DNA from: Bdellovibrionota bacterium
GTDB lineage: Bacteria; Bdellovibrionota; UBA1018; UBA923
DNA: 60,776 bases
NCBI GenBank assembly: GCA_040754655.1
Contig: JBFMCE010000005.1
Coordinates: 1 to 60,776, forward strand
Direction: 5' to 3'
Shown: positions 1 through 60,776 of the stretch, piece by piece
Layout: every line of letters begins with the position of its first letter
Position numbering within the stretch: the first letter of the stretch is position 1
Program-made: the position numbers and the translations under genes
The notes under the pieces: generated by a model
What the model was told of the DNA's origin: nothing
The model's database searches: none
What the model saw: the letters and a program-made list of their open reading frames with translations, nothing else

Positions 1-58
1 CTTGACGGTAAGGACGAGCCTATTCGAGTGACGATTTTTTATAGAAATTTTGTAGATT

Positions 59-135
<77 letters not shown>

Positions 136-156
136 ATCAAATTGAGTTGTATAGAC

Positions 157-185
157 CTTGTAGACATCTGCGGCGCTTGTGTCAA
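157..185 (-). promoter_or_regulatory. sigma70-type promoter for tRNA-fMet
   Basis: Minus strand TTGACA-N17-TACAAG, about 20 nt upstream of the tRNA; the -35 box overlaps the rluB stop codon. Confidence 0.6.
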
Positions 186-1666
186 GGCTGTAATGCACTC
201 AACTCCAATAAGCGCTCAAAATCTTTACGTTTCAGCAACCGGTACTCACCCGGCTCAAGGCCTTGTATCGAAATATCACCAATGGCTGTTCGCACGATGC
301 GATCGACCAATAATCCCTTGCGATTGAGAAGCTCGCGCAGGTCAAGGCCAGAGCCTTCAATGACTTCAAGTTTAAGCCAGCTCTTGCTTCTTAGGCTTTG
401 CTCCACTCCGAATGATGCAAAACGAACCACCCCTTCAGCGGTGAAGAAGCCATTCTTCAAGAACTCAAGTTCCTCGCGTCCTGGGTGACCCTTGATCTTA
501 ACCATATACACTTTTGGAAGATTGCGCGCCTTGATCACCTGATCCGCGATCGCGCCATCATTCGTCAAGAGCATAAGGCCTTCCGAATTGTAATCAAGCC
601 TTCCAACCGGGATCACACGTTCGTTCAGTCCTTTGAGAAGCAGGCCCAAGTGGCGTCTTCCCTCAGGATCCGCAAGCGATGAAATCACTCCTTTGGGTTT
701 GTAGAGTGCGATGTAAGAAGGTTCAACCTCAGTGAAGATGAGCTTTCCGTTTACCTTGATTTTATCTTTTTCAGGATCAGCCTTGGTTCCAAGTTCGCTG
801 ACAACGCGTCCATTGACGGTCACCGCGCCTTCAAGAATCAAGATCTCAGCATTTCGACGCGAAGCGATTCCTGCGCGGGCAAGGATCTTTTGCAGGCGTT
901 CTTTTCCCGATTCCGCTGATCTCGTTCGAGCAGTGGTCTCGATATCTGTGGCCTTGGTTGGTTGAGCCGATGGCCCGGTGGTTCGTGCCACCGTTTTGGG
1001 CTTTACCACTGGAGGAACTCGCACAGAAGTCTGATAAGCGCTCTTTTTCCAAGGGCCCTTGGTCATTCGAGGGCGGTCATCGCGAGAACGCCTTTCATCG
1101 CGGTATGGCCTGCGCTCATCGCGATCTCTTTTGGGAAATCGTCGCGGACCTCTATCTTCTCGAAATCCGGTTTCTTCCCGATCTTTTTTAAAAGACCGGC
1201 GAGGACCTCTTTCATCTCGAACCCTGGCTTCCCCGCGGTCTTTTCCACCAAAGCGCCTAGGGCCTCTGTCTCCCCGAAAATCTCGATCCTCACGAAAACC
1301 CCCTGGCCGGCGTCTTGGGGGTCTCTCTTCTCGTGGTGGCCGGTCCTCACGAAACCCTCTGCTTTGGCGGTGTGGGCTTTCTTCATTACGAGAGTAGCTT
1401 CCCATTCTTCTTGGAGGGCGCTTTTCGTCACCGCCATACCGAGGCGAACGCTCAGGCGAGCGTTCCGATCTCGGAAAAGGTCTTCCTTCTCTTCGTGGTC
1501 TGCGCTCATCCGGGCGTTCAGACCTTGGAAACGATCTGCTTTCTGTTCGAGACCTGCGTTCGCCAGACCGCTCTGGCCTTGAAAACGACCTGCCTTCAGC
1601 TCGCGGACCTTTACTGTAAGGCCGCGCAGTGCCTTGCGAAGAACGCTTTCGTACTACCTTTTTCAT
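182..1666 (-). CDS. rluB: RluB/RsuA-family rRNA pseudouridine synthase with about 250-aa Arg/Glu/Asp-rich N-terminal extension
   Basis: S4 domain ERLQKILARAGIASRR; catalytic motif GRLDYNSEGLMLLTNDG; lies downstream of scpAB. Confidence 0.85.
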   Translation of the reverse strand: MKKVVRKRSSQGTARPYSKGPRAEGRSFSRPERSGERRSRTESRSFPRSERPDERRPRREGRPFPRSERSPERSPRYGGDEKRPPRRMGSYSRNEESPHRQSRGFREDRPPREERPPRRRPGGFREDRDFRGDRGPRRFGGKDRGEARVRDERGPRRSFKKDREETGFREDRGPRRFPKRDRDERRPYRDERRSRDDRPRMTKGPWKKSAYQTSVRVPPVVKPKTVARTTGPSAQPTKATDIETTARTRSAESGKERLQKILARAGIASRRNAEILILEGAVTVNGRVVSELGTKADPEKDKIKVNGKLIFTEVEPSYIALYKPKGVISSLADPEGRRHLGLLLKGLNERVIPVGRLDYNSEGLMLLTNDGAIADQVIKARNLPKVYMVKIKGHPGREELEFLKNGFFTAEGVVRFASFGVEQSLRSKSWLKLEVIEGSGLDLRELLNRKGLLVDRIVRTAIGDISIQGLEPGEYRLLKRKDFERLLELSALQP

Positions 1667-1695
1667 ATGAAACTACTTCCTAGCGGGGTTTAAAT

Positions 1696-3003
1696 CTAGA
1701 GCTCTGGTTCTCGCTCAATTTGATCGTTCGAGTCAAGCTCTTCTTGCTGTTCGATCTTCGCCGTCGTGATGGCATCGGCTAAAGCTTCTGCATTTACGAC
1801 CGCGACGTTTGACTCTTCAATGGCTTGAGAGATCATCGAAGCATGCCTCTCCCATTGGGCTTCTTCAGCCGCCGCTACGAGCTCTTCCGAAGGTTGGTGC
1901 TCTTGGGCTACGCTGGTCATCGTCGATGGGTCGAGAACCACGCCCTCTGTGGCTGTGACGCTGTTCATTTGAATCACAAACTCTGAATCTGAGACGACGG
2001 TTGAGGTCGGAACCGAACCGATTGGAATGATGTTGTCGTTTTCATCAAGCGTAAGCCCTTGAAGCGCGAGCTCGGTAAGCTTGGCGTTGCGTTTTTCTTG
2101 GGCTTTTTGCTCTTCAAGGAAAGAAGTCGAGGTAGGAATGCTAGCGATTTCGCTTCGCAGCTGTTCCAGCTCATCATCGATCTTAGAGTCGTCAAAGAGT
2201 ATCTTGTCAGAGCTTGCGATCATCTTTGAGAACTCTTGCATTGAAGATTGGACCTGTTCTTCAATCCCAACCTCACTTGCGGCAACCATGGCTTCAACCT
2301 CATGAAGCGCCGGCAAGGCTTTGATGTCTTTCAGGTTAAAGAGCTCTAAAAACTCATGGGTTGTGCCGTAAAGCATGGGTTTGCCTGGCAGCTCTGAACG
2401 GCCCGAGATGCGAATGAGATGTTTTTCCATCAAATTCCTCAAAACATAACCGCTGTCGACCCCCCTCACTTGATCGATCTCATCCTTGGTGCAGGGTTGT
2501 TTGTAAGCGATGATCGCAAGCACTTCCATGGTGGTGCTTGAAAGTTTAAGAGGTTGGGTTTTGACCATCTTTCTCAAGACCGAACTCATGTGGGGCTTGG
2601 TGCGCAGCTGGAAACCTAAGCTGACTTCGGCGATCTCGACTCCCCGATGGTCGGAGCCGAACTCTTCACGAAGCTTTGCCATGAGCTTTCGGTAGACCGC
2701 CAAAGAGACCTCCGGGTTGATGATCGAGCGAAGCTTGGGCAAGCTTACCGGTTTGTCTGACATGAACAAAATAGATTCCATTGAAGCCATCAATTCAGCT
2801 TGCTGGCCGTCAGAAAGGTCAACGTCGGCTTCGTTTGACTCTAGGTCAGCGTCAGCATCGGCGACCCCTTCGACCAAGCCCTCATTCTGCGCGAGTTTGA
2901 GCAACTCGTCTTCATCGAAAGGCTTTTGGCTTTCTTGGTCTTCGCCCTCGGCGAGTGAGGAAACGGTTTCGTTCTTTTTTTCTTCGTTCAACTGATCATC
3001 CAT
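1696..3003 (-). CDS. scpB: SMC-Scp complex subunit ScpB with long acidic extensions
   Basis: ESILF, EVLAIIAYKQP, IDQVRGVDS, GRSELPGKPMLYGTTHEFLELFNL motifs; start moved to ATG 3003, which has a GAGGAG SD. Confidence 0.93.
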   Translation of the reverse strand: MDDQLNEEKKNETVSSLAEGEDQESQKPFDEDELLKLAQNEGLVEGVADADADLESNEADVDLSDGQQAELMASMESILFMSDKPVSLPKLRSIINPEVSLAVYRKLMAKLREEFGSDHRGVEIAEVSLGFQLRTKPHMSSVLRKMVKTQPLKLSSTTMEVLAIIAYKQPCTKDEIDQVRGVDSGYVLRNLMEKHLIRISGRSELPGKPMLYGTTHEFLELFNLKDIKALPALHEVEAMVAASEVGIEEQVQSSMQEFSKMIASSDKILFDDSKIDDELEQLRSEIASIPTSTSFLEEQKAQEKRNAKLTELALQGLTLDENDNIIPIGSVPTSTVVSDSEFVIQMNSVTATEGVVLDPSTMTSVAQEHQPSEELVAAAEEAQWERHASMISQAIEESNVAVVNAEALADAITTAKIEQQEELDSNDQIEREPEL

Positions 3004-3787
3004 GTACAGCAAGCTCCTCAATGCGTTTTGCGTTGTATTGGAATCCTGTCATCAGCGTCGGATCAAGCTCGGAAAGCGCGTCGGTGAGTGTGAGATAGAT
3101 CGAGCCGAAAGTCTCGTTTTGATAGAGTTTCAGTTTCTTGAGCCGTGCGATCTCGAGTAGCGCGATGAATGTCACGATGATTTCCGTGCGATCGGGTTCA
3201 GGAGAAAGAATGCTTGCAAACTCGGTCAGCTCACCGGGCTTCAAGATTTTTGCGAGCTGAGCGATGCGTTCAGGAATCGACGTAGGTTCGCGAATGATGA
3301 TCTTATTGCGTTTTCTCGAGCGTTTGAGCACGTCTTGGAACACTAGGGTGAGGCCCGTGATGTCGAGTTCTTTCCATACCGTTTGTTTCTCGGGCGGAAG
3401 CACTCCAGGGCGCGTGAAGATGTCGCGCCCCAAGACCGGAAGTTCTACGAGTTGGCGAGCGGTCTCTTGAAATCTCTTGTACTCAAGCAGCCTGCGAACA
3501 AGTTCTTCTTCGCTCGCTGGGGCGTCTTCTTGGGACTCAGCGCCTAGCGCGTCGTCGGAAGGCAAGAGCCTCTTTGATTTCAGGTGAATGAGCGTCGCGG
3601 CCATGACCAAGAACTCACTTGCGACATCAAAGTTAAGCTCGCGCATCAGTTCAATGTATTGAACGTATTGGTCGGTAATACGGTGCAAACTGATCGCCGA
3701 GACATCCATCTCATTTTTTTGAATGAGAAAGAGCAGCAAATCGAGCGGTCCTTCGAACTGATCTGTTCTAATCTTGAGTAATTCCAT
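2996..3787 (-). CDS. scpA: SMC-Scp complex subunit ScpA
   Basis: FEGPLDLLLFLI, EFLVMAATLIHLKSKRLLP, VTFIALLE motifs. Confidence 0.95.
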   Translation of the reverse strand: MELLKIRTDQFEGPLDLLLFLIQKNEMDVSAISLHRITDQYVQYIELMRELNFDVASEFLVMAATLIHLKSKRLLPSDDALGAESQEDAPASEEELVRRLLEYKRFQETARQLVELPVLGRDIFTRPGVLPPEKQTVWKELDITGLTLVFQDVLKRSRKRNKIIIREPTSIPERIAQLAKILKPGELTEFASILSPEPDRTEIIVTFIALLEIARLKKLKLYQNETFGSIYLTLTDALSELDPTLMTGFQYNAKRIEELAVHG

Positions 3788-3877
3788 AAGCCTTATATAA
3801 GCTATCTGGCTGCAGAGTAAAATAACAAGGAGCAGTGAGTCAAAGTTTAAAGAATTTTAAGGGGTTGTCCTTGTCTC

Positions 3878-4558
3878 TTAAAGAACCGGAACCCCTACGA
3901 CATTCAACAATCCGACCCAGATTCCAATCGAAAGATTCCCTAAATAGGTGATCGGAACAGCCAAGATATTTAGACCCCCGCTCCATAGCAACGCAAGCAA
4001 GATAAAAAAACTATACGCCTGCATGCTTTCGTACTTGCGGGTAGCATCATAAGATAAAAAAGATTGAACCATTTTTGATCCATCCAATGGCGGAAGTGGG
4101 ATCAAATTGAAGATTGCCAGAGCATAATTGATAAAAATAGCCGCCTTGGCCATTTCGCCCAGGGGTTCAAAAAGGTAGAAGTCTCGAGGAACAAATGCCC
4201 AGAAGAGCACGAGCAGCATCGCGCTGAAAAGCGCTAAGATAACATTTGCCGCCGGGCCGGCAAGCGAAACCAAAAACAGCCCGCTTCGATAGGGACGAAG
4301 GCGATTGTAATCAATTGGAACAGGCTTTGCCCAGCCGAAGAGCAAATTCATGCCGGTGAGCATGTTGATCATGGGAAAAAGAAGGGTACCGATAGGGTCA
4401 ATGTGAGGGATCGGATTGAGCGTGAGCCGTCCTAGGCTCTTTGCGGTATCATCTCCATGGCGTTTCGCGACAAAGGCGTGAGCAACTTCGTGAAAGACAA
4501 TTGCCATCAAAAATGGCACCATTTGCAAAAAGACGACTTGAAGGCGTTCAACTCCCAT
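3878..4558 (-). CDS. site-2 protease (peptidase M50) membrane metalloprotease
   Basis: HEVAH zinc motif, GRLTLNP, AGPAAN, FNLIPLPPLDG; likely start is ATG 4558 (MGVERLQ), not the extended 4771. Confidence 0.9.
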   Translation of the reverse strand: MGVERLQVVFLQMVPFLMAIVFHEVAHAFVAKRHGDDTAKSLGRLTLNPIPHIDPIGTLLFPMINMLTGMNLLFGWAKPVPIDYNRLRPYRSGLFLVSLAGPAANVILALFSAMLLVLFWAFVPRDFYLFEPLGEMAKAAIFINYALAIFNLIPLPPLDGSKMVQSFLSYDATRKYESMQAYSFFILLALLWSGGLNILAVPITYLGNLSIGIWVGLLNVVGVPVL

Positions 4559-4616
4559 AGTTTTGAAGACCTTATCGTAAACTTGGGTAAACAACCACAA
4601 GTTCTTTGGAGGCAAG

Positions 4617-4805
4617 ATGATGAAAGCTATCGGTATTTTTTCAATTCTTTTGAGCTTAGGAATGTCAGCAGCGATCCCTTCTCGCGGATACTCTTGCGAC
4701 AAACACAAACGAGCTTGCGCAAAAGGCGCAAGCTGTGGCGCCGACAAAGCCTGCAAGGGCGATTGCAGCAAGAACTCACAAAATTCTTCTTCTAAAGAAG
4801 GTTGA
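4617..4805 (+). CDS. small secreted cysteine-rich protein
   Basis: GGAGG SD, hydrophobic signal-peptide-like N-terminus, 5 Cys in 24 aa; fills the gap between M50 and xerD once their starts are corrected. Confidence 0.65.
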   Translation: MMKAIGIFSILLSLGMSAAIPSRGYSCDKHKRACAKGASCGADKACKGDCSKNSQNSSSKEG

Positions 4806-4826
4806 TTTCCCCGGGGTGCTGAATCT

Positions 4827-5735
4827 TCATTCAGTGTCAGACTTGGGATGATGCTTTTTGAGCGTCTCGTGGAGGTGCGCCGTCGAGACGTGACTATAAA
4901 CTTCTGTAGTTGAGATGTCGGTGTGACCCAAGAGCATTTGAAGGGTCCTTAAATTCATTCCCGCTTCCAAAAGATGGGTCGCGAAGGCGTGGCGCAAGAC
5001 GTGAGGCGAGAGTTTTGAGTCTATTCCGGCGCGTTTCCCGTACTTCTTGAGGAGCTTCCAAAAACCCTGACGCGTGAAGCCCTTGCCCTGGCTCGAGAGA
5101 AACAAGTTTGAAGGAACAGCTCCTGGGTCGCGAATGCGCTCCGGGCGGATGTGCTCGAGGTAATACCTCACAAGCCTCGTTGTTTCCGCATCGAGTGGCA
5201 CTATCCTGGATTTCCCCCCCTTTCCCAAGATACGCACGATCCCGGTCTCAAGGTTCACCTCATCTGGCTTGAGATTCGTCAGTTCCGATACTCGAAGCCC
5301 CGTGGCATAGAGAAGGCGTATCATCACCGTATCAGCGATGTTTTGCTCAAGCGCCGGAGCCTCGAGCAGGGAGCTCACTTCGTCTGCCGACAAGGTTAAG
5401 GGAAGGGGAGCGATCCCCTTCGAGGCCTTGATGTCTTGAAAGGGATTTTCCTCGACCCAGTTCTCTTGTTTGGCGAATTTGAAAAAGAGTTTGAGAGAAG
5501 ACACCTTTCTCGCCCGACTTCGGGCCTCGACTTGCGATCTTGCAAGCCAATCAAGATAAGCCTCGGCAACCGATTTCTTGGCGGAACTCCGAAGATCGCT
5601 TTCATGCCATCCGAGAAACTGGCTCACATCCCGCGAGTAAGCCTCGATGGTCTGAAGACTCAGGCCGCAGTCGAGCCTGAGATAGAGGGTAAATTTTTCC
5701 AGTTTGTCTTTATGGTCTCTGTTGAGTTCGTTCAC
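4827..5735 (-). CDS. xerD: tyrosine recombinase XerD
   Basis: LLYATGLRVSEL, GKGGKSRIVP, SPHVLRHAFATHLL, LLGHTDISTTEVY; start likely GTG 5735; xerD-M50-scpAB context. Confidence 0.88.
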   Translation of the reverse strand: MNELNRDHKDKLEKFTLYLRLDCGLSLQTIEAYSRDVSQFLGWHESDLRSSAKKSVAEAYLDWLARSQVEARSRARKVSSLKLFFKFAKQENWVEENPFQDIKASKGIAPLPLTLSADEVSSLLEAPALEQNIADTVMIRLLYATGLRVSELTNLKPDEVNLETGIVRILGKGGKSRIVPLDAETTRLVRYYLEHIRPERIRDPGAVPSNLFLSSQGKGFTRQGFWKLLKKYGKRAGIDSKLSPHVLRHAFATHLLEAGMNLRTLQMLLGHTDISTTEVYSHVSTAHLHETLKKHHPKSDTE

Positions 5736-5825
5736 GCCACCCTTGATTTTGCCATGAACAAAGTGACCTAGGAAGTTGCATCTGGAATGCCCCGAAGATA
5801 GACTGCTAATGGGGGATCGGTTCAT

Positions 5826-6638
5826 ATGATTAGGGCTCTCGCTCTTGGTTTGGTGGTTTTGGTATTTTCGGCCTGCTCAACGGTTTATCCCTTGAAGAGC
5901 ATGGCGAAACGCACTTCGGATCCGAGAGTTTTTCGGAGTGATATCCGGGTCGATACCGCGAGTCGCGACGTGGGCAAGCTGCAAAAGATAGCTTGGGCCG
6001 CGTATTCGGTGAATTTTGATTGCGCGAACGAGTGCGGCTACGCCGAAGAAGAGCAGAAGGCTTTGGCAAAGGAAATCGCTGAGACGAGTTTTGCGGCGCT
6101 CGACCGCGAAATCAGGAAGGCCTTGTTGAGCCACGACCCGGCGGTTTCTCGTTCGGTGCTTGATACCGCTTCGACCGTGCGTCTCGCGGCTTTCGCGCAG
6201 GAAATCAAGACAGACTCTTATCGAAGCACGGTAAACCGTTGGCTCGCCAAACTTGGTCTCAATAAGAGTTCAGAGATCAAAGCTACTGCGCAGAATCTAA
6301 AATACCTCGATCCTTCAGAGATCGGCTGGTCGGGGGAGGAAAGTCTCGCGAAACTTGGCCAGAGCCTTGGTGTCGACGGAGTGCTCGTAGGGCATATTCG
6401 AGTGTCCGTAGATTCGCCAAAGGAATCAGGCGCTGAAAAGAGGTCTGCGCTTAAAATCCAGGGACCGAAAGTCTGGATTTTTTCGGCGACCTCGGCAAAA
6501 GCAATCGCGATGGCTGAACTTCGTCCGAACTGGCAGCTTGATCGGCAGTCGTCTGATGGTCAGAGTTTAGACTGGACAGGGCTTGATGATGTGGCTTCGG
6601 GATTTAGTAGCAGGGTGGCGCAGGCTCTTAAGGAATAG
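5826..6638 (+). CDS. hypothetical lipoprotein
   Basis: Signal peptide with FSAC lipobox; GGGGGA SD. Confidence 0.75.
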   Translation: MIRALALGLVVLVFSACSTVYPLKSMAKRTSDPRVFRSDIRVDTASRDVGKLQKIAWAAYSVNFDCANECGYAEEEQKALAKEIAETSFAALDREIRKALLSHDPAVSRSVLDTASTVRLAAFAQEIKTDSYRSTVNRWLAKLGLNKSSEIKATAQNLKYLDPSEIGWSGEESLAKLGQSLGVDGVLVGHIRVSVDSPKESGAEKRSALKIQGPKVWIFSATSAKAIAMAELRPNWQLDRQSSDGQSLDWTGLDDVASGFSSRVAQALKE

Positions 6639-6682
6639 TTCGGCGGTTTGATTTCCAAGGCAATAGACCTACACACATAAAG

Positions 6683-6716
6683 AAAAAAAATGGGCCGGAG
6701 GTGTATTCTCCGGCCC
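6683..6716 (-). terminator. intrinsic terminator
   Basis: GGGCCGGAG/CTCCGGCCC 9-bp stem followed by T8 on the minus strand. Confidence 0.8.
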
Positions 6717-6916
6717 TAATCACGAGAACCGACCTTTGGTTTGCCCGTCAAAGGGTGTTCTTTCTCGTCTTATCTCCAGTTCGCATTCACATTCGCTTCC
6801 ACTGACTGTCGTTCTTGTGGCTTAGAACTTCGCTCTGCTCAACTTGCCACCCGCTTCTGCTTGGCCGCTTCAACTCCAGCTTTCAACTTTTCGCAGGAGA
6901 TCTCTTTTCGTAGCTC

Positions 6917-7618
6917 TTAGAACCTTACAAACACACCGTGATAACCGCTGTTTTGGTCGCCAGAGGTGTAGATCAATACGCCGCCAGACACAGGGTATGA
7001 GCCTGGGGTGTTTGGTGGCAAGACTCGAAGGTCAAAGGCCAATCCAACGCTCTGCGTGGATGAGCCTTGAGGCAATCCGTGCAGGTTTGCTTGTACAAAT
7101 TGGGGTGGCAGATCGATGTGACCGTAAGCGGTCCCGATCGATTGACCTGTTTGCGTGATGTTCATCGCTAAGGTCGCACCGGCAACGAACTGTGAATTTC
7201 CGGTATAGAATACCGTGTTTCCTGCAGGGCTGCCGACATAAGCGCCAGGGCTTAAGACTCCAGTTCCAGTAGGTCGGCTTGGATGTGAGAAACACTCGCA
7301 ACCAAAACCACCGCAGTAAGCGTAACCCCAAGCGCCGCCGCCTAAGTTGCAGAAGCCGCCGTTTGCGGTGTTGCCAGTCAAGAGACCTCCTACGATCGCA
7401 AGGCCGCTGTGGTAAACATTGGTATTGGTACTCGAAAATCCGATTCGCATTCCGCCGCCAGGAAGGGGCTGAACATTGCCGACATAGCCAGCAGGGCCAC
7501 CTGGTCCGCCAGGACCACCGGGCAATCCTTCTTCTTCATCACCACCGCAGCTTGTGACGGCTGCCATGATCGAAAATAAGACCGTCAATCGCACTACAGT
7601 TTCTAATAAACGCTTCAT
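6917..7618 (-). CDS. Gly-rich hypothetical lipoprotein
   Basis: VTSC lipobox, GGAGGAG SD, PGGPGGPGGP linker, four-Cys cluster. Confidence 0.8.
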   Translation of the reverse strand: MKRLLETVVRLTVLFSIMAAVTSCGGDEEEGLPGGPGGPGGPAGYVGNVQPLPGGGMRIGFSSTNTNVYHSGLAIVGGLLTGNTANGGFCNLGGGAWGYAYCGGFGCECFSHPSRPTGTGVLSPGAYVGSPAGNTVFYTGNSQFVAGATLAMNITQTGQSIGTAYGHIDLPPQFVQANLHGLPQGSSTQSVGLAFDLRVLPPNTPGSYPVSGGVLIYTSGDQNSGYHGVFVRF

Positions 7619-7669
7619 GTTCCAACTCCTCCTCAGGAACTCTCACAACTTCAACTCAGAGTGAGGTAG

Positions 7670-7685
7670 TGCAACGGTAGTGCCA
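7670..7685 (-). promoter_or_regulatory. sigma54 -24/-12 promoter
   Basis: Minus strand TGGCACTACCGTTGCA matches consensus TGGCAC-N5-TTGCW; about 50 nt upstream of the 7618 start. Confidence 0.8.
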
Positions 7686-7768
7686 AAATGACACAGGGCA
7701 TTGATTTGAGAGAGTGTGCTCAAAATGCTTGAAAACAAGCGCTTTTTGGCGCCATGATCTTGAGCAGG

Positions 7769-7785
7769 TGTCAACAGGTTTGACA
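7769..7785. promoter_or_regulatory. putative enhancer-binding-protein site (TGTC-N9-GACA)
   Basis: TGTCAACAGGTTTGACA palindrome about 84 bp upstream of the sigma54 promoter. Confidence 0.55.
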
Positions 7786-7889
7786 GTGGATTTTATAAAT
7801 AGAATAGGTTTATTTGCGAAGAATGGGCTTATTGAAGAGGGCTACGTCGTGCTATAAGCGAAATCACTAAAATTTTTAAGGAGTTTTCT

Positions 7890-8705
7890 ATGCGCAAGGC
7901 CCTCTCATATATAATGCTTTGTTTTTTAGCCCTTCCTTTGCACGCCAAAGCGGATTCAAGCTCAGCTTCGACTCCGTACTTTATGAGCCAGTACTTCCCC
8001 CTCCAGATCGTGACCCGAACGGTTGATTCTGTTGAGTGTGAAGGGTGGGAGAATGCCGGCGGATTCGAGCTAGATCCCCTGGTTGTTTACAATGAAAAGG
8101 CCAAACAACCTTCTTGGGAGGGCGAAGAAATAGACAGCGAAAAGACAGATATGAGATTTCTTGAAGTCGAAACCCCGATCACTCTTGAAGAGGTGTGCGA
8201 AAGAGTGAGGGTATTAGAGTCTTCTGGCCAAGCAGTGGCAAGTTCTACTGTGAGTTCGACGGCCGCTGCTGTTGAGTCGCTTCAACCGACTGAAAGTACT
8301 AAACCGATGTATGTCTATACCCAGCGTGTCGAAGGTCGAGAAGTACTGACGTTTAAATCGCCTTTAGACACAAAACCAGAGCGCACAATTGAGATCAAGA
8401 TGCAGCTTTTGACGGATAGAAACCAACTGAGCTCAACCAGAACATTTGACTTCACAATCGCAGACGAAAACGAGCTTTTTGCAACAGGCGATAAGGCGAT
8501 CCTCTACGGGGAGACGGTTGAAGAAGGAACAACTGAAACGGCTACCGTAGCCTCTACTGCCGAAAGAAAGCTTAGCCGCCAGGTTTTCGCGAGGAACTGT
8601 AAGGCCACTCTTGCAGGTCGTTCGCCGACAGACCCAGGCGCGCTTCTCAAGGCAGAATTGAGCAGAATCGCCAAAAGGTCGATGCTCAAAGACGCTCAGA
8701 AGTAA
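7890..8705 (+). CDS. secreted hypothetical protein
   Basis: AAGGAG SD, Sec signal peptide (LHA-KAD), upstream TTGAAG...TGCTATAAG promoter-like sequence. Confidence 0.75.
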   Translation: MRKALSYIMLCFLALPLHAKADSSSASTPYFMSQYFPLQIVTRTVDSVECEGWENAGGFELDPLVVYNEKAKQPSWEGEEIDSEKTDMRFLEVETPITLEEVCERVRVLESSGQAVASSTVSSTAAAVESLQPTESTKPMYVYTQRVEGREVLTFKSPLDTKPERTIEIKMQLLTDRNQLSSTRTFDFTIADENELFATGDKAILYGETVEEGTTETATVASTAERKLSRQVFARNCKATLAGRSPTDPGALLKAELSRIAKRSMLKDAQK

Positions 8706-8750
8706 TCGATCGATGAACTTGGCATGCCATTGTGATACCGAATAGAGCAC

Positions 8751-10631
8751 ATGGCAACCTTGATCAGCGCGCACAAGCTGCGCAAGACATTCTCAGAGCG
8801 ACCTCTTTTTGACGAGATCACTTTTACGATTGAAGGCGGTGAGCGCATTGGGCTTATCGGTCCCAACGGGGCAGGCAAATCCACGCTCTTAAAGATCCTT
8901 GCCGGGCTTCTTGCGCCGGACAGCGGCACCCTTTCATTTGGCAGAGGTCTTAAGGTCTCTTACCTGGCGCAGGTACCTGCTTTTTCAGAAGAGGCGACTG
9001 TGCTTTCAACGGTTCTTGAAGGTACCGGAAAAGAAAGCGACTTTGAACACGACTGGGAAAGAATCGTACTTGCGGAAGAGTACATCTCAAAGCTCTCGCT
9101 CAATCAAAACGGCATTGATTCTGAGACCAGAGTTGAAACTCTCTCCGGCGGATGGAAAAAACGAGTGGCGCTTGCCAGAGAGCTTGCGCGCAGACCAGAC
9201 CTTCTGCTTTTAGACGAGCCCACCAACCACCTTGATGTTGAGAGTATCCTTTGGCTTGAAGATTTCATGGCCAGGGCAAACTTCGCGACACTCACGGTGA
9301 GCCACGACAGGCTTTTCCTTCAGAGAATCGCAAACCGCATTTTAGAGCTCGACCGTCGGAATGCCGGAGGACTTTTGAGTGTGGACGGCGATTACACCAC
9401 CTACCTCGAACTCAAAGATCAGTTGATGCAAGCCCAAGAGCGCCGAGAGATCATCCTGAAGAATACCCTTCGTCGCGAGACGGAGTGGCTGCGCAGGGGT
9501 GCCAAGGCTCGAACCACGAAGCAGCAAGCAAGAATCACCCGCGCGGGTGAGTTGAAAGAAGAAGTAAGCGAACTCAACGCCAGAAACCAGTTTCGCACGG
9601 CAAAAATTGAATTTGCTTCGGTAGGCAGGTCGCCGAAACGCTTGATCGAAGCTACGGGCGTCGGCAAATCGTATGGTGGGCGCAAGCTGTTTCAAAACGT
9701 CGATCTTTCTATAGGGCCGGGCACCAGAGTTGCTCTCTTAGGTTCGAATGGCTGCGGGAAATCAACGCTCATTCGTGTCCTCTTGGGAAAAGAAACTGCC
9801 GACGCCGGTTCAGTGGTTCCTTCTGATAGGGTGTCAGTTGCGTATTTTGAGCAGAACCGAGAGACCTTAGATGGGCAGCAGACACTTTCTCAGACCCTTT
9901 GTCCGAGAGGGGATCACGTTGAGTTTCGAGGTTCAAGAGTTCATATTCGCAGTTATCTTGATCGGTTTCTTTTCACTTCGCCCCAAATGGACATGCCTGT
10001 GGGAAAGCTTTCAGGTGGCGAACAGAGCAGGTTGCTGATCGCAAAACTGATGTTGCAACCCGCGAATGTGCTTGTCCTCGATGAGCCTACGAATGATCTG
10101 GACATGGCTACTCTCAGTATCCTTGAGGAGTGCTTGACCGAGTTCGATGGCGCTGTGCTTTTAGTAACCCACGATCGTTATTTTTTAGATCAGGTGGCGA
10201 CACAGATTCTTGCTTTCCCCGAAGACGGCAGTGGAAAACTGGTTTCGTTCGCGAGCTTAGAGCAGTGGGAAGCGTGGCATGCCGATCGTCCACGAGTGAG
10301 CGCTGGTCAAAAGACATCGACAAATAAGGTTGAGCTAAAACAGCCAGAGGCGCGGACGGCTGTTGTTTCAAGCCTATCGGTCTCACCATCGGTCGGCGAA
10401 CAGATTGCGCAAAAAAAACGAAAACTCAGTTACAAAGACCAGCGCGAGCTTGATTCGATGGAGAACACGATCCATCGCGCCGAAGAAGAACTCGCGAGGC
10501 TTGCCGCTGAGAGCGAGCTGCCAGAAAATGCCGCAAATGCAAAGAGGCTCGGTGAGCTGTCGACTGCGATGGCAAAAGCGCAAAGCGAAATCGAAAGGCT
10601 TTACGCCAGGTGGAGCGAGCTCGAGAAATAG
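8751..10631 (+). CDS. uup: ABC-F family ATPase Uup
   Basis: Two ABC cassettes (GPNGAGKST/LSGGW/DEPTNHLD and GSNGCGKST/LSGGE/DEPTNDLD); KARTTKQQAR linker; C-terminal KLSYKDQREL...LYARWSELE. Confidence 0.92.
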   Translation: MATLISAHKLRKTFSERPLFDEITFTIEGGERIGLIGPNGAGKSTLLKILAGLLAPDSGTLSFGRGLKVSYLAQVPAFSEEATVLSTVLEGTGKESDFEHDWERIVLAEEYISKLSLNQNGIDSETRVETLSGGWKKRVALARELARRPDLLLLDEPTNHLDVESILWLEDFMARANFATLTVSHDRLFLQRIANRILELDRRNAGGLLSVDGDYTTYLELKDQLMQAQERREIILKNTLRRETEWLRRGAKARTTKQQARITRAGELKEEVSELNARNQFRTAKIEFASVGRSPKRLIEATGVGKSYGGRKLFQNVDLSIGPGTRVALLGSNGCGKSTLIRVLLGKETADAGSVVPSDRVSVAYFEQNRETLDGQQTLSQTLCPRGDHVEFRGSRVHIRSYLDRFLFTSPQMDMPVGKLSGGEQSRLLIAKLMLQPANVLVLDEPTNDLDMATLSILEECLTEFDGAVLLVTHDRYFLDQVATQILAFPEDGSGKLVSFASLEQWEAWHADRPRVSAGQKTSTNKVELKQPEARTAVVSSLSVSPSVGEQIAQKKRKLSYKDQRELDSMENTIHRAEEELARLAAESELPENAANAKRLGELSTAMAKAQSEIERLYARWSELEK

Positions 10632-10714
10632 GCAGCGCGGGCGTGATAAGTCTGACAAAGGTCGGACCGCAAATTTCTGAGGATAAGTGATTCCTGTAAT
10701 GCTGTTGCTAACCG

Positions 10715-11914
10715 CTACTCGTTGCAAGTAGAGCACTGCGATTTGAGATATGCTAGCTCTTCTTCTGCATCTTCTATATCGATCTCGAGTTCTTTAATGT
10801 CTTGCGAGATGCGCACGGTTATGCATTTTTCAACTTGGACCAAGGCGTTCGAGGGAAGTAGATCAATGCATACGCTCTCGTAAAGCCGCAGGCAGCTGTT
10901 TTGAGGAGAAGGGTCGATATCAAGGTCTGAGCAATGCCGTGAAATGATGTTACTGCACTGATCGCAGGCTTTTCCTCCGCCTTCGCGAAGCCATTCCTTA
11001 GACCGTTTTTTTCTATTGTGCTCGCTTTTAAGGTTCTCTAGGATCGATTCGACTTCCTTGTAGTTTTCAAGAGTGGCTTGCTCTTCAATCTCGGCAGCCG
11101 TGTAATCTGAGTAAGCCTTTGTATGTTGAGGATCGGTCAGAAACTCTGGGGGCAAGGAGATTCCCGTCGCTGAGATGCCCTCCATCATTTGTTCGAATAC
11201 CGAAGGAGAGTGCTCTTTTCGTGCCGTGGCGACGAGATCAGAGCCAATCTCAACTTCGCTGACCGAGACCCAAATCGCATTGGGTTGCCGTACGAGCTTT
11301 TTGTCACAGCGTCTAAAGTACATGGGATCATTGATTTGAGGAGCGGTCAGTTTAAGAATTTGTTTTTCAACGAGACCCGTCCATTCATTCATGCCTTCGT
11401 CCTGAACCCATTTTTTTAGCCGCTCTAAGTTCCAACCCTTGGGCACGCGCAGGAAGAACTTGGGTTTTTGCATATCCAGTTCGGCTGAGCGAAAGGCGAG
11501 GAGCTGAGGTTTAGGAGGTGAGTTTTTTATCTCTTTTGCCGTGTCAGTTGGGTTTTGTGCAGGATCTGTCTTTGGGGCAAGAAGCAAGTGTCTGTCGAAT
11601 TGCTCTCCAAACACTACTGCCTGGACATCGTCCGCACCGTCAAGACCCCATTCGGCAAGTTTCGCATTAGGGTTTTCAACGAAGGCGCGGATCATTTGTG
11701 CTTCATCTAAAGATCCCGTAAAAACCTGCGGAACACAACTGACCGCAGATCCTTTTTTAGCCAGGATGCAAGGCTTTCCGTTGACCGAATACCCCGCCTT
11801 ATTACCCAGAGTCTTGTAATTGAATACGGCGTATCGTGAGGCGTCACCAGCGATGGAAGCTTGTTCGAACGAGGGTAAGAAAAGTATAAAGAGGGCCAGA
11901 CACTTCCACTTCAT
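10715..11914 (-). CDS. secreted hypothetical protein with Cys-rich C-terminus
   Basis: Signal peptide; 399-aa ORF directly downstream of the amidase; 8 Cys in the last about 85 aa. Confidence 0.7.
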   Translation of the reverse strand: MKWKCLALFILFLPSFEQASIAGDASRYAVFNYKTLGNKAGYSVNGKPCILAKKGSAVSCVPQVFTGSLDEAQMIRAFVENPNAKLAEWGLDGADDVQAVVFGEQFDRHLLLAPKTDPAQNPTDTAKEIKNSPPKPQLLAFRSAELDMQKPKFFLRVPKGWNLERLKKWVQDEGMNEWTGLVEKQILKLTAPQINDPMYFRRCDKKLVRQPNAIWVSVSEVEIGSDLVATARKEHSPSVFEQMMEGISATGISLPPEFLTDPQHTKAYSDYTAAEIEEQATLENYKEVESILENLKSEHNRKKRSKEWLREGGGKACDQCSNIISRHCSDLDIDPSPQNSCLRLYESVCIDLLPSNALVQVEKCITVRISQDIKELEIDIEDAEEELAYLKSQCSTCNE

Positions 11915-11922
11915 CTGTCGTC

Positions 11923-12828
11923 CTATTCTTTAATGACAAAGCACCAGTTGGGTTTTTGGTTCTTAGTCTTAGAGATTCCCGATATTTTGAGCGCTTCTTG
12001 GTGAGAGTGGGTGCTTGCCAGAGCTCGCTTCTGTCGCTGGGATCGCCACCAGTCAAGAATGCCTTGGCCGAGGCGTTGTGCGAGCAGATTTTGGTATGAA
12101 GGGGTCATCAGATGCAAAAGTTCTTGAGGGTTGCTGATGAAGCCAGGTTCAAACAGTATTCCAGGCATCCGGGTTTGCATGAGAACGTAAAAGAGAGCTT
12201 GGTGGATGCCACGGTTTCGAGCTGGCATTTTCTTTTCCTTCAATCCGCTCACCACTGAGCTTTGAATCGCGCAAGCAAGCTTCACCGATTCGGCGTAGTT
12301 TGCTGTCGTGGCAAGGTCAGACATGATCAGCTCTAGTGGCTCATGGCTTTGTTGAAAGCGTTTTCCATTTTCGAGGTCGGCAAGCCTTCGCGAAGCTTCA
12401 TTGTTGGTCGCGTTAAAAACATAGGTCTCAATGCCTGAGCTGCGGGCATCGACGTTAGAGTTGGCGTGGATTGAGACAAAGACGGTCGAGGGTGACCTGC
12501 TGCTCACCTGATTTGCAATCTCTACTCTTTGATCAAGTCCAATAAAGTTGTCTTTAGAACGGGTAAGGATGACGCGTGCTCCCCGATTGAGTAGATAACG
12601 TTTCGTAAGGCGCGCGAGGTTCAGGGTAATCTCTTTTTCCGCGATTGTTTTTCCACCGAGCCGGCGTACAGCGCCGTGGTCGTCGCCTCCATGGCCGGCG
12701 TCAAGAATGACGGTCAGGGAAGAGGCGTGTAGGGCTTGAGTCGAGATCATGCTCAAGAGTGCGCCAACAGGGGCAACAACCGAACAAGTTCTCGCGCTGA
12801 AAAGCAGGGTTCGTAGTCGTCGCATCAC
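11923..12828 (-). CDS. N-acetylmuramoyl-L-alanine amidase (Amidase_3, AmiC-like catalytic domain)
   Basis: ILDAGHGGDDHGA, EKEITL, FVSIHAN, LFEPGFISN zinc motifs; signal peptide. Confidence 0.92.
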   Translation of the reverse strand: MMRRLRTLLFSARTCSVVAPVGALLSMISTQALHASSLTVILDAGHGGDDHGAVRRLGGKTIAEKEITLNLARLTKRYLLNRGARVILTRSKDNFIGLDQRVEIANQVSSRSPSTVFVSIHANSNVDARSSGIETYVFNATNNEASRRLADLENGKRFQQSHEPLELIMSDLATTANYAESVKLACAIQSSVVSGLKEKKMPARNRGIHQALFYVLMQTRMPGILFEPGFISNPQELLHLMTPSYQNLLAQRLGQGILDWWRSQRQKRALASTHSHQEALKISGISKTKNQKPNWCFVIKE

Positions 12829-12990
12829 AGTATTAAGTTTAACCTAGAGAGAGGTAAATCTCTGGTGGGAAAGTTTTGCCGGAATTGAGCATTCCTGAGA
12901 TGAGACGCCGGTCGACGCTTGTGGCGCGGAAATCTGGCTATTTGCTCAAGCACCTGTCTAGCTTAGGCTATGGCCGATTTACTAAGTTTA

Positions 12991-15813
12991 CTAAAGTTCC
13001 CTCAGGGTCGACGTGTTCTCCGTCTGAGTCAGCCTGGATTTTGCTGCGGTCATTTTTTGTTTCCACTCCGCCAATTGCACCATGGCTTGAAGGGGAGTGA
13101 GTTCGTCCAAACGAACAGATTCTAGCCAGGCCTGTAATTCAGCCGCCATCGCCGATGAAGGATTAACCGGGCTTTTCGCGGAAGACTCTGTGGCTGGACC
13201 GATCTCATTGTGCGCATCGAGCGTATTCTTGTCTTCGAGACCTGACTTTCGCTTCCGAGCTAAATTCAAGAACAGTTGAGAATCATTTTTCTGCTTGCGT
13301 CCCGGAGTGCGTGCTTGCGCTTCAAGTTGTTCAAGCAAGGTTTGAGCATTTGAAAGCACGTCTGGCGAAAGCCCAGCGAGCCTTGCGACCAAGATTCCGT
13401 AAGACCTCTCGGCCACACCAGACTCAAGCCGATACAAAAACTTGATCGTAGGATGGTGATGCGAATCGTGGCCAGTTGAATCAGAGGCTTGCGCCGCTGA
13501 ACCCATCCCTCCGGTTGCAGGTCCCACGGCGACGGCAACCCGGGCGTTCACGACCGTCGAGTAGTCGTCAGCCAACTGCGTGAGCTCGTGGTAATGAGTT
13601 GCAAACAATGTGCGTGCACGAATTTTATCGGCAATCTCTCTTGCTAGAGCCCACGCCAGACTCATTCCATCATAGGTGCTGGTGCCTCTGCCGATCTCAT
13701 CAATCAAGATCAGGCTCCGCTTGGTTGCGTGCCGCAAGATGAAGCTCATCTCGCTCATTTCAACCATGAAAGTTGATGAGCCCTCGGAAGTGTTGTCATT
13801 AGCTCCGATTCGAGTGAAGATCCTGTCGACAATCCCAATTCGCGACGATTTGGCGGGTACGAATGACCCAATCTGAGCAAGGAGCGCAATCAGGGCGGTT
13901 TGCCTCATGACGGTGCTCTTGCCGCCCATGTTGGGGCCAGTGATCAAAAGGAAGGGATGCTTCCCGCTCAAGTGAACCGTGTTCGGGACGAAGCGGTTTG
14001 ATTTCAGCTGCCGGTTGAGCATCACTGAAACAGTGGGGTGTCTGCCTTCTTCAATCTCAAGATCAAGCGAGTCTTCAAGCTTTGGTCTGACGTATTCATC
14101 TTCAATGGCGACCTCGGCAAGCGAACAGGCAACATCAAGATGGGCAACGGCCTTTGCGGTTGCGATGATTGAGGTTGCCAGTTCAGTGAATTTTGAGCAA
14201 AACTCGCGAAAAAGCGCGTACTCCATGTCGCAGCGTTTTTTTTCCGCGGTCAGGATTTTTTCCTCGAATTTCTTGAGTTCATCGGTGACGTAGCGCTCGC
14301 CTCCAACCATCGTTTGTTTTCGGATGTAGTGTTCGGGCACCGCCTTCAAATTCGCTTTCGTGATCTCGATGTAATAGCCAAAGACGCGGTTGAATCGCAC
14401 CTTAAGGCTGGTGATGCCGGTGGCCTTTCGCTCGCGAGCCTCAAAGTCGGCAAGCCACTGCTCTCCGTTTTGTGAAAGTTCAATCAGCTCATCGAGGTCA
14501 ATGTGAAACCCACGCCGGAAAACGCCCCCCTCGCGCGCCGAAAAGGGCACCACCTCAGCTAGAGCGGCCAGGGTTTCGCGAGTGAGTGAGATAAGCTCTG
14601 CTCCGAGCGCCTGCGCAAGCGCAGTTTCGATCGCCGACAACCCCTTGTTTCCTTCACGAGACATCAGGTCATGCAGTTGAATCGATTTTTCAATGGAGGA
14701 AGCGAGGTTAAATAGATCTCGAGGGGTCGCTACCGCTCCTTGGCCAAGACTGACTCGAGAGATGAGGCGCTCTAGATCATAAATTTCTTGCAAGAGAGGA
14801 TGGAATTTCGAAAAACTCTCAAGCAGGCTTTCGACCTGATCGAGCCTTGTTTCGATCGCTTTTCTTGAGGTGAGTGGACGAAGGATCCACTCGCGCAACA
14901 ATCTTCCACCCATCGCTGTTTTCGTGCGATCGAGCCAGTGCAGAAGGCTGTAGTTCCGGTTCTGCTGGGGCAAAAGCTCTAGTGCCCTGATCGTGGCTGA
15001 GTCCAGTTCCATTGAATCCTGGCTCCCCCAACGTTCGACTCGTATTACGGATGGAATTCGCGGCGCTTTCTGGGTTTCTTGGAAGTATTTGATCAATGCT
15101 CCAACGGCCCCCGCAGCGGGTTGGAGTTCGGGGTGTATCGCTGACAAGCTTTGCGCGGAAAACTGCTCTCGAATGCGTTCCGCGCCATATTCATTTTCGA
15201 AGTAAAAAGAAGGAACTCGCTGGGCAAATGTCTGGGGTGCGTTTTCGCGCCAAAGTTCGAAAAGCGATCCTTCTTTTTCTTGGTCTGAGAATAAAAGTTC
15301 AGAGAGGCCCTGCGCTTGAGCATACGCGAGCCACTCTTCTGCTGAAGAAGAAAAGCCAAACCAAAATTTCCCGGTCGTATAATCACAAGTGGCCCAAACC
15401 ACTTCGTCATGACGAAGCACTGCCGCATGAGTGAAGTTGGGGGCTTTGGCTTCCAATGCTTCTAAATCAAGGCGAGTTCCCGGCGATACGACGCGGATCA
15501 CATCTCGCTTCACTATGCCTTTGGTCATGGCAGGATCTTCGAGTTGTTCGCAGATCGCGACTTTATGGCCGGAATTCACCAACCGGTTGACGTAGTTGGT
15601 CGCGGCATGATGAGGCACCCCGCACATGGGCACCGGATCAGGATCATTTCGATTGCGCGAGGTCAGGGCGATTTCAAGCGCTTTGGCCGCGATTTTCGCG
15701 TCTTCAAAGAAAAGCTCGTAAAAGTCGCCCATCCGGAAGAACAAGAGCGAATCGGGAAATCGCGATTTCACTTCATGATACTGCCGCATGAGCGGCGTCG
15801 ATTCTTTCGCCAT
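12991..15813 (-). CDS. mutS: DNA mismatch repair protein MutS
   Basis: TPLMRQY, FRMGDFYELF, ITGPNMGGKST, STFMVEM, DEIGRGTSTYDG, ATHYHEL. Confidence 0.98.
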   Translation of the reverse strand: MAKESTPLMRQYHEVKSRFPDSLLFFRMGDFYELFFEDAKIAAKALEIALTSRNRNDPDPVPMCGVPHHAATNYVNRLVNSGHKVAICEQLEDPAMTKGIVKRDVIRVVSPGTRLDLEALEAKAPNFTHAAVLRHDEVVWATCDYTTGKFWFGFSSSAEEWLAYAQAQGLSELLFSDQEKEGSLFELWRENAPQTFAQRVPSFYFENEYGAERIREQFSAQSLSAIHPELQPAAGAVGALIKYFQETQKAPRIPSVIRVERWGSQDSMELDSATIRALELLPQQNRNYSLLHWLDRTKTAMGGRLLREWILRPLTSRKAIETRLDQVESLLESFSKFHPLLQEIYDLERLISRVSLGQGAVATPRDLFNLASSIEKSIQLHDLMSREGNKGLSAIETALAQALGAELISLTRETLAALAEVVPFSAREGGVFRRGFHIDLDELIELSQNGEQWLADFEARERKATGITSLKVRFNRVFGYYIEITKANLKAVPEHYIRKQTMVGGERYVTDELKKFEEKILTAEKKRCDMEYALFREFCSKFTELATSIIATAKAVAHLDVACSLAEVAIEDEYVRPKLEDSLDLEIEEGRHPTVSVMLNRQLKSNRFVPNTVHLSGKHPFLLITGPNMGGKSTVMRQTALIALLAQIGSFVPAKSSRIGIVDRIFTRIGANDNTSEGSSTFMVEMSEMSFILRHATKRSLILIDEIGRGTSTYDGMSLAWALAREIADKIRARTLFATHYHELTQLADDYSTVVNARVAVAVGPATGGMGSAAQASDSTGHDSHHHPTIKFLYRLESGVAERSYGILVARLAGLSPDVLSNAQTLLEQLEAQARTPGRKQKNDSQLFLNLARKRKSGLEDKNTLDAHNEIGPATESSAKSPVNPSSAMAAELQAWLESVRLDELTPLQAMVQLAEWKQKMTAAKSRLTQTENTSTLREL

Positions 15814-15939
15814 GAAAAGTACTCTTAACGAGAGTGATTCTACCCGTCAATCTCTGGCTTTGGCCTGATCTCTAATCTAGCTGCCCGCTCAAACGGTCTG
15901 ACATTTGCTTCTTTCAGCTACTATAAGGAGGCGCTAGCC

Positions 15940-16113
15940 ATGACCAACGTTCGACAATATCTCGGAGACGCCAAGTTTCCGGCCAGCAAACGAGAATTGA
16001 TTGATTGTGCGCGTAGTCACAATGCCCCGACAGATGTCATCACCACAATTGAGAAGATGAGCGATCGCAGTTATCGCGATCTCAGTGAAGTCGTACGAGA
16101 AGTAAGCCTGTAG
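15940..16113 (+). CDS. DUF2795-like small protein (57 aa; not in the ORF track)
   Basis: AAGGAGG SD then MTNVRQYLGDAKFPASKRELIDCARSHNAPTDVITTIEKMSDRSYRDLSEVVREVSL; L-x-x-x-x-FPA-x-K-x-EL ... DRxY pattern recalls DUF2795. Confidence 0.8.
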   Translation: MTNVRQYLGDAKFPASKRELIDCARSHNAPTDVITTIEKMSDRSYRDLSEVVREVSL

Positions 16114-16163
16114 TGATTTAGCTTCTGGCGTGTTTGGTTCACGTCCTTAACTGAAAACACGCT

Positions 16164-17915
16164 TTAGTCTGAAAGACGAATCACTTCGACGGCGCCTGTG
16201 GGGCAGATTTGCATGCAGGCGTCGTCGAATGTGCAATTCTTGCAGTTTGGTTCCTTCAAATGCACTCGCCGGTTCTGCACTCCGAAAATATCGTTGGGGC
16301 ATACCTCAACACAGCCGCCGCACTGGATACAGAGATTCTGATCAAGAACAAATTGAGCTTTTTCGGTGCGATAACCGCTGATGTTCTCGTCAAAGGGACC
16401 AGAAGCTTTCTTGGGTTTTTTTCTAGCTTCGTCGATGGCCGCCGCGCTTTCTTTGCGTACGGTAACCACTTTCAAGAGGTTGGTGGTGCCATGCTTCAAA
16501 GGCGGCCAACCAGCGGTGAGCACGACGAGGTCTCCTTTTTCCACAAGCCTCGCATTGACTAAAGCTTCTTCGGCGTAATCAAAAAGTTTCTCAATATCAG
16601 TGCTGGATTCAGTTTCACAGGTCTGAACGCCCCAAACCAGGGCAAGCTTGCGTTGCACAGCGGGATTATCGGTGAAGGCCATGATGGGAACAGTGGGACG
16701 GTACCTCGCAAGAGCCTGAGCGGCTTGCCCCGTGTGAGTGGTACAGGCGATGGCTTTAGCCCCAACCCAGGTGGCAAGATTCGCGGCCGCATGTTCGATG
16801 GCATCGACTAACGAGGGCGAACGCAAAGAAAAAGAATGTGATTCGGGATGCGATTTGCCTGAGCCGTTCGCCAAAACAGGAACGCGTTGCTCGGTTTCTA
16901 AGATAATATTGTGCATCACCGAGACCGTAAGAACCGGAAATTTTCCAGAAGCCGTCTCAGCCGACAACATCACGGCGTCAGTACCATCGAGCACGGCGTT
17001 TGCTACGTCACTCGCTTCTGCGCGGGTCGGGCGCGGAAGGTTGATCATGCTCTCAAGCATTTGAGTCGCGGTGATCACCGGAATGCCGCGCGCGTTGCAC
17101 TCACGAATGATTTGTTTCTGAAGGGTAGGGACTTGGGCTGTGCCTACTTCGACGGCCAAATCTCCCCTGGCCACCATGACGGCGTCAGTGACTTCGAGGA
17201 TTTCTTTTAAATTGGCGATGGCTTCGCCCTTCTCGATCTTCGATACCACCGGGATGTTCTTGCGGTGCGCGTGCATGAATTTCTGCACCGTTCGAACATC
17301 GTTGGCCGTGCGGACAAACGAGAGCGCAACGTAGTCAACGCCGAGCTTCAGCCCGAATAGCAGATCCTCGCGGTCTTTGGGCGTGAAGCTGTCGATGGTG
17401 ATGTTGGTATCAGGAAAGTTCATTCCCTTATGGTTTTTCAGGGGGCCCCCGAAGACAACCTGGGCCAAAATGTCTTGATCATTGATTCCCGTCACGACGA
17501 CTTCAAGGTTTCCGTCGTCCATCAAAATACGGTGGCCGACCTTGATCTCTTGAGCGAGGCGTTCATAGTTGTAGGGAACTACGGCGCGCGATGCAGATGT
17601 CACTGCGTTCTCAGTGCCTTCAAGCCTTAAGACGATCTCTTGGCCTTTTTCCAACGTGATTATGCCGGCAGGAAACTTTCCGACGCGAAGCTTTGGGCCT
17701 TGCAGGTCTTGCAGGATCGCTACTGCGCGTCCCAGTTTCTTGGCTGCTTCCCTGACCGTATCAAAGCGTGTTTGGTGGTCTTCTTTGGTGCCGTGGGAGA
17801 AGTTGAAACGGAAGACGTTGACCCCGGCCTTGATCAGGTTTTCAATGGTGACAGAGTCTGAGCTCGAGGGGCCTAGGGTTGCGACAATCTTAGCTCTTCT
17901 TAAGGGCAAGTTCAT
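16164..17915 (-). CDS. pyk: pyruvate kinase with C-terminal 4Fe-4S dicluster (ferredoxin-like) domain
   Basis: KIVATLGPSS, DLQGPKLR, KIEK, MVARGDL, ATQMLESM, DAVMLSAETA; C-terminal CIQCGGCVEVCP and CKNCTFDDACMQICP. Confidence 0.95.
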   Translation of the reverse strand: MNLPLRRAKIVATLGPSSSDSVTIENLIKAGVNVFRFNFSHGTKEDHQTRFDTVREAAKKLGRAVAILQDLQGPKLRVGKFPAGIITLEKGQEIVLRLEGTENAVTSASRAVVPYNYERLAQEIKVGHRILMDDGNLEVVVTGINDQDILAQVVFGGPLKNHKGMNFPDTNITIDSFTPKDREDLLFGLKLGVDYVALSFVRTANDVRTVQKFMHAHRKNIPVVSKIEKGEAIANLKEILEVTDAVMVARGDLAVEVGTAQVPTLQKQIIRECNARGIPVITATQMLESMINLPRPTRAEASDVANAVLDGTDAVMLSAETASGKFPVLTVSVMHNIILETEQRVPVLANGSGKSHPESHSFSLRSPSLVDAIEHAAANLATWVGAKAIACTTHTGQAAQALARYRPTVPIMAFTDNPAVQRKLALVWGVQTCETESSTDIEKLFDYAEEALVNARLVEKGDLVVLTAGWPPLKHGTTNLLKVVTVRKESAAAIDEARKKPKKASGPFDENISGYRTEKAQFVLDQNLCIQCGGCVEVCPNDIFGVQNRRVHLKEPNCKNCTFDDACMQICPTGAVEVIRLSD

Positions 17916-19839
17916 GAGTTCGTTTTATCTTCTCTAGAGTTTCTTTAAAGGCCTCTTCTTGGACTCTTAGTTTTTCTTTCATCTGCTGGTCTTTTGCCTC
18001 AAGCTCGCGGGTGTGCATGAGCCTTTCCTTATCCATGGCTTCCTTGGTCTTGCGCAAGACGTCACGAACCGCCTTTTCAGACTCGTCCTTGACCTTCTGC
18101 GTTTCAGCAGCGTGATACTCTTTTAGCTGATTTACCTTTGCTTCGGAAGCGGTAAGTAAGAGTCTGTTTTTATTTTGCAGTTCGAGCATCTGCATGCGCT
18201 TCTCATGATCGGTTTCGGTGCGCAAGCGGGCGAGTTGCTGCATGCTATCGTATTTCAAGTTTTCAGTGATCTCGTCATGGCTCTCCTTTTGACGGATGAG
18301 GGCCTTTGAATAAGAGTCTGTAAGGCGCTTGGCGCGGGCTTTCATCAGGTCTTCATTCTGAAGCTGGTTAGAGCGCTGGGTCATTTCATACTCTTGCGAG
18401 TGAACCCTTAATGTCTCTTGCAATTGGTGCACGCGGTTGCGGTTCTCTCGAGCGGCTCTCGCCATTTCTTTCTGATTCCCTTGCCTCAAGCTGCTGATGG
18501 TATCGTTGTAATAGTTCCGTTGATACTCAAGCTCTCGATTGCGTGACTCGGTCAAGCTTTCTTCTTGATCCATCACGGCTTTCGCGATGTTGCGTTTTTC
18601 TTCCTCGTGCTTTTGAGTCGAGGTGATCTTGTCGTGCTGGTTTTGTTTTATGAGTTGATTGCGCTCTTCAATGGCATTGAGCTCTTGTTCATTGATCCGC
18701 TTCTTGAAGGTGTTGGCTTGTTCTTGGGTCTCTCTCTGGTGTTTGTCGTCTTTTGCACGCGTCTGGTCGGTATGCTGCATTTGCAGCATATTGCGAGAGA
18801 GGTCATTGTTCTTCCTGATAGCATCCGAGTTCAAGAAGACGTCTTGTTTGTGCCGGCGCTCATCCAGGGTGTCTTTGAGCGCGTTGCGGTCTTTTTCGGC
18901 CACGAGTTGGTACTGAAGGTCGTTTTCGCGCTTCTTGAACTGAGAGCGTTGTTCTTGAAGTTTTGACTGGTGCTCTTGTTCCGAGAGAGCGATGCGGTTG
19001 GCGTTTTCGCGATCGGCCTGGGCATTTTGGAAGTGGTTCTCATCAATCAGTTTTCTAACGGTATCCGACATGCGCTCTCGGTAGCCTTCGAAAGACTTGC
19101 CCATGTCTTTTCCGACGTTAGCGCCGATGAGATTTTTCTCATCCGTCAGTTGTTGCTCTCGAAGGTCATAAGAGCGCTTCATGTTGCCGCGATCAGCTGC
19201 GCTTTCCTCAGCGAGTTTTCGGTACTTCAGCTCTGCGCCGAGTTTTTCTTTAGCGAGCTCATCGCCATTTTTGCGGATATTGTCGTCAACATGGTGGCGC
19301 GCATTGGCCACGATTTGCCCCATGGCTTCATCGTGGGCTTGGTTGCGCAGGGAAAGCTTGCGATCGAAATAAGATTTGAGCTCTTGGCGGTCTTGCTCGA
19401 AAGTGTCTCGCACCTTTTTGTAGCGGGCTTCTCGTTCGGTGCGCTCGCCGTCAACATTGCGTGAAGTCGATTCAATGAGGTCATTGAACCGCCCGTTCTG
19501 CATCTCGCGGTCGCGGTCGCGTTCTCGCGTTTGTTCCGAGATCAGGCGCCCAAGCCGGTCGTAGTTCTGCCTGCGCTCTTCGCTGAGAGACTTTTCATAG
19601 GTATCGCCTTCTTTTCCGAGTTGTTCTTTGAAGTTCTCGCGGGCCTCACCAAGTTGGTGGTTCGACTTTTCTTGTACTTCCTTGATGTTTTCTTGTTGAG
19701 TCTGTTCGAGGCGATCGATCTGTTGGCGCTGCTTCTCGCGCATGCCCTCGATCTCGCGTGCGTGTTCGTCTTCGCGGTTTCTTAAGAGGCGATTGGCGAG
19801 TTCGACCTCGCGCCGCGCCTGCGATTCAGTCACATCCAT
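17890..19839 (-). CDS. long coiled-coil hypothetical protein
   Basis: 649 aa of E/K/R/Q-rich helical sequence lacking Pro, Trp and Cys; GGAGGGAGAGG SD; overlaps the pyk start by 26 nt. Confidence 0.85.
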   Translation of the reverse strand: MDVTESQARREVELANRLLRNREDEHAREIEGMREKQRQQIDRLEQTQQENIKEVQEKSNHQLGEARENFKEQLGKEGDTYEKSLSEERRQNYDRLGRLISEQTRERDRDREMQNGRFNDLIESTSRNVDGERTEREARYKKVRDTFEQDRQELKSYFDRKLSLRNQAHDEAMGQIVANARHHVDDNIRKNGDELAKEKLGAELKYRKLAEESAADRGNMKRSYDLREQQLTDEKNLIGANVGKDMGKSFEGYRERMSDTVRKLIDENHFQNAQADRENANRIALSEQEHQSKLQEQRSQFKKRENDLQYQLVAEKDRNALKDTLDERRHKQDVFLNSDAIRKNNDLSRNMLQMQHTDQTRAKDDKHQRETQEQANTFKKRINEQELNAIEERNQLIKQNQHDKITSTQKHEEEKRNIAKAVMDQEESLTESRNRELEYQRNYYNDTISSLRQGNQKEMARAARENRNRVHQLQETLRVHSQEYEMTQRSNQLQNEDLMKARAKRLTDSYSKALIRQKESHDEITENLKYDSMQQLARLRTETDHEKRMQMLELQNKNRLLLTASEAKVNQLKEYHAAETQKVKDESEKAVRDVLRKTKEAMDKERLMHTRELEAKDQQMKEKLRVQEEAFKETLEKIKRTHELALKKS

Positions 19840-20004
19840 GACGTTGACCTCTCCCTCCTGGAGAGCAGACTGCTACTGCCTTAAATTTTACGCGGGTCGC
19901 AGGAAAGATACAGTAGGCGGAAATGCGCTAGGAAGAAAGCGCCGCTCAGGCTTAAATCCCTTACCAATTTTTAAAATTAAGGGCGACTCCCTAGCTGGCA
20001 ATGT

Positions 20005-20020
20005 TGGCATAGGCGTTGCT
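20005..20020 (+). promoter_or_regulatory. sigma54 -24/-12 promoter
   Basis: TGGCATAGGCGTTGCT (GG-N10-GC). Confidence 0.7.
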
Positions 20021-20076
20021 CTCTCGGCCTTGCCACATACGGGGAATTTACCCTTTTGCCGAAAGGAGATGGTGGT

Positions 20077-20175
20077 ATGAGAAGAAAAAAGAGTTACTTC
20101 TCTGCTTGTCACAAGCTAGAAAAAACTTTAGAGAAATACGAACGTCTCTTTGCGTGTTTTCAATTTTTCAGCTGA
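20077..20175 (+). CDS. putative 32-aa small protein MRRKKSYFSACHKLEKTLEKYERLFACFQFFS
   Basis: AAGGAG SD 8 nt upstream; downstream of a sigma54 site; below the ORF-track cutoff. Confidence 0.45.
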   Translation: MRRKKSYFSACHKLEKTLEKYERLFACFQFFS

Positions 20176-20214
20176 ATCTGTTATGAGGAAGCAGCTGAAA
20201 AATTGAAAACACGC
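20152..20214. repeat. 23-bp perfect inverted repeat with 17-nt spacer
   Basis: GCGTGTTTTCAATTTTTCAGCTG (20152-20174) and CAGCTGAAAAATTGAAAACACGC (20192-20214). Confidence 0.95.
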
Positions 20215-20263
20215 CCTAAAAAATATACGGTCACTACCCGATATCCTTACAAAAATACCGTCA

Positions 20264-21976
20264 TCATTCTAGGTGCTCTAACGCTTCGATCATTTCTTCG
20301 GTCTCTTCAGGAGTAGGCAGCACGTCTGCGTTGCCAGGCGGCATCCTGCCATCTATCCCCCTCAATCGATCAACCACTTTTAGCTTTCGTGCCATACCTC
20401 TGTCATCTGGTCGCAAATCCTCAGTAGTGTAGTTCCTCATCTTTTCGAAGCTTTCGAGCGGAAGAGGCATATCGGAGTCCTTACCCCCGTGGCATTGAGC
20501 ACAATACTTTTGAAACTGCCCTTCTATGAATTTTATAGTTTCCCTTCTCTTAGAAGAGTCTTCAATGGCGTCCATGATTCTTTGAACGGTTAGCTTTTTC
20601 GGAGTATCCGTTTCGCAAACCTCTGGATTAGCAGCAGTTCCACGTAGCTTTAAGGCTGATACCCTCACAAAGTTCATGACTTTTCGTCCTATTGGCGGCC
20701 AAGATTCCAATATCGCCTTCATGGATTTTTCATCTGGATTTTTGAGGATGATCTTTTTTACTTCATCAGGTTCCAATGTGTTTAGATAGCGGAAGTCTGC
20801 ATCAGAAAACCCAAAACAAGAGTTCAAGAGGTGCAGCAGCTTGCTTGCAGCCTTTTCACGGACTAAGCTCGACACCTTTGGCCTTGGCGTTTTTGGATCA
20901 GCAAGAATCTGAGCGGCTGTACCAGAAATAGTAATCGTCGAAAGTTTCGGATCATCGGAAAAAACACCGGCGGTTTCCTCATTATAAGTTTCCAAATAGG
21001 GCTTCAATTGTTCCTCAGTCGGTGGGTTTGAAAAGTTATGCGTTTTGTTTGAGCGGTCTTTTAAGGCCTTAAGGAAGACTGTGGGGCCTTCTGCTCGATC
21101 GAGCAATGGGTCTCGATCCGGCAGCACTGAGCTCGGATAACTAAAATTGTCAGATGGCCATAGTCCTGTTACAGCCTCGGCAAACTCTTGATCAAGAGTC
21201 GCGATGCTTTTCGCGTCTAAACTATGCTCCTTTAGAAGCCCAAGATACAGAAGCTGTTTTTTACATGTCTCGTTGTTTTTGCACAGATTTGTACAGACAT
21301 TTACGCTCTGTAGCGCTCGATTGGCGATTCGCACATTCGAATCGATAAGATCGCCAGGGAATTTACCTTCAGGAAAAATCGCAGCTTCGGCATTCGGAAC
21401 GGTAATCAGTTTTTTTCCAGCTCTCAAACGTGCTTTTTTTACCTCGGTCTCAACCGCCTTATTTTCGGTCGTTTCTCTCCATGGTCGCGGAGTAAAGATT
21501 GGTCCGCCGGCCTGGTGGCAACTCATGCAGAGTTGGCGATCCGCCTGTATTACCTTTGGCCTTAATCCAGGTGCGTAGTCTTTAACGATCAAAAATTCAT
21601 AGCGTTTACTTTTTTGACTCCAAGTAATGACTTCGAGTTCTTGGGCATTGGGAACCAGCCCCACGAACGATGGTGGAACGCTGGCATTGCTTTCAAGAAC
21701 GACTATTCTACGAGGTTCTCCGTAATCAGCTTCTTTCTTTTTTAGAGAGCGACCGTCCGGAATTGGCAAGGAGCCGCTCAGCCCAGCCGTTGCATTTCCA
21801 TAGAGGTTCAGAAGATTAACAAGTTGATCAAAATCAGTCGGAATGTTGCCATCATTCTCATCAATGATTGTCTCGAAGCGAGTTGGGCCGGCCTGGCAAA
21901 TTGAAGAGCAAACAAATACCAATAAAGAAAGTAATATAAACGCTGAATATTTAGATAAACAGCCCCGAACTAGCAT
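20264..21976 (-). CDS. secreted di-heme c-type cytochrome-like protein
   Basis: Signal peptide; CMSCH and CAQCH heme-binding motifs; RMPP (possible Met ligand) after the second. Confidence 0.8.
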   Translation of the reverse strand: MLVRGCLSKYSAFILLSLLVFVCSSICQAGPTRFETIIDENDGNIPTDFDQLVNLLNLYGNATAGLSGSLPIPDGRSLKKKEADYGEPRRIVVLESNASVPPSFVGLVPNAQELEVITWSQKSKRYEFLIVKDYAPGLRPKVIQADRQLCMSCHQAGGPIFTPRPWRETTENKAVETEVKKARLRAGKKLITVPNAEAAIFPEGKFPGDLIDSNVRIANRALQSVNVCTNLCKNNETCKKQLLYLGLLKEHSLDAKSIATLDQEFAEAVTGLWPSDNFSYPSSVLPDRDPLLDRAEGPTVFLKALKDRSNKTHNFSNPPTEEQLKPYLETYNEETAGVFSDDPKLSTITISGTAAQILADPKTPRPKVSSLVREKAASKLLHLLNSCFGFSDADFRYLNTLEPDEVKKIILKNPDEKSMKAILESWPPIGRKVMNFVRVSALKLRGTAANPEVCETDTPKKLTVQRIMDAIEDSSKRRETIKFIEGQFQKYCAQCHGGKDSDMPLPLESFEKMRNYTTEDLRPDDRGMARKLKVVDRLRGIDGRMPPGNADVLPTPEETEEMIEALEHLE

Positions 21977-22006
21977 ATGGAAGTCCTCTCTCTTGAAGTA
22001 GAAAAG

Positions 22007-22022
22007 AGCAACAAGTGGACCA
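22007..22022 (-). promoter_or_regulatory. sigma54 -24/-12 promoter
   Basis: Minus strand TGGTCCACTTGTTGCT (GG-N10-GC), about 30 nt upstream of the 21976 start. Confidence 0.6.
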
Positions 22023-22108
22023 ATGCTAAGTCATGATTTTTGATGTATTATTTTTCGAGACGCGCTTAGAAGTATTAGACTACTGAAAAATCTATAAACA
22101 CTCCGAAG

Positions 22109-22125
22109 TGTCTATTTTTTTGACA
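22109..22125. promoter_or_regulatory. putative enhancer-binding-protein site (TGTC-N9-GACA)
   Basis: TGTCTATTTTTTTGACA about 87 bp upstream of the sigma54 site; same geometry as 7769-7785. Confidence 0.5.
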
Positions 22126-22205
22126 ACAGCTCATTTCCGGATCTTCGCGCTACGGTCTAGTGCAAATAAGATTTTCAGGAGCATATAGTTACAAAAGAGA
22201 GTAAC

Positions 22206-22253
22206 ACAAAAAAGCCCTGTGACCTTTCACAGCCACAGGGCTTTTTATATCAT
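22206..22253 (-). terminator. intrinsic terminator, copy 1 of a 48-bp perfect direct repeat
   Basis: AAAAAGCCCTGTG...CACAGGGCTTTTT hairpin with A/T tails; identical to 22902-22949. Confidence 0.9.
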
Positions 22254-22359
22254 TAAGACTGAAACCGCAGTAAACCAAATTGTCACGGTCTTCTCACTCA
22301 TGCGGTTTCCACGGATGGCACAAGAGTAGGCGTACTCGTGCGGGTGACAAGGCTAGAGC

Positions 22360-22797
22360 TTACCGACTACAGACAAAATCATGCTCAGTTTGGTAGCCAG
22401 CAAAACGGTCATCACCTTTAGTCTTCGAGACAACTCTTACGCGGCTTCCTTCTCGATCAAGAAGCTTTATTCGTATAATTCTATTTTCCTCACCCGAGAC
22501 TCTGTAAAATAGGGTAGTAACCCCTGGGCATTGCAAAAAATATTTTACAGAGGGTTCTTGCGTAGAACGGTGCCAGTTCCCATCAGCGCGTTTTGGCTCG
22601 GAACCGTTGATTTCAAAGTAAAAACTAGCATCGCTCGCAGTTTGAGTTAGCGAGAGTTTATTGACCGGAGCGTTTTGGTCGCAGTGTTCCCAAGTTCCGT
22701 TTAGTTGAGGATGACAGAAATGTGTATGGTCCTCCGAAAAAGCAGTAGTTGAATAGATACTAAATCCGGCCAGTACGAATAAGCTAAGCTTGATCAT
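22360..22797 (-). CDS. small secreted hypothetical protein
   Basis: GAGGGG SD, signal peptide (AFS-ED), 4 Cys; relatively AT-rich. Confidence 0.75.
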   Translation of the reverse strand: MIKLSLFVLAGFSIYSTTAFSEDHTHFCHPQLNGTWEHCDQNAPVNKLSLTQTASDASFYFEINGSEPKRADGNWHRSTQEPSVKYFLQCPGVTTLFYRVSGEENRIIRIKLLDREGSRVRVVSKTKGDDRFAGYQTEHDFVCSR

Positions 22798-22901
22798 ATA
22801 TCCCCTCTTCTTAAAAATGTTATTACATTTAGGCGCTCAAGTTTGGCAAGCTCTTCCTAGAACTTGAGCTGCACAGGTGAAGGTTCTAATTGCAAGAGAG
22901 A

Positions 22902-22949
22902 ACAAAAAAGCCCTGTGACCTTTCACAGCCACAGGGCTTTTTATATCAT
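22902..22949 (-). terminator. intrinsic terminator of the dsbA-like gene, copy 2 of the 48-bp repeat
   Basis: ACAAAAAAGCCCTGTGACCTTTCACAGCCACAGGGCTTTTTATATCAT. Confidence 0.9.
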
Positions 22950-22998
22950 CGAGACTTAACAGGCCGCAGCAGTTAGCCGCGGCCTTAAACTTCTTAGC

Positions 22999-24075
22999 TC
23001 AGCCGCCTGCCAATTCTTCGTCGATGGCTTCTCTGAAGTTCTCAACCGGCAACGCACCTGCAACAGGGCGGCCGTTGATGAAGAACGTCGGAGTGCTTCT
23101 CACGCCAAGCTTTGAGCCGTACTCCAAGTCGTCTTGAACAAGTTTTGCGTATTTCTTTTCTTCAAAACACTTGTTGAACTTCTCCATGTCGGCGCCGACT
23201 TCCTTGGCGTATTTCTTCAAGTTCTCGTTATCAAGCTTGTCTTGATTCGCGAAGAGCTTGTCATGGTACTTCCAGTACTTGTCGGTGTTTTGTTCGTTCA
23301 CGCACATTGATGCTTCAGATGCGGGTTTTGCTTGAGGGTGCATCGGAAGAGGAAAGTGTTTGAACGCCACTTGGATCTTGTTGCCATAGATCTTCTTCAG
23401 TTCGTTGACCGTGTTCGCACCTCGTGAACAGAAAGGGCACTGGAAGTCAGAAAATTCAACGATCTTCACCTTAGCGTCTTTTCCGCCGAAGGTGGGAGCT
23501 TGGCCGATATCGATGTTCACCTTCACGTTGGGCTTGGCGAAATAGATTTCAACCTTGTGCTTCTTCGAGAGAGAGACAATCAACTTCTCGAGCTCTTCTT
23601 GCTTCTTCTGAGCCTTCATATAGGTCAGGATGCGTTCTTTGAGTTGAGGGTTGAGCTGTTCCTTGGGGATCTTCTTTTCTTGAACGAACTTATTGTATTC
23701 GCTGTCTGAAATCTTCGCGTCACCCTTCAGAACCTTCGTTTCAACGTACTCATCAAGCCCCAAGTTGGCTTTCTTTGCTTCTTCGCTATAGGAACGCTCA
23801 AGAAGCAGTCTGCCGATGCGGCTCATGCGAAGGTCATAGATCTTGCGCAGGGCTTCAACGAATTCGAGCTTCTCTTCGCCCATGAGTTCATCCTCACTGA
23901 CGGGCTTTCCATCAATGCTGGCGACAGCCCCGGCCGGGCCTTGACCTTCTTTAAAAGTATACTTAGGTTTTTCTTTAGCGTTGCCGTTGCCGGTACAAGC
24001 AAAGGCAATCACCATTGCGACTGCCGCCATACCTACTAAAAGCGGTGTGTTGAGATATTTACGCAGAGCAGACAT
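22999..24075 (-). CDS. DsbA/BdbD-family thiol-disulfide oxidoreductase lipoprotein with N-terminal helical domain
   Basis: EFSDFQCPFC, HFPL, GVRSTPTFFING motifs; AFAC lipobox. Confidence 0.9.
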   Translation of the reverse strand: MSALRKYLNTPLLVGMAAVAMVIAFACTGNGNAKEKPKYTFKEGQGPAGAVASIDGKPVSEDELMGEEKLEFVEALRKIYDLRMSRIGRLLLERSYSEEAKKANLGLDEYVETKVLKGDAKISDSEYNKFVQEKKIPKEQLNPQLKERILTYMKAQKKQEELEKLIVSLSKKHKVEIYFAKPNVKVNIDIGQAPTFGGKDAKVKIVEFSDFQCPFCSRGANTVNELKKIYGNKIQVAFKHFPLPMHPQAKPASEASMCVNEQNTDKYWKYHDKLFANQDKLDNENLKKYAKEVGADMEKFNKCFEEKKYAKLVQDDLEYGSKLGVRSTPTFFINGRPVAGALPVENFREAIDEELAGG

Positions 24076-24111
24076 TCCGAACCTCCTCGTGGTCTTGGCC
24101 CTTAAAAAGCT

Positions 24112-24402
24112 TTAAGATGAAAATGGTAAACTTATGCGACAGGTTCTGCAATAGAAAACAGGCTTCGCATTCCCGCGCCTGTCTATTGCAGCCCAAATTC
24201 CTAAACCAATTTGAATAGCCAACCAAATTGCATTTGCGAACGGGGTAATTTTGTAATTTGAAGTGTAGATTAAAAAAATAATGAAGCTTGCTACAAACAA
24301 CAAGTAACTGAGTAATTTGGGTTTCCGGGTACGCAGCCCACAGGCTTCACCACATCGCGGGCATTGTTTTTCAGCTTGTGAATCAAAAGTTGCTCGAGGC
24401 AT
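24112..24402 (-). CDS. small membrane protein with split zinc-ribbon motif
   Basis: CPRC at the N-terminus, two hydrophobic helices, CRTC at the C-terminus; 3 nt after the kdsD stop. Confidence 0.65.
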   Translation of the reverse strand: MPRATFDSQAEKQCPRCGEACGLRTRKPKLLSYLLFVASFIIFLIYTSNYKITPFANAIWLAIQIGLGIWAAIDRRGNAKPVFYCRTCRISLPFSS

Positions 24403-24405
24403 TTG

Positions 24406-25389
24406 TTACAGTCTACCGATAAGGTCGTGTAATCGAACAAGTCCTACACAGGCTTCGCTTATGGGATCAACAACCGGAAGGATGTTGATTTGACTTGGCC
24501 GGTTTTCCATCACTTCTAAAGCCTGGATCGCCTTGTCTTCGGGAGCGATTGAGATCGGTTTGCTCGTCATGACTTCTTTGGCGCAAAGTTCAAAGAACTT
24601 GGCCTTGTGTTTCAGCGCCCGCCTGATGTCTCCGTCCGTGATCAAGCCCGCAAGCTTACCGTCGTGGCCTCGTACCAGGGCGACACCAAGTCTTTTCTCG
24701 GTCGCGACTTGCACGACGAAATCCATCGAGTCTTCAAGGTCAACCCAAGGAAGTTCTGCTCCCTTTTTCATGAGATCTTTTACTTTAAGCGTGAGTCGTC
24801 TGCCAAGGCTTCCGCCCGGGTGGTTATAAGCGAAGTTTTCTTCCTTGAAATCAAACCTCAAAGACAGCGCAACAGACAATGCGTCACCCAAAGCAAGGGC
24901 TACCGTAGTGCTGGAAGTCGGGGCGAGGTTCAGCGGGCAGGCCTCTTGCGAAACACTTCCATCAAGAGCGACATCCGATTGAAGAGCAAGCGGGCTTTTC
25001 ATATTTCCGACGATGGAAATGATCTTAGACCCCCGCGCGCGTAGGTTTGGAAGCAGCCCCAAAACCTCGTCGGAAACGCCGCTATAGCTAAACACCAAAA
25101 CGATGTCTCGAGAAGAAACCACGCCCAAATCCCCATGTGAGGCTTCGGTCGGGTGCAAATAAAGAGCAGGGGTGCCGGTACTGGCGAAAGTCGCTGCCAC
25201 TTTGGCGGCGATCTTGCCGCTTTTGCCGACTCCCAAGACCACGACCTTGCCCCCAAGCCCGACCGCCTCCACTACCAACTCAACAGCGGTCTGAAAACGG
25301 TGATCAAGGCGATCTCGGGCAGCTAAAATGCATTGGGCCTCAACTTCAAGGACCCGTTTGGCCTGCAAAAGATCATCAAAATCGTTCAT
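24406..25389 (-). CDS. kdsD: arabinose-5-phosphate isomerase KdsD/GutQ (SIS plus CBS domains)
   Basis: GVGKSG, HPTEASHGDLG, EACPLNLAPTSSTT, HPGGSLG; CBS pair. Confidence 0.93.
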   Translation of the reverse strand: MNDFDDLLQAKRVLEVEAQCILAARDRLDHRFQTAVELVVEAVGLGGKVVVLGVGKSGKIAAKVAATFASTGTPALYLHPTEASHGDLGVVSSRDIVLVFSYSGVSDEVLGLLPNLRARGSKIISIVGNMKSPLALQSDVALDGSVSQEACPLNLAPTSSTTVALALGDALSVALSLRFDFKEENFAYNHPGGSLGRRLTLKVKDLMKKGAELPWVDLEDSMDFVVQVATEKRLGVALVRGHDGKLAGLITDGDIRRALKHKAKFFELCAKEVMTSKPISIAPEDKAIQALEVMENRPSQINILPVVDPISEACVGLVRLHDLIGRL

Positions 25390-25606
25390 AACCCCCAGAG
25401 TAAAACTGAATCTGACCTAAAAAGCAATGGTTTGAGTCTAGGGGCCTTCTCATAGCGACGCTTGGCGCGATCGGCTGCAAAGCGAGTCGCGCCTGACACG
25501 CTTTCTCCTTTTTGCTGGCTGGGCAAAATCTGACCTCTTTAAACGACCCGGCGTTGCTCTAAAATTCCATGAAAAGGAGTATCCTAAGAGAAGGGCAGCT
25601 AATTCA

Positions 25607-26158
25607 ATGACACGAGCACCTCTGTTTAAGATTAAAAAATCAGTCCTGGCCGTCACTTGGATTGCTCTGGCAATCGTCGCTGGATGCGGGGGGCCGATCT
25701 TTCACCAACCGGGCGCTGAGCTTGACCACATTTACGCGCGCGTCTTCTTGACCGATTACAACACAGCTTGGCAGGCCACGCTCGAGGCACTGAAGCGTTT
25801 TGAAAAAACCACCCAGAATCGCCAAGGGGGGGTGCTGCAAACCTCTTGGATCGACAACACTGCTGAGAAGAATTTCATCGACTCCTTCGGAGGCGACGCC
25901 ACTTATATCAAAGCGCGCTACCGCCTTAACGTGAGCATCGCTCCGGGCAATTACAACGGGAAACCTTCGGTGAAAGTCTCTATCTTAAAAGACCAGATGA
26001 TTCAGCGCGATTTGCTTGAAGGCTGGAAACAAGTGAAGTCAGACGCGATCGAAGAGAACACCTATCTCTATCGCATTGGCAGGATCATCTACATCAAGCT
26101 CAAACTGAAAGAGATCGAAGAGCGCAAGGTGAGAGAAGTTATCGAGCAAGGCGTCTAG
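25607..26158 (+). CDS. hypothetical outer-membrane lipoprotein
   Basis: VAGC lipobox; W..T..AL and G...T.W pattern reminiscent of BamC-like helix-grip lipoproteins. Confidence 0.7.
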   Translation: MTRAPLFKIKKSVLAVTWIALAIVAGCGGPIFHQPGAELDHIYARVFLTDYNTAWQATLEALKRFEKTTQNRQGGVLQTSWIDNTAEKNFIDSFGGDATYIKARYRLNVSIAPGNYNGKPSVKVSILKDQMIQRDLLEGWKQVKSDAIEENTYLYRIGRIIYIKLKLKEIEERKVREVIEQGV

Positions 26159-26913
26159 AATGTCTTCTCAGCCAAGGTGTTGCGTTTCCACAAGAAAACC
26201 TGTTCTTGGATCGTCCGGTTTGGAAAGGTCTTTCCAGTCAGCACCTCAAGAGTCAAGATCAGTTGCCTCTGAAGCGTTTCATCTTTGGTCGTCTCAAGAA
26301 GATCGACCAGTTTAGGCGTGGCCGCGGTGTATTTGAAGTCGCGAATCACTTGAAGGATGTATTTGTGGATCCAAAGCCCCTTGCCGCCATTGTAATTGAT
26401 CGGATCAAAGAGCGCGTCGACGAGTTTTGGCGCCGCTTTCTTGAGATTGAGGTGCCCTATAGTCTGCACGGCCGTGGTTCGTACCACCAAGGCCTCGTCT
26501 TTGAGCCTTTGGGTGATCGAGGTCGAGAGCTCATCGGCACCCAAGGCGGCCGCTGTTTTCAGGGCGGCATCACGCAACATCCAGCTTTTATCGGTGATTA
26601 CCTTTCCTAAAAAACCGATGCTTTCTTTCCCTGCAAGGCGCCCCAGTCCATAGACGGCGGCCCATCTGATCTCGTCGTTATTGCCTTCATTTTTGATGAG
26701 CGCCACCAAAGGCTTGATCGCCGCACTTCCAAACTCTTCGTGAAGAGAAGTGTGAAGGGTCTTCAAGCCTCCCTTGTTTTTCAGGGCCCGCGAGATGCGG
26801 TCTTTAAGAACTTCGGGTGTCGGGTCAGAGAGCGCTTTGGCTTGAAAGCTTGAGACGAGCGAGATGAGGACTGCGACCGAAAATGCTACTGCACGGGTTT
26901 GTTGCTTTTCCAC
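26155..26913 (-). CDS. secreted HEAT-repeat protein
   Basis: Signal peptide; repeated VR/LR..A...L (IRWAAVYGL, LRDAALKT, VRTTAVQT). Confidence 0.8.
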   Translation of the reverse strand: MEKQQTRAVAFSVAVLISLVSSFQAKALSDPTPEVLKDRISRALKNKGGLKTLHTSLHEEFGSAAIKPLVALIKNEGNNDEIRWAAVYGLGRLAGKESIGFLGKVITDKSWMLRDAALKTAAALGADELSTSITQRLKDEALVVRTTAVQTIGHLNLKKAAPKLVDALFDPINYNGGKGLWIHKYILQVIRDFKYTAATPKLVDLLETTKDETLQRQLILTLEVLTGKTFPNRTIQEQVFLWKRNTLAEKTF

Positions 26914-26951
26914 GAGATGCCCTCCATGGCGGTGGTAGCTTAAAGCGTTGA

Positions 26952-28049
26952 TCAGCTCCCTAACATGCGTTCAAATTCATTCAATAAGTCTGCATCTGAC
27001 TTTTCCGGCTTGCCCTCTGCAGGAGCCGCCGCCGCAGGAGCCGCAGCGGCCGCGCTAGGCGCTGCCGCGACATCAGCCGCCGGAGGCGCAGTCTGGGCTT
27101 GTAATCCTTTGAGCGGATCATTTGCGCTTGCTCCTGCCGGAGCAGCAAGGCTTTCTTCAACTTTGTCCACAAGTCCCTCAAAACTCTGCGCTGCATTTGC
27201 ATCAGTGACCGACTCTTCCGCGGCCGCGATCGGAGATGCTGCTTGCACGGGTTCAGCAGAAGCGGGTGGCGCCGCAGGCGTGGGCTCTGGGGTTGGCGCA
27301 GGTGCCGCTGGGGCTGCCGCTACTGGCTGAGAAGTTTCAGGGCTAGGGGCTGCAAGCGTCGGCTCGGCTGCAGGAGCAGCGGCTGTCGCCGCTGGGGTAG
27401 AAGCGGGCGCTGGAGCTGGAGCTCCGCCTTGAAGGCCTTCTAACTGGGCGCGCAGCTGTTTGTTTTCTTGTTGGTATTTCTTCAAGTTTGCAAGGTCATC
27501 TTCGATCACTTCATATTCGGCAAGCTTGGATTCGAGCTTGGTGATCTTCTCGACAGCTTCATCCAACGCTTTCTTCGCTTCCCCGCCTGTCGCCGGAGTT
27601 GCGGCTCCAGAGGAGAGTTTTGCTTCCAGAGCGCCCTTATCGGCATTTAGCGAAGAGACCATTTTTGAGAGTTCATCTTGCTTAGAGAGCGCCGCTGCCA
27701 GTTGTGATTTAAGGGCGCCTATTTCAGCGGACGAGCTTGAGCTGTCGGCGGCGGAAGACTGAGCAGCCGAAGCACTAGGCTCTTTCATCGCATCCAGGTT
27801 CAATCCTCGGCCTACGGCGATCTTGAAGTCTTCGCCGAAAAGCTGGTTTTTAAATCCTTCGGCGCTTCCGATAAGCTCAATCAGAAAAGCTCGCACGACA
27901 TTGTCAGGGATGTTTTTCTTCGCTACGCCGTATCTGCGTTTTTTGATGAGCAAATATCCGAAGTAGCAAGTCGAAAGACAACCGATCAAAAAAAGCTCGA
28001 CCAGCATCGCTTCCTGCGAAAACTTTGAAAGCCAGTATAAAAAGGACAT
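26952..28049 (-). CDS. membrane-anchored coiled-coil protein with Ala/Pro-rich linker
   Basis: N-terminal TM, coiled coil (KLAEYEVIEDDLANLKKY), APA-rich tail, C-terminal helix DLLNEFERMLGS. Confidence 0.8.
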   Translation of the reverse strand: MSFLYWLSKFSQEAMLVELFLIGCLSTCYFGYLLIKKRRYGVAKKNIPDNVVRAFLIELIGSAEGFKNQLFGEDFKIAVGRGLNLDAMKEPSASAAQSSAADSSSSSAEIGALKSQLAAALSKQDELSKMVSSLNADKGALEAKLSSGAATPATGGEAKKALDEAVEKITKLESKLAEYEVIEDDLANLKKYQQENKQLRAQLEGLQGGAPAPAPASTPAATAAAPAAEPTLAAPSPETSQPVAAAPAAPAPTPEPTPAAPPASAEPVQAASPIAAAEESVTDANAAQSFEGLVDKVEESLAAPAGASANDPLKGLQAQTAPPAADVAAAPSAAAAAPAAAAPAEGKPEKSDADLLNEFERMLGS

Positions 28050-28112
28050 AGTTTTCCTCTCTCAAGGGGCGCCTTACACTAAAGGCACTTCTGTACTATT
28101 GTCTTGCGGCTT

Positions 28113-28946
28113 TCAATCTGCGTCAAATCCATTGAGCGCAGCTAGGAATTCTTGATGGATCAAACCGTTGGTTGCGGCAATAGATTCATCGCCAAGGCGG
28201 AAATTTTTTCCGTCTATGCGGGTATAGACGCCCCCAGCCTCGCCCAAAATGGCGAGTGCAGCGGCCATATCCCATGGGGAGAGGCCTCTTTCCCAAAATC
28301 CGTCAAACTGACCGGTGGCGACAAGCGTGAGGTCAAGGGCCGCGCTTCCGGTTCGTCTGAGCGCGTGGCTGCTTTTCGACATGCGCCCAAAAGTAGCAAG
28401 CTCGTCTTCGAAAAACTTCTCACGTCTTAAACTAAAACCGGTGCTGAGCAGGCCTTGCGAGAGTTCCTTCGTTTTTGAGACGTGGATCCGGTTCTTGCCG
28501 TGAAAAGCGCCGCCCCCATGAGAGGCCCAATACAACTCGTTATGGATCGGATGGTAGATCACGCCGAGCACGGGGCCCAAATCTTCCGCCTCGAGTCCGA
28601 TGGAAACGCAAAACATCGGGAATCGGTGGACGAAGTTCGTCGTGCCATCCAGCGGATCTATGTGCCAGCGGAAAGCGCTGGTTTGGTTGCCTTGGCTCAA
28701 GCCCGTTTCTTCGGCGAGGATGTGGTGTTGCGGGAACTTCTTTCTAAGCGCGGTCACGATGATCTTTTCGGATTCACGGTCAACCTCGGTGACGAGGCTC
28801 GTGTCCGCCTTGAACTTGAGGTTCTTGAACTTCCCGAACTTGCGTTTGATGAGGGCGCCGGCTTCCAGGGCAGCCTTTTTCGCCACCGGTAAGACGACGG
28901 TTCCGAGGTGCTTTTCCAGGGCTGCGTTCTTCTTTTGTTTGGCCAT
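28113..28946 (-). CDS. suhB: inositol monophosphatase family protein SuhB
   Basis: LVTEVD, LAEE, WHIDPLDGTTNFVH, GSAALDL, WDMAA. Confidence 0.92.
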   Translation of the reverse strand: MAKQKKNAALEKHLGTVVLPVAKKAALEAGALIKRKFGKFKNLKFKADTSLVTEVDRESEKIIVTALRKKFPQHHILAEETGLSQGNQTSAFRWHIDPLDGTTNFVHRFPMFCVSIGLEAEDLGPVLGVIYHPIHNELYWASHGGGAFHGKNRIHVSKTKELSQGLLSTGFSLRREKFFEDELATFGRMSKSSHALRRTGSAALDLTLVATGQFDGFWERGLSPWDMAAALAILGEAGGVYTRIDGKNFRLGDESIAATNGLIHQEFLAALNGFDAD

Positions 28947-28961
28947 GAGTTTCGACTCCAA

Positions 28962-29888
28962 TCAAAGGTAAAGAGACTGCGAGCGGTATTTTTCGCAATA
29001 CTGGGCGATGAGTCTCTTTAATGCCTGATGCAGTTTCTTCGTCACGGGCCCCGGTTTTCCGTCGCCAATGGGTTTACCCGAGAGCTTAGTGATCGGCATG
29101 ACTTCTTTGGTGGCAGACGAAAGAAACATCTCTTGGCAGCCTTCGAGTTCAGAAACCGTGAAAAGTTTTTCTTTGAGTTCAACTCCCTCGGATTCGCAGA
29201 TCTGAAATATCCAATCGCGTGTGATTCCGGCCAAGATTCCAACAGAAAGAGGAGCGGTCAGCACTGCATTGCCTTTTACAGCATAGACGTTATTGGTGGT
29301 GCCTTCAGTGACGAAACCTTGGTAGTTGAGCATTAGAGCGTCATCAGCGCCGCGCGCGCGCGCCTCGGCCATGGCCAATATGTTATTGAGGTAGTTTCCC
29401 GATTTCATCGCTGGGTCCAGCGCATCGGGGTGGTTTCTTCTTCTTGATACCACGGCGTAGTGCGCTCCATTGTCATAGTACTTCTGCGCATGCGGTTCGA
29501 ATTCTTTGACGAACACCAGGGCATAAGGTTCGCTTGCCCCTCTTCGGTCGATGTTCAAGTCGCCGACGCCGCGGCTTACCGTGATGCGAACATAGACGTC
29601 AGTGTTCCCGTATTTTCTGAAAAACGCTCGGCAAGCCTCGCGCGTCATCGCGGCGATGCGGTCGGTGTCGGGCATCACTTCGAAGAGCGCGAGTTTGGCT
29701 GAGTGGGAAAGGCGTCTCATGTGTTCTTCAAGCGAAAACAAGATCCCTTCATAAGAGCGGGTAACCTCATAGAGCGAGTCGCCGAAATGGAAGCTTCGAT
29801 CAAAAGCGCTGACCGTAGCTTGTTCGGGCGCAACGATTGAGAAATCCGGTAATGCAACAAGCGCTTTTTTTGGTATGGTCGTGAACAT
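28962..29888 (-). CDS. class IV aminotransferase (D-amino-acid/branched-chain family)
   Basis: DRSFHFGDSLYEV, KSGNY (PLP Lys), EGTTNN, LAGITR. Confidence 0.9.
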   Translation of the reverse strand: MFTTIPKKALVALPDFSIVAPEQATVSAFDRSFHFGDSLYEVTRSYEGILFSLEEHMRRLSHSAKLALFEVMPDTDRIAAMTREACRAFFRKYGNTDVYVRITVSRGVGDLNIDRRGASEPYALVFVKEFEPHAQKYYDNGAHYAVVSRRRNHPDALDPAMKSGNYLNNILAMAEARARGADDALMLNYQGFVTEGTTNNVYAVKGNAVLTAPLSVGILAGITRDWIFQICESEGVELKEKLFTVSELEGCQEMFLSSATKEVMPITKLSGKPIGDGKPGPVTKKLHQALKRLIAQYCEKYRSQSLYL

Positions 29889-30753
29889 GAGAATCACTCT
29901 TTCTTGGTTGGTCGTGGGGATTATTCCCCTAGCCGCATGCTCTTCGGTTCCTGACTTTAAACCATCAAGGCCGCTCGAGGAAGCGTCTTCTCTTGCGCAG
30001 GCGTTGGATATATGCGCCGAGTATCAGATTCCTGGCGAACAAAATGCGGCTGGACGGGCCCTTCCAGAAAGGGTTTCGGTTCTTGTTCCGTGGATTCGGT
30101 GCTTCGAAGACGTTTTCAGGAAATTCCCGGAGGTGCAAGATCGTGAAGATTTTGTGAGCTTCTTTCGAGCATTGCAGGAACGCTACGATGGTGTTCAGCC
30201 CGCCGATGCCAAGGTCATTGACTGGCCCACCATGAACTTCGCGATCAATCGCGTCATCGAGCATTTGAAACAACCCCGGTTGCCCTATAGCGCTGAGGAA
30301 CGTCGCGTCATTGAAAAGAATTTCCCTGATTTTTCCATCCATCTGGCGGAAGCGGGGGCTTTTTCGAACAAAACCGCGCGTTCAAGCCTCACGACCCAAA
30401 TGCTCGAAGACCAGGCTGGCGTTGCAGATGCGCAGTCAGCTCAGACCGGGAAAAACCCGCCGAGAGCGATGCCTTTGTCGCCAGAGCAACGTGAATATTG
30501 CAAGCGTTATAGAAATTATGCTCGATTGAGTTTCGATCTCAAAGAATTGCAAGAATACAGCAAGGTGCTTGAAGAGCAGACCTACGGCGATGTATCCAAT
30601 ACACGCGAGCTCGAGAAGAAAAACCGCTTGAAGAACCGCGTTGACGCCTTGGAGAAGGAAACGAATGAAAAACAATCTCAGCTCTCGAAAGATTTCGTGG
30701 CGCTGCAGGCAAGGTCAAAGTGGTTTAGGAATGGGCATTGTCTAAATGATTGA
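29887..30753 (+). CDS. hypothetical lipoprotein
   Basis: LAAC lipobox; stop overlaps the hflX start. Confidence 0.75.
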   Translation: MRITLSWLVVGIIPLAACSSVPDFKPSRPLEEASSLAQALDICAEYQIPGEQNAAGRALPERVSVLVPWIRCFEDVFRKFPEVQDREDFVSFFRALQERYDGVQPADAKVIDWPTMNFAINRVIEHLKQPRLPYSAEERRVIEKNFPDFSIHLAEAGAFSNKTARSSLTTQMLEDQAGVADAQSAQTGKNPPRAMPLSPEQREYCKRYRNYARLSFDLKELQEYSKVLEEQTYGDVSNTRELEKKNRLKNRVDALEKETNEKQSQLSKDFVALQARSKWFRNGHCLND

Positions 30754-32029
30754 CCTTGAATCGTTTCAAATTCCACTGAGTGCGAAACAGGCGCTCATCG
30801 TCAGCGACAGTGAATGGGGTTTAGAAGAGCTTGAGGGCTTGCTGACCACCATGGGCGGCACCGCCCAAGAAAGGCTGAAGCTTCCTGAAAACCATCGCAT
30901 CAACCCTGGGACCTACCTTGGCAAAGGAAAAGTTGAAGAGGTGAAGCGCATCCTGGAAGCGCGAAACCTTGACATGCTCTTGGTTGACTTCGACCTTTCC
31001 CCCTCGCAATTGAAGAACCTTGAAAAAGCCCTGAAAAAGCTGATTCTCGATCGCAGCGGGATCATTCTTGAGATCTTCAACCGGCATGCTCGCACCAAGG
31101 AAGCGAAGCTTCAGGTCGAGATGGCCAGGCTCCAATACTTGATGCCAAGACTGACCCACCTCTGGTCTCACTTTGAAAGGCAGCGCGGCAGCGGCGGCGG
31201 CGCCCTCAAAGGAAAAGGGATGGGTGAAAAGCAGATCGAGGTGGATCGCCGCCTTGTCAAGGAACGCATCAATACGATCGCCCGCAAGTTGAAAGAGGTC
31301 GAAGGAGCAAGGCAACTGCATCGTCGCCATAGGGACGCGTTGCTCAAGGTCGCGATCGTTGGTTACACCAACGCAGGCAAGTCGACCTTATTGAACGCCC
31401 TGACCCGGTCTGATGTTTTGGTTGAAAACGCTCTTTTCGCCACTCTTGATGCGACGGTGAGGTGTTTGAACCCGAAGTCGAGGCCCATTGTTTTGGGCAT
31501 TGATACGGTGGGCTTCATCGACAGGCTTCCGCACGGTTTGGTCGCAAGCTTCAGGTCTACGCTGGGCGAGATTCTTGAGGCCGATTTGCTCTTGCATGTG
31601 CTTGATGCGAGCCACCCCGAGGTTCGAAGGCACTTTGACGTCACGATGGGGGTCTTGGAAGAGCTTGGCGCCAAGAACATCCCGATGATGATCGTTTTTA
31701 ATAAGATGGATTTATGCGAGAACCCCTCGCTGGTGAAGGTCTGGGGGGCAAGTTTGATGCGCGAATTTTCGACGGTCACGCCCCTCTACATCAGTGCTCA
31801 AAGTCCAGCGCAGGTCGACGAGGCCCGCAAGTCGATCATGGCTTTTTTTGAACGCGGCATGGAGACCTATGAGGTCGTCATTCCATTCGAGGATGGGAAG
31901 ACTGTGGCGCAGATCCATGAGTTGGGCAACGTCGAGGCCAAACGCACGACCGATAAAGGGATCTTCTTTCGGGTGCGCACGATGAAAGAGTTCGCAAACC
32001 AGCTGAATTTAGGGCGCTACAAGATTTGA
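30746..32029 (+). CDS. hflX: ribosome-splitting GTPase HflX
   Basis: YLGKGKVEE, ARTKEAKLQVE, GYTNAGKST, LFATLD, DTVGFI, NKMD. Confidence 0.95.
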   Translation: MIDLESFQIPLSAKQALIVSDSEWGLEELEGLLTTMGGTAQERLKLPENHRINPGTYLGKGKVEEVKRILEARNLDMLLVDFDLSPSQLKNLEKALKKLILDRSGIILEIFNRHARTKEAKLQVEMARLQYLMPRLTHLWSHFERQRGSGGGALKGKGMGEKQIEVDRRLVKERINTIARKLKEVEGARQLHRRHRDALLKVAIVGYTNAGKSTLLNALTRSDVLVENALFATLDATVRCLNPKSRPIVLGIDTVGFIDRLPHGLVASFRSTLGEILEADLLLHVLDASHPEVRRHFDVTMGVLEELGAKNIPMMIVFNKMDLCENPSLVKVWGASLMREFSTVTPLYISAQSPAQVDEARKSIMAFFERGMETYEVVIPFEDGKTVAQIHELGNVEAKRTTDKGIFFRVRTMKEFANQLNLGRYKI

Positions 32030-32107
32030 GCGGTGTTTTGCAGGAGTACTCTCCTGCTGCGGCAAGGGGGCGATGGAGCTGCTCACGTGCTTGTGTACGT
32101 CGGTGGC

Positions 32108-32827
32108 CTAGCCGTTGAACTCGATATAGCCCGAGGGATGGATTCGTTTTCGAACTGCCTCGCGGGGCTGGAATGAGTTTTGGGTCCGCAAAAAGAATTT
32201 TTCAGCGAGGGCATTTGTTTTGAAAAATTCCTTCAATCGCTCTTGAGATTCCTTAGGGCTCATCTTTTGGGCTTGTTGAAACAAATCCTCGAACAAGACT
32301 CTCGTCGATCCAATCGCAAGCGAAGGGAAAGCTCCTTCATCTACTTCCCCGAAACCTACGATCAGCAAGCGGGACCAGAGCTCTTTAAGGGTTCTTTGGT
32401 AAGTGGCCTCTTGTGTTCTGCCTTGCAACCCCGAGCTGCGTTTGAGGGCCTTTGTGGAAAGAGGCGAGTCTGTTTCAAGAATCTCAAGAATCTCCCTTGC
32501 TTCATGCGAAAGACCGCGTAAAGGCTCTTTTCCGCCGAGGAAGCTCGCCAGCATTGCTGTGAAGATGCTTTTTGAAAAGAAAGTCGCGCGACCGCGATAC
32601 CATTTCGTGTAGATTACTTCTCGGCTCCTAGAGAGCTCCTCCCTCAAATGCCACATTCGAGATACGCGATCATCGCCCTCGTCATCCCACTGCCAAAGCA
32701 TCTTGTGTTCGGGATAGGCTACCGACCATAACGAAAGCGGAAGACGAGCGTTGTCGATCGGAAAAACCAGGAGCATTCCGTGAGTGTTGATAGCTGAAAT
32801 CGCTGACTTCCGTCTTATCTGTTTCAT
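32108..32827 (-). CDS. hypothetical protein, possibly AlkZ-related winged-helix
   Basis: W..REEL...Y.KW..GRATF and LST..LK..SGL patterns; start at an ATGA overlap with the upstream gene. Confidence 0.6.
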   Translation of the reverse strand: MKQIRRKSAISAINTHGMLLVFPIDNARLPLSLWSVAYPEHKMLWQWDDEGDDRVSRMWHLREELSRSREVIYTKWYRGRATFFSKSIFTAMLASFLGGKEPLRGLSHEAREILEILETDSPLSTKALKRSSGLQGRTQEATYQRTLKELWSRLLIVGFGEVDEGAFPSLAIGSTRVLFEDLFQQAQKMSPKESQERLKEFFKTNALAEKFFLRTQNSFQPREAVRKRIHPSGYIEFNG

Positions 32828-33741
32828 GTCTCGAACGTGGCGAGCGTCAAAGCCCCTTCGCACGTGTAGTGCCTACGAAGCGGCGAGGCTTTTCGAGGAT
32901 GATCCGGATTCTCATTGAAAAAATGGTTTTGAATCACCTCAAACTTCTCTCTATACTGCCAGGCCCGTGCCCGTCGGCGCTGCTGCACGCTCTCAATCGG
33001 AAAAATATCGTAATAGGCCCTCGCTTGCTCTAATACGCGTTGAAGGGGTTCCCAAATTTGATTCTTTAGGCGGCTCGGCAATTGCTTATAAACCTCGTGC
33101 GCCAAGAGATCGAGCTCGCTAAGAGTTCTAGAAGCGGCTTCTTGAGGGTACGGGCGGTTTAGGGATTCGGCCGTCATCGCATGAGGCCTCAACGATCTCA
33201 AGACATGAGCCTTAAAGATTTTGACCTCCTTTAAGATGCTTTCAGGAGAATCCAGCAAGTGAAAGCGGCTAAGGAGTTCAATCCAGGAAAGAGTTTCAGC
33301 TATGTTTGTCGACGACACCTGGCTGATCGTAAGCGTGGTTCGTTTTTGCGCGCTTGAAACCTCAATTTTGAAATTTTCACGCTGATGCTCTTTGGTCACG
33401 ACGATCCGAAGGTCGTGCATGCGCAGCTCGAGGGGCCAGTTTCCGGCAAGTCTTGCGAAAGGGATGTCTTCGAATCTTTGGGGTGTGCCGAATAGCTCGA
33501 TCGCTCGATCGAAATCCCGGTCGAACGTGATTTCCGTCAAATTAAAGTCGACTCGGATCGTGGTAAGGTCATTCAAGATGAACTTGATCCCATAGCCGTG
33601 GTAGGCTTCAACGTCTTTGAGAAGGGAAGGGGCCTTGTTCAGGATATGGCCATCAGGCTCTTCCTCCGCGTACGATGGGCTCGCAAGGCAAAGAAACAAA
33701 AAAGCCCCTCTCAAGAAGTTTGTCGCATCCTTTTTTTTCAT
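32824..33741 (-). CDS. secreted hypothetical protein
   Basis: MKKK start with signal peptide (SYA-EE); C-terminal CEGAL. Confidence 0.7.
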   Translation of the reverse strand: MKKKDATNFLRGAFLFLCLASPSYAEEEPDGHILNKAPSLLKDVEAYHGYGIKFILNDLTTIRVDFNLTEITFDRDFDRAIELFGTPQRFEDIPFARLAGNWPLELRMHDLRIVVTKEHQRENFKIEVSSAQKRTTLTISQVSSTNIAETLSWIELLSRFHLLDSPESILKEVKIFKAHVLRSLRPHAMTAESLNRPYPQEAASRTLSELDLLAHEVYKQLPSRLKNQIWEPLQRVLEQARAYYDIFPIESVQQRRRARAWQYREKFEVIQNHFFNENPDHPRKASPLRRHYTCEGALTLATFET

Positions 33742-33886
33742 GAACCAGCGGTAGATATATAACTGCGAAAAAAATCGCAAGCGATTTGCGTCGTGACTTT
33801 GGGCATGAATGGTTATTGTTTGACCGGCATCAGCCCGATGAGTTCGGAACCTGCGCTGCTCAACGTCTTCGGGAAACTCGTGCAGA

Positions 33887-34804
33887 TCAAACGACGAATG
33901 CCCTTAAAAACTTCGCGTTCTTTTCGAGGTCAAGCTCAAGAAGAGCCACCGGAACCTCTCGTCCGTTCGAATATGTTTTTGCGCAGTAAACGCTGGGCTT
34001 GAGGCCAGCGTTGGCTAGCCTCGTAGACAAATTCATCGTGCGCCCTACTTTGAGTTGCTCGAGTTCAGATCCGATGAGCGGGAAGGGCTCGAGAAAAGAG
34101 GTCGCGACTTCCAGTCCAAGGATCGCTTGATCGGGATCAAGCGCTGCGATCTGCTCCAGGGTGAGAGCGCGATCCAGTGCGAAGTTCCCGACTGATGTAC
34201 GTCTCAATTCAGCGACATGAGCTTTGGTACCCAGTTTTTCAGCCAGATCTTGGGCCAAGACGCGAACATAGGTGCCCTTTGAGCATTCGACTTCAAAATA
34301 GATCCTATTGCCTTCAAACTTGAGGCAATGAAACCTCTTGAGCAGCACGGGGACGGGTTTTAACTCGCTCACCTTGCCTTGCCGCGCGAGATCGCTTGCG
34401 CGTTCGCCTCCAACCTTTTTCGCGGAATACTGGGGCGGAGTTTGTAGGTAGGGAGAGCCCACGAATTCTGACATGGCATCCGTGATCTTCGATTCGGTCA
34501 AGGCAGGAACGTCTGCTTTCTCTGTCGCTTCACCTTCTGGGTCACCCGTTGAAGTCGAGATTCCGAGTTCAAACACGCCTTCATAAGTCTTCCAATGCGT
34601 TGCGAGATTGGGGTAGCTGTCTAAAAAGAATCTGGCAAGTTTAAGCCCTTCGCCCATCAGGATCGGAAGAACGCCCGTGGCAAACTTGTCTAGGGTGCCT
34701 CCGTGGCCAATGTCAGTGCGTTTCCATAGTCGTTTTAAGTTTCGTACGCAGTCAAAAGAGGTCATGCCAGACTGCTTGTGAACGAGCACTAGTCCTGACT
34801 TCAT
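33887..34804 (-). CDS. truB: tRNA pseudouridine(55) synthase TruB
   Basis: KQSGMTS, GHGGTLD, PPQYSAKKVGG, CSKGTYVR, LRRT; operon position. Confidence 0.93.
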   Translation of the reverse strand: MKSGLVLVHKQSGMTSFDCVRNLKRLWKRTDIGHGGTLDKFATGVLPILMGEGLKLARFFLDSYPNLATHWKTYEGVFELGISTSTGDPEGEATEKADVPALTESKITDAMSEFVGSPYLQTPPQYSAKKVGGERASDLARQGKVSELKPVPVLLKRFHCLKFEGNRIYFEVECSKGTYVRVLAQDLAEKLGTKAHVAELRRTSVGNFALDRALTLEQIAALDPDQAILGLEVATSFLEPFPLIGSELEQLKVGRTMNLSTRLANAGLKPSVYCAKTYSNGREVPVALLELDLEKNAKFLRAFVV

Positions 34805-34820
34805 GGCTATCTTCCTTGTT

Positions 34821-35219
34821 TTATTCTTCTTCTCGAGAGGCTTCTGAGGCTTGTCTGAGCAGATGATCAATGCGGTTGGTGTTGTCGTAACCCTTGTCGT
34901 ACTTGAAGGCGAGGTGAGGAGTGATCTTTATTTGAAGGCGCTGCATGAGCTCGCGGCGCAAGAAGCCCGCAGCCTTATTCAAACCTGCTTCGACTTCCCT
35001 AGCCCTGGTTTTTTCGCTGTCCGCAAGAGTGAATTGTATGTTCGCATTGCGGAGGTCTGGCGTGACGCCGACGTTTGTAATGGTGAAGAATGCGATGCCA
35101 TCCAGCCGTGGGTCTTTCAGCTCGCCGGGAATTAGGCCTGCAAGCTCTTCCTTGATGCGCTCTGCAACTTTGGCGGGCCGATAGCTCGGCTTGTCTTGCA
35201 TGAACGGTCGATGTGCCAT
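34821..35219 (-). CDS. rbfA: ribosome-binding factor A
   Basis: LKDPRL, VTPDLRNA, AAGFLR, PHLAFKYD. Confidence 0.95.
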   Translation of the reverse strand: MAHRPFMQDKPSYRPAKVAERIKEELAGLIPGELKDPRLDGIAFFTITNVGVTPDLRNANIQFTLADSEKTRAREVEAGLNKAAGFLRRELMQRLQIKITPHLAFKYDKGYDNTNRIDHLLRQASEASREEE

Positions 35220-35238
35220 ACTGCCTTCTCTCCGTTAC

Positions 35239-38004
35239 CTATGCCCTGGCTGACTCGTGAGTAGGTGGTGAAGAGGTCAATTCCTGCGCAACCATGTCAA
35301 TGGTGAAGGCTTCAATAATGTCGCCCTGCTTGATGTCATTGAAGTTCTCAATACCCATACCGCACTCATATCCTTGAGCCACTTCCTTGGCGTCGTCTTT
35401 AAAGCGTCTAAGAGAGGAAAGCTTGCCTGTATAAATGACTCGGCTGTCACGCAGCAAACGCACTTGGCAACCCCGAGTGATCTTGCCGTCAATGACTGAA
35501 CAACCCGCGACGGTGCCAATTTTGGGAACGTTGAAGGTTTCCCGTACTTCCGCACGTCCCAGATACCTTTCGACGGCCTTCTTTTCGAGCAGGCCCGCCA
35601 TGGCTTTCTTCACGTCATCAAGAAGTTCATAAATGATCGAGTAGGTTTTGATCTCGATATTCTCTGACTCTGCAATGGCGCGGGCTTTGGTTTCTGGGCG
35701 AACATTGAATCCGATGATGATCGCATTCGACGCGCTCGCAAGCATGACGTCGCTTTCCGATATGCCACCTGTCGAAGCGCTCAAGATCTTCACTTTAACC
35801 TTTTCAGTCGAAAGCTTCGTGAGGCTATCACGAATGGCTTCGGTAGAACCAAACACGTCCGTCTTGAGAATGACTGGAAGCTCTTTGAGTTCTCCTTGTT
35901 GAACCTTCGAGAAAAGGTCCTCAAGAGACATTTTCGAGGTTTTTGCGGAATCAGCGCCTCGATTTTTCGCGACACGATGCTCTGCAACCTGTCTTGCTTC
36001 GATCTCAGAAGCCATGACATTGAATGCGTCACCAGCTGTTGGAACGCCTTCAAGGCCCAAGAGTTCAGCGGCATATCCAGGGCCCACGGTTTTCAGCAGT
36101 TTGCCTTTATCGTCCGTCAGGGCGCGAACACGGCCACAGAAACCGCCAGCAACAATGGAATCTCCCACGGAAAGCGTGCCACGTTTCACCAGCACATCCA
36201 CCACAGCTCCTCTGGAACGGTCCAATCTCGCTTCAAGCACTGTGCCTTCGGCTGGTCTGTCAGGGTTAGCCTTCAGATCGAGAACTTCGGCTTGCAACAA
36301 GATGCTCTCAAGGATTTCCTTGATCCCAGTCCTCTTTAGAGCCGAAACATTCACGAAAATGCTTTCACCGCCCCACGCTTCAGGAACAAGGTTGAGCTCA
36401 GCAAGGCCTTTCATGACTTTGTCAGGATTCGCGCCTGGTTTATCAATTTTATTTACTGCCACGATGATCGGTACGTTTGCCGCGCGTGCATGGTCAACAG
36501 CTTCGCGCGTTTGAGGCATAACGCCGTCATCTGCCGCAACGACAAGGATGACGATATCAGTGACATTCGCACCGCGAGCACGCATTACGGTAAACGCTTC
36601 GTGGCCAGGAGTGTCGATGAAGGTCACCTTCTTGCCATCTACTTCAACGGTATAAGCGCCGATGTGTTGGGTGATCCCGCCGGCCTCGCCTGCCGCTACG
36701 TTCGCCGAACGAATCGCATCGAGCAACGAAGTTTTGCCGTGGTCGACGTGCCCCATGACCGTCACGATCGGAGGTCTAGGTTTCAAGTCTTCTGACTTGT
36801 CTTCGACCTTCGGGATAATGTTTTCTTCTTTAAACGCCACGTTCTCAATTTCGTAGCCGTATTCACCTGCGAGCAAAGTCGCTGTATCCATATCAAGCGT
36901 ATGGTTCAGCGTGGCCATGACTCCCATGCCAATCAACTTTTTAATGACCTCATTGGTTTTGACGCCCATTCGTTGAGCCAACTCAGACACGGTAACGGCA
37001 TTCTCAATGCGGATGACCCGTTTATGGGCCGCCGGTGTGGTAATCTCTGTTCTTCTAATTTCTTTATTAACGGGAACCTTCTTTTTCTTCGGTAGAAAGA
37101 TCAATTCTTTCTTCGCGCGGTAATCCGAAACTTTAACGTCGAGAGGATCTTTGTCACGCTCTGTGCGGCCAGCTCCACCCTTTTTCTTAAAATTCTGTTC
37201 TTCTTCAACCAGTTTATCGATGGCTTCTTTGCCGAGGTTGACAATGCCCACCGAACCCGGACGGCTTGGTTGCCCTGGCATGGACGTCGTAGGGCGAACA
37301 TTGGGTTTTGGTGCAACAGGCCTCTTGATAGGATCTTCTTTGACGATGTTCAAGATGCTGCTGGTCCTGGTGCTTGTAAGGCCTTGGCTACGAGCCCCCA
37401 GGAGTGAAGGCAGTTTAAGACCGCTTCCCACCGGAGAATGGGTGGTCTTTGGTGCCACAGGAGGCTGAGTCGTTGTTTCTTGGGTAGAGAGCGGTTTTAC
37501 CGGAGAACTTTGTTTTGCCTGAGGTGATGCGGTCGAAGCAGCAATTTGCGGAGCCGTCGGCGCTTGCGCAGGGGACTGAGCCTGAAGTTGCGCTTGTTGG
37601 GCTGCAGCTTCGGTGTTTTCCATCTCTTCGCTTTCAACGACAGCTTGAGTTTCACCTAAACCTGCCGTCGACTGCGTAGGAGCCATTCCAGACTGTTCAG
37701 CCGGCTGAGCGCCTTCTTCATCAGAGGCCTTCGCGCGCCGTCGAATAACCGTCGTGCCCACGCGCTTTTGAACAAGAGGTTCTCCCTCTTTTTCTTTTTT
37801 CCGGGAAGATGCTTTTGAAGCTTTGCTCAAGAGAGCTTGTTCTTTAGCAATTTGATCACGCACGGCCTTTACTTCTTCAGTTCCTAAAGAACTCATATGA
37901 CTCTTTACATCAATGTCGAGCTGCTTAAGCTTATCCAGAAGGGTCATCGAATCGATTCCCAATTCTTTTGCAAGCTCGTAGACTTTGACTTTTTGCAATG
38001 TCAT
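35239..38004 (-). CDS. infB: translation initiation factor IF-2
   Basis: [41 protein letters not shown]; start ATG 38004 with AAGGGAG SD. Confidence 0.98.
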
Positions 38005-38081
38005 TGCAATAGCTCCCTTATTCGCAGTGTCTGGGCTCTCGTTGGTTGGTGATACCACTCTCTATCCTCTTTTCTGTACAA

Positions 38082-39545
38082 CTACTCTGACTTCCTGTCC
38101 GAGTCTTTATCGTCTCCTGACGGCTTTGGTTTTGATCCCATGCCGGCCGCCGCCATTTCTTGACGCAATCTTTCTTCAGCCAAAGACTTAGAATCTCTTA
38201 CAGGGCCTGCGGGAGATTGTATCGAAGGCCCGGTTTTCACCTGTTGAGTGCTTTCAAGGGGCGTCCCATCTTTGGTCAACATGATCGCTTCGCCGCCCTT
38301 TTCAACAACCGTTTGCGCGCGCAACTTAAGATTCTTTGCTTCTTCTTCTGTGCCAAATCCGGGAACCTTCATCAAGGACTCGATTTGAGCTTCTGCAACC
38401 TGGAATACGTTAAGGAAACCCGTTTGATAAAGCCCTTGAGCCAGAGTCTCATTAACCCCTTCAATGTGCTGCAGGTTGAATACCGCGTCGGCCATGCGTT
38501 TTTGCAGCTTGGTTTTCGAAATGATATCCAACCGCCAGCCCGTCAGCATCGCGGCAAGGCGCACATTCTGGCCTCGTTTGCCGATCGCAAGTGAAAGCTG
38601 GTCGTCTTCGACCATGATTTCCATCGACTTGTTGCGCTCATCCATCTTTATCGATGAGATTTCGGCAGGCTGAAGCGCTGCTTTGACGAACAAAGCCGAG
38701 TTTTCATTCCAGGGAATGATGTCGATCTTTTCGCCGCGCAACTCGTGGATAACGTTCTGAACGCGAACGCCCTTCATCCCGACGCAAGCGCCCACTGGAT
38801 CTACATCACGGTCTTTGCTCCAGACCGCGACCTTAGCGCGTGAACCTGGTTCTCTTGCGGCTGCCTTGATCTCAACAATAGCGTCAGCAACTTCCGGCAC
38901 TTCCATCTCAAAGAGTTTTGCTAAGAACTTAGGCGAGGTGCGGGTCATATACAGCTGAGGCCCTCGCGGGGTCATGACGACATCGCTTAAATAAGCTTGT
39001 ACGCGATCGCCAGGTTTGAAGGTTTCCCCAGGAATGATTTCGCTTCGTGGGAGCATCGCATCCGTTTTTCCAAGGTCAATAATCAGGCTTCCGCGTTCAA
39101 CACGGCGTGCGATGCCTGAAATGACTTCGCCCTTGCGGTGGATGAATTCACCATAAATAATATCGCGTTCTGCATCGCGAACCTTCTGGAAAATCACCTG
39201 TTTTGCGGTTTGGGCATCGATTCGTCCGAAGTCAGGGGCATCCAACTTAATGCCAAGCTCGTCGCCCGAGTTCACCTCGGGATCAAGCTTGCGCGCCTCC
39301 ACAAGGTCGATGTCCATGTCGGGATCGCCGATATCGTCTTCTGTTGGAACAACTTGCTTGAATTGAAAGAGCTCGATTTCGCCACTCTCAGGGTTGTAGT
39401 GGGCTTCTAGCTGAGCGCCAACGCCAAACTTTTTCTGTGCGGCTAAAAGAACCGCTTGCTCAAGAGCTTCAATAATCACTTCTTTTTTGATGCCGCGATC
39501 TTTCCCAACTTGTTCAATGACCCGGCTCAAATCTGACATGTTCAT
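38082..39545 (-). CDS. nusA: transcription termination factor NusA
   Basis: FGRIDAQTAKQV, AREPGSRAK, DPVGACVGMKG, LAIGKRGQNVRLA. Confidence 0.98.
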   Translation of the reverse strand: MNMSDLSRVIEQVGKDRGIKKEVIIEALEQAVLLAAQKKFGVGAQLEAHYNPESGEIELFQFKQVVPTEDDIGDPDMDIDLVEARKLDPEVNSGDELGIKLDAPDFGRIDAQTAKQVIFQKVRDAERDIIYGEFIHRKGEVISGIARRVERGSLIIDLGKTDAMLPRSEIIPGETFKPGDRVQAYLSDVVMTPRGPQLYMTRTSPKFLAKLFEMEVPEVADAIVEIKAAAREPGSRAKVAVWSKDRDVDPVGACVGMKGVRVQNVIHELRGEKIDIIPWNENSALFVKAALQPAEISSIKMDERNKSMEIMVEDDQLSLAIGKRGQNVRLAAMLTGWRLDIISKTKLQKRMADAVFNLQHIEGVNETLAQGLYQTGFLNVFQVAEAQIESLMKVPGFGTEEEAKNLKLRAQTVVEKGGEAIMLTKDGTPLESTQQVKTGPSIQSPAGPVRDSKSLAEERLRQEMAAAGMGSKPKPSGDDKDSDRKSE

Positions 39546-40096
39546 GTCTCAATCACTCCTTCAAACTCAAGATGGGCCTTCGAGATCAAGGCTAAAGGCA
39601 CATTGATAAACTGCCCATCTACGCTTAATTTCACCTTTTCGCCATCTCCATTCAAACCTTCAAGTCGGCCGATGAAATTCTTCTGCTTTTTATGCTTTTC
39701 CCAATATTCCAAGTTTTCAGTCTCTTCTTTTTCCAAGGCTCGAAATGTATGAAGCCTGGCTTTTCTCCCTCTAAATCGGTCAAAGTCTTTGGCTTTCCGA
39801 AGCGGCCTTTCAACACCGGGGCTGCTGACTTCCAATGTGTAATGCCCTTCCACTAATGGAGTCGTTTCGAAAAGTTCGTCGACAGCCTTGTTTACCGCAA
39901 CGCAATCATCAAGGCCGATTCTTCGTTTGGTTTCAGAATTGTTTAGAAAATCAATGAAGAGAGTGATTTTCCTTCCCCCTGCGGTTGACTGCTCCATGGC
40001 GACAACCTCATAACCCAAGGGCGCTAGAACGTTCTCAACGTCGCGTTGCAATTGCTCGAGCGCTTGCTTCGAGTTGGGCTTGAGTTGTGCATCCAT
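39542..40096 (-). CDS. rimP: ribosome maturation factor RimP
   Basis: LDDC, YTLEVSSPGVERPL; first gene of the nusA operon. Confidence 0.95.
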   Translation of the reverse strand: MDAQLKPNSKQALEQLQRDVENVLAPLGYEVVAMEQSTAGGRKITLFIDFLNNSETKRRIGLDDCVAVNKAVDELFETTPLVEGHYTLEVSSPGVERPLRKAKDFDRFRGRKARLHTFRALEKEETENLEYWEKHKKQKNFIGRLEGLNGDGEKVKLSVDGQFINVPLALISKAHLEFEGVIET

Positions 40097-40122
40097 CAGA
40101 ATTCAACCTAAAGAATCAGCCT

Positions 40123-40150
40123 AAAAAAAAAGTGGGCTTTTGGCCCACTC
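40123..40150 (-). promoter_or_regulatory. rimP leader terminator-like hairpin (attenuator)
   Basis: Minus strand GAGTGGGCCAAAAGCCCACTTTTTTTT just upstream of rimP. Confidence 0.7.
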
Positions 40151-40256
40151 ATACGAAGAGTCTTAGACTGAGGCTCTTTTAGCATGCCTCGAATAAAGGA
40201 TGCAATGTTTTTCCACACTTGACCGGACTGACCCGAAAAGCTTACACCTCACGGTT

Positions 40257-41609
40257 ATGCAAGAAATTCGAGTCCGATTCGCCTCAAGCCCCACCGGTTT
40301 TCTTGATATCGGGGGAGCTCGGACGGCCCTATTCAACTATCTTTTTGCGAAGAAAACCGGGGGGAAGTTTGTTTTGCGCATTGAAGATGCGGACGTCGAG
40401 CGCTCAGAAGCGGTTTATACAGAAGATATTTTAAAGTCATTACAGTGGCTTGGCCTGAATTGGGATGAGGGGCCTGTTTTTCAGAGTCAGCGTCTTGAGC
40501 GTTACCAAGCCGTATGCAAGCAACTGGTTGAACAAGGCCACGCGTACCAAGAGGAATCGTCTACAGTGCGTTTCAAGGTTCCGAGCGAGAAGGGGGTAAC
40601 AAGCTTCAACGACCTCATCCGTGGACTCGTTGCCACCGAGAATAAAGACATCAATGATTTCATTATTCAACATGGCAATGGAAGCCCTGCTTCTAGCCTA
40701 GCCTGCGTCGTAGATGATCATGACGGTCGAATCACTCATGTGGTTCGAGAAGAGAAGGCAGCCGATCAGATGCTACAGCAGTTGCTTCTTTATAAAGCTC
40801 TGGGATTCGAGCCCCCTGTGTTTGCGCACCTTCCAGAAATCTTAGGTCCTGACAAACGAAGGCTGGCCAAACGCCATGGCGCGCTGAGTGTGAACCAATA
40901 TCGGAGTGAGGGGTTCCTCGCCCAGTCTTTGCTCAATTGTCTTGCCCGCTTAGGGTGGAGCCACGGTGATCAAGAAGTCTTTTCAAAAGAAGAGCTTGTT
41001 GAGCTTTTTTCACTAGAGCAATTGGTAAACTCAAATGCTGTTTTTAACGTAGATAAGCTTTTGCGGCTCAATGGCCACTATATCCGAGACGTTCCCAATG
41101 AAAAGCTTGCGAGGCTTCTCCTGGAAGATTTCCTAGAGGACTGGAATGCCTGGGGACGTGTTTCGGGGCTTCGTGAGAAACTGGTCTCTGCCAGCGGGTT
41201 GAGTTTGATAGAGTTGTTCAAACAAAAAGCGAAAACCCTGAAAGAGCTGGTGAGTTTTCTCAGACCGCTCTTTTACGATGGGGAACTTCCGCTTGATGAA
41301 AAGGTGTACTCCCAATGGGCGAAGGCGCGTTTGGCAGGACCGCTCGAACACATGCTTGTAGAGCTTAAACATGTTCTGAAAGACCAGCAAGGCATCTTGG
41401 GCCAAATCGGGGCGGATCCCGAGACCTTAGAGACTTTGTTTCGCGCGACCGCGGACAGGTTTGAGATGAAGCTTTCGGAACTCGCCCAGCCCACGCGGTT
41501 TTTCGTTCAGGGCGAGACCAACGGTCCTCAGCTCTTTGACGTGATGGCGAGGCTGCCTTGGGCTACGGTAAACCAGAGGATTTTAAGATATCGCGATCTT
41601 TTGGGTTAG
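40257..41609 (+). CDS. glutamyl-tRNA synthetase paralogue with degenerate active site (probable pseudo-enzyme)
   Basis: GltX scaffold (RVRFA.SPTG, FVLRIED, WLGLNWDEG, VVDD..ITHV, RLGWSHGDQE, anticodon domain) but HIGH becomes DIGG, TYN becomes ASS, RGEDH becomes REEKA, KLSKR becomes RLAKR. Confidence 0.85.
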   Translation: MQEIRVRFASSPTGFLDIGGARTALFNYLFAKKTGGKFVLRIEDADVERSEAVYTEDILKSLQWLGLNWDEGPVFQSQRLERYQAVCKQLVEQGHAYQEESSTVRFKVPSEKGVTSFNDLIRGLVATENKDINDFIIQHGNGSPASSLACVVDDHDGRITHVVREEKAADQMLQQLLLYKALGFEPPVFAHLPEILGPDKRRLAKRHGALSVNQYRSEGFLAQSLLNCLARLGWSHGDQEVFSKEELVELFSLEQLVNSNAVFNVDKLLRLNGHYIRDVPNEKLARLLLEDFLEDWNAWGRVSGLREKLVSASGLSLIELFKQKAKTLKELVSFLRPLFYDGELPLDEKVYSQWAKARLAGPLEHMLVELKHVLKDQQGILGQIGADPETLETLFRATADRFEMKLSELAQPTRFFVQGETNGPQLFDVMARLPWATVNQRILRYRDLLG

Positions 41610-41881
41610 GGCTTTTCGTCAGGTCTCTTCGGTACACGATGTAAGATCGGACCCGGTCGTAAGTAAGCAGCAGCTTCGCAAAAGCTAACAACTTGAGCTC
41701 TTCATTTAAGTAAAGCCATTCAATTGGACTTCGCCGATAGCCAATCCATCTAAGATTACCTTTCGCGTCGCTTGAAAACTCGAAGTGGCGTATCCAACTA
41801 AAAAAGTTGATATTTGTTGATCTTTTTAGTATGGATTCGAGTTCTTCGCAGCAATCTCGTTAAAGAGGTCAGGAGCTTGTT

Positions 41882-43234
41882 TTGGATCGCAGAACTCCGT
41901 ACTTTTGTTGGACCTTTGCCATGGTATTTGGGCTTTTTGCGGTGGCAAGCCGTGAATCGCTGGCCGACCATAGCCTTAAGAAAAACCTAAAGGTGGGTGT
42001 TCACCAGGTTCAAATCGAAAGAGGAGAGCACCCTCTTTCTTACTTCAAGATCACTTACGACCAATTTGAAAGTTGGAAATACCTCGAATGGGGAGCTAGG
42101 CGCTGGAGGAAAAGAGAACAGATCGATCCTGATCAATGGCTGGGAGATCGAAGCTTTTGGCTGACAGATCCTCAAGACACCTCCGGGCTGGTGCGATGGA
42201 TGTATCCCGAGATGGCTGCAAACAGGGTTTTTGAAGCAACGCTGACCACGGCATCGACTGAGCAGTGGGACAAGCTCTGGGCGGCGGATGAAGCCGTGCT
42301 TGCAGCGATTGAAGATGATCTTTTCGCGTTCATGCGTGAGCACTGGAAAAGCCTGGCGGCTCTTGAGAAACAAGCCTCTGGCCCAGGAAATGCTTTAAAG
42401 GCGGGAAGCTTCGAATGGCAGATCGCTCTACGGAGACATTCAGCGATTCTAAGAACGCTCGATCATCTAGAAGGAATCCGGAATTCTCTTTTCTCGTTTG
42501 ATGAGAGTGTTTCGAAGTTCATCAAGAATGCTGATGTTTTACCACCCATTTCTAAGACCCATTATTCTTCCCAAGTCTTCAGCGCAAAGTTGCTTTTGGT
42601 CGTGCATTCCACATCGTCGGTTGGAAATGACATTCATCAGACCAAGAACAAGAGAGTGGGATGGGATTCTGAATGTCTAACAAGACCAGCCACGGAGGCG
42701 TTGGTGAGGCAATTTAAGGCTAGTTCTCTTCCCGTGGTCTATTTGATGCATGACGATCATTTACAAGACAGTTCGTGGTGCCTTTCGGATCGCAGTCCTG
42801 ATTTGGCTCTCTATTCAAAAGATGGAGAACACTCTGTGATGAGCGCCGCTTCGGAACTGGTCATTACCGGCGGAAAATTCGGTTACTGCCATGGCAACGC
42901 GCTAAGAGATGCGATTTCAAGGCACTTTTTGGTGTCTAGAGAGCCGTTGACGATCGATCTGCCGATGGATGCGATCTATACGGAGCAAAATGAATTGCTA
43001 GCCTCGAAGCATCGTAGGGAGGGCGATCTTGATTTTATTTCTTACTTCGATGAGCTGCACTTTGGGAAAGACGGAATCCTGGTTTCAGATGATGTTTATG
43101 GCCCGCTCAATCTAACGGACTATGATTTTAAGGTTTCGTTAAAGGGTAAGCAGGTGCTCTCGTATGGATATGGCCTGCGCCAGGTGCATTTAAGATTCGT
43201 GACCGCAGGCCTCGAGCCCCGGGGGAAAAATTAG
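41882..43234 (+). CDS. secreted hypothetical protein with isochorismatase-like C-terminal half
   Basis: AGGAG SD plus TTG start, signal peptide; LLLVVH...LPVVY...ELVITGG..GYC...RDA recalls the cysteine-hydrolase fold. Confidence 0.65.
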   Translation: MDRRTPYFCWTFAMVFGLFAVASRESLADHSLKKNLKVGVHQVQIERGEHPLSYFKITYDQFESWKYLEWGARRWRKREQIDPDQWLGDRSFWLTDPQDTSGLVRWMYPEMAANRVFEATLTTASTEQWDKLWAADEAVLAAIEDDLFAFMREHWKSLAALEKQASGPGNALKAGSFEWQIALRRHSAILRTLDHLEGIRNSLFSFDESVSKFIKNADVLPPISKTHYSSQVFSAKLLLVVHSTSSVGNDIHQTKNKRVGWDSECLTRPATEALVRQFKASSLPVVYLMHDDHLQDSSWCLSDRSPDLALYSKDGEHSVMSAASELVITGGKFGYCHGNALRDAISRHFLVSREPLTIDLPMDAIYTEQNELLASKHRREGDLDFISYFDELHFGKDGILVSDDVYGPLNLTDYDFKVSLKGKQVLSYGYGLRQVHLRFVTAGLEPRGKN

Positions 43235-43947
43235 GTACTGGGTTCGCGCCGCCTAGGGTCCAAGATTTGACGGGCCCGCGCGAAAACCGAATCAAACATG
43301 GGCTCGGTCAACTTACCTGTAAATGTATTTTGTTGGCTAGGATGGTACGATCCTAAAAGCCATCGGTCGCTGCCAAGCTCTACGACCTTTCCGTGCCCAA
43401 ACTGAGGTCTAGCGGTTTTAGGAGCAATGCCCATCTCGCGCAAGACATTCCAGGCCTGGTCAAATCCTATTTTACCCAAGGCAAGATAGACTTTGGCTTT
43501 AGAGAGCTTCTTGATCTCCCATTTGAGATAGGGAAGGCAATGTGCGATTTCCTGAGGGGTGGGTTTGTTGTCTGGGGGAGCGCACTTGACCGTAGCCGTA
43601 ACGAAAGCGTCCGTGAGGCGAAGCCCATCCTCTTTGTGGATCGAATGCGGTTGGTTCGCGAATCCCGCCTTGTGCAGGGCTCGATAGAGCCACTCCCCTG
43701 AGCGATCCCCTGTGAAGACCCGTCCTGTGCGATTGGCGCCGTGGGCCGCGGGAGCAAGACCGACGATCACCAGTCTGGCACCGTAGTCGCCGAAGCCCGT
43801 CACTGGGCGAGCCCAGTACCGCTCATTTGCGAATGACCTTCGCTTCACCTTCGCGATTGAAACGCAATGGTTGCGCAATCGCTTGCATTTTTCGCATAGA
43901 GTGATTTGCTTTTCGAAAGACGTCCATTCTTTTGCGACGATTGACAT
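43231..43947 (-). CDS. uracil-DNA glycosylase family 5 (UdgB-like, 4Fe-4S)
   Basis: CEKC, GLAPAAHGANRTGRVFTGDRSG, KCAPPDNKP, YHPSQQNT; start ATG 43947. Confidence 0.92.
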   Translation of the reverse strand: MSIVAKEWTSFEKQITLCEKCKRLRNHCVSIAKVKRRSFANERYWARPVTGFGDYGARLVIVGLAPAAHGANRTGRVFTGDRSGEWLYRALHKAGFANQPHSIHKEDGLRLTDAFVTATVKCAPPDNKPTPQEIAHCLPYLKWEIKKLSKAKVYLALGKIGFDQAWNVLREMGIAPKTARPQFGHGKVVELGSDRWLLGSYHPSQQNTFTGKLTEPMFDSVFARARQILDPRRREPST

Positions 43948-44008
43948 TAGAGACCCAATAAAACCTTGAGCGGGCCCGATTGCAAGTGGTATCGGTAGTC
44001 TCACACCT

Positions 44009-45193
44009 ATGAAAATACACAACGAGCTGCTTTCTACGCCGCAAGAAATCCAGGCTTTGGCTACTGCATTGCAGGGACAATCAATGATCGCTGTCGACAC
44101 GGAATTTTTGCGCGAAACGACGTTTTACCCTGTGATCGGGTTGATACAAATCGCGACTGAGACCGAATCGTGGTTGGTTGATCCCTTGCGCCTTGAGAAC
44201 CCGGACATCCAGCCTTTGCTTGATGTTTTTTGCGATCCAAAGATCGTAAAGGTCTTGCATGCATCGCAGGCTGATCAAGAATGCCTTTACACAAGTTATG
44301 GCGTTACCGCCACGCCTTCTATCGATACGGCTGTTGCGGCATCACTCTGCGGTTACGGTGATAGCATAGGCCTTTCCAAGCTTCTCAAAGATGTGCTGGG
44401 CGTGCACGTTCCCAAAGGGCATGCGCGCACCGATTGGACTGCGCGCCCGATGCAAGAGCATTTGAAAAAATACGCCCATCAAGACGTTCAACATTTGGTG
44501 AAGGTCGCGAAAAAGTTGCTTGAGCAACTGGATTCGAAAGGACGCAAGGCATGGGCGTTCGAGCTGTCGGCTCGGTTTGAGAAGAAGAAGAATTACGAGC
44601 CTAATCCCGAAGGCATCGCTTTGAAGCTTGTGAAGAGCGGCAGACTCGACAACCGCGGGTATGCGGCTCTTATTGAACTCGTTCGATGGCGCGAAAATAG
44701 GGTGCGCCATCTTGATGTGCCCAGGCGTCGGGTGGCCGATGATGATGTGTTGATGGATTTGGCGAAGGTGCGCCCGAAAAACCTCGATCATCTTACTGCT
44801 TTTCGTGGATTGAATAAAGGCGAGCTCAAAGCCAGTGCAACGGCTCTTCTTGAAGCGATTCAAAAGAGTGAGAAACTCGGTGAGAGCGAGCTTCCGCAGG
44901 TGCCCACTCCGGCAATCCCTTCGCTCAGTGAGGCTCGCGCGGTCGAGTTTCTTCAATGTTTCGTGCGCATCCTTTCGGATCAGCTCGAGATCTCGGCGCG
45001 TCATTTGATCACGGGCGATGATCTCTTGTTTCTGCTCAGGCGAAACGTAAACACGGTGGAAGACATGGTTAAAGAAGGCCTGCTCACCGAAGGCGCCGGG
45101 CGTTTGATCGGGGAAGAACTCCTGGCGATGCTCAAAGGAAAACGACAGTTGTCCTTGAGGAACAACCAGGTATTCCTGGTTGAACAGGCTTAA
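44009..45193 (+). CDS. rnd: ribonuclease D
   Basis: AVDTEFLRETTFYP, LIQIA, HASQADQE, TDWTARP, YAHQDV; HRDC domain. Confidence 0.92.
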   Translation: MKIHNELLSTPQEIQALATALQGQSMIAVDTEFLRETTFYPVIGLIQIATETESWLVDPLRLENPDIQPLLDVFCDPKIVKVLHASQADQECLYTSYGVTATPSIDTAVAASLCGYGDSIGLSKLLKDVLGVHVPKGHARTDWTARPMQEHLKKYAHQDVQHLVKVAKKLLEQLDSKGRKAWAFELSARFEKKKNYEPNPEGIALKLVKSGRLDNRGYAALIELVRWRENRVRHLDVPRRRVADDDVLMDLAKVRPKNLDHLTAFRGLNKGELKASATALLEAIQKSEKLGESELPQVPTPAIPSLSEARAVEFLQCFVRILSDQLEISARHLITGDDLLFLLRRNVNTVEDMVKEGLLTEGAGRLIGEELLAMLKGKRQLSLRNNQVFLVEQA

Positions 45194-45325
45194 ATTCTTT
45201 TTGTTCAGGTTTTGAGGCAGCTAAATAACCGTCCTGATCGCGCCAAAGTGCCTTGTGGCGGCAAAAATGGCTGGGCAAATTTCTCTGTCTCGCGACTTGC
45301 GATGGAGCCGTCATAAAATGGCTCT

Positions 45326-45934
45326 ATGTTTACAAATGATTCTTCTCAATCAAATATTTTGGATCTGACATCTAAACAAACTTTGTTTGAACTTGCGATA
45401 GAACCGCGAGAACTTTTGGGGCACGAAGGAGCCAAACTCATCGCCGACCTCAAAGACCGCGCGGCCGAGGCCGAATACACCCACATGTATTTCAGGGATC
45501 CGATCAGGCCCGGCATCGTGTGGTTCACGGCATTAGGCGAAGACAGTGGTTTGGCGTTGCCGACAAGAGGCAGGCTCGACCAGTGCCGCAAGATGACGGA
45601 TAAGATCTTTCCAGGTTTTTTAACTGGACTTGAGGCGCAAGTCACCGAAGCCACCGAAATGGGCAGTGATGAGGAGCATTGCGATGAAATCATCCTCTCC
45701 CAAATCCCGCCGCTCACTTTAGGGGTTTCGGGGATGGAACTTGCTACGGCACTCGAGTACATTGTTTTTGTCTACCCGCAGATGGTTAGGGCCTGGGCCG
45801 CGTTGATCTTCGCTTACGATCAAATCCTGACTCTCAAAGCGGGTGCAGAGAGCGTGCGCGAAGAGTGCATCGGAAATTGCGATCACGCGCAGATCGTCTC
45901 GCATCTCATGAGCGACGAGGTTCTCGAGGCTTAG
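45326..45934 (+). CDS. hypothetical protein
   Basis: 202-aa ORF with protein-like composition filling the gap; -10-like TAAAAT 6 nt upstream. Confidence 0.7.
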   Translation: MFTNDSSQSNILDLTSKQTLFELAIEPRELLGHEGAKLIADLKDRAAEAEYTHMYFRDPIRPGIVWFTALGEDSGLALPTRGRLDQCRKMTDKIFPGFLTGLEAQVTEATEMGSDEEHCDEIILSQIPPLTLGVSGMELATALEYIVFVYPQMVRAWAALIFAYDQILTLKAGAESVREECIGNCDHAQIVSHLMSDEVLEA

Positions 45935-46162
45935 CACTGACTTCTTCAAGTGAAGCTTTTGACCGCGAATTGTAAAAAAGTATTTCGCACGTTTGAGATC
46001 GGGCGCGAGTAGGGCACGCCACTCAAAAATTAGGCGCAGGACGTGAGTCAGAGGCGTAAGGATTTGGGCTAAGGGTCTTAATCGGCGTTACCAGCGACAA
46101 ACCCCCATGTTCAAATGCAGCCCCATCGTGACAAGATCCCAAGATTGTGATCCATATTAGGT

Positions 46163-46591
46163 ATGTCTAAAAAGGTTCCTGCCAAAACAAAAGACCTTCC
46201 TGCTACTCACGGAATGCTTTTAGAAGTTCGAGATGAGCTGAAGGCTAGTATCCATGGAGTAAAGAAAGACCTCGAGGGAGTAAAGAAAGACCTCGAGGGA
46301 GTAAAAAGTGACCTCCAGGGAGTAAAAAATGACCTCAAGGGCGTAAAAAATGAACTCGGGGTTGTAAAGAAGGGGCTTGAGGCGAAGATAGAAGCAGGCT
46401 TCTTTGAGATGAAGTCACTTTTTCATCAAGCACTGTTACGTTTTGAGGAACAACGGTCCGAGAACAAGATAGTTTTAGAGGCGCTTCAGGGATTAGCTCA
46501 ACGACAAGATCGCCTCGAGTCCGAATTTATTGAAGTGCGTGACACAGTCCGAAGCCTGGCCAAGGCCAAGCATGGTAGAGGCCGCGCATAA
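46163..46591 (+). CDS. coiled-coil protein with heptad tandem repeats
   Basis: GVK(K/S/N)DL(E/Q/K) repeated about 6 times. Confidence 0.8.
   Translation: MSKKVPAKTKDLPATHGMLLEVRDELKASIHGVKKDLEGVKKDLEGVKSDLQGVKNDLKGVKNELGVVKKGLEAKIEAGFFEMKSLFHQALLRFEEQRSENKIVLEALQGLAQRQDRLESEFIEVRDTVRSLAKAKHGRGRA
46256..46381 (+). repeat. 21-bp coding tandem repeat, 6 units
   Basis: GGAGTAAAGAAAGACCTCGAG twice identical, then 4 progressively diverged units. Confidence 0.9.
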
Positions 46592-46714
46592 AGCCTGAAT
46601 GCACTCCCGAGATTAGACAGCATTGTCAGCGAGCAGAAGATCGCGCCTAAGCCGGCAGACGGCTCTTTCGCAGTTCATTTCCCCTCTCTGTCAAAGTTTG
46701 CTATAAGAACGGCT

Positions 46715-46936
46715 ATGAAGGTCATTCGACTCAAACATCCTCTCGCCGTGCTCTTGCTTTTGCCGGTACTGGTTTTGGTGTTTATCGTACTTGGTCTCTT
46801 CTTTGTGGGCGCCCTGCTTTTGCCAAAACGAAAGGAGCAGAGAGAAGATCTTCCTTTAGAGAAATCTCGCTCTAGTCGCGAGAGGCCTTTCCCCTCGAAA
46901 CCAACTGTCATCGAAGCGGATTATCGTCGCATTTGA
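46715..46936 (+). CDS. small single-pass membrane protein
   Basis: Long hydrophobic helix, charged tail ending VIEADYRRI; TGCTATAAG 7 nt upstream. Confidence 0.7.
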   Translation: MKVIRLKHPLAVLLLLPVLVLVFIVLGLFFVGALLLPKRKEQREDLPLEKSRSSRERPFPSKPTVIEADYRRI

Positions 46937-47709
46937 TTGACGACTTGGCGAAGAAGTTCAGTGAACAGTATTTTCTGTTCATTCGAGATCGTCATGATGC
47001 TCAAGCCTAGTTGCCAGCGTTGATTCCCGGTTTTTGCATCAATTCCATGGATGACGCGTTTCACGGCCGAGATGGCCTCGATGCTTGAAGGAAAGTTTCC
47101 TCGAGGCTGGATCTGCGCGCGCACAAGTTCACCAGGAGTGAGAACCTTGATGCGCTGGTCTTCGGTCAAGACTTGAAAACCCGATGGAGACAGGTTGTCA
47201 AGATCGCAAGCCACCGAGACTTCCTCGGTGCCTGAGAAAAAGTTCATGATCGTACGCGATGGCATGATGGGAATGCTTTCTGTGAATGGAATTCTAGGAA
47301 ACTTGCGCACGTAGTCGGGCAGCACGCCTTCGCGGGCGATAGCGTCGTTGAGTTGTTGGGTTTCGACTTCACCCAGAACAAAAAACAGACCCAAGGCAGT
47401 ACCGCCCTCGGTCGACTCGCAAGTTAAGATTGCGTCGCAGTTGAACTCAAATATCGGGGTAGCTATGACCTGAACCGCCACTTTGATCCGCCGACCAATA
47501 GTCTCTTTAGGGTCGAATTGCGTCCATTTGAACCCCGGGACTCCGGTCGCATTGATCAAGTGTTCACCCACCGGAAAGACCTTGTTGCCGATATTGAACG
47601 ATATCTTGGCCTTAATGAATCGAGGTGAGAAGCTAGTTATGCTCATGTCTTTGGCTCTATCGGAAACTTTTTGCGTCGCATCGAGGGGGATATTCTTGCC
47701 GCCCGCCAA
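46921..47709 (-). CDS. PilZ-domain protein (c-di-GMP receptor candidate)
   Basis: RKFPR (RxxxR) and DNLSPSG (D/NxSxxG); start uncertain. Confidence 0.75.
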   Translation of the reverse strand: MAGGKNIPLDATQKVSDRAKDMSITSFSPRFIKAKISFNIGNKVFPVGEHLINATGVPGFKWTQFDPKETIGRRIKVAVQVIATPIFEFNCDAILTCESTEGGTALGLFFVLGEVETQQLNDAIAREGVLPDYVRKFPRIPFTESIPIMPSRTIMNFFSGTEEVSVACDLDNLSPSGFQVLTEDQRIKVLTPGELVRAQIQPRGNFPSSIEAISAVKRVIHGIDAKTGNQRWQLGLSIMTISNEQKILFTELLRQVVNQMRR

Positions 47710-47804
47710 GAAGGCTTTTTGAATACAGCTGAAGGCTTGTCCATCATCCTCCCTTGCGCTATGAATAAAAGAAGTCCAAAAAAAATCAAACCCTTGGAGG
47801 CGCT

Positions 47805-50072
47805 ATGCCCAGTGTAGAGACCACAAAAGAAATGGTGACCCAGAGCTATGCAACCATTCGTAAGAACCTCGATGTATTGAGAAAGCGGCTAGGGCGTCCT
47901 CTGACACTGGCGGAAAAGATTTTATTGGGCCATCTCGATGATCCAAGTGAACAGGAACTCAAGCCTGGCTCCAGCACTCTAAGGCTGCGCCCTGATCGCG
48001 TGACGATGCAAGACGCCACTGCTCAAATGGCTCTTCTGCAATTCATGCAGTCGGGTCGTGATCAAGTCGCTGTTCCTTCAAGCGTGCACTGCGACCATTT
48101 GATCCGTGCGTACAAGGGGGCTTCGGCAGACAACCAGACGGCATCGATGGAAAATAAAGAGGTTTACGATTTCTTGCGGTCTGCCTGTAATAAGTATGGG
48201 ATCGGATTTTGGGGACCAGGCGCGGGCATCATTCACCAAGTGGTTCTAGAGCAGTATGCGTTTCCTGGCTGCATGTTGATCGGAACCGACAGCCACACTC
48301 CAAATGGCGGAGGCCTTGGCATGATCGCTTGCGGGGTGGGAGGAGCGGACGCCGCTGAAGTGATGTCGGGTCTTGCTTGGGAAGTGAAGTATCCCAAACT
48401 CATTGGCGTGAAGCTCACGGGTAAGATGAATGGCTGGACTGCGCCTAAAGACGTGATCTTGAAAGTATGCGAGATCCTCACCGTAAAAGGCGGGACCAAC
48501 CACATTGTCGAATACTTTGGCCCGGGTTGCGAGAGCATCAGCTGCACCGGAAAAGCGACGATCACCAACATGGGTGCTGAGCATGGCGCTACGACCTCGA
48601 TCTTTCCTTATGATGAGAGGATCCAAAAATATCTAAAGGCCACAGGCCGCAGCGAATTGGCCGAGCTTGCCGAGAAGAACAAAGACTTGTTGCGAGTCGA
48701 CGCGGAGGTAGAAAAGGATCCTGCGAAATTCTACGACCGTGTGATTGAAATCGATCTTTCGAAACTTGAACCGCACGTCTGTGGGCCTCACACGCCTGAC
48801 CTTGCGCGCCCTGTTTCAAAAATGGCTGAAGACGCGAAGAAGAATGGATATCCGTTTGAGTTGAAGGCCGCATTGATCGGTTCTTGCACCAACTCTTCTT
48901 ATGAAGACATGGGAAGGGCGGCTGATGTCGCGAAACAAGCGCTGAAGGCAGGCGCAAAGGCAAGCATCCCGTTCATGGTCACTCCTGGCAGCAATCAGAT
49001 TTTCGAAACCATCAAGCGCGATGGACAAATGAAGGATCTAGAGGCCATCGGCGGGTTGGTTCTCGCCAACGCGTGTGGCCCGTGCATCGGCCAGTGGAAG
49101 CGTGACGATATCAAAACCGGCGAGAAGAATTCGATCATCACATCTTACAATCGAAACTTCCCGGCGCGAAATGATGCCAACCCTGAGACGATGGCGTTCA
49201 TCGCGAGTCCTGAGATCGTCGTGGCTTACGCTCTCGCTGGAAGGCTTGATGTGAATCCGATCTCCGATGAAATCGAAACCGTTGATGGGAAGAAGTTGAG
49301 GCTTCAACCCCCAGAGGTCGCGGATGAGCTTCCGAAGAAGGGGTTTGTCTCTACGCTGGATGGTTATCAGGCTCCGGCCAAAGACGGCAGCAAGGTGCAA
49401 ATCGAGGTTTCGCCTAAGAGCGATCGGTTGCAGTTGCTCTCGCCGTTTGCCGCATGGGACGGAAAAGATTTCAGTGAACTTCCTCTTTTGCTCAAGGCAA
49501 AAGGCAAGTGTACCACTGATCACATCTCGGCAGCCGGACCATGGCTCAAGTACCGCGGGCATCTCGACAATATCTCGAACAATATGTTCTTGGGCGCGAT
49601 CAATGCGTTTACGGGCGAGGCCGGCAAAACCTTGAACGTGCTTTCGGGCAAAAACGGCGAAGTCGTGCCCGCTGTTGCGCGCGAGTACAAAGCCAAGGGC
49701 ATGCGATGGGTGGTCGTGGGTGATGAGAACTATGGTGAGGGTTCAAGCCGTGAGCATGCGGCGATGAGCCCGAGATATTTGGGAGCGGCAGCCATTCTTA
49801 CTCGCTCGTTCGCGCGTATTCATGAGACGAACCTCAAGAAGCAAGGCGTATTGCCGCTCACGTTCGCAAACCCCGCAGATTACGACAAGGTTCAAGAAGG
49901 CGATCGTGTCAGCATTCGCGGTTTGGCGAGCCTCGCGCCCGGAAAAAGCGTGGAATGCGTGATCAAACACACTTCGGGTGCAGAAGATCGCATTGAGCTG
50001 AAGCATTCTCTTACGGCAGAACAGATTCAGTGGTTCAAGGCGGGCTCGGCGTTGGCTGCGAATAAGAAGTAA
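47805..50072 (+). CDS. aconitate hydratase (mitochondrial-type subfamily)
   Basis: [68 protein letters not shown]. Confidence 0.95.
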
Positions 50073-50152
50073 AAGAGATTATTTCTATTCAGATGACGCT
50101 ATATGTCATTGTTCATTGACCCAGACTTCACTTGGTGGTAGCTGCGGCATCT

Positions 50153-50857
50153 ATGAAAATCCGCAACTCTTTCTCCCGTTCGCTAGTCGTATTCTTTCTT
50201 GGAGTTTTCTTTTCCGCAAACACGGCATTGGCCAATTGGTGGAACGAACCCGTTCCAACGGAGATCGATCGTGCAGCCACAATCTTGAGCATGCCCGCGG
50301 CCACACTCGAAGGATTCATTGAAGAGACAAGAAAGGAACCTCTCGAAGGAGCAGAAGCCACTCTAGCCGGAAGAAAGTTTGCGGTGATGTTTCATTCCGC
50401 GCTTACGATGGTGCAAGCAGTTGATCAGGAGCTGCAGACCCCGGGGCTTTCACCAAAACAAAAGGCTGATCTTGAGATTCGCAAGCAAGACTTTCAGGAG
50501 CAGGGAAGAGAAGCTCTAGCGTGGGCGTTTGCTTTTGGGTATACGACAAAAGCACGTGTGAGTGACGTGGGTCAATTGCGAATCGTGATGTGGGGCTCAC
50601 TGGGATTGGTTGCAATTGGAAGATTGGCTTATGAGCTTGGCTTGACTCAAGATTTTGTAACGGCAGTTTCTATAGGCGCGGCGACTCTCGCCGCCGGTAC
50701 TGTCTATATTGCGTATTCCGAGATCAGCAAGCTGGTCGACCCTTTCACCAGAGGGAATAAGTTTTTTAAAGCTTTCCTCAGTGAACTCGAGTCTAAAAAA
50801 CAAAAGATGTCGGTTTTTCGACCCTTGAAGTCGCTTTGCGAAGCGCTGCTTCGCTAG
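50153..50857 (+). CDS. exported hypothetical protein with two TM/amphipathic helices
   Basis: Signal peptide (ALA-NW), hydrophobic hairpin, C-terminal CEALLR. Confidence 0.7.
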   Translation: MKIRNSFSRSLVVFFLGVFFSANTALANWWNEPVPTEIDRAATILSMPAATLEGFIEETRKEPLEGAEATLAGRKFAVMFHSALTMVQAVDQELQTPGLSPKQKADLEIRKQDFQEQGREALAWAFAFGYTTKARVSDVGQLRIVMWGSLGLVAIGRLAYELGLTQDFVTAVSIGAATLAAGTVYIAYSEISKLVDPFTRGNKFFKAFLSELESKKQKMSVFRPLKSLCEALLR

Positions 50858-50873
50858 GTATGAGGGGGGTCTT

Positions 50874-51320
50874 GTGCTCACCGAGTGGCGCTGGAAAAAG
50901 TTTGAAGAGCTTGAACTCAAGGAACTCTACGAGATCATTCGCCTAAGGGAACGTGTTTTCGTTGTTGAGCAAAGTTGCGCTTATCTTGACTGCGATGGGC
51001 TTGACCCGCAAGCGTGGCATCTTGCCGGGTATAAAGATGGGATACTTGCAGCTTACTTGCGGGTGCTTCCCAAGAAACTGAAATACGAAGAGATCTCGTT
51101 TGGCCGGGTGGTGACGTCTCCGGAGTTTAGAGGACTTGGATATGGAAAGCACCTCACGAAACAAGCGCTCATGAACATACGTCATACCTGGGGTGAGGAT
51201 TCAATCAGGATTTCGGCGCAAGCATATTTGGAAAAGTTTTACGCGAGCTTGGGTTTTCAGCGGCAGGGTAATGAGTACCTTGAAGACGGAATTCCTCATA
51301 TCGAGATGTTGCGGCCCTGA
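50874..51320 (+). CDS. elaA: ElaA-family GNAT acetyltransferase
   Basis: LYEIIRLRERVFVVEQSCAYLD.DGLD, GRVV...RGLG.G, ISAQAYL, YLEDGIPHIEM. Confidence 0.92.
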   Translation: MLTEWRWKKFEELELKELYEIIRLRERVFVVEQSCAYLDCDGLDPQAWHLAGYKDGILAAYLRVLPKKLKYEEISFGRVVTSPEFRGLGYGKHLTKQALMNIRHTWGEDSIRISAQAYLEKFYASLGFQRQGNEYLEDGIPHIEMLRP

Positions 51321-51461
51321 CAACTGGTTGCAATTTCTTTGAGCTCTTCTTGCACTTTAAAAACTAAACTTGAAATTTATCGTCCGTGCTTGCCAAACCG
51401 TTTCGGGCCATAATAAGAACCGGGCGGGGTTAACGTAGGTCTTCAATCGTTAGGGGGAAAT

Positions 51462-52346
51462 ATGAAATTACGACCATCTAAAACGCCAAGGCGTTTGTCG
51501 AAAGTCACGGCGAGTGTTCTAGCCTTCTTTTGCGTCGCTATTCTGGCTGCAAATCATTCTTCGGCGGATTCTAGCCCGAAACCAACCAAAAGCGCTTTTA
51601 TTCATTCTGCCAAGAGAAAACCCAAAGAGAGTTTTAAAAACGCGTTTTCGCGTTATATGCAGAAGCTCGATAAGGCTGGTCTCAATAAACCCACCGAAGC
51701 CATTAGCGCTCACCAAGCCGCAAAACCTGTCAAAGAACTCGATCTAGAGCGCATTCCAGAGTGGGATAAGGTAGAAGATCTCGTGCGTTTTTTCAGAGAG
51801 GGGCGAGATACTCGTTTCCTTTATACGGACGACCGCCCTGATTTCGCGCGCCGATCAAGTTGGTATTACCCTGATGATGGGTGTTTTGCTCGAGCAGCGC
51901 TTTTAGTGCAAAACTTTGACAAATGGAAGGCACCCCAACTTCCAGCAAAGATCTTTATTTTTGGAAGCTTGAAGGTGAAAACCAAGAATTCACCTTCAGG
52001 TTCGGTAAGCTGGTGGTATCACGTGGTGCCAGCGATCAAAGTTCCAGGTCAAAAGAATCGGGTTTTTGTATTTGATCCTGCCATCTACGCGCGAGGCCCG
52101 CTTGAACTGAAAGCTTGGATCAAACGCATGAGCCCTGACCTTGATAAGGTGCGCGTCAGCGTTTGCAGCCCTTATACGTACACTCCAAATTCAGACTGTT
52201 ATGACGCGACTCCAAAAACCGATGATTCTGCACGATCGGATCAGTTGTATTATCTCGATGCAGAATGGGAACGCGTAGCTTTACTTGGGCGCGATCCGGA
52301 GAAACTCTTGGGCGACGAACCGCACTGGCAGAGAAGAGCGCACTAA
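51462..52346 (+). CDS. secreted protein-glutamine glutaminase-like deamidase
   Basis: DGCFARA (Cys), WWYHVVP (His), FDPA (Asp) triad pattern; signal peptide and pro-region. Confidence 0.85.
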   Translation: MKLRPSKTPRRLSKVTASVLAFFCVAILAANHSSADSSPKPTKSAFIHSAKRKPKESFKNAFSRYMQKLDKAGLNKPTEAISAHQAAKPVKELDLERIPEWDKVEDLVRFFREGRDTRFLYTDDRPDFARRSSWYYPDDGCFARAALLVQNFDKWKAPQLPAKIFIFGSLKVKTKNSPSGSVSWWYHVVPAIKVPGQKNRVFVFDPAIYARGPLELKAWIKRMSPDLDKVRVSVCSPYTYTPNSDCYDATPKTDDSARSDQLYYLDAEWERVALLGRDPEKLLGDEPHWQRRAH

Positions 52347-52584
52347 TAAAAGATTTCGGTTTTAGAGTTTTTCTAAAGTGAATCGGCACCCGGGGTTCTG
52401 AAAAACGGAACCCGGATGCCGCCGCTCTTGCTCTGCAAAAAGCCAATGCATTGGGGAAAAAAGTCGAATGCGGGCATTGCAGGAGCTTTTTTGACGTCCA
52501 TCCGACTAACCCATAGCGAATCTTAGACGGAGCCGGCAATAAAATCCCCTCGGCGATTTTGCCTTTTCTTCCGATAACCTCAAC

Positions 52585-53973
52585 ATGGTTCGCCCGGATT
52601 CCGTTCGAAAATTTGCCTTTCGCATGACGATCGCCTTTTTCGTATTCATTGGATTGCGCCTGCTCGCGGCAAAGGGCGAAGTGACCGAACCCCGTGCAAT
52701 CAGCGCGAACGCGCCTCCGGGCACGGCGAGCACCGTGTTTCAAAAGACCAAACCTTATGTTTGCGCCCTCAAGACGGCAGTCTCAGAGAATGCTCCGAAG
52801 GCTTCTTATGGCAGCGCCTTTGTCGTCGATAAAACGGGGCTGCTCGCCACGAATTATCACGTCGTGGTGGATGCGGTGAGGACTCCGAAGAAGTACAAGA
52901 CTTTCGTGATCATCGACGGAAAACCGATCAGGGCCAAAGTGGTTGCGATCGATGTCGTCCGCGATCTCGCATTGGTGCACGTTTCTCATGAGTTTTCAGG
53001 AGCCCTAGAGTTTGGAGGCGTTTCACTGGAAACCGGCGCCAAACTTTATTCGGTGGGTGTGCCGGAAGATCTCAATATGTCGATCGTCGAGGGCAATTAC
53101 AACGGGCTTCAGAAAAATGGTCCGTATGAAAACGTTGTCCTGTCTTCTCCGATCAATCCTGGCATGAGCGGTGGCCCCACTATCAATGAGCAAGCTCAAA
53201 TCGTTGGCGTGAATGTGGCGATCTTACGCCAGGCGCAGAACATCTCGTTCGCGGTGCCGGCGTCTTACCTCAAAAAACTAGTCGACGAGACGCGCCTGCC
53301 TGATCGGGCGGTGGCCGCTGTCGTTGACGACTGGGGACCTTCGATTGTGCGGCAATTGAAGACCGCGGCAGACGAACTTTCAGAAGCTTGGATGCAAAAG
53401 GCTTCTGAACGCGTTGAATTCAAAGGGTGGAGGGCGCATGCCCCGCCTGCGGGACTGAAGTGCTGGCGCGATCAAAAAGAAAAGTATGCGAGAGAAGCCA
53501 ACGTTGATGTTCAAAGGTGCATGTCGCTCTTCAGCGCTTCGCCAGAGCGAGACATTCAGAGCGGCAACTACGAGATCGCGTACATGAACGTGACGAGCCC
53601 CAGGCTTAAGAGCTTTCAATTCTTTCACCTGCTCGATGACATTTACGGTGATCTCGCCACGAGCTCGTTTGAATCTAATGGCCTGATTGATGAACTGGTC
53701 GACTCTTTGCTCGATGAATCAAGCGAGGCTCGCTACACGAAGCCCCGATGCGGCGAAGAGATCGTAGTGAATAAACAAAACATCGCGATGAAGGTCAACT
53801 ATTGCGTAACCGGTTTGGTTCGCTATGAAGGGCTGCTCAATGGTTTTGTAAGATGGGTCACTCTTGAAAAACAAAATAGCGCGCTGTTGATGGTGTTGAA
53901 GCTCAAGGGCTTTCGTTCTCAAAACATGAAACAACTGTTTGAAGCATTAACCCATAGCGTGGAGAAATTTTAA
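52585..53973 (+). CDS. trypsin-like (S1) serine protease with non-PDZ Cys-containing C-terminal domain
   Basis: TNYHVV, RDLAL, INPGMSGGP catalytic triad; N-terminal signal or TM. Confidence 0.88.
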   Translation: MVRPDSVRKFAFRMTIAFFVFIGLRLLAAKGEVTEPRAISANAPPGTASTVFQKTKPYVCALKTAVSENAPKASYGSAFVVDKTGLLATNYHVVVDAVRTPKKYKTFVIIDGKPIRAKVVAIDVVRDLALVHVSHEFSGALEFGGVSLETGAKLYSVGVPEDLNMSIVEGNYNGLQKNGPYENVVLSSPINPGMSGGPTINEQAQIVGVNVAILRQAQNISFAVPASYLKKLVDETRLPDRAVAAVVDDWGPSIVRQLKTAADELSEAWMQKASERVEFKGWRAHAPPAGLKCWRDQKEKYAREANVDVQRCMSLFSASPERDIQSGNYEIAYMNVTSPRLKSFQFFHLLDDIYGDLATSSFESNGLIDELVDSLLDESSEARYTKPRCGEEIVVNKQNIAMKVNYCVTGLVRYEGLLNGFVRWVTLEKQNSALLMVLKLKGFRSQNMKQLFEALTHSVEKF

Positions 53974-53974
53974 A

Positions 53975-55021
53975 ATGTTGTTGCTGAGGATTCAAATCGA
54001 GAATGCCACGATCGCTCAAGAAGCGTCGGTGACCCAGTTCCCATGCACCCTTGGACGCTCGCAAAGCAATGCGCTCGTGATCAATCACGGCACGGTTTCG
54101 GCTCAGCACGCGAAGATTGAAAAGCTCGCAGACAATGAGTACCGGCTGATTGACCAAGGCAGCACGAATGGCACCTATTTCAACGGCATGCGACGCCGCG
54201 AACTTAAGCTTGAGGCCGGGCAATCGATTTGGCTAGGGCAAGTAAAATTAGATGTCGTGCGACTCGGAGTGGCTGAAGAACCTGCTCAAGCAATGGATCT
54301 CTCGGCAAGAGACCCGCTCGTAGACCACGGGCAGCCCCAGGTTCAGCCTCGAAAGTTGCCAGAGTTTCTTAGAGGCGATGCCAAGAAGATGGTGTTTCAG
54401 ACCCTGCTTTTGAGCGCAGTGCTTTCGATGGTCTTTGGAATTGATCGCTACCTCTTTGAAGCCGGAAAGTCGCCCTTCTTGACTGTGATGGTCACTTTCA
54501 CTTTCTTGATGGGCACCGCTTTTGTTGCCATGCCCGTCGCGTTTGTGGCGCGATTTTTCACGGGCCGGTTCAAGTTTTGGCCGATCATGAACTGTCTCTT
54601 GGCCCTATCCATTTTCTACCAAGCAGGCGCCTTGTTGGGACCGTTTTTGAGCTTTAACCTGAATAACCCGCAGTTGGTCTCGACCCTTCAGTTGTTTTTT
54701 GCGCTCTCTTATTATTTCGCCTTGTTTTATTTCCTCGGGAAAACGATCTCGTCAACGGCCCCCAAGCGAAGGCTTGTCGCCGTCTCTGGCGCCATCACCT
54801 CTTGCATCGCAGTGCTGGGTATTCTTGTCAGGGTTTCTATCTCGCCCGAGATGATGAGCGTGACTGGCAGGATCTCTTACCCGATCTCGTCCTACAGTCA
54901 GAGCTCTCATCCAGTGAAACAGCTCATCCAAGGCCTAGAGGAAAAGGTTGCCGAGGTCGAGAAAGACCAAACCAAGGCAAGCGCGGTAAAACCTTCCGAG
55001 CGCGGCCCAGCTTCAGAGTAG
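53975..55021 (+). CDS. FHA-domain membrane protein
   Basis: LGRSQSN, VSAQHA, DQGSTNGT; about 5 TM helices. Confidence 0.88.
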   Translation: MLLLRIQIENATIAQEASVTQFPCTLGRSQSNALVINHGTVSAQHAKIEKLADNEYRLIDQGSTNGTYFNGMRRRELKLEAGQSIWLGQVKLDVVRLGVAEEPAQAMDLSARDPLVDHGQPQVQPRKLPEFLRGDAKKMVFQTLLLSAVLSMVFGIDRYLFEAGKSPFLTVMVTFTFLMGTAFVAMPVAFVARFFTGRFKFWPIMNCLLALSIFYQAGALLGPFLSFNLNNPQLVSTLQLFFALSYYFALFYFLGKTISSTAPKRRLVAVSGAITSCIAVLGILVRVSISPEMMSVTGRISYPISSYSQSSHPVKQLIQGLEEKVAEVEKDQTKASAVKPSERGPASE

Positions 55022-55086
55022 CCACCTCATGTCGTCGCGAAAGAACGCCGAAACAAGGTATAGGGACTCATTTCCCGGACTATTTT

Positions 55087-56118
55087 ATGAGACAAAAAAC
55101 AGGATTTAACCTTAGATTTTTTTGGATAACGGCGGTTCTTATCGCGGGCCTTTGTTTGTTTCGCGTCGTGTCTGTCGCAGCTTATGACGATGTCGAGGGT
55201 GACGCGGTAGAAGTCTACGCGTCAGAAGAATCCGAGGGCGACGAAGACGCGGCTGAAGAGGAGCTTGGCAAACCAGAGATCCGGTTGAGCCGCCCTGAGG
55301 AAGCCGCAAGCCGCATCGCGGATATGGGGTATGACCAGGTTCCCGGTTCAGAATACCTTCGAGATTCGGAGTCTCAAAACGCGCTGATCGTCCCGGTGCG
55401 CGAGGGAAGGAAAATCGCATCAACGGGCCTTCCCACGCATTCTGCGCCCGCCAGGGAAACTTTGGGGCAGAGCCAAGCGCCTTATCCCACGCTCGAAGCG
55501 GAAGTCATTGAGCCTCGAGCGGTAAGCGCAGGCGAAACGCGCGCGCATGTCATCGAATCTCAGCAACGCAGAACTCTGGCCTCGTCTGTTCGCGGCCAAG
55601 AGTCGCAGTATGGTTTGCATTCAGAGCCCAAGCCCAATACAAAGATTGATCCGCCTGTGCCTCCGAATACCGCTCATACCGGTGTTCAAGAGGTGAGTGT
55701 GATCGTGAGCGATTACGGATACTTCCCGCAGCGCATTTTCGTGACGCAAAATGTTCCCGTGCGCCTGTATTTGACGACCCCTTCTAAAAATACGCTTTGT
55801 TTGATGAGCGATGGTTTGAACGTGAAAAAGGGTGTGGCTCCTGGAAAGGTCGAAGAAGTGCGTTTCATCCCGGAACAGCCTGGCGACTATAAGTTTTATT
55901 GCCCCGTGAAATCGATCGAAGGAATGATCACGGTGAGGGAGATGCCCGTGGCTGAGCCTTCGACCCGTGGTTTGGCCTCTGAGCCAGGCCGCGAGATCGC
56001 CAGTCAAGCAGGACAGCAACCCGATTCTGAACGCGGTGAAGACCAGCCGGCGGCTCGTCCTCCTGGATACAATGAACCCAAGAACGCCACACGACTTCGT
56101 TCGCTGATCGAGGATTAA
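55087..56118 (+). CDS. exported protein with cupredoxin-like domain
   Basis: Signal peptide from ATG 55087; GYFPQRIFV...PVRL, FIPEQPGDYKFYCP. Confidence 0.8.
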   Translation: MRQKTGFNLRFFWITAVLIAGLCLFRVVSVAAYDDVEGDAVEVYASEESEGDEDAAEEELGKPEIRLSRPEEAASRIADMGYDQVPGSEYLRDSESQNALIVPVREGRKIASTGLPTHSAPARETLGQSQAPYPTLEAEVIEPRAVSAGETRAHVIESQQRRTLASSVRGQESQYGLHSEPKPNTKIDPPVPPNTAHTGVQEVSVIVSDYGYFPQRIFVTQNVPVRLYLTTPSKNTLCLMSDGLNVKKGVAPGKVEEVRFIPEQPGDYKFYCPVKSIEGMITVREMPVAEPSTRGLASEPGREIASQAGQQPDSERGEDQPAARPPGYNEPKNATRLRSLIED

Positions 56119-56119
56119 G

Positions 56120-57241
56120 ATGGGTGTCTTTGAAGATTCAGTCGATACCTTTCTTTTGCCAATCAAAGAATTCCTCGAAGATGAAAGCGTCTCAGAGGTC
56201 TTGGTCAATGGCGCAAAGGAAATCTTTGTTGAGAAGCGCGGCAGGCTAGAGAAGGTGAATGCGCAGTTTCACGATGAACAATCTTTGCTCGCGGCCGTGA
56301 GGAACATCGCCCAGTTCGTGGGACGCAAGATTGATGAAGAAAACCCAACCCTGGACGCAAGGCTTCCAAACGGATCGAGGGTGCACGCCGTTATTCCTCC
56401 TTCCTCGCGGAAAGGCACGGTCTTGAGTATTAGGAAGTTCGCCAAAGAAACTCCCACGCTCGTGGATCTGATCAATCGTGGAAGCATTTCGAAAGACGCG
56501 GCGCGGTTCCTTGATGTCTGCGTTTATCTCGCGAAGAATGTCATCATCTCAGGGGGCACGGGTTCAGGCAAAACCACGTTGCTCAACGTGATTGGCTCAC
56601 GCATCCCTGCAAATCAGCGCCTTCTCATCGTAGAAGATGCGAGCGAACTTAAAATCCAAACTGACCATGTCGTGAACTTTGAAACCAAAGCTCCTCTTGC
56701 AAACGGCAAGGGGGGTTTGAGCATTCGCGATCTGATTCGATCGGCGTTGCGGTTGCGGCCTGATCGCATCGTCGTGGGCGAAGTGAGAGGGCCGGAAGCC
56801 CTCGATCTCATCACTGCGATGAATACGGGCCATGGCGGAAGCATGGGAACGACGCATGCCAACAGTTCTCTTGACGCCCTCGTCCGTTTAGAAACACTTT
56901 CGATGATGGGCGACGCGCAAGTGCCGGTAATGGCGATACGAAGACAGATCGCCGCGGCCATTCACATCGTCGTGCAGATCAAACGCATGCACGATGGCAC
57001 GAGGAAAGTCACAGAGATCTGTGAAGTAATGCCCGAAGTTGATGAAACGGGGCGCTATCAGGTTCGCAATGTCTTTCAATTCGTCCAGCGCGGCAAAACC
57101 TCTGAGGGAAAAATCGTCGGGGAAATGATCGCAACGGGTTATGTGCCTAGTTTCTATCCTGAGATCGAGCTGAACCGACTGCCGTTCCCTAAAGAAAAGT
57201 TTTCACCTCCTGCCTGGTTTGACCCCAAAAAAGCGGCGTGA
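56120..57241 (+). CDS. tadA: CpaF/TadA family pilus assembly ATPase
   Basis: DARLPNGSRV, SGGTGSGKTT, ALRLRPDRIVVGEVRG, AMNTGHGGS..T.HAN. Confidence 0.92.
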   Translation: MGVFEDSVDTFLLPIKEFLEDESVSEVLVNGAKEIFVEKRGRLEKVNAQFHDEQSLLAAVRNIAQFVGRKIDEENPTLDARLPNGSRVHAVIPPSSRKGTVLSIRKFAKETPTLVDLINRGSISKDAARFLDVCVYLAKNVIISGGTGSGKTTLLNVIGSRIPANQRLLIVEDASELKIQTDHVVNFETKAPLANGKGGLSIRDLIRSALRLRPDRIVVGEVRGPEALDLITAMNTGHGGSMGTTHANSSLDALVRLETLSMMGDAQVPVMAIRRQIAAAIHIVVQIKRMHDGTRKVTEICEVMPEVDETGRYQVRNVFQFVQRGKTSEGKIVGEMIATGYVPSFYPEIELNRLPFPKEKFSPPAWFDPKKAA

Positions 57242-57326
57242 AGTGACGGCCATACTCGTAGAGAGAAAACTTGGCCTTCCCCGTAAATTCCGTTAAGGTG
57301 CAGCCACATACTGGGGAGGGCAAACC

Positions 57327-58643
57327 GTGTTTACTATTGAATCCATCATTGCGCGCGAGGTTCTTGATAGCCGAGGTAATCCAACAATCGAAGTTGATTT
57401 GAAACTTTCAGGTGGCGCCTTGGGGCGCGGCGCAGTTCCCAGCGGAGCAAGCACCGGAAGTCGCGAAGCCCTTGAACTCAGGGACGGCGATAAAAAAAGA
57501 TACTTGGGAAAGGGCGTTTTAAAGGCCGTTGCGAATGTAAAAGAGACCATCTCTGCTCGCTTGGTGGGGAATAAATTCGGAACCCAGCTTGAGTTTGATC
57601 AAGCTCTCATTGAGCTGGATGGCACCGGAAACAAATCAAAACTCGGCGCGAATGCGATTTTGGGAGCCTCGATGGCTTTTTGCAGGGCGGCCGCTCAAGC
57701 TTCTGGGCTTCCTCTCTACCAATGGATCGCAAAAGAGTTTCACGGCAAGTCCAACCCAAATGAAAACTTCGTTTTGCCGGTACCGCTCATGAATATTTTC
57801 AATGGCGGCGCGCATGCTGATAATGGCGTCGACTTTCAAGAGTTCATGATCGTGCCCGTAGGGGCTTCGACTTTTTCTGAAGCTTTGAGGATGGGTGTTG
57901 AGGTTTTTCACCGTTTGAAAGCGGTGTTGATCGATGAGCATTTGAATACCGGCGTGGGTGATGAAGGGGGATTTGCGCCGTCGCTGGATGACTATGAGAA
58001 CAAGCATGAGCAAGTTCTTGAATTCGTGATGCAAGCCATTGAGCAAGCTGGCTACCAAGCGGGCAAAGATATCTATTTGGCCTTGGATGTGGCTGCAAGC
58101 GAGCTTTTTGAAAACGGAAAATATCGTTTTGAAGGCCGCCGGATGGGAGCTCCTGAGCTGATCAGCGTGTATGAGGGAATGCACAAGGAGTACCCCATTC
58201 TTTCTATTGAGGATGGGCTCGCCGAGGGTGATTGGGATGGCTGGAAAGAAATCACCAAACGTTTAGGCAAGCAGTGCCAATTGGTGGGCGATGATGTTTT
58301 CGTTACGAACCCTTCGATTCTTCAAGAGGGGATCCAAGCGAAAGTGGCCAATTCCGTTCTGGTCAAACTCAACCAGATCGGAACCGTTTCGGAAACTTTC
58401 CGAGCCATTCGTATGGCTCAGGACGCAGGTTATACTGCAGTGATCAGCCATCGTAGCGGTGAAACGGAAGACGCTTTCATCGCGGATTTGGCGGTTGGAA
58501 CTTCAGCGGGGCAAATCAAAACGGGCTCTGCGTCAAGGTCTGATCGGCTCGCGAAATACAATCAGATTTTGCGAATAGAATCAGAGTTGGGTCGACGAGC
58601 TCAGTTTACTGGGATAAAATCGTTTCGACATGGTGGCGCTTAA
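57327..58643 (+). CDS. eno: enolase
   Basis: [46 protein letters not shown]. Confidence 0.98.
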
Positions 58644-58920
58644 AAAGGTCTCAAAACGTACTTGGTTTTATCTCTTCATTTTTATTGCTTGGGCTCTCTC
58701 TATCTCGGGCGTTTTCGGGAACAGCGGTCTTGTCCAAGCCTATAAGCTCTCACGCGTAAAATACGATATTGTGCTTCGCATTAATGCTCTTGAGAATGAA
58801 AAGGCTCGCCTGGCTACGGGCCTGCGCGACCTTGAAAGCGATTCCTTTGTGCAAGAGCAGGCTGTACGAGAAAGCCTGGGGTTTGTGCGTGAGAATGAGC
58901 TCGTTTTTGAGTTTCGGTGA
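58630..58920 (+). CDS. ftsB: cell division protein FtsB/DivIC
   Basis: TM, then G..GL, coiled coil, [15 protein letters not shown]; follows eno. Confidence 0.85.
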
Positions 58921-59007
58921 GAAAGCCTAGGCAAGATCTGCTTCTTTCCTGGTTCAGGAGAGGCTATAAACCTTCTCGGTAAAAAAATCTTTGAGGCACT
59001 GCTCAGG

Positions 59008-59035
59008 TTGACACCTGTTTGCACTTTGTTACCTT
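59008..59035 (+). promoter_or_regulatory. sigma70-type promoter of the cold-shock gene
   Basis: TTGACA-N16-TACCTT with an extended TG. Confidence 0.6.
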
Positions 59036-59123
59036 TAAGCTAGGGGCCAAAGCCGAGGCCATTTGGTTTTGCGGTCATGACGAACGAACAGGCCCGTCAT
59101 ATCTCTAAGGAGGGATAAGTATT

Positions 59124-59330
59124 ATGGCAGTTGGGAAAGTAAAGTGGTTTAACGATGCCAAGGGATTTGGTTTTATCCAGCGCGATGATGGTCCGGATGT
59201 TTTCGTGCATTACACCGCTATTCAGGGTGACGGATTTAAAACCTTGGCTGAAGGTCAAGAAGTGGAGTTTGACCTCTATGACGGTGCTAAAGGCCCACAG
59301 GCCCAGAACGTGATGAAACGCCAGAACTAG
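59124..59330 (+). CDS. cold-shock protein (CspA family)
   Basis: [28 protein letters not shown]. Confidence 0.97.
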
Positions 59331-59363
59331 ATTAAAACCCCAAAATTTTAGACGGAAAAAAAC

Positions 59364-59407
59364 ACAAAAGCCCGAACTTCGCATCAATGCAAGGTTCGGG
59401 CTTTTGT
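59364..59407. terminator. bidirectional intrinsic terminator
   Basis: ACAAAAGCCCGAAC...GTTCGGGCTTTTGT between convergent genes. Confidence 0.85.
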
Positions 59408-59460
59408 TTTGACGCCACCATTTGGCGAACCGCTAAAAAGCGGAACACCGTGGAGGCTTA

Positions 59461-60573
59461 TCAATAATAAGGGTCAAAATAAGGGCCTTTGCGCTGATCT
59501 TCTACTAGATTGCCAGGAGGCGAAACCACGGGCGTTGTCGAAGTTTTCACAGCCTTATCGCCTTTAATTTCAACCGCAGGTGGCTCAGCGAGGTCTGTCG
59601 CGCTCTTGGTCCAATCAATGCGCTCATAAACCGCCGAAGTGTATACAGCGATACGGCGCGCTTTGCCTTGAATTGAACCCTCAACTCCAGAGCCTTCCTC
59701 CGACATGAGGGTTTGGTTTTCAGGGGTGCACATCAGCTCAGGTTCTTGCTCAGGCTGTTCGTCAATGTGAGTTCCTGCGTATTCTGGCGCAACATTGCCG
59801 CATACCGGTTCTTCTGAAATGCTCATTACTGCTTCGCCGTCGCCTCGAACATCATCATCCATGGCGGCGAGATGTACGATCTTGCGGCGAACTTCGATTC
59901 GCCCATCAGCGCGCTTGTAAACACGCATTTCTTTTTCAACGATATTGCCTCTCAGGTTTTCGCCAAAGAGTTTGCCATTATCGCCTTTGCCTTTGATGGC
60001 TTTGAATTCAATTTCAGCATTTGCTGTGGCGTCTTCATCACCGTTGATACCCACATTGAGCGAGGCTGCGGTAATAAAAGATTCTTCCTTGCTTGCAGAG
60101 ACTTTCATGTCGATAAGTCGAATTTTGCCATAATCACCATTGAGGCGGCTGATGCTTTCGGGGCTTTCCGCGCTGCCGAAAAGATCTCCTGTGCCTTCAG
60201 GCATCTCTTGGCACAGGATTGTGGGTTTAGTTTCTTCAGACTCGGCACCTTTGACGATGTTGAGTTCGCCAAGAGCTCTTGCGTTCAAGGTCTCGTCTTC
60301 GACGAAGATCTGAACTTTTTCGAGATCGTAAGATCCGGTCTTTTCCAGGGCCGGTAGTTGGAATTGATCAGCAAACAAGACTTCATCGCCTTGAAGCGAT
60401 GTAATGCCGCCTTCTTCAAGCGAGATGGGGTTTGAGCAGGCCGTCGAAGCGGCGGAAGCAGTATCTTCTGCTTTGCCTTTCTTTTGAGTGGTTTCTTTTT
60501 TCGCGCATGCGGTAGCGCCTAACACAGTTGCTATTGCCAAAGCTGAAAGTACAGACAATTGGGGGTACTTCAT
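59461..60573 (-). CDS. hypothetical lipoprotein
   Basis: AAGGAG SD, ATAC lipobox, acidic mature region. Confidence 0.8.
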   Translation of the reverse strand: MKYPQLSVLSALAIATVLGATACAKKETTQKKGKAEDTASAASTACSNPISLEEGGITSLQGDEVLFADQFQLPALEKTGSYDLEKVQIFVEDETLNARALGELNIVKGAESEETKPTILCQEMPEGTGDLFGSAESPESISRLNGDYGKIRLIDMKVSASKEESFITAASLNVGINGDEDATANAEIEFKAIKGKGDNGKLFGENLRGNIVEKEMRVYKRADGRIEVRRKIVHLAAMDDDVRGDGEAVMSISEEPVCGNVAPEYAGTHIDEQPEQEPELMCTPENQTLMSEEGSGVEGSIQGKARRIAVYTSAVYERIDWTKSATDLAEPPAVEIKGDKAVKTSTTPVVSPPGNLVEDQRKGPYFDPYY

Positions 60574-60685
60574 ATTTGATTTCTCCTTACAGAAATTTAG
60601 TGCGGAAGATATATCATTACATGACTTATTTAGTCAACAATAAAATAGAAATAGTTTATAGAAAGAAAAAGAATAGAGGAGGGCG

Positions 60686-60775
60686 CTATTCGATGCCGTA
60701 GATGAGCGAGGTATAAACCCTGCGGGCGGGCTCAGAGTGGGGGTGTTCTTGCAAAATGCGCACTTCTATCTGGGT
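60686..60775 (-). CDS. 3' end of a gene truncated by the window edge
   Basis: Open frame ...TQIEVRILQEHPHSEPARRVYTSLIYGIE* running in from the right edge. Confidence 0.4.
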   Translation of the reverse strand, partial: TQIEVRILQEHPHSEPARRVYTSLIYGIE

Positions 60776-60776
60776 T

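What the first reader, a model, noticed from the sequence alone, without database searches (positions are those of the whole stretch)
16164..16355. Pyruvate kinase fused to a 2x[4Fe-4S] ferredoxin-like domain
Seen: after a complete PK (ending GTTNLLKV) and a charged linker, the same frame continues with CIQCGGCVEVCP and CKNCTFDDACMQICPTGA, i.e. CxxCxxCxxxCP plus a variant with a longer spacer. Established: the familiar extra C-terminal PK domain (Firmicutes, cyanobacteria) is a PEP-utiliser swivel domain, not an Fe-S domain. I do not recall a characterised Fe-S PK. Inference: redox, O2 or iron sensing built into the last glycolytic step, or electron channelling to a pyruvate:ferredoxin oxidoreductase.
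Basis: partly seen in the sequence, partly recalled or inferred. Interest (0 to 1): 0.8.

Follow-up and report, generated by a model that had tools for sequence, protein, structure and literature searches.

The report
Pyruvate kinase with iron-sulfur tail
This bacterium's only detected pyruvate kinase ends in a conserved ferredoxin-type iron-sulfur domain, an unstudied design shared by many Bdellovibrio-like bacteria that may let a central step of sugar breakdown sense oxygen, oxidants or iron.

Summary
Window 16164-17915 (minus strand) is one 583-aa frame: PK barrel, PK_C, a variable linker and a 72-residue Fer4 domain.

It is not an artefact. The same architecture occurs in 8 of 41 related genomes, in 18 metagenome proteins and in at least 41 of 51 sampled genomes of a second family of the phylum. 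Database names place that family with Peredibacter starrii and Bacteriovoracaceae. The tail is the most constrained part of the gene (pN/pS 0.19 against 0.77 for the linker).

The "longer spacer" motif is better read as CxxDxxCxxxCP. The Asp is invariant in 58 of 58 sequences, and this clade adds one more Cys three residues upstream. Asp-type sites in ferredoxins carry a labile iron (papers read as passages).

The PFOR-channelling idea is not supported. No POR_N or POR domain was found in this 90%-complete, oxidase-bearing genome, and co-occurrence elsewhere is inconsistent.

The most likely role, by inference only, is a built-in Fe-S sensor that modulates PK. Five literature searches for such a PK found no description. 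I rate it a new variant of a known kind, interest about 0.6.

The parts
16164..17915 (-). Whole PK-ferredoxin gene (583 aa plus stop codon). It is the only PK match found in the genome.
   Evidence: ORF list and translation. G000 has 1 match to this protein.
16923..17900 (-). PK barrel (A and B) domain, residues 6-331.
   Evidence: Pfam PF00224, E 5.6e-118, profile positions 2-328 of 328.
16464..16805 (-). PK_C alpha/beta domain, residues 371-484.
   Evidence: Pfam PF02887, E 9.4e-34, profile positions 1-114 of 114.
16383..16463 (-). Charged, poorly conserved linker, residues about 485-511.
   Evidence: For residues 489-512: mean pairwise aa identity 0.22 and pN/pS 0.77 among 8 genomes. Length varies in alignment A1. 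pLDDT is below 50 for residues 499-509.
16167..16382 (-). Ferredoxin-type Fe-S domain, residues 512-583. It includes an N-terminal beta-hairpin (512-525) with invariant Y515, R516, Q521, F522 and D525.
   Evidence: Pfam Fer4, Fer4_7 and Fer4_10. Domain model pLDDT 90.9. Foldseek top matches are ferredoxins. For residues 513-583: pN/pS 0.19 and aa identity 0.75.
16296..16331 (-). Motif 1, C529-x2-C532-x2-C535-x3-C539-P540 (canonical).
   Evidence: Read. Invariant in 58 of 58 sequences.
16200..16244 (-). Motif 2, C558-x2-C561-x2-D564-x2-C567-x3-C571-P572. This is the family-wide CxxDxxCxxxCP plus the clade-specific C558.
   Evidence: Read. C561, D564, C567, C571 and P572 are invariant in 58 of 58. 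C558 is present in 21 of 21 clade proteins and in 0 of 75 Bacteriovoracaceae-type proteins.
17890..19839 (-). Upstream 649-aa highly charged coiled-coil-like gene. Its end overlaps the PK start by 26 nt, so it is probably co-transcribed. It is context, not part of the enzyme.
   Evidence: No Pfam family. A gene of 640-669 aa sits in the same position in G002, G004 and three loci of family f22.

Best explanation
Shown: the gene encodes the genome's only detected pyruvate kinase. A flexible linker joins it to a 72-residue bacterial-type dicluster ferredoxin domain. Inferred from the ligand pattern and from the established ligand-swapped arrangement of clostridial-type ferredoxins (recalled): one all-Cys [4Fe-4S] site is formed by C529, C532, C535 and C571. 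A second site is formed by C561, C567 and C539 plus the invariant D564, or in this clade possibly the extra C558. Such Cys3-Asp sites hold a [4Fe-4S] cluster with one easily lost iron, which converts to [3Fe-4S] in air. Most likely mechanism (inferred, not shown): the PK reaction involves no redox step, the organism respires oxygen, and it has no detected ferredoxin-dependent pyruvate oxidoreductase. The tail therefore probably acts as a built-in sensor. Loss, oxidation or nitrosylation of the labile cluster would change the tail's fold or its docking on the C-domain. That would alter PK activity, tetramer state or stability, tying flux at the PEP-pyruvate node to O2, oxidant, NO or iron/Fe-S status. 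A PPDK-like enzyme also sits at that node.
For: The fusion is real. The architecture recurs in 8 of 41 genomes of the order, own genome included, in 18 of 18 metagenome homologues, and in at least 41 of 51 sampled genomes of family f22. In the best 120 hits of a tail-profile search, 87 are PK-type, and some carry the names Peredibacter starrii and Bacteriovoracaceae. Selection: pN/pS is 0.19 for the tail, 0.25 for the barrel, 0.42 for PK_C and 0.77 for the linker. Ligands: seven Cys plus D564 are invariant in 58 of 58. Fold: pLDDT 90.9; the best PDB match is the [3Fe-4S][4Fe-4S] ferredoxin 2vkr_A, E 6.2e-4, rmsd 2.2 A over 62 columns. Labile Asp site: PMC6237146 states that the P. furiosus CXXDXXC ferredoxin is isolated as 3Fe in air and as 4Fe anaerobically (passages). 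PMC5411485 shows the Asp-ligated [4Fe-4S] of NsrR acting as an NO sensor and says the Asp-bound Fe of ferredoxins is easily lost (passages). No obvious redox partner: G000 has no POR_N or POR, has COX1 twice, E1_dh four times and a PPDK_N protein. The same tail type (canonical motif plus CxxDxxC) also ends another non-redox enzyme, a patatin-like phospholipase (P0125 and P0077). That fits a portable regulatory module.
Against: Nothing here shows cluster binding, or any effect on PK. The full-length model places the tail with low confidence (pLDDT 39-57 for residues 491-583). The tail has been lost or was never gained in close relatives (G002, G004; G084, G111, G227), so it is dispensable in some lineages. 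In family f22, 2-oxoacid:ferredoxin oxidoreductase domains are common (36 of 51 genomes over cut-off). The PK gene there is followed by the Fe-S enzyme QueG in 14 of 14 genomes with both positions known. An electron-carrier role is therefore not excluded in that family. The net charge of the tail (mean -2.5) does not discriminate between roles.
Confidence: 0.45

Rival explanations
1. Tethered electron carrier. The tail is a working ferredoxin that shuttles electrons for another enzyme, such as a KorAB-type 2-oxoacid:ferredoxin oxidoreductase using the pyruvate that PK makes, or epoxyqueuosine reductase QueG. PK would serve only as an anchor or a channelling partner.
For: The domain has an ordinary electron-transfer ferredoxin fold. 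POR_N-bearing genes occur in 36 of 51 f22 genomes, many as 610-645-aa KorA-like frames. That such enzymes lack a built-in ferredoxin domain is recalled, not tested here. QueG lies directly downstream of PK in 14 of 14 f22 genomes where both positions are known.
Against: G000 has no POR_N or POR (genome 90% complete). Only 2 of the 8 fusion genomes of this order have POR_N. Of 13 fused-PK f22 genomes sampled in both calls, 4 that are 99-100% complete have none (G048, G134, G123, G139) and 3 have only weak matches. POR_N genes are never next to PK in the 6 f22 genomes with strong matches. QueG also follows PK in the 2 unfused f22 genomes (G084, G227). QueG is elsewhere in 8 of 8 fused genomes of the window's order. 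The tail resembles the neighbouring QueG's own Fe-S region only at motif level.
Confidence: 0.2
2. Structural module. The Fe-S or Cys-rich tail merely stabilises the PK tetramer or mediates assembly or localisation, with no signalling role. This would parallel the extra C-terminal domain of Geobacillus-type PKs or the structural clusters of some DNA repair enzymes (both recalled).
For: C-terminal extra domains on PK are tolerated in other lineages (recalled). The tail is strongly conserved. No partner or effector is evident from gene context.
Against: A flexible, fast-evolving linker is an odd way to build a fixed structural brace. An invariant Asp at a cluster position (58 of 58) points to selection for the special, labile site rather than for a robust all-Cys structural cluster. 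Repeated absence of the tail in close relatives shows that the tetramer does not need it.
Confidence: 0.2
3. Artefact or decaying relic: an assembly join, a stop-codon loss reading into a neighbouring ferredoxin gene, or a non-functional remnant.
For: No sequencing run could be listed to check read support. Some close relatives end right after PK_C.
Against: The same frame and architecture appear in independent assemblies: 8 genomes and 18 metagenome proteins and dozens of f22 genomes, several of them single-contig. pN/pS is 0.19 and all ligands are invariant.
Confidence: 0.02

Closest known systems
Bacterial pyruvate kinases with an extra C-terminal domain (Geobacillus / Staphylococcus / cyanobacterial type; PK + PK_C + PEP-utiliser mobile domain). 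Recalled, not fetched here.
   Same: A complete PK barrel and PK_C are followed by one more small domain at the C-terminus.
   Different: The extra domain here is a Fer4 dicluster ferredoxin domain, not PF00391 (no such match). It would carry metal clusters.
Asp-variant ferredoxins: Pyrococcus furiosus Fd (CXXDXXC(X)nCP) and Desulfovibrio africanus FdIII (Asp14).
   Same: A cluster motif with Asp in place of the second Cys. These proteins interconvert 3Fe and 4Fe forms and lose the Asp-bound Fe easily (PMC6237146 and PMC5411485, passages).
   Different: Those are free electron carriers. P. furiosus Fd has a single cluster. Here the Asp motif is the second of two motifs and the domain is fused to a non-redox enzyme. 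This clade adds an extra Cys at position -3.
7Fe ([3Fe-4S][4Fe-4S]) archaeal ferredoxins of Acidianus ambivalens (2vkr_A) and Sulfolobus (1xer).
   Same: Best structural matches of the domain model: E 6.2e-4 and 1.6e-3, TMq about 0.6, rmsd 2.2 A, 27-28% identity. Both were also sequence hits.
   Different: They are free-standing, with a Zn-binding N-terminal extension. There is no PK.
Fe-S clusters used as sensors in non-redox proteins: NsrR (Asp-ligated [4Fe-4S], NO sensor; PMC5411485), and, recalled, FNR, aconitase/IRP1 and B. subtilis PurF.
   Same: This is the proposed logic: a labile cluster reports O2, NO or iron status and changes the protein's activity or stability. NsrR uses a Cys3-Asp site.
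   Different: The folds are unrelated. Nothing here shows that this PK responds to its cluster.
Polyferredoxin MvhB (9sw6_G).
   Same: Best PDB sequence match (E 3.4e-27, summed over repeats). Its first repeat has a CxxCx5CxxxCP spacing like the window's C558...C571.
   Different: It is a multi-repeat electron wire of methanogens. The similarity is confined to the generic Fer4 repeat.

Membership tests
Pyruvate kinase (Pfam PK PF00224 + PK_C PF02887) | Full-length barrel domain and C-terminal alpha/beta domain | tested here: met
   PF00224 E 5.6e-118 over profile positions 2-328 of 328. PF02887 E 9.4e-34 over 1-114 of 114.
Pyruvate kinase | Conserved catalytic and metal-binding motifs (R-x-N-x-SH, K-I-E, MVARGDL, ATQML). 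The roles of these motifs are recalled. | tested here: met
   R36, N38, S40, H41, K226, E228, R250, G251, D252, T284 and Q285 are invariant in 18 of 18. Which residue does what is recalled, not tested.
Pyruvate kinase | PEP + ADP -> pyruvate + ATP activity | not testable with these tools
   Needs an enzyme assay.
2x[4Fe-4S] clostridial-type ferredoxin domain (Pfam Fer4 clan) | Two CxxCxxCxxxCP motifs | tested here: not met
   Motif 1 is canonical. Motif 2 is CxxDxxCxxxCP with an extra Cys at -3. It is therefore a variant, not the canonical 8-Cys form.
2x[4Fe-4S] clostridial-type ferredoxin domain (Pfam Fer4 clan) | Profile match and (beta-alpha-beta)2 ferredoxin fold | tested here: met
   Fer4, Fer4_7 and Fer4_10 match above cut-off. 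The model has pLDDT 90.9. The Foldseek top 50 are almost all Fe-S ferredoxin domains.
2x[4Fe-4S] clostridial-type ferredoxin domain (Pfam Fer4 clan) | Binds Fe-S clusters | not testable with these tools
   Needs Fe/S analysis, UV-vis and EPR.
Asp-variant (CxxDxxC) 3Fe/4Fe-interconverting ferredoxins | Asp at the position of the second Cys of a cluster motif | tested here: met
   D564 is invariant in 58 of 58. It is D in 10 of 11 and E in 1 of the diverse tails. All 75 of 75 Bacteriovoracaceae-type PKs have CxxDxxCxxxCP.
Asp-variant (CxxDxxC) 3Fe/4Fe-interconverting ferredoxins | Reversible loss of the Asp-bound iron | not testable with these tools
   Needs spectroscopy. In this clade C558 might replace Asp as the ligand.
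PK with PEP-utiliser-type extra C-terminal domain | PF00391-like domain after PK_C | tested here: not met
   No such family among the 19 Pfam matches at E up to 1.
Ferredoxin module of pyruvate/2-oxoacid:ferredoxin oxidoreductase systems (PorD, PFOR domain V) | Co-occurrence or adjacency with POR_N/POR catalytic subunits | tested here: not met
   G000 has none. Only 2 of 8 fused genomes of the order have POR_N. Four complete fused f22 genomes have none, and PK and POR_N are never adjacent.

The most novel reading that the evidence does not exclude
A glycolytic kinase gated by an iron-sulfur switch. The Cys3-Asp cluster of the tail would lose an iron, or be nitrosylated, under O2, oxidant, NO or iron stress. 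That would turn the cell's only PK up or down and re-route carbon at the PEP-pyruvate node. In predatory Bdellovibrio-like bacteria this could follow the change between free-swimming and prey-associated growth. It would be the first Fe-S-regulated pyruvate kinase. Together with the patatin-Fer4 fusions, it would also mark a portable Fe-S sensor module for non-redox enzymes.
Probability: 0.3. Interest if true: 0.8.

Novelty: new variant of a known kind. Interest (0 to 1): 0.6.

Why it matters
Pyruvate kinase is among the best studied allosteric enzymes. I know of no form with a metal-cluster domain, and five full-text searches for one found none. The architecture is the rule in one whole family of Bdellovibrionota, which by its database names includes the cultured Peredibacter starrii. 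It also occurs in proteins labelled Dependentiae and Planctomycetota, and in an Atlas cluster whose commonest phylum is Walliibacteriota. In the public records seen here it is annotated as 'pyruvate kinase' or as '4Fe-4S dicluster domain-containing protein'. If the tail is a sensor, it is a new way of coupling central carbon flux to oxygen or iron status. If it is a tethered carrier, it is an unusual case of a ferredoxin anchored to a kinase. Either answer is directly testable with a recombinant protein.

Tried and rejected
1. Docking of the tail (residues 510-583) on PK (1-490) with two 4Fe-4S ligands. Complex prediction gave no verdict (after a full queue). It counts neither for nor against binding.

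2. Read support and expression. No sequencing run was listed ('none was listed', and no RNA holder was listed).

3. The full-length AlphaFold2 model on 18 sequences left the tail at low confidence. Only the domain-alone model on 58 sequences was usable.

4. Net charge and pI of the tails (mean -2.5 and -4.6, against -2.5 for free ferredoxin hits) did not separate carrier from sensor.

5. Origin of the fusion.
- PK-part trees place the window's f1/f7 clade, the f22 clade and the Dependentiae/Planctomycetota-type proteins apart.
- G002 is sister to the fused clade.
- The position of G004 is unresolved: inside the clade, outside it.
- Deep nodes are weak and long branches meet, so single versus multiple origin is undecided.
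- In one search, 15 same-order loci were left out because my motif filter missed them. They were added.

6. The tail did not derive from the neighbouring QueG Fe-S region. Only motif-level similarity was found.

7. The promoter and terminator scan found nothing useful.

8. Earlier notes of this scan contained nothing on this gene or architecture.

9. The stop-loss or assembly artefact reading was rejected.
Full report
OBSERVATION

The minus strand of window 16164-17915 holds one 583-codon ORF (translation). Pfam finds:
- a complete PK barrel (residues 6-331, E 5.6e-118);
- a complete PK_C domain (371-484, E 9.4e-34);
- several Fer4-clan models above their cut-offs over residues 523-575 (Fer4 E 1.4e-9, Fer4_7, Fer4_10).

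GTTNLLKV is residues 476-483. CIQCGGCVEVCP is residues 529-540 (16296-16331). CKNCTFDDACMQICP is residues 558-572 (16200-16244), as read. No PEP-utiliser-type domain is present.

NOT AN ARTEFACT

Evidence from other assemblies:
- A word-indexed search with residues 470-583 returned 18 other proteins of 454-600 aa. All are annotated with PK, PK_C and Fer4 Pfam domains, and are 62-72% identical over the tail.
- Whole-genome search of the 40 nearest genomes plus the window's own genome found the protein matched through residues 581-583 in 8 of 41. These are G000, G001, G003, G005, G006 and G007 in the window's family f1, and G015 and G023 in family f7.
- The other PKs of the order are 45-50% identical and stop at about residue 485-505.
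- Two f1 genomes, G004 (68% identical) and G002 (56%), end a few residues after PK_C ('...KVVTVRSDYQK' and '...SDYKA'). They have no ferredoxin ORF behind.
- G000 has a single PK match.

Evidence from codon alignment of the eight genomes:

| Region | Residues | pN/pS | Mean aa identity |
|---|---|---|---|
| Tail | 513-583 | 0.19 | 0.75 |
| Barrel | 1-345 | 0.25 | 0.72 |
| PK_C | 366-488 | 0.42 | 0.52 |
| Linker | 489-512 | 0.77 | 0.22 |

Synonymous sites are near saturation, so the ratios are rough, but the contrast is clear. No sequencing run could be listed for a read-level check.

HOW WIDESPREAD

The 80-residue tail was searched with phmmer against 1.84 billion representatives. It gave 775 hits at E <= 1e-3 but only 3 at E <= 1e-30, and all three are PK fusions or fragments of them.

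Further down that list, at 35-43% identity, lie other PK + Fer4 proteins:
- 10 of 17 that I scanned with Pfam;
- 13 of the 150 listed hits, by a phmmer check with the PK part.

Source names for these include 'Candidatus Dependentiae bacterium', 'Planctomycetota bacterium' and 'Bacteriovoracaceae bacterium'. The ESM Atlas holds a 63-member PK + PK_C cluster in which 79% carry Fer4. Its commonest phylum is Candidatus Walliibacteriota.

A profile of eleven diverse tails (A2) was searched against longer proteins. It gave 1426 hits at E <= 1e-5 among the 8000 candidates scored. Of the best 120, 87 are PK-type: 75 of the 108 new ids plus 12 ids already held. Most are 564-566 aa. Their names include 'pyruvate kinase [Peredibacter starrii]' and 'Peredibacter sp. 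HCB2-198'. NCBI taxonomy places Peredibacter in Bdellovibrionota, Bacteriovoracia, Bacteriovoracaceae.

I then sampled 251 genomes of the window's phylum. Among the 150 of 252 matches that were listed, full-length matches (to residue 578 or beyond, in open frames of 554-603 aa) occur only in:
- f1 (G000, G003, G005);
- f7 (G015, G023);
- 41 of the 51 sampled genomes of family f22.

Three f22 genomes (G084, G111, G227) have a PK without the tail. The other seven were not among the listed rows. From the names of the matching proteins I infer that f22 is Bacteriovoracaceae and the phylum is Bdellovibrionota.

THE CLUSTER MOTIFS

All eight Cys are invariant in 18 of 18 clade proteins. Across 58 sequences spanning the clade, f22-type, Dependentiae/Planctomycetota-type and some free ferredoxins (A3), the invariant columns are:
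- motif 1: C529, C532, C535, C539, P540;
- motif 2: C561, D564, C567, C571, P572.

The family's second motif is therefore CxxDxxCxxxCP: the canonical motif with Asp in place of the second Cys. C558 is present in 21 of 21 proteins of the window's clade. It is absent in 0 of 75 f22-type proteins and in the 10 other tails of A2. With C558 the window reads CxxCx5CxxxCP. That spacing also occurs in repeat 1 of the solved polyferredoxin MvhB (9sw6_G). In this clade either D564 or C558 could therefore be the fourth ligand.

Among the top 149 tail hits, 26 have Cxx[DE]xxCxxxCP, of which 12 are PK-type and 14 are not. Two of the non-PK hits are patatin-like phospholipases with the same C-terminal tail (P0125, P0077). 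One is a PK_C fragment (P0166).

The tail alone, modelled on A3, gives mean pLDDT 90.9. It has an extra N-terminal beta-hairpin (residues 512-525) before the ferredoxin core. Foldseek against the PDB returns ferredoxin domains almost exclusively. The best is the [3Fe-4S][4Fe-4S] ferredoxin of Acidianus ambivalens (2vkr_A, E 6.2e-4, rmsd 2.2 A over 62 columns), followed by 1xer.

WHAT ASP-TYPE SITES DO (FROM PAPERS, READ AS PASSAGES)

PMC6237146 states that the best studied ferredoxin of this type, from P. furiosus (CXXDXXC(X)nCP), has one iron bound by aspartate. It is isolated as [3Fe-4S] in air and as [4Fe-4S] when oxygen is excluded, with different potentials. PMC5411485 shows that the NO sensor NsrR holds its [4Fe-4S] cluster with three Cys and Asp8. 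[quoted passage not shown] The ligand-swapped assignment used here is recalled knowledge of clostridial-type ferredoxins. In that arrangement the first three ligands of one motif combine with the CP-Cys of the other motif.

CONTEXT AND THE PFOR IDEA

G000 is 90% complete. Family searches of it gave:
- no POR_N and no POR gamma domain;
- two COX1 genes;
- four E1_dh matches;
- a PPDK_N protein in an 897-aa frame.

The genome therefore carries haem-copper oxidases and E1_dh-type 2-oxoacid dehydrogenases, so pyruvate is probably oxidised by a dehydrogenase complex, and a PEP-regenerating enzyme sits opposite PK.

In the window's order, only G001 and G003 of the 8 fused genomes have POR_N.

In f22 the picture is mixed. 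POR_N is over cut-off in 36 of 51 genomes. Of 13 fused-PK genomes present in both samples:
- 6 have strong matches;
- 3 have weak ones (G192, G070, G091);
- 4 have none, at 99-100% completeness (G048, G134, G123, G139).

In the 6 with strong matches, the POR_N gene is on another contig or more than 170 kb from PK. Channelling to a ferredoxin-dependent pyruvate oxidoreductase is thus not supported for this genome, and it is not a general correlate of the fusion.

The window's neighbours are MutS, a DUF2795 ORF, an amidase and an unannotated 649-aa charged protein upstream, whose end overlaps the PK start by 26 nt.

A gene of similar size and position precedes PK in G002, G004 and three f22 loci. 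BLASTP between the window's copy and an f22 copy is not significant (E 0.11).

In f22 the gene after PK is epoxyqueuosine reductase QueG. This holds in 14 of 14 genomes where both positions are known, including the 2 unfused ones. G151 appears to be an exception: no ORF of 90 aa or more follows PK there.

In the window's order, QueG lies elsewhere in 8 of 8 fused genomes. The tail resembles QueG's own Fe-S region only at motif level.

EVOLUTION

PK-part trees give the following picture:
- The unfused PKs of the window's order form one clade (FastTree support 1.0). The f1/f7 group is separate from it.
- G002 is sister to the fused clade (98/98). G004 is unresolved: it falls inside an open fork and outside the clade.
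- f22 PKs form their own clade, in which the unfused G084 is sister to the fused G151. That points to a loss.
- The Dependentiae/Planctomycetota-type fusions group elsewhere (92/84).

Long branches meet and deep nodes are weak. One ancient fusion with losses, several fusions, or transfer cannot be told apart. In one search, 15 loci were left out by a faulty filter and were added.

MECHANISM

Shown: a conserved, selected, ferredoxin-fold tail with seven Cys plus one Asp, on the only detected PK of an oxidase-bearing genome that lacks a detectable PFOR.

Inferred: it binds one all-Cys [4Fe-4S] cluster and one Cys3-Asp (or Cys4) cluster with a labile iron.

Inferred with less certainty (about 0.45): the tail works as a sensor of O2, oxidant, NO or iron that modulates PK. 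This would follow the logic of NsrR and, recalled, of FNR, aconitase/IRP1 and B. subtilis PurF.

Rivals:
- a tethered electron carrier for a 2-oxoacid oxidoreductase, QueG or another enzyme (0.2);
- a purely structural module (0.2);
- an artefact or relic (0.02).

The docking prediction gave no verdict and is not counted either way.

NOVELTY

Five full-text searches for such a PK found no paper describing a PK with an Fe-S or ferredoxin domain. They combined 'pyruvate kinase' with '4Fe-4S', 'ferredoxin domain', '4Fe-4S dicluster', 'Peredibacter', and 'iron-sulfur' plus 'domain architecture'. I saw only the result listings. Subscription journals are not covered. The proteins are already in public databases under the names 'pyruvate kinase' or '4Fe-4S dicluster domain-containing protein'. 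The architecture itself is therefore catalogued but, as far as I could find, unstudied. I rate it a new variant of a known kind. The window's clade is a sub-variant with an extra Cys.

Noticed in passing
window 17890-19839 (-); L014 56-2026; L015 3941-5893; L054 2897-4819; L055 6511-8520; L056 6332-8272: A 640-669-aa, highly charged, coiled-coil-like protein with no Pfam family sits directly upstream of the PK gene in both classes of the phylum, whether or not PK carries the tail. In the window it overlaps PK by 26 nt. BLASTP between the window's copy and an f22 copy is not significant (E 0.11), so the conservation is positional.
   Followed up: partly
proteins P0125 (367 aa) and P0077 (213 aa, fragment): Patatin-like phospholipases carry the same kind of C-terminal tail (canonical motif plus CxxDxxCxxxCP). 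This is a second non-redox enzyme fused to this ferredoxin subtype.
   Followed up: partly
L055 3704-4744 (-), L056 3557-4576 (-), and 12 further f22 genomes: Epoxyqueuosine reductase QueG (QueG_DUF1730 + Fer4_16) lies immediately downstream of PK in 14 of 14 f22 genomes with both positions known. This includes 2 genomes whose PK lacks the tail. It is not so in the window's order, where 8 of 8 have QueG elsewhere.
   Followed up: yes
window 22999-24075 (-); L054 1718-2773; L056 8404-9459: A roughly 351-358-aa DsbA/Thioredoxin_4 protein lies a few genes upstream of PK in the window. In f22 loci it is directly upstream of the coiled-coil gene. This is a loosely conserved neighbourhood across classes.
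   Followed up: partly
L050 (G139, family f22): This PK tail has CA instead of CP at the end of motif 1 (CAYCQSCVSVCA). It is the only departure from the invariant Pro that I saw.
   Followed up: no
L014 (G004), L015 (G002), L045 (G084), L046 (G111): Close relatives inside both fused clades have a PK that stops just after PK_C. The tail has therefore been lost, or gained late, more than once.
   Followed up: partly
window 15940-16113 (+): A small DUF2795 ORF (57 aa, E 2.2e-15) is convergent with the PK gene and lies between it and mutS.
   Followed up: no
window 20264-21976 (-): A 570-aa protein has only a weak C-terminal cytochrome c (Cytochrome_CBB3) match and is otherwise unannotated by Pfam.
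   Followed up: no

What the first reader, a model, noticed from the sequence alone, without database searches (positions are those of the whole stretch)
40257..41609. Full-length glutamyl-tRNA synthetase pseudo-enzyme
Seen against the canonical GltX consensus: FAPSPTG is FASSPTG; the HIGH motif is DIGG; EDTD is EDAD; the zinc/acceptor insertion is deleted; RxDGxPTYN is HGNGSPASS; RGEDHxxN is REEKAADQ; KLSKR is RLAKR. Yet the frame is intact for 450 aa, scaffold motifs (WLGLNWDEG, RLGWSHGDQEVFS) and the anticodon domain are preserved, and it has its own promoter. Established: these residues bind ATP and glutamate; GluRS2 and Glu-Q-RS (YadB) keep them, and YadB lacks the anticodon domain. Inference: selective loss of catalysis with retained tRNA-binding surfaces suggests a new role, such as tRNA-Glu/Gln sequestration, a partner for HemA or GatCAB, or a regulatory subunit analogous to HisZ. 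It is divergent from the rimP-nusA-infB operon.
Basis: partly seen in the sequence, partly recalled or inferred. Interest (0 to 1): 0.82.

Follow-up and report, generated by a model that had tools for sequence, protein, structure and literature searches.

The report
Disabled second glutamyl-tRNA synthetase copy
One uncultured predatory-type bacterium keeps an unbroken second copy of the enzyme that loads glutamate onto tRNA, but its active site is wrecked while its tRNA-reading half looks preserved, so it is either a newly non-enzymatic tRNA-binding protein or a redundant gene caught just before loss.

Summary
The ORF (window 40257-41609, +, 450 aa) is real and is a GluRS-family protein: TIGR00464 387.7 bits, above its cut-off, with catalytic and anticodon-binding Pfam domains. 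The promoter claim was not confirmed.

A canonical gltX lies elsewhere in the genome (G000:C41, 538.5 bits). The window gene is the positional orthologue of a second GluRS lineage that sits divergently beside rimP-nusA in relatives.

All 11 nearest proteins found among 5.8 billion (at most 58% identity), and all 26 lineage members from 40 related genomes, keep every motif and the Cys-rich insertion. The disabled state is therefore a singleton.

Excess change is concentrated in the catalytic half, 56-67 unique changes against 10-18. The C-terminal half shows 12-29 against 9-25. ML end-branch lengths are 0.68 and 0.48.

Uniform neutral drift to this divergence leaves an open frame in only 0.15-1.7% of simulations.

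Best reading: a catalytically dead GluRS kept as a tRNA-anticodon-arm-binding protein, confidence about 0.5. Main rival: a redundant gene on its way to loss, about 0.36. A partnership with HemA finds no support, and the known contact surface for GatCAB is missing. An earlier, unchecked scan note (e1-899718) reports a dead full-length GluRS in Planctomycetota.

The parts
40257..41609 (+). CDS of the disabled GluRS paralogue (450 aa plus stop; P0001)
   Evidence: Searches show the open frame. One search gives Pfam tRNA-synt_1c (E = 1.2e-74) and Anticodon_2 (E = 1.6e-15). One search gives TIGR00464 at 387.7 bits against a cut-off of 289.95.
40284..40307 (+). N-terminal signature: FASSPTG (S10 in place of Pro) and DIGG (D17 in place of the HIGH-motif His)
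   Evidence: Pro and His are kept in all 11 nearest relatives and in all 26 lineage-A plus 5 lineage-B sequences aligned. Coordinates.
40389..40391 (+). EDAD in place of EDTD (T45A)
40545..40550 (+). Junction (Y97/Q98) of the in-frame deletion that removed the Cys-rich putative zinc-binding domain (CxCx20Yx3C)
   Evidence: 36-43 residues (70 in P0007) lie here in the 11 nearest relatives. TIGR00464 profile positions of about 97-138 are unmatched; no alternative frame carries the missing motif.
40671..40697 (+). HGNGSPASS in place of R-x-N-G-x-P-T-Y-N
40746..40781 (+). REEKAADQMLQQ in place of RGDDHINNTPKQ: ten consecutive replacements. The 30 nt are no more similar to the orthologues in phase than out of phase.
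   Evidence: 11-13 of 30 nt identical in phase; 4-13 out of phase.
40857..40874 (+). RRLAKR in place of KKLSKR (KMSKS-type loop; the second Lys is kept)
40944..40985 (+). Retained ARLGWSHGDQEVFS block. It includes the Arg that, by my count on the alignment, corresponds to E. coli Arg266.
   Evidence: The passage on Arg266 in PMC3927822 was seen.
41202..41585 (+). Anticodon-binding domain, with the AQPTR...GP.LF block invariant across the clade
   Evidence: residues 316-443. One search lists invariant columns A410-R414, G423, P424, L426 and F427. Searches show no significant acceleration.
39542..40096 (-). rimP, first gene of the divergent rimP-nusA-infB operon (context; the same arrangement is seen in relatives)
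   Evidence: RimP_N, DUF150_C; rimP and nusA lie beside the intact orthologues in L005, L006, L008, L020 and L029.

Best explanation
The gene is the positional orthologue of the second GluRS ('lineage A') that many Bacteriovoracia/Oligoflexia-type genomes carry next to rimP-nusA. In this genome it became redundant, because the other GluRS (lineage B, on contig C41) together with GatCAB can supply both Glu-tRNA(Glu) and Gln-tRNA(Gln).

The copy then lost the residues a class I synthetase needs to bind ATP and activate glutamate, and it lost the Cys-rich acceptor-arm element. It can no longer aminoacylate. It is nonetheless kept as an intact protein. The Rossmann half survives mainly as a scaffold, and the anticodon-binding half is still under ordinary constraint.

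The most likely activity is non-catalytic binding of the anticodon arm of tRNA(Glu, UUC) and/or tRNA(Gln, UUG), for example buffering or handing on these tRNAs.

Shown here: family membership, the motif losses, the deletion, the paralogue, the synteny, the singleton status and the asymmetric rate pattern. Inferred: loss of activity, selection for retention, and tRNA binding.
For: Family and fold:
- GluRS family and domains.
- Full GluRS fold predicted: pLDDT 77.5, pTM 0.70; TM-score on the query 0.79-0.83 to E. coli and T. maritima GluRS and 8jpv.

Motif losses and redundancy:
- All the listed motif losses and the pZBD deletion are unique to this copy: 0 of 11 nearest relatives and 0 of 26 lineage-A sequences share them.
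- A canonical gltX lies on C41 at 538.5 bits with all motifs. In the tree it groups with the lineage-B GluRS of two family members (G002, G006) and one genome of another family in the order (G015).
- No GlnRS was found in the genome. GatB is present. One tRNA-Glu(UUC) and one tRNA-Gln(UUG) were found.
- G001, G002 and G006 have only lineage B plus GatB and no GlnRS above cut-off, so lineage B alone appears sufficient.
- Synteny with rimP-nusA is shared with the intact orthologues.

Rate asymmetry:
- Tajima counts, catalytic half: 56-67 unique changes against 10-18 in intact sisters, p < 1e-5 in 12 of 12 tests.
- Tajima counts, C-terminal half: 12-29 against 9-25, not significant in 11 of 12 tests.
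- Partitioned ML end branch: 0.676 (N-half) and 0.483 (C-half), ratio 1.4, against 0.24-0.69 in 12 intact relatives.
- C-half dN from window to L005 is 0.46, against 0.54 for L005 to L006.
- Invariant sites changed: 23 of 66 in motif windows, 16 of 80 elsewhere in the catalytic half, 2 of 25 in the C-half.
- The non-motif changes are more conservative than random point mutation predicts; only 1.75% of simulations were as conservative.

Open frame:
- Simulated uniform neutral drift to 15-24% amino-acid divergence left no stop codon in 1.7% to 0.15% of 2000 runs, before counting indels.
- The deletion is in frame.
- Family genomes without lineage A show no remnants of it at E <= 0.001, so loss in this family normally erases the gene.
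Against: - The state is a singleton. Its 90%-identity cluster has 1 member on 1 contig, and the next relative is 58% identical. There is no comparative proof of retention.
- Lineage A was not found in 7 of the 9 other family genomes, 4 of which are at least 89% complete. It is therefore dispensable and repeatedly lost in this family.
- Relaxation is not confined to the active site: 16 of 80 non-motif invariant sites in the catalytic half have changed.
- Per countable site, P0001 changed at 0.27-0.30 in the catalytic half and 0.20-0.28 in the C-half, while sisters changed at 0.07-0.11 and 0.12-0.26. Some relaxation of the C-half cannot be excluded, and the C-half test has little power.
- The motif windows were chosen by me from recalled class I signatures.
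- No promoter or ribosome-binding site was found, and there are no expression data.
- dN/dS is not measurable.
- The scan picks out open frames, which inflates the weight of the stop-codon argument.
Confidence: 0.5

Rival explanations
1. This is a relic on its way to loss. The second GluRS became redundant and was inactivated. It is now drifting, and the frame happens not to be broken yet. It has no function.
For: - Lineage A was not found in 7 of the 9 other genomes of the family.
- The disabled state occurs in one genome only.
- Invariant sites across the whole catalytic half are changed (39 of 146), not only the active site.
- Absolute per-site change is similar in the two halves (0.28 against 0.23).
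- No promoter or SD match was found.
- The 30-nt loop looks randomised.
Against: - The frame is open over 450 codons. Only 0.15-1.7% of neutral simulations at 15-24% divergence stay free of stops, and that is before frameshifts are counted.
- The one large deletion is in frame and removes one structural element cleanly.
- The C-terminal half shows no significant acceleration (11 of 12 tests).
- Non-motif replacements are conservative.
- Relatives that lost the gene keep no remnants.
Confidence: 0.36
2. It is still an enzyme. Either it is a weak GluRS that tolerates these changes, or it is a remodelled ligase with a new substrate, as Glu-Q-RS, PoxA or MshC are for their parent synthetases.
For: - Several pocket residues are kept: the Arg of R-F-A, the Ser of SPTG, the Glu and second Asp of EDAD, the Arg of the RGDDH block, and the second Lys plus Arg of the KMSKS-type loop.
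- pZBD-less GluRSs are reported as active enzymes (PMC4381286 section 26; PDB 8jpv).
- The ten-residue replacement could be a remodelled pocket.
Against: - The HIGH His is replaced by Asp.
- The Tyr of PTYN and the whole GDDH loop are gone, and the first Lys and the Ser of the KMSKS-type loop are changed.
- These positions are invariant in all 31 other sequences aligned.
- The motif-window replacements look like random point mutations (mean BLOSUM62 -0.26 against -0.33 expected).
- No relative shares a 'new' pocket.
Confidence: 0.08
3. It is an assembly or binning artefact: a chimeric or foreign gene in the metagenome-assembled genome.
For: The genome is a 196-contig assembly at 90% completeness.
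Against: - The gene lies inside a 60.8-kb contig in the same rimP-nusA arrangement as its orthologues.
- Its N-terminal 97 residues are 77% identical to the copy in a genome of the same family.
- There is no frame break or alternative-frame signal at the odd segments.
- Estimated contamination is 0.95%.
Confidence: 0.03

Closest known systems
Intact 'lineage A' GluRS beside rimP-nusA in Bacteriovoracia/Oligoflexia-type genomes (P0002-P0012; L005 of G003, L006 of G005)
   Same: - Positional orthologues: divergent from rimP-nusA.
- 51-64% identity in alignment A1; 58% at best by BLASTP.
- Same domain order.
   Different: All of them keep FAPSPTG, HIGG, EDTD, PTYN, RGDDHINNT, KKLSKR and the CxCx20Yx3C insertion. 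The window copy alone has lost them.
Canonical bacterial GluRS (TIGR00464; E. coli GluRS PDB 8i9i; T. thermophilus 1j09)
   Same: - Family score above the cut-off.
- Predicted fold matches: TM-score on the query 0.79-0.81, 35% identity to 8i9i.
- The anticodon-binding domain is present.
   Different: The active-site signatures are degenerate and the pZBD is deleted. A separate canonical gltX does the housekeeping job.
Naturally pZBD-deleted GluRS (seven cases in Chongdar et al. 2015, PMC4381286; Methylacidiphilum fumariolicum GluRS, PDB 8jpv)
   Same: - They lack the Cys-rich domain and are of similar length (8jpv chain 448 aa), aligning with P0001 in one stretch. TM-score on the target 0.84.
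- The deletion goes with redundancy of the GatCAB route through that copy (section 26).
   Different: The paper describes them as wild-type functional enzymes. I did not inspect their catalytic motifs here. In the window copy the deletion comes together with loss of the catalytic signatures.
GluRS1/GluRS2 pairs (Helicobacter pylori, Acidithiobacillus, Thermotoga; PMC2777447 abstract, PMC3927822 passages)
   Same: Two GluRS genes in a genome that has GatCAB and no GlnRS. That is the ancestral situation of this lineage, as in G003 and G005.
   Different: Both copies are active in those pairs. Here one is disabled. Which tRNA lineage A served was not determined.
Glu-Q-RS (YadB)
   Same: A GluRS paralogue with a non-translational role. 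Its family models match at E = 1.8e-54.
   Different: The pattern is the opposite: YadB keeps the catalytic core and lacks the anticodon-binding domain. The score of 185 bits is below the TIGR03838 cut-off of 276.7.
HisZ and other non-catalytic aaRS paralogues (review PMC9437257, passages seen)
   Same: An aaRS-derived protein without adenylation activity, retained for binding or regulation.
   Different: HisZ is class II, widespread and has a defined partner (HisG). Here there is no partner, no conserved neighbour and a single genome. Table 1 of that review lists only YadB as a GluRS paralogue.
Earlier scan note e1-899718: dead full-length GluRS before cysS in Planctomycetota
   Same: A full-length GluRS with ablated HIGH and KMSKS, said to be conserved in a group. 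This is an AI note that I did not check.
   Different: Another phylum and another gene context. No sequence look-alike link to P0001 was found.

Membership tests
Bacterial glutamate--tRNA ligase (GluRS, TIGR00464 / Pfam PF00749 + PF19269) | Sequence-family score above the curated cut-off, with a catalytic domain plus an anticodon-binding domain | tested here: met
   387.7 bits against 289.95. PF00749 E = 1.2e-74 and PF19269 E = 1.6e-15.
Bacterial glutamate--tRNA ligase (GluRS, TIGR00464 / Pfam PF00749 + PF19269) | HIGH signature (H-phi-G-X in GluRS; PMC3927822 passage) | tested here: not met
   DIGG. The His is present in all 31 other sequences aligned and in the 11 nearest relatives.
Bacterial glutamate--tRNA ligase (GluRS, TIGR00464 / Pfam PF00749 + PF19269) | KMSKS-type loop (K-L-S-K-R) | tested here: not met
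   RRLAKR against KKLSKR. The first Lys and the Ser are changed; the second Lys is kept.
Bacterial glutamate--tRNA ligase (GluRS, TIGR00464 / Pfam PF00749 + PF19269) | Substrate-pocket blocks P-T-Y-N and R-G-D/E-D/E-H/W. Their roles in glutamate and ATP binding are recalled from the T. thermophilus structures, not checked in a paper here. | tested here: not met
   PASS and REEKA. 13 of the 14 changed residues in these two blocks are invariant in the 11 relatives.
Bacterial glutamate--tRNA ligase (GluRS, TIGR00464 / Pfam PF00749 + PF19269) | Glutamylation of tRNA(Glu) or tRNA(Gln) | not testable with these tools
   Needs ATP-PPi exchange and aminoacylation assays.
tRNA(Gln)-specific GluRS2 | Second GluRS in a genome with GatCAB and no GlnRS that charges tRNA(Gln) only | tested here: inconclusive
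   The genomic setting fits the ancestral lineage. The lineage has HIGG, not the H-phi-G-N reported for alpha-, epsilon- and gamma-proteobacterial GluRS2. Specificity is not testable here, and the window copy lacks the catalytic motifs anyway.
Glu-Q-RS (YadB, TIGR03838) | About 300 aa, intact catalytic core, no anticodon-binding domain, score above cut-off | tested here: not met
   185 bits against 276.7. The protein has an anticodon-binding domain and a degenerate core.
Non-catalytic aaRS paralogue acting as a regulatory subunit (HisZ type) | Loss of adenylation motifs, plus a conserved partner enzyme or gene neighbourhood, plus conservation across genomes | tested here: inconclusive
   Motif loss is met. 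No conserved neighbour was found, no hemA, and no second genome carries this state.
Pseudogene | Frameshift, premature stop or truncation; uniform neutral substitution pattern | tested here: not met
   There is no stop or frameshift in 450 codons. The substitution pattern is asymmetric between the halves and conservative outside the motifs. An unbroken relic is not excluded.

The most novel reading that the evidence does not exclude
This is a selectively maintained, full-length, catalytically dead GluRS. It no longer touches the acceptor end but still reads the anticodon arm of tRNA(Glu) and/or tRNA(Gln). As a stoichiometric tRNA-binding factor it would buffer, protect or route these tRNAs in an organism that makes Gln-tRNA only through GatCAB. 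That would be a young, datable example of a synthetase turning into a tRNA-binding pseudo-enzyme, with its intact parent form still present in sister genera.
Probability: 0.35. Interest if true: 0.7.

Novelty: new variant of a known kind. Interest (0 to 1): 0.4.

Why it matters
Non-catalytic relatives of aminoacyl-tRNA synthetases such as HisZ are known. However, the only GluRS paralogue listed in a 2022 review table (PMC9437257, passages seen) is Glu-Q-RS, which keeps catalysis and lacks the anticodon domain.

This copy shows the reverse pattern, and its intact parent form survives in the same genomic position in related genera. If it is maintained, it gives a recent before-and-after pair for studying how a synthetase becomes a binding protein, and what the GluRS anticodon domain can do on its own.

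If it is a relic, it documents how the second GluRS is lost once a non-discriminating GluRS plus GatCAB is enough. In either case the gene should not be annotated as a functional 'glutamate--tRNA ligase', even though it passes the family cut-off.

Tried and rejected
- Compensated frameshift or out-of-phase origin of the odd segments. The other two frames at REEKAADQMLQQ, GSPASS and the deletion junction do not read the canonical motifs. Nucleotide identity of the 30-nt loop to four orthologues is 11-13 of 30 in phase and 4-13 out of phase. Rejected. The origin of the ten-residue replacement remains unexplained.
- dN/dS against L005, L006 and L020. Synonymous sites are saturated (pS 0.74-0.98), so no ratio could be obtained.
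- Sequencing runs holding window:39900-41900: none was listed and no RNA holder was listed.
- Rfam families in 39400-42000: none at E <= 1.
- Sigma-70-type promoter in the intergenic region: none.
- hemA in the own genome: none.
- GlnRS in the own genome: only weak hits to the two GluRS genes.
- Literature. 'glutamyl-tRNA synthetase' + 'paralog' + 'catalytically inactive' gave 3 papers, none relevant judging by title and abstract start. 'glutamyl-tRNA synthetase' + 'pseudoenzyme' gave 1 paper, on a protist plastid. I therefore found no description of a full-length dead bacterial GluRS in these searches. Supplementary tables of PMC3927822 and PMC4381286, which list individual GluRS sequences, could not be seen and might include odd copies.
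- Earlier scan notes by sequence and by place in this genome: nothing relevant.
- The domain-specific rate argument was first read as clear-cut. It was then tempered by the per-countable-site fractions and re-examined with partitioned ML branch lengths.
Full report
**What is there**

The window has an open frame at 40257-41609 (+) of 450 codons. An upstream ATG at 40200 would add 19 residues, but the N-termini of the relatives start within a few residues of the 40257 start.

The protein (P0001) matches Pfam tRNA-synt_1c (E = 1.2e-74) and Anticodon_2 (E = 1.6e-15). It matches NCBIfam TIGR00464 gltX_bact at 387.7 bits against a cut-off of 289.95, with profile positions of roughly 97-138 unmatched. 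The Glu-Q-RS models score below their cut-offs (185 against 276.7).

rimP, nusA and infB lie divergently on the minus strand. A model built from an alignment with the 11 nearest relatives has pLDDT 77.5 and pTM 0.70. It superposes on full-length GluRS structures with a TM-score on the query of 0.79-0.83. These include the pZBD-less Methylacidiphilum fumariolicum enzyme 8jpv, with a TM-score on the target of 0.84.

The comparison uses the 11 nearest database proteins (alignment A1) and 26 members of the same lineage plus 5 of the other lineage from related genomes. The window copy alone has these changes:
- S for P in FAPSPTG.
- D for the His of the GluRS HIGH signature. That signature is H-phi-G-X according to a passage of PMC3927822.
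- A for T in EDTD.
- HGNGSPASS for R-x-N-G-x-P-T-Y-N.
- REEKAADQMLQQ for RGDDHINNTPKQ.
- RRLAKR for KKLSKR.

Between Y97 and Q98, 36-43 residues are missing (70 relative to P0007). They carry the CxCx20Yx3C zinc-binding-type motif.

P0001 is substituted at 41 and gapped at 10 of the 181 columns invariant in the other 11 sequences. Each of the 11 relatives tested the same way is substituted at 0-13 of 130-143 columns.

The odd segments are not frameshift artefacts. The 30 nt encoding the ten-residue replacement are only 11-13 of 30 identical to four orthologues, no better than out of phase. That loop is effectively randomised, and I cannot say how this happened.

The promoter claim is not supported. 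None of the three sigma-70-like sites in 39900-42000 lies in the intergenic region, and no obvious Shine-Dalgarno sequence precedes 40257.

**Genomic and phylogenetic setting**

The genome (G000; 3.78 Mb, 196 contigs, 90% complete) has a canonical gltX on contig C41: 538.5 bits, 485-aa ORF, all motifs present. No GlnRS was found. GatB is present. One tRNA-Glu(UUC) and one tRNA-Gln(UUG) were found among 42 tRNAs. No hemA was found.

Source names on the nearest proteins point to Bacteriovoracia/Oligoflexia-type uncultured bacteria. Among 40 related genomes, most families of the order carry two GluRS lineages. P0001 belongs to 'lineage A', and the C41 gene belongs to 'lineage B' (tree).

In L005, L006, L008, L020 and L029, lineage A lies divergently beside rimP-nusA. 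P0001 is therefore the positional orthologue of intact enzymes, not an extra copy.

- Lineage A is intact in two (G003, G005).
- It is disabled in G000.
- It was not found in the other seven. Four of those are at least 89% complete, and no remnants appear at E <= 0.001.

G001, G002 and G006 have lineage B plus GatB and no GlnRS above cut-off. Lineage B with GatCAB therefore seems sufficient, which makes lineage A dispensable in this family. This last step is an inference.

**Is the disabled state shared?**

No. In the 5.8-billion-protein collection the 90% cluster of P0001 has one member on one contig. The next relatives are at most 58% identical by BLASTP, and all of them are 486-526 aa long with every motif. 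No sequencing run was listed for the locus. Synonymous sites against the closest available DNA are saturated (pS 0.74-0.98).

**Relic or maintained protein?**

Five lines of evidence bear on this.

1. Open frame. Simulated uniform neutral drift of this gene to 10, 15 and 24% amino-acid divergence left no stop codon in 8%, 1.7% and 0.15% of 2000 runs, with indels ignored. The divergence observed at formerly invariant sites is 24%, or 19% if the ten-residue run is treated as one event.

2. Asymmetry between the halves.
   - In Tajima-type counts P0001 has 56-67 unique changes in residues 1-280, against 10-18 for intact sisters. All 12 sister and outgroup combinations give p < 1e-5.
   - In residues 281-450 the counts are 12-29 against 9-25, not significant in 11 of 12 combinations.
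   - With a fixed topology and LG+F+G4, the end branch of P0001 is 0.676 in the N-half and 0.483 in the C-half, a ratio of 1.4. In 12 intact relatives the ratio is 0.24-0.69, and their C-half end branches span 0.06-0.87.
   - C-half dN from window to L005 is 0.46, not larger than the 0.54 for L005 to L006.

3. Kind of change. Invariant sites changed number 23 of 66 in five motif windows, 16 of 80 elsewhere in the catalytic half, and 2 of 25 in the C-half.
   - The motif-window replacements look like random point mutations (mean BLOSUM62 -0.26 against -0.33 expected).
   - The non-motif replacements are more conservative than expected (+0.56 against -0.30; 1.75% of simulations reach the observed value).

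4. Retained blocks. The AQPTR...GP.LF block of the anticodon domain and the ARLGWSHGD block are intact. By my count on the alignment, the latter holds the counterpart of E. coli Arg266, which a passage of PMC3927822 calls essential.

5. Evidence pointing the other way.
   - Per countable site P0001 changed at 0.27-0.30 in the catalytic half and 0.20-0.28 in the C-half, while sisters changed at 0.07-0.11 and 0.12-0.26. Absolute rates in the two halves are similar, and partial relaxation of the C-half cannot be excluded.
   - The non-motif catalytic scaffold is clearly relaxed.
   - The motif windows were my choice.
   - A scan that flags open frames is biased toward survivors.

**Mechanism**

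I take loss of aminoacylation as very likely. The positions lost are invariant in all 31 other sequences and include the class I signatures. The specific roles of the Tyr of PTYN and of the GDDH/EEW block in glutamate and ATP binding are recalled from the T. thermophilus GluRS structures and were not checked here.

Deletion of the pZBD alone would not prove inactivity. Chongdar et al. report seven natural pZBD-less GluRSs as functional (PMC4381286, sections 16 and 26). The same paper bears on the proposed partners. Its abstract says the pZBD positions the acceptor arm. Its section 26 says GluRS contacts GatCAB through the pZBD in the T. maritima transamidosome. A GatCAB partnership through the known interface is therefore unlikely. 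With no hemA found, a GluTR partnership has no basis.

What remains is a scaffold plus an anticodon-binding domain. Non-catalytic binding of the anticodon arm of tRNA(Glu) and/or tRNA(Gln) is the most economical function if the protein is maintained.

My odds:
- Maintained non-catalytic protein: 0.5.
- Unbroken relic: 0.36.
- Still an enzyme of some kind: 0.08.
- Artefact: 0.03.

**Comparison and novelty**

The gene is a member of the GluRS sequence family but fails its catalytic signatures. It should not be filed as a functional glutamate--tRNA ligase, nor as Glu-Q-RS, which has the opposite architecture.

It resembles the class of non-catalytic aaRS paralogues such as HisZ, but it has no partner and is not conserved across genomes. 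Table 1 of a 2022 review lists only YadB as a GluRS paralogue (PMC9437257, passages). Two literature searches for a dead GluRS returned nothing relevant. Supplementary sequence tables of the two Basu-group papers could not be seen.

I did not check it. It is unrelated by sequence look-up, but it suggests that this kind of protein may recur.

I rate the finding a new variant of a known kind, of moderate interest. The anatomy is clean and the parent form is known, but it rests on one metagenome-assembled genome, with no expression or population data.

Noticed in passing
window 40121-40150 (-): A terminator-like hairpin (8 pairs, 5 G-C) followed by a T-run sits about 25 nt upstream of the rimP start codon. 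It lies between the divergent genes, where no upstream gene needs terminating. It could be a leader attenuator of the rimP-nusA-infB operon. NusA autoregulation of this kind is known elsewhere (recalled). No Rfam family matched.
   Followed up: partly
window 40749-40778 (+): The 30 nt encoding the ten-residue replacement of the GDDHINNTPK loop are only 11-13 of 30 identical to four orthologues, no better than out-of-phase comparisons. This is far more diverged than the rest of the gene. A small segmental replacement or local hyper-divergence would fit; the cause is unexplained.
   Followed up: partly
window 41882-43234 (+): A 450-aa ORF downstream of the GluRS-like gene has a hydrophobic N-terminus and no Pfam match. 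It was not found next to the orthologous GluRS genes in the fetched loci.
   Followed up: partly
window 43231-44100 (-): A uracil-DNA glycosylase superfamily protein (PF03167, E = 1.4e-27), convergent with the unknown ORF and overlapping its end by 4 nt.
   Followed up: no
window 18001-24000: A strong AT skew (-0.355) at 18001-20000, within a 649-aa minus-strand ORF (17890-19839), is followed by a G+C dip to 0.45-0.46 at 20001-24000, against about 0.51 elsewhere.
   Followed up: no
L005 (G003:C87), protein P0007: The intact orthologue in G003 carries about 30 extra residues inside the Cys-rich insertion: 70 residues where the other relatives have 36-43. This segment therefore varies in length within the family.
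   Followed up: no
protein P0011 (alignment, columns 43-65): One intact relative has a 23-residue Ser-rich insertion shortly after the HIGH helix. The other 11 sequences have none.
   Followed up: no
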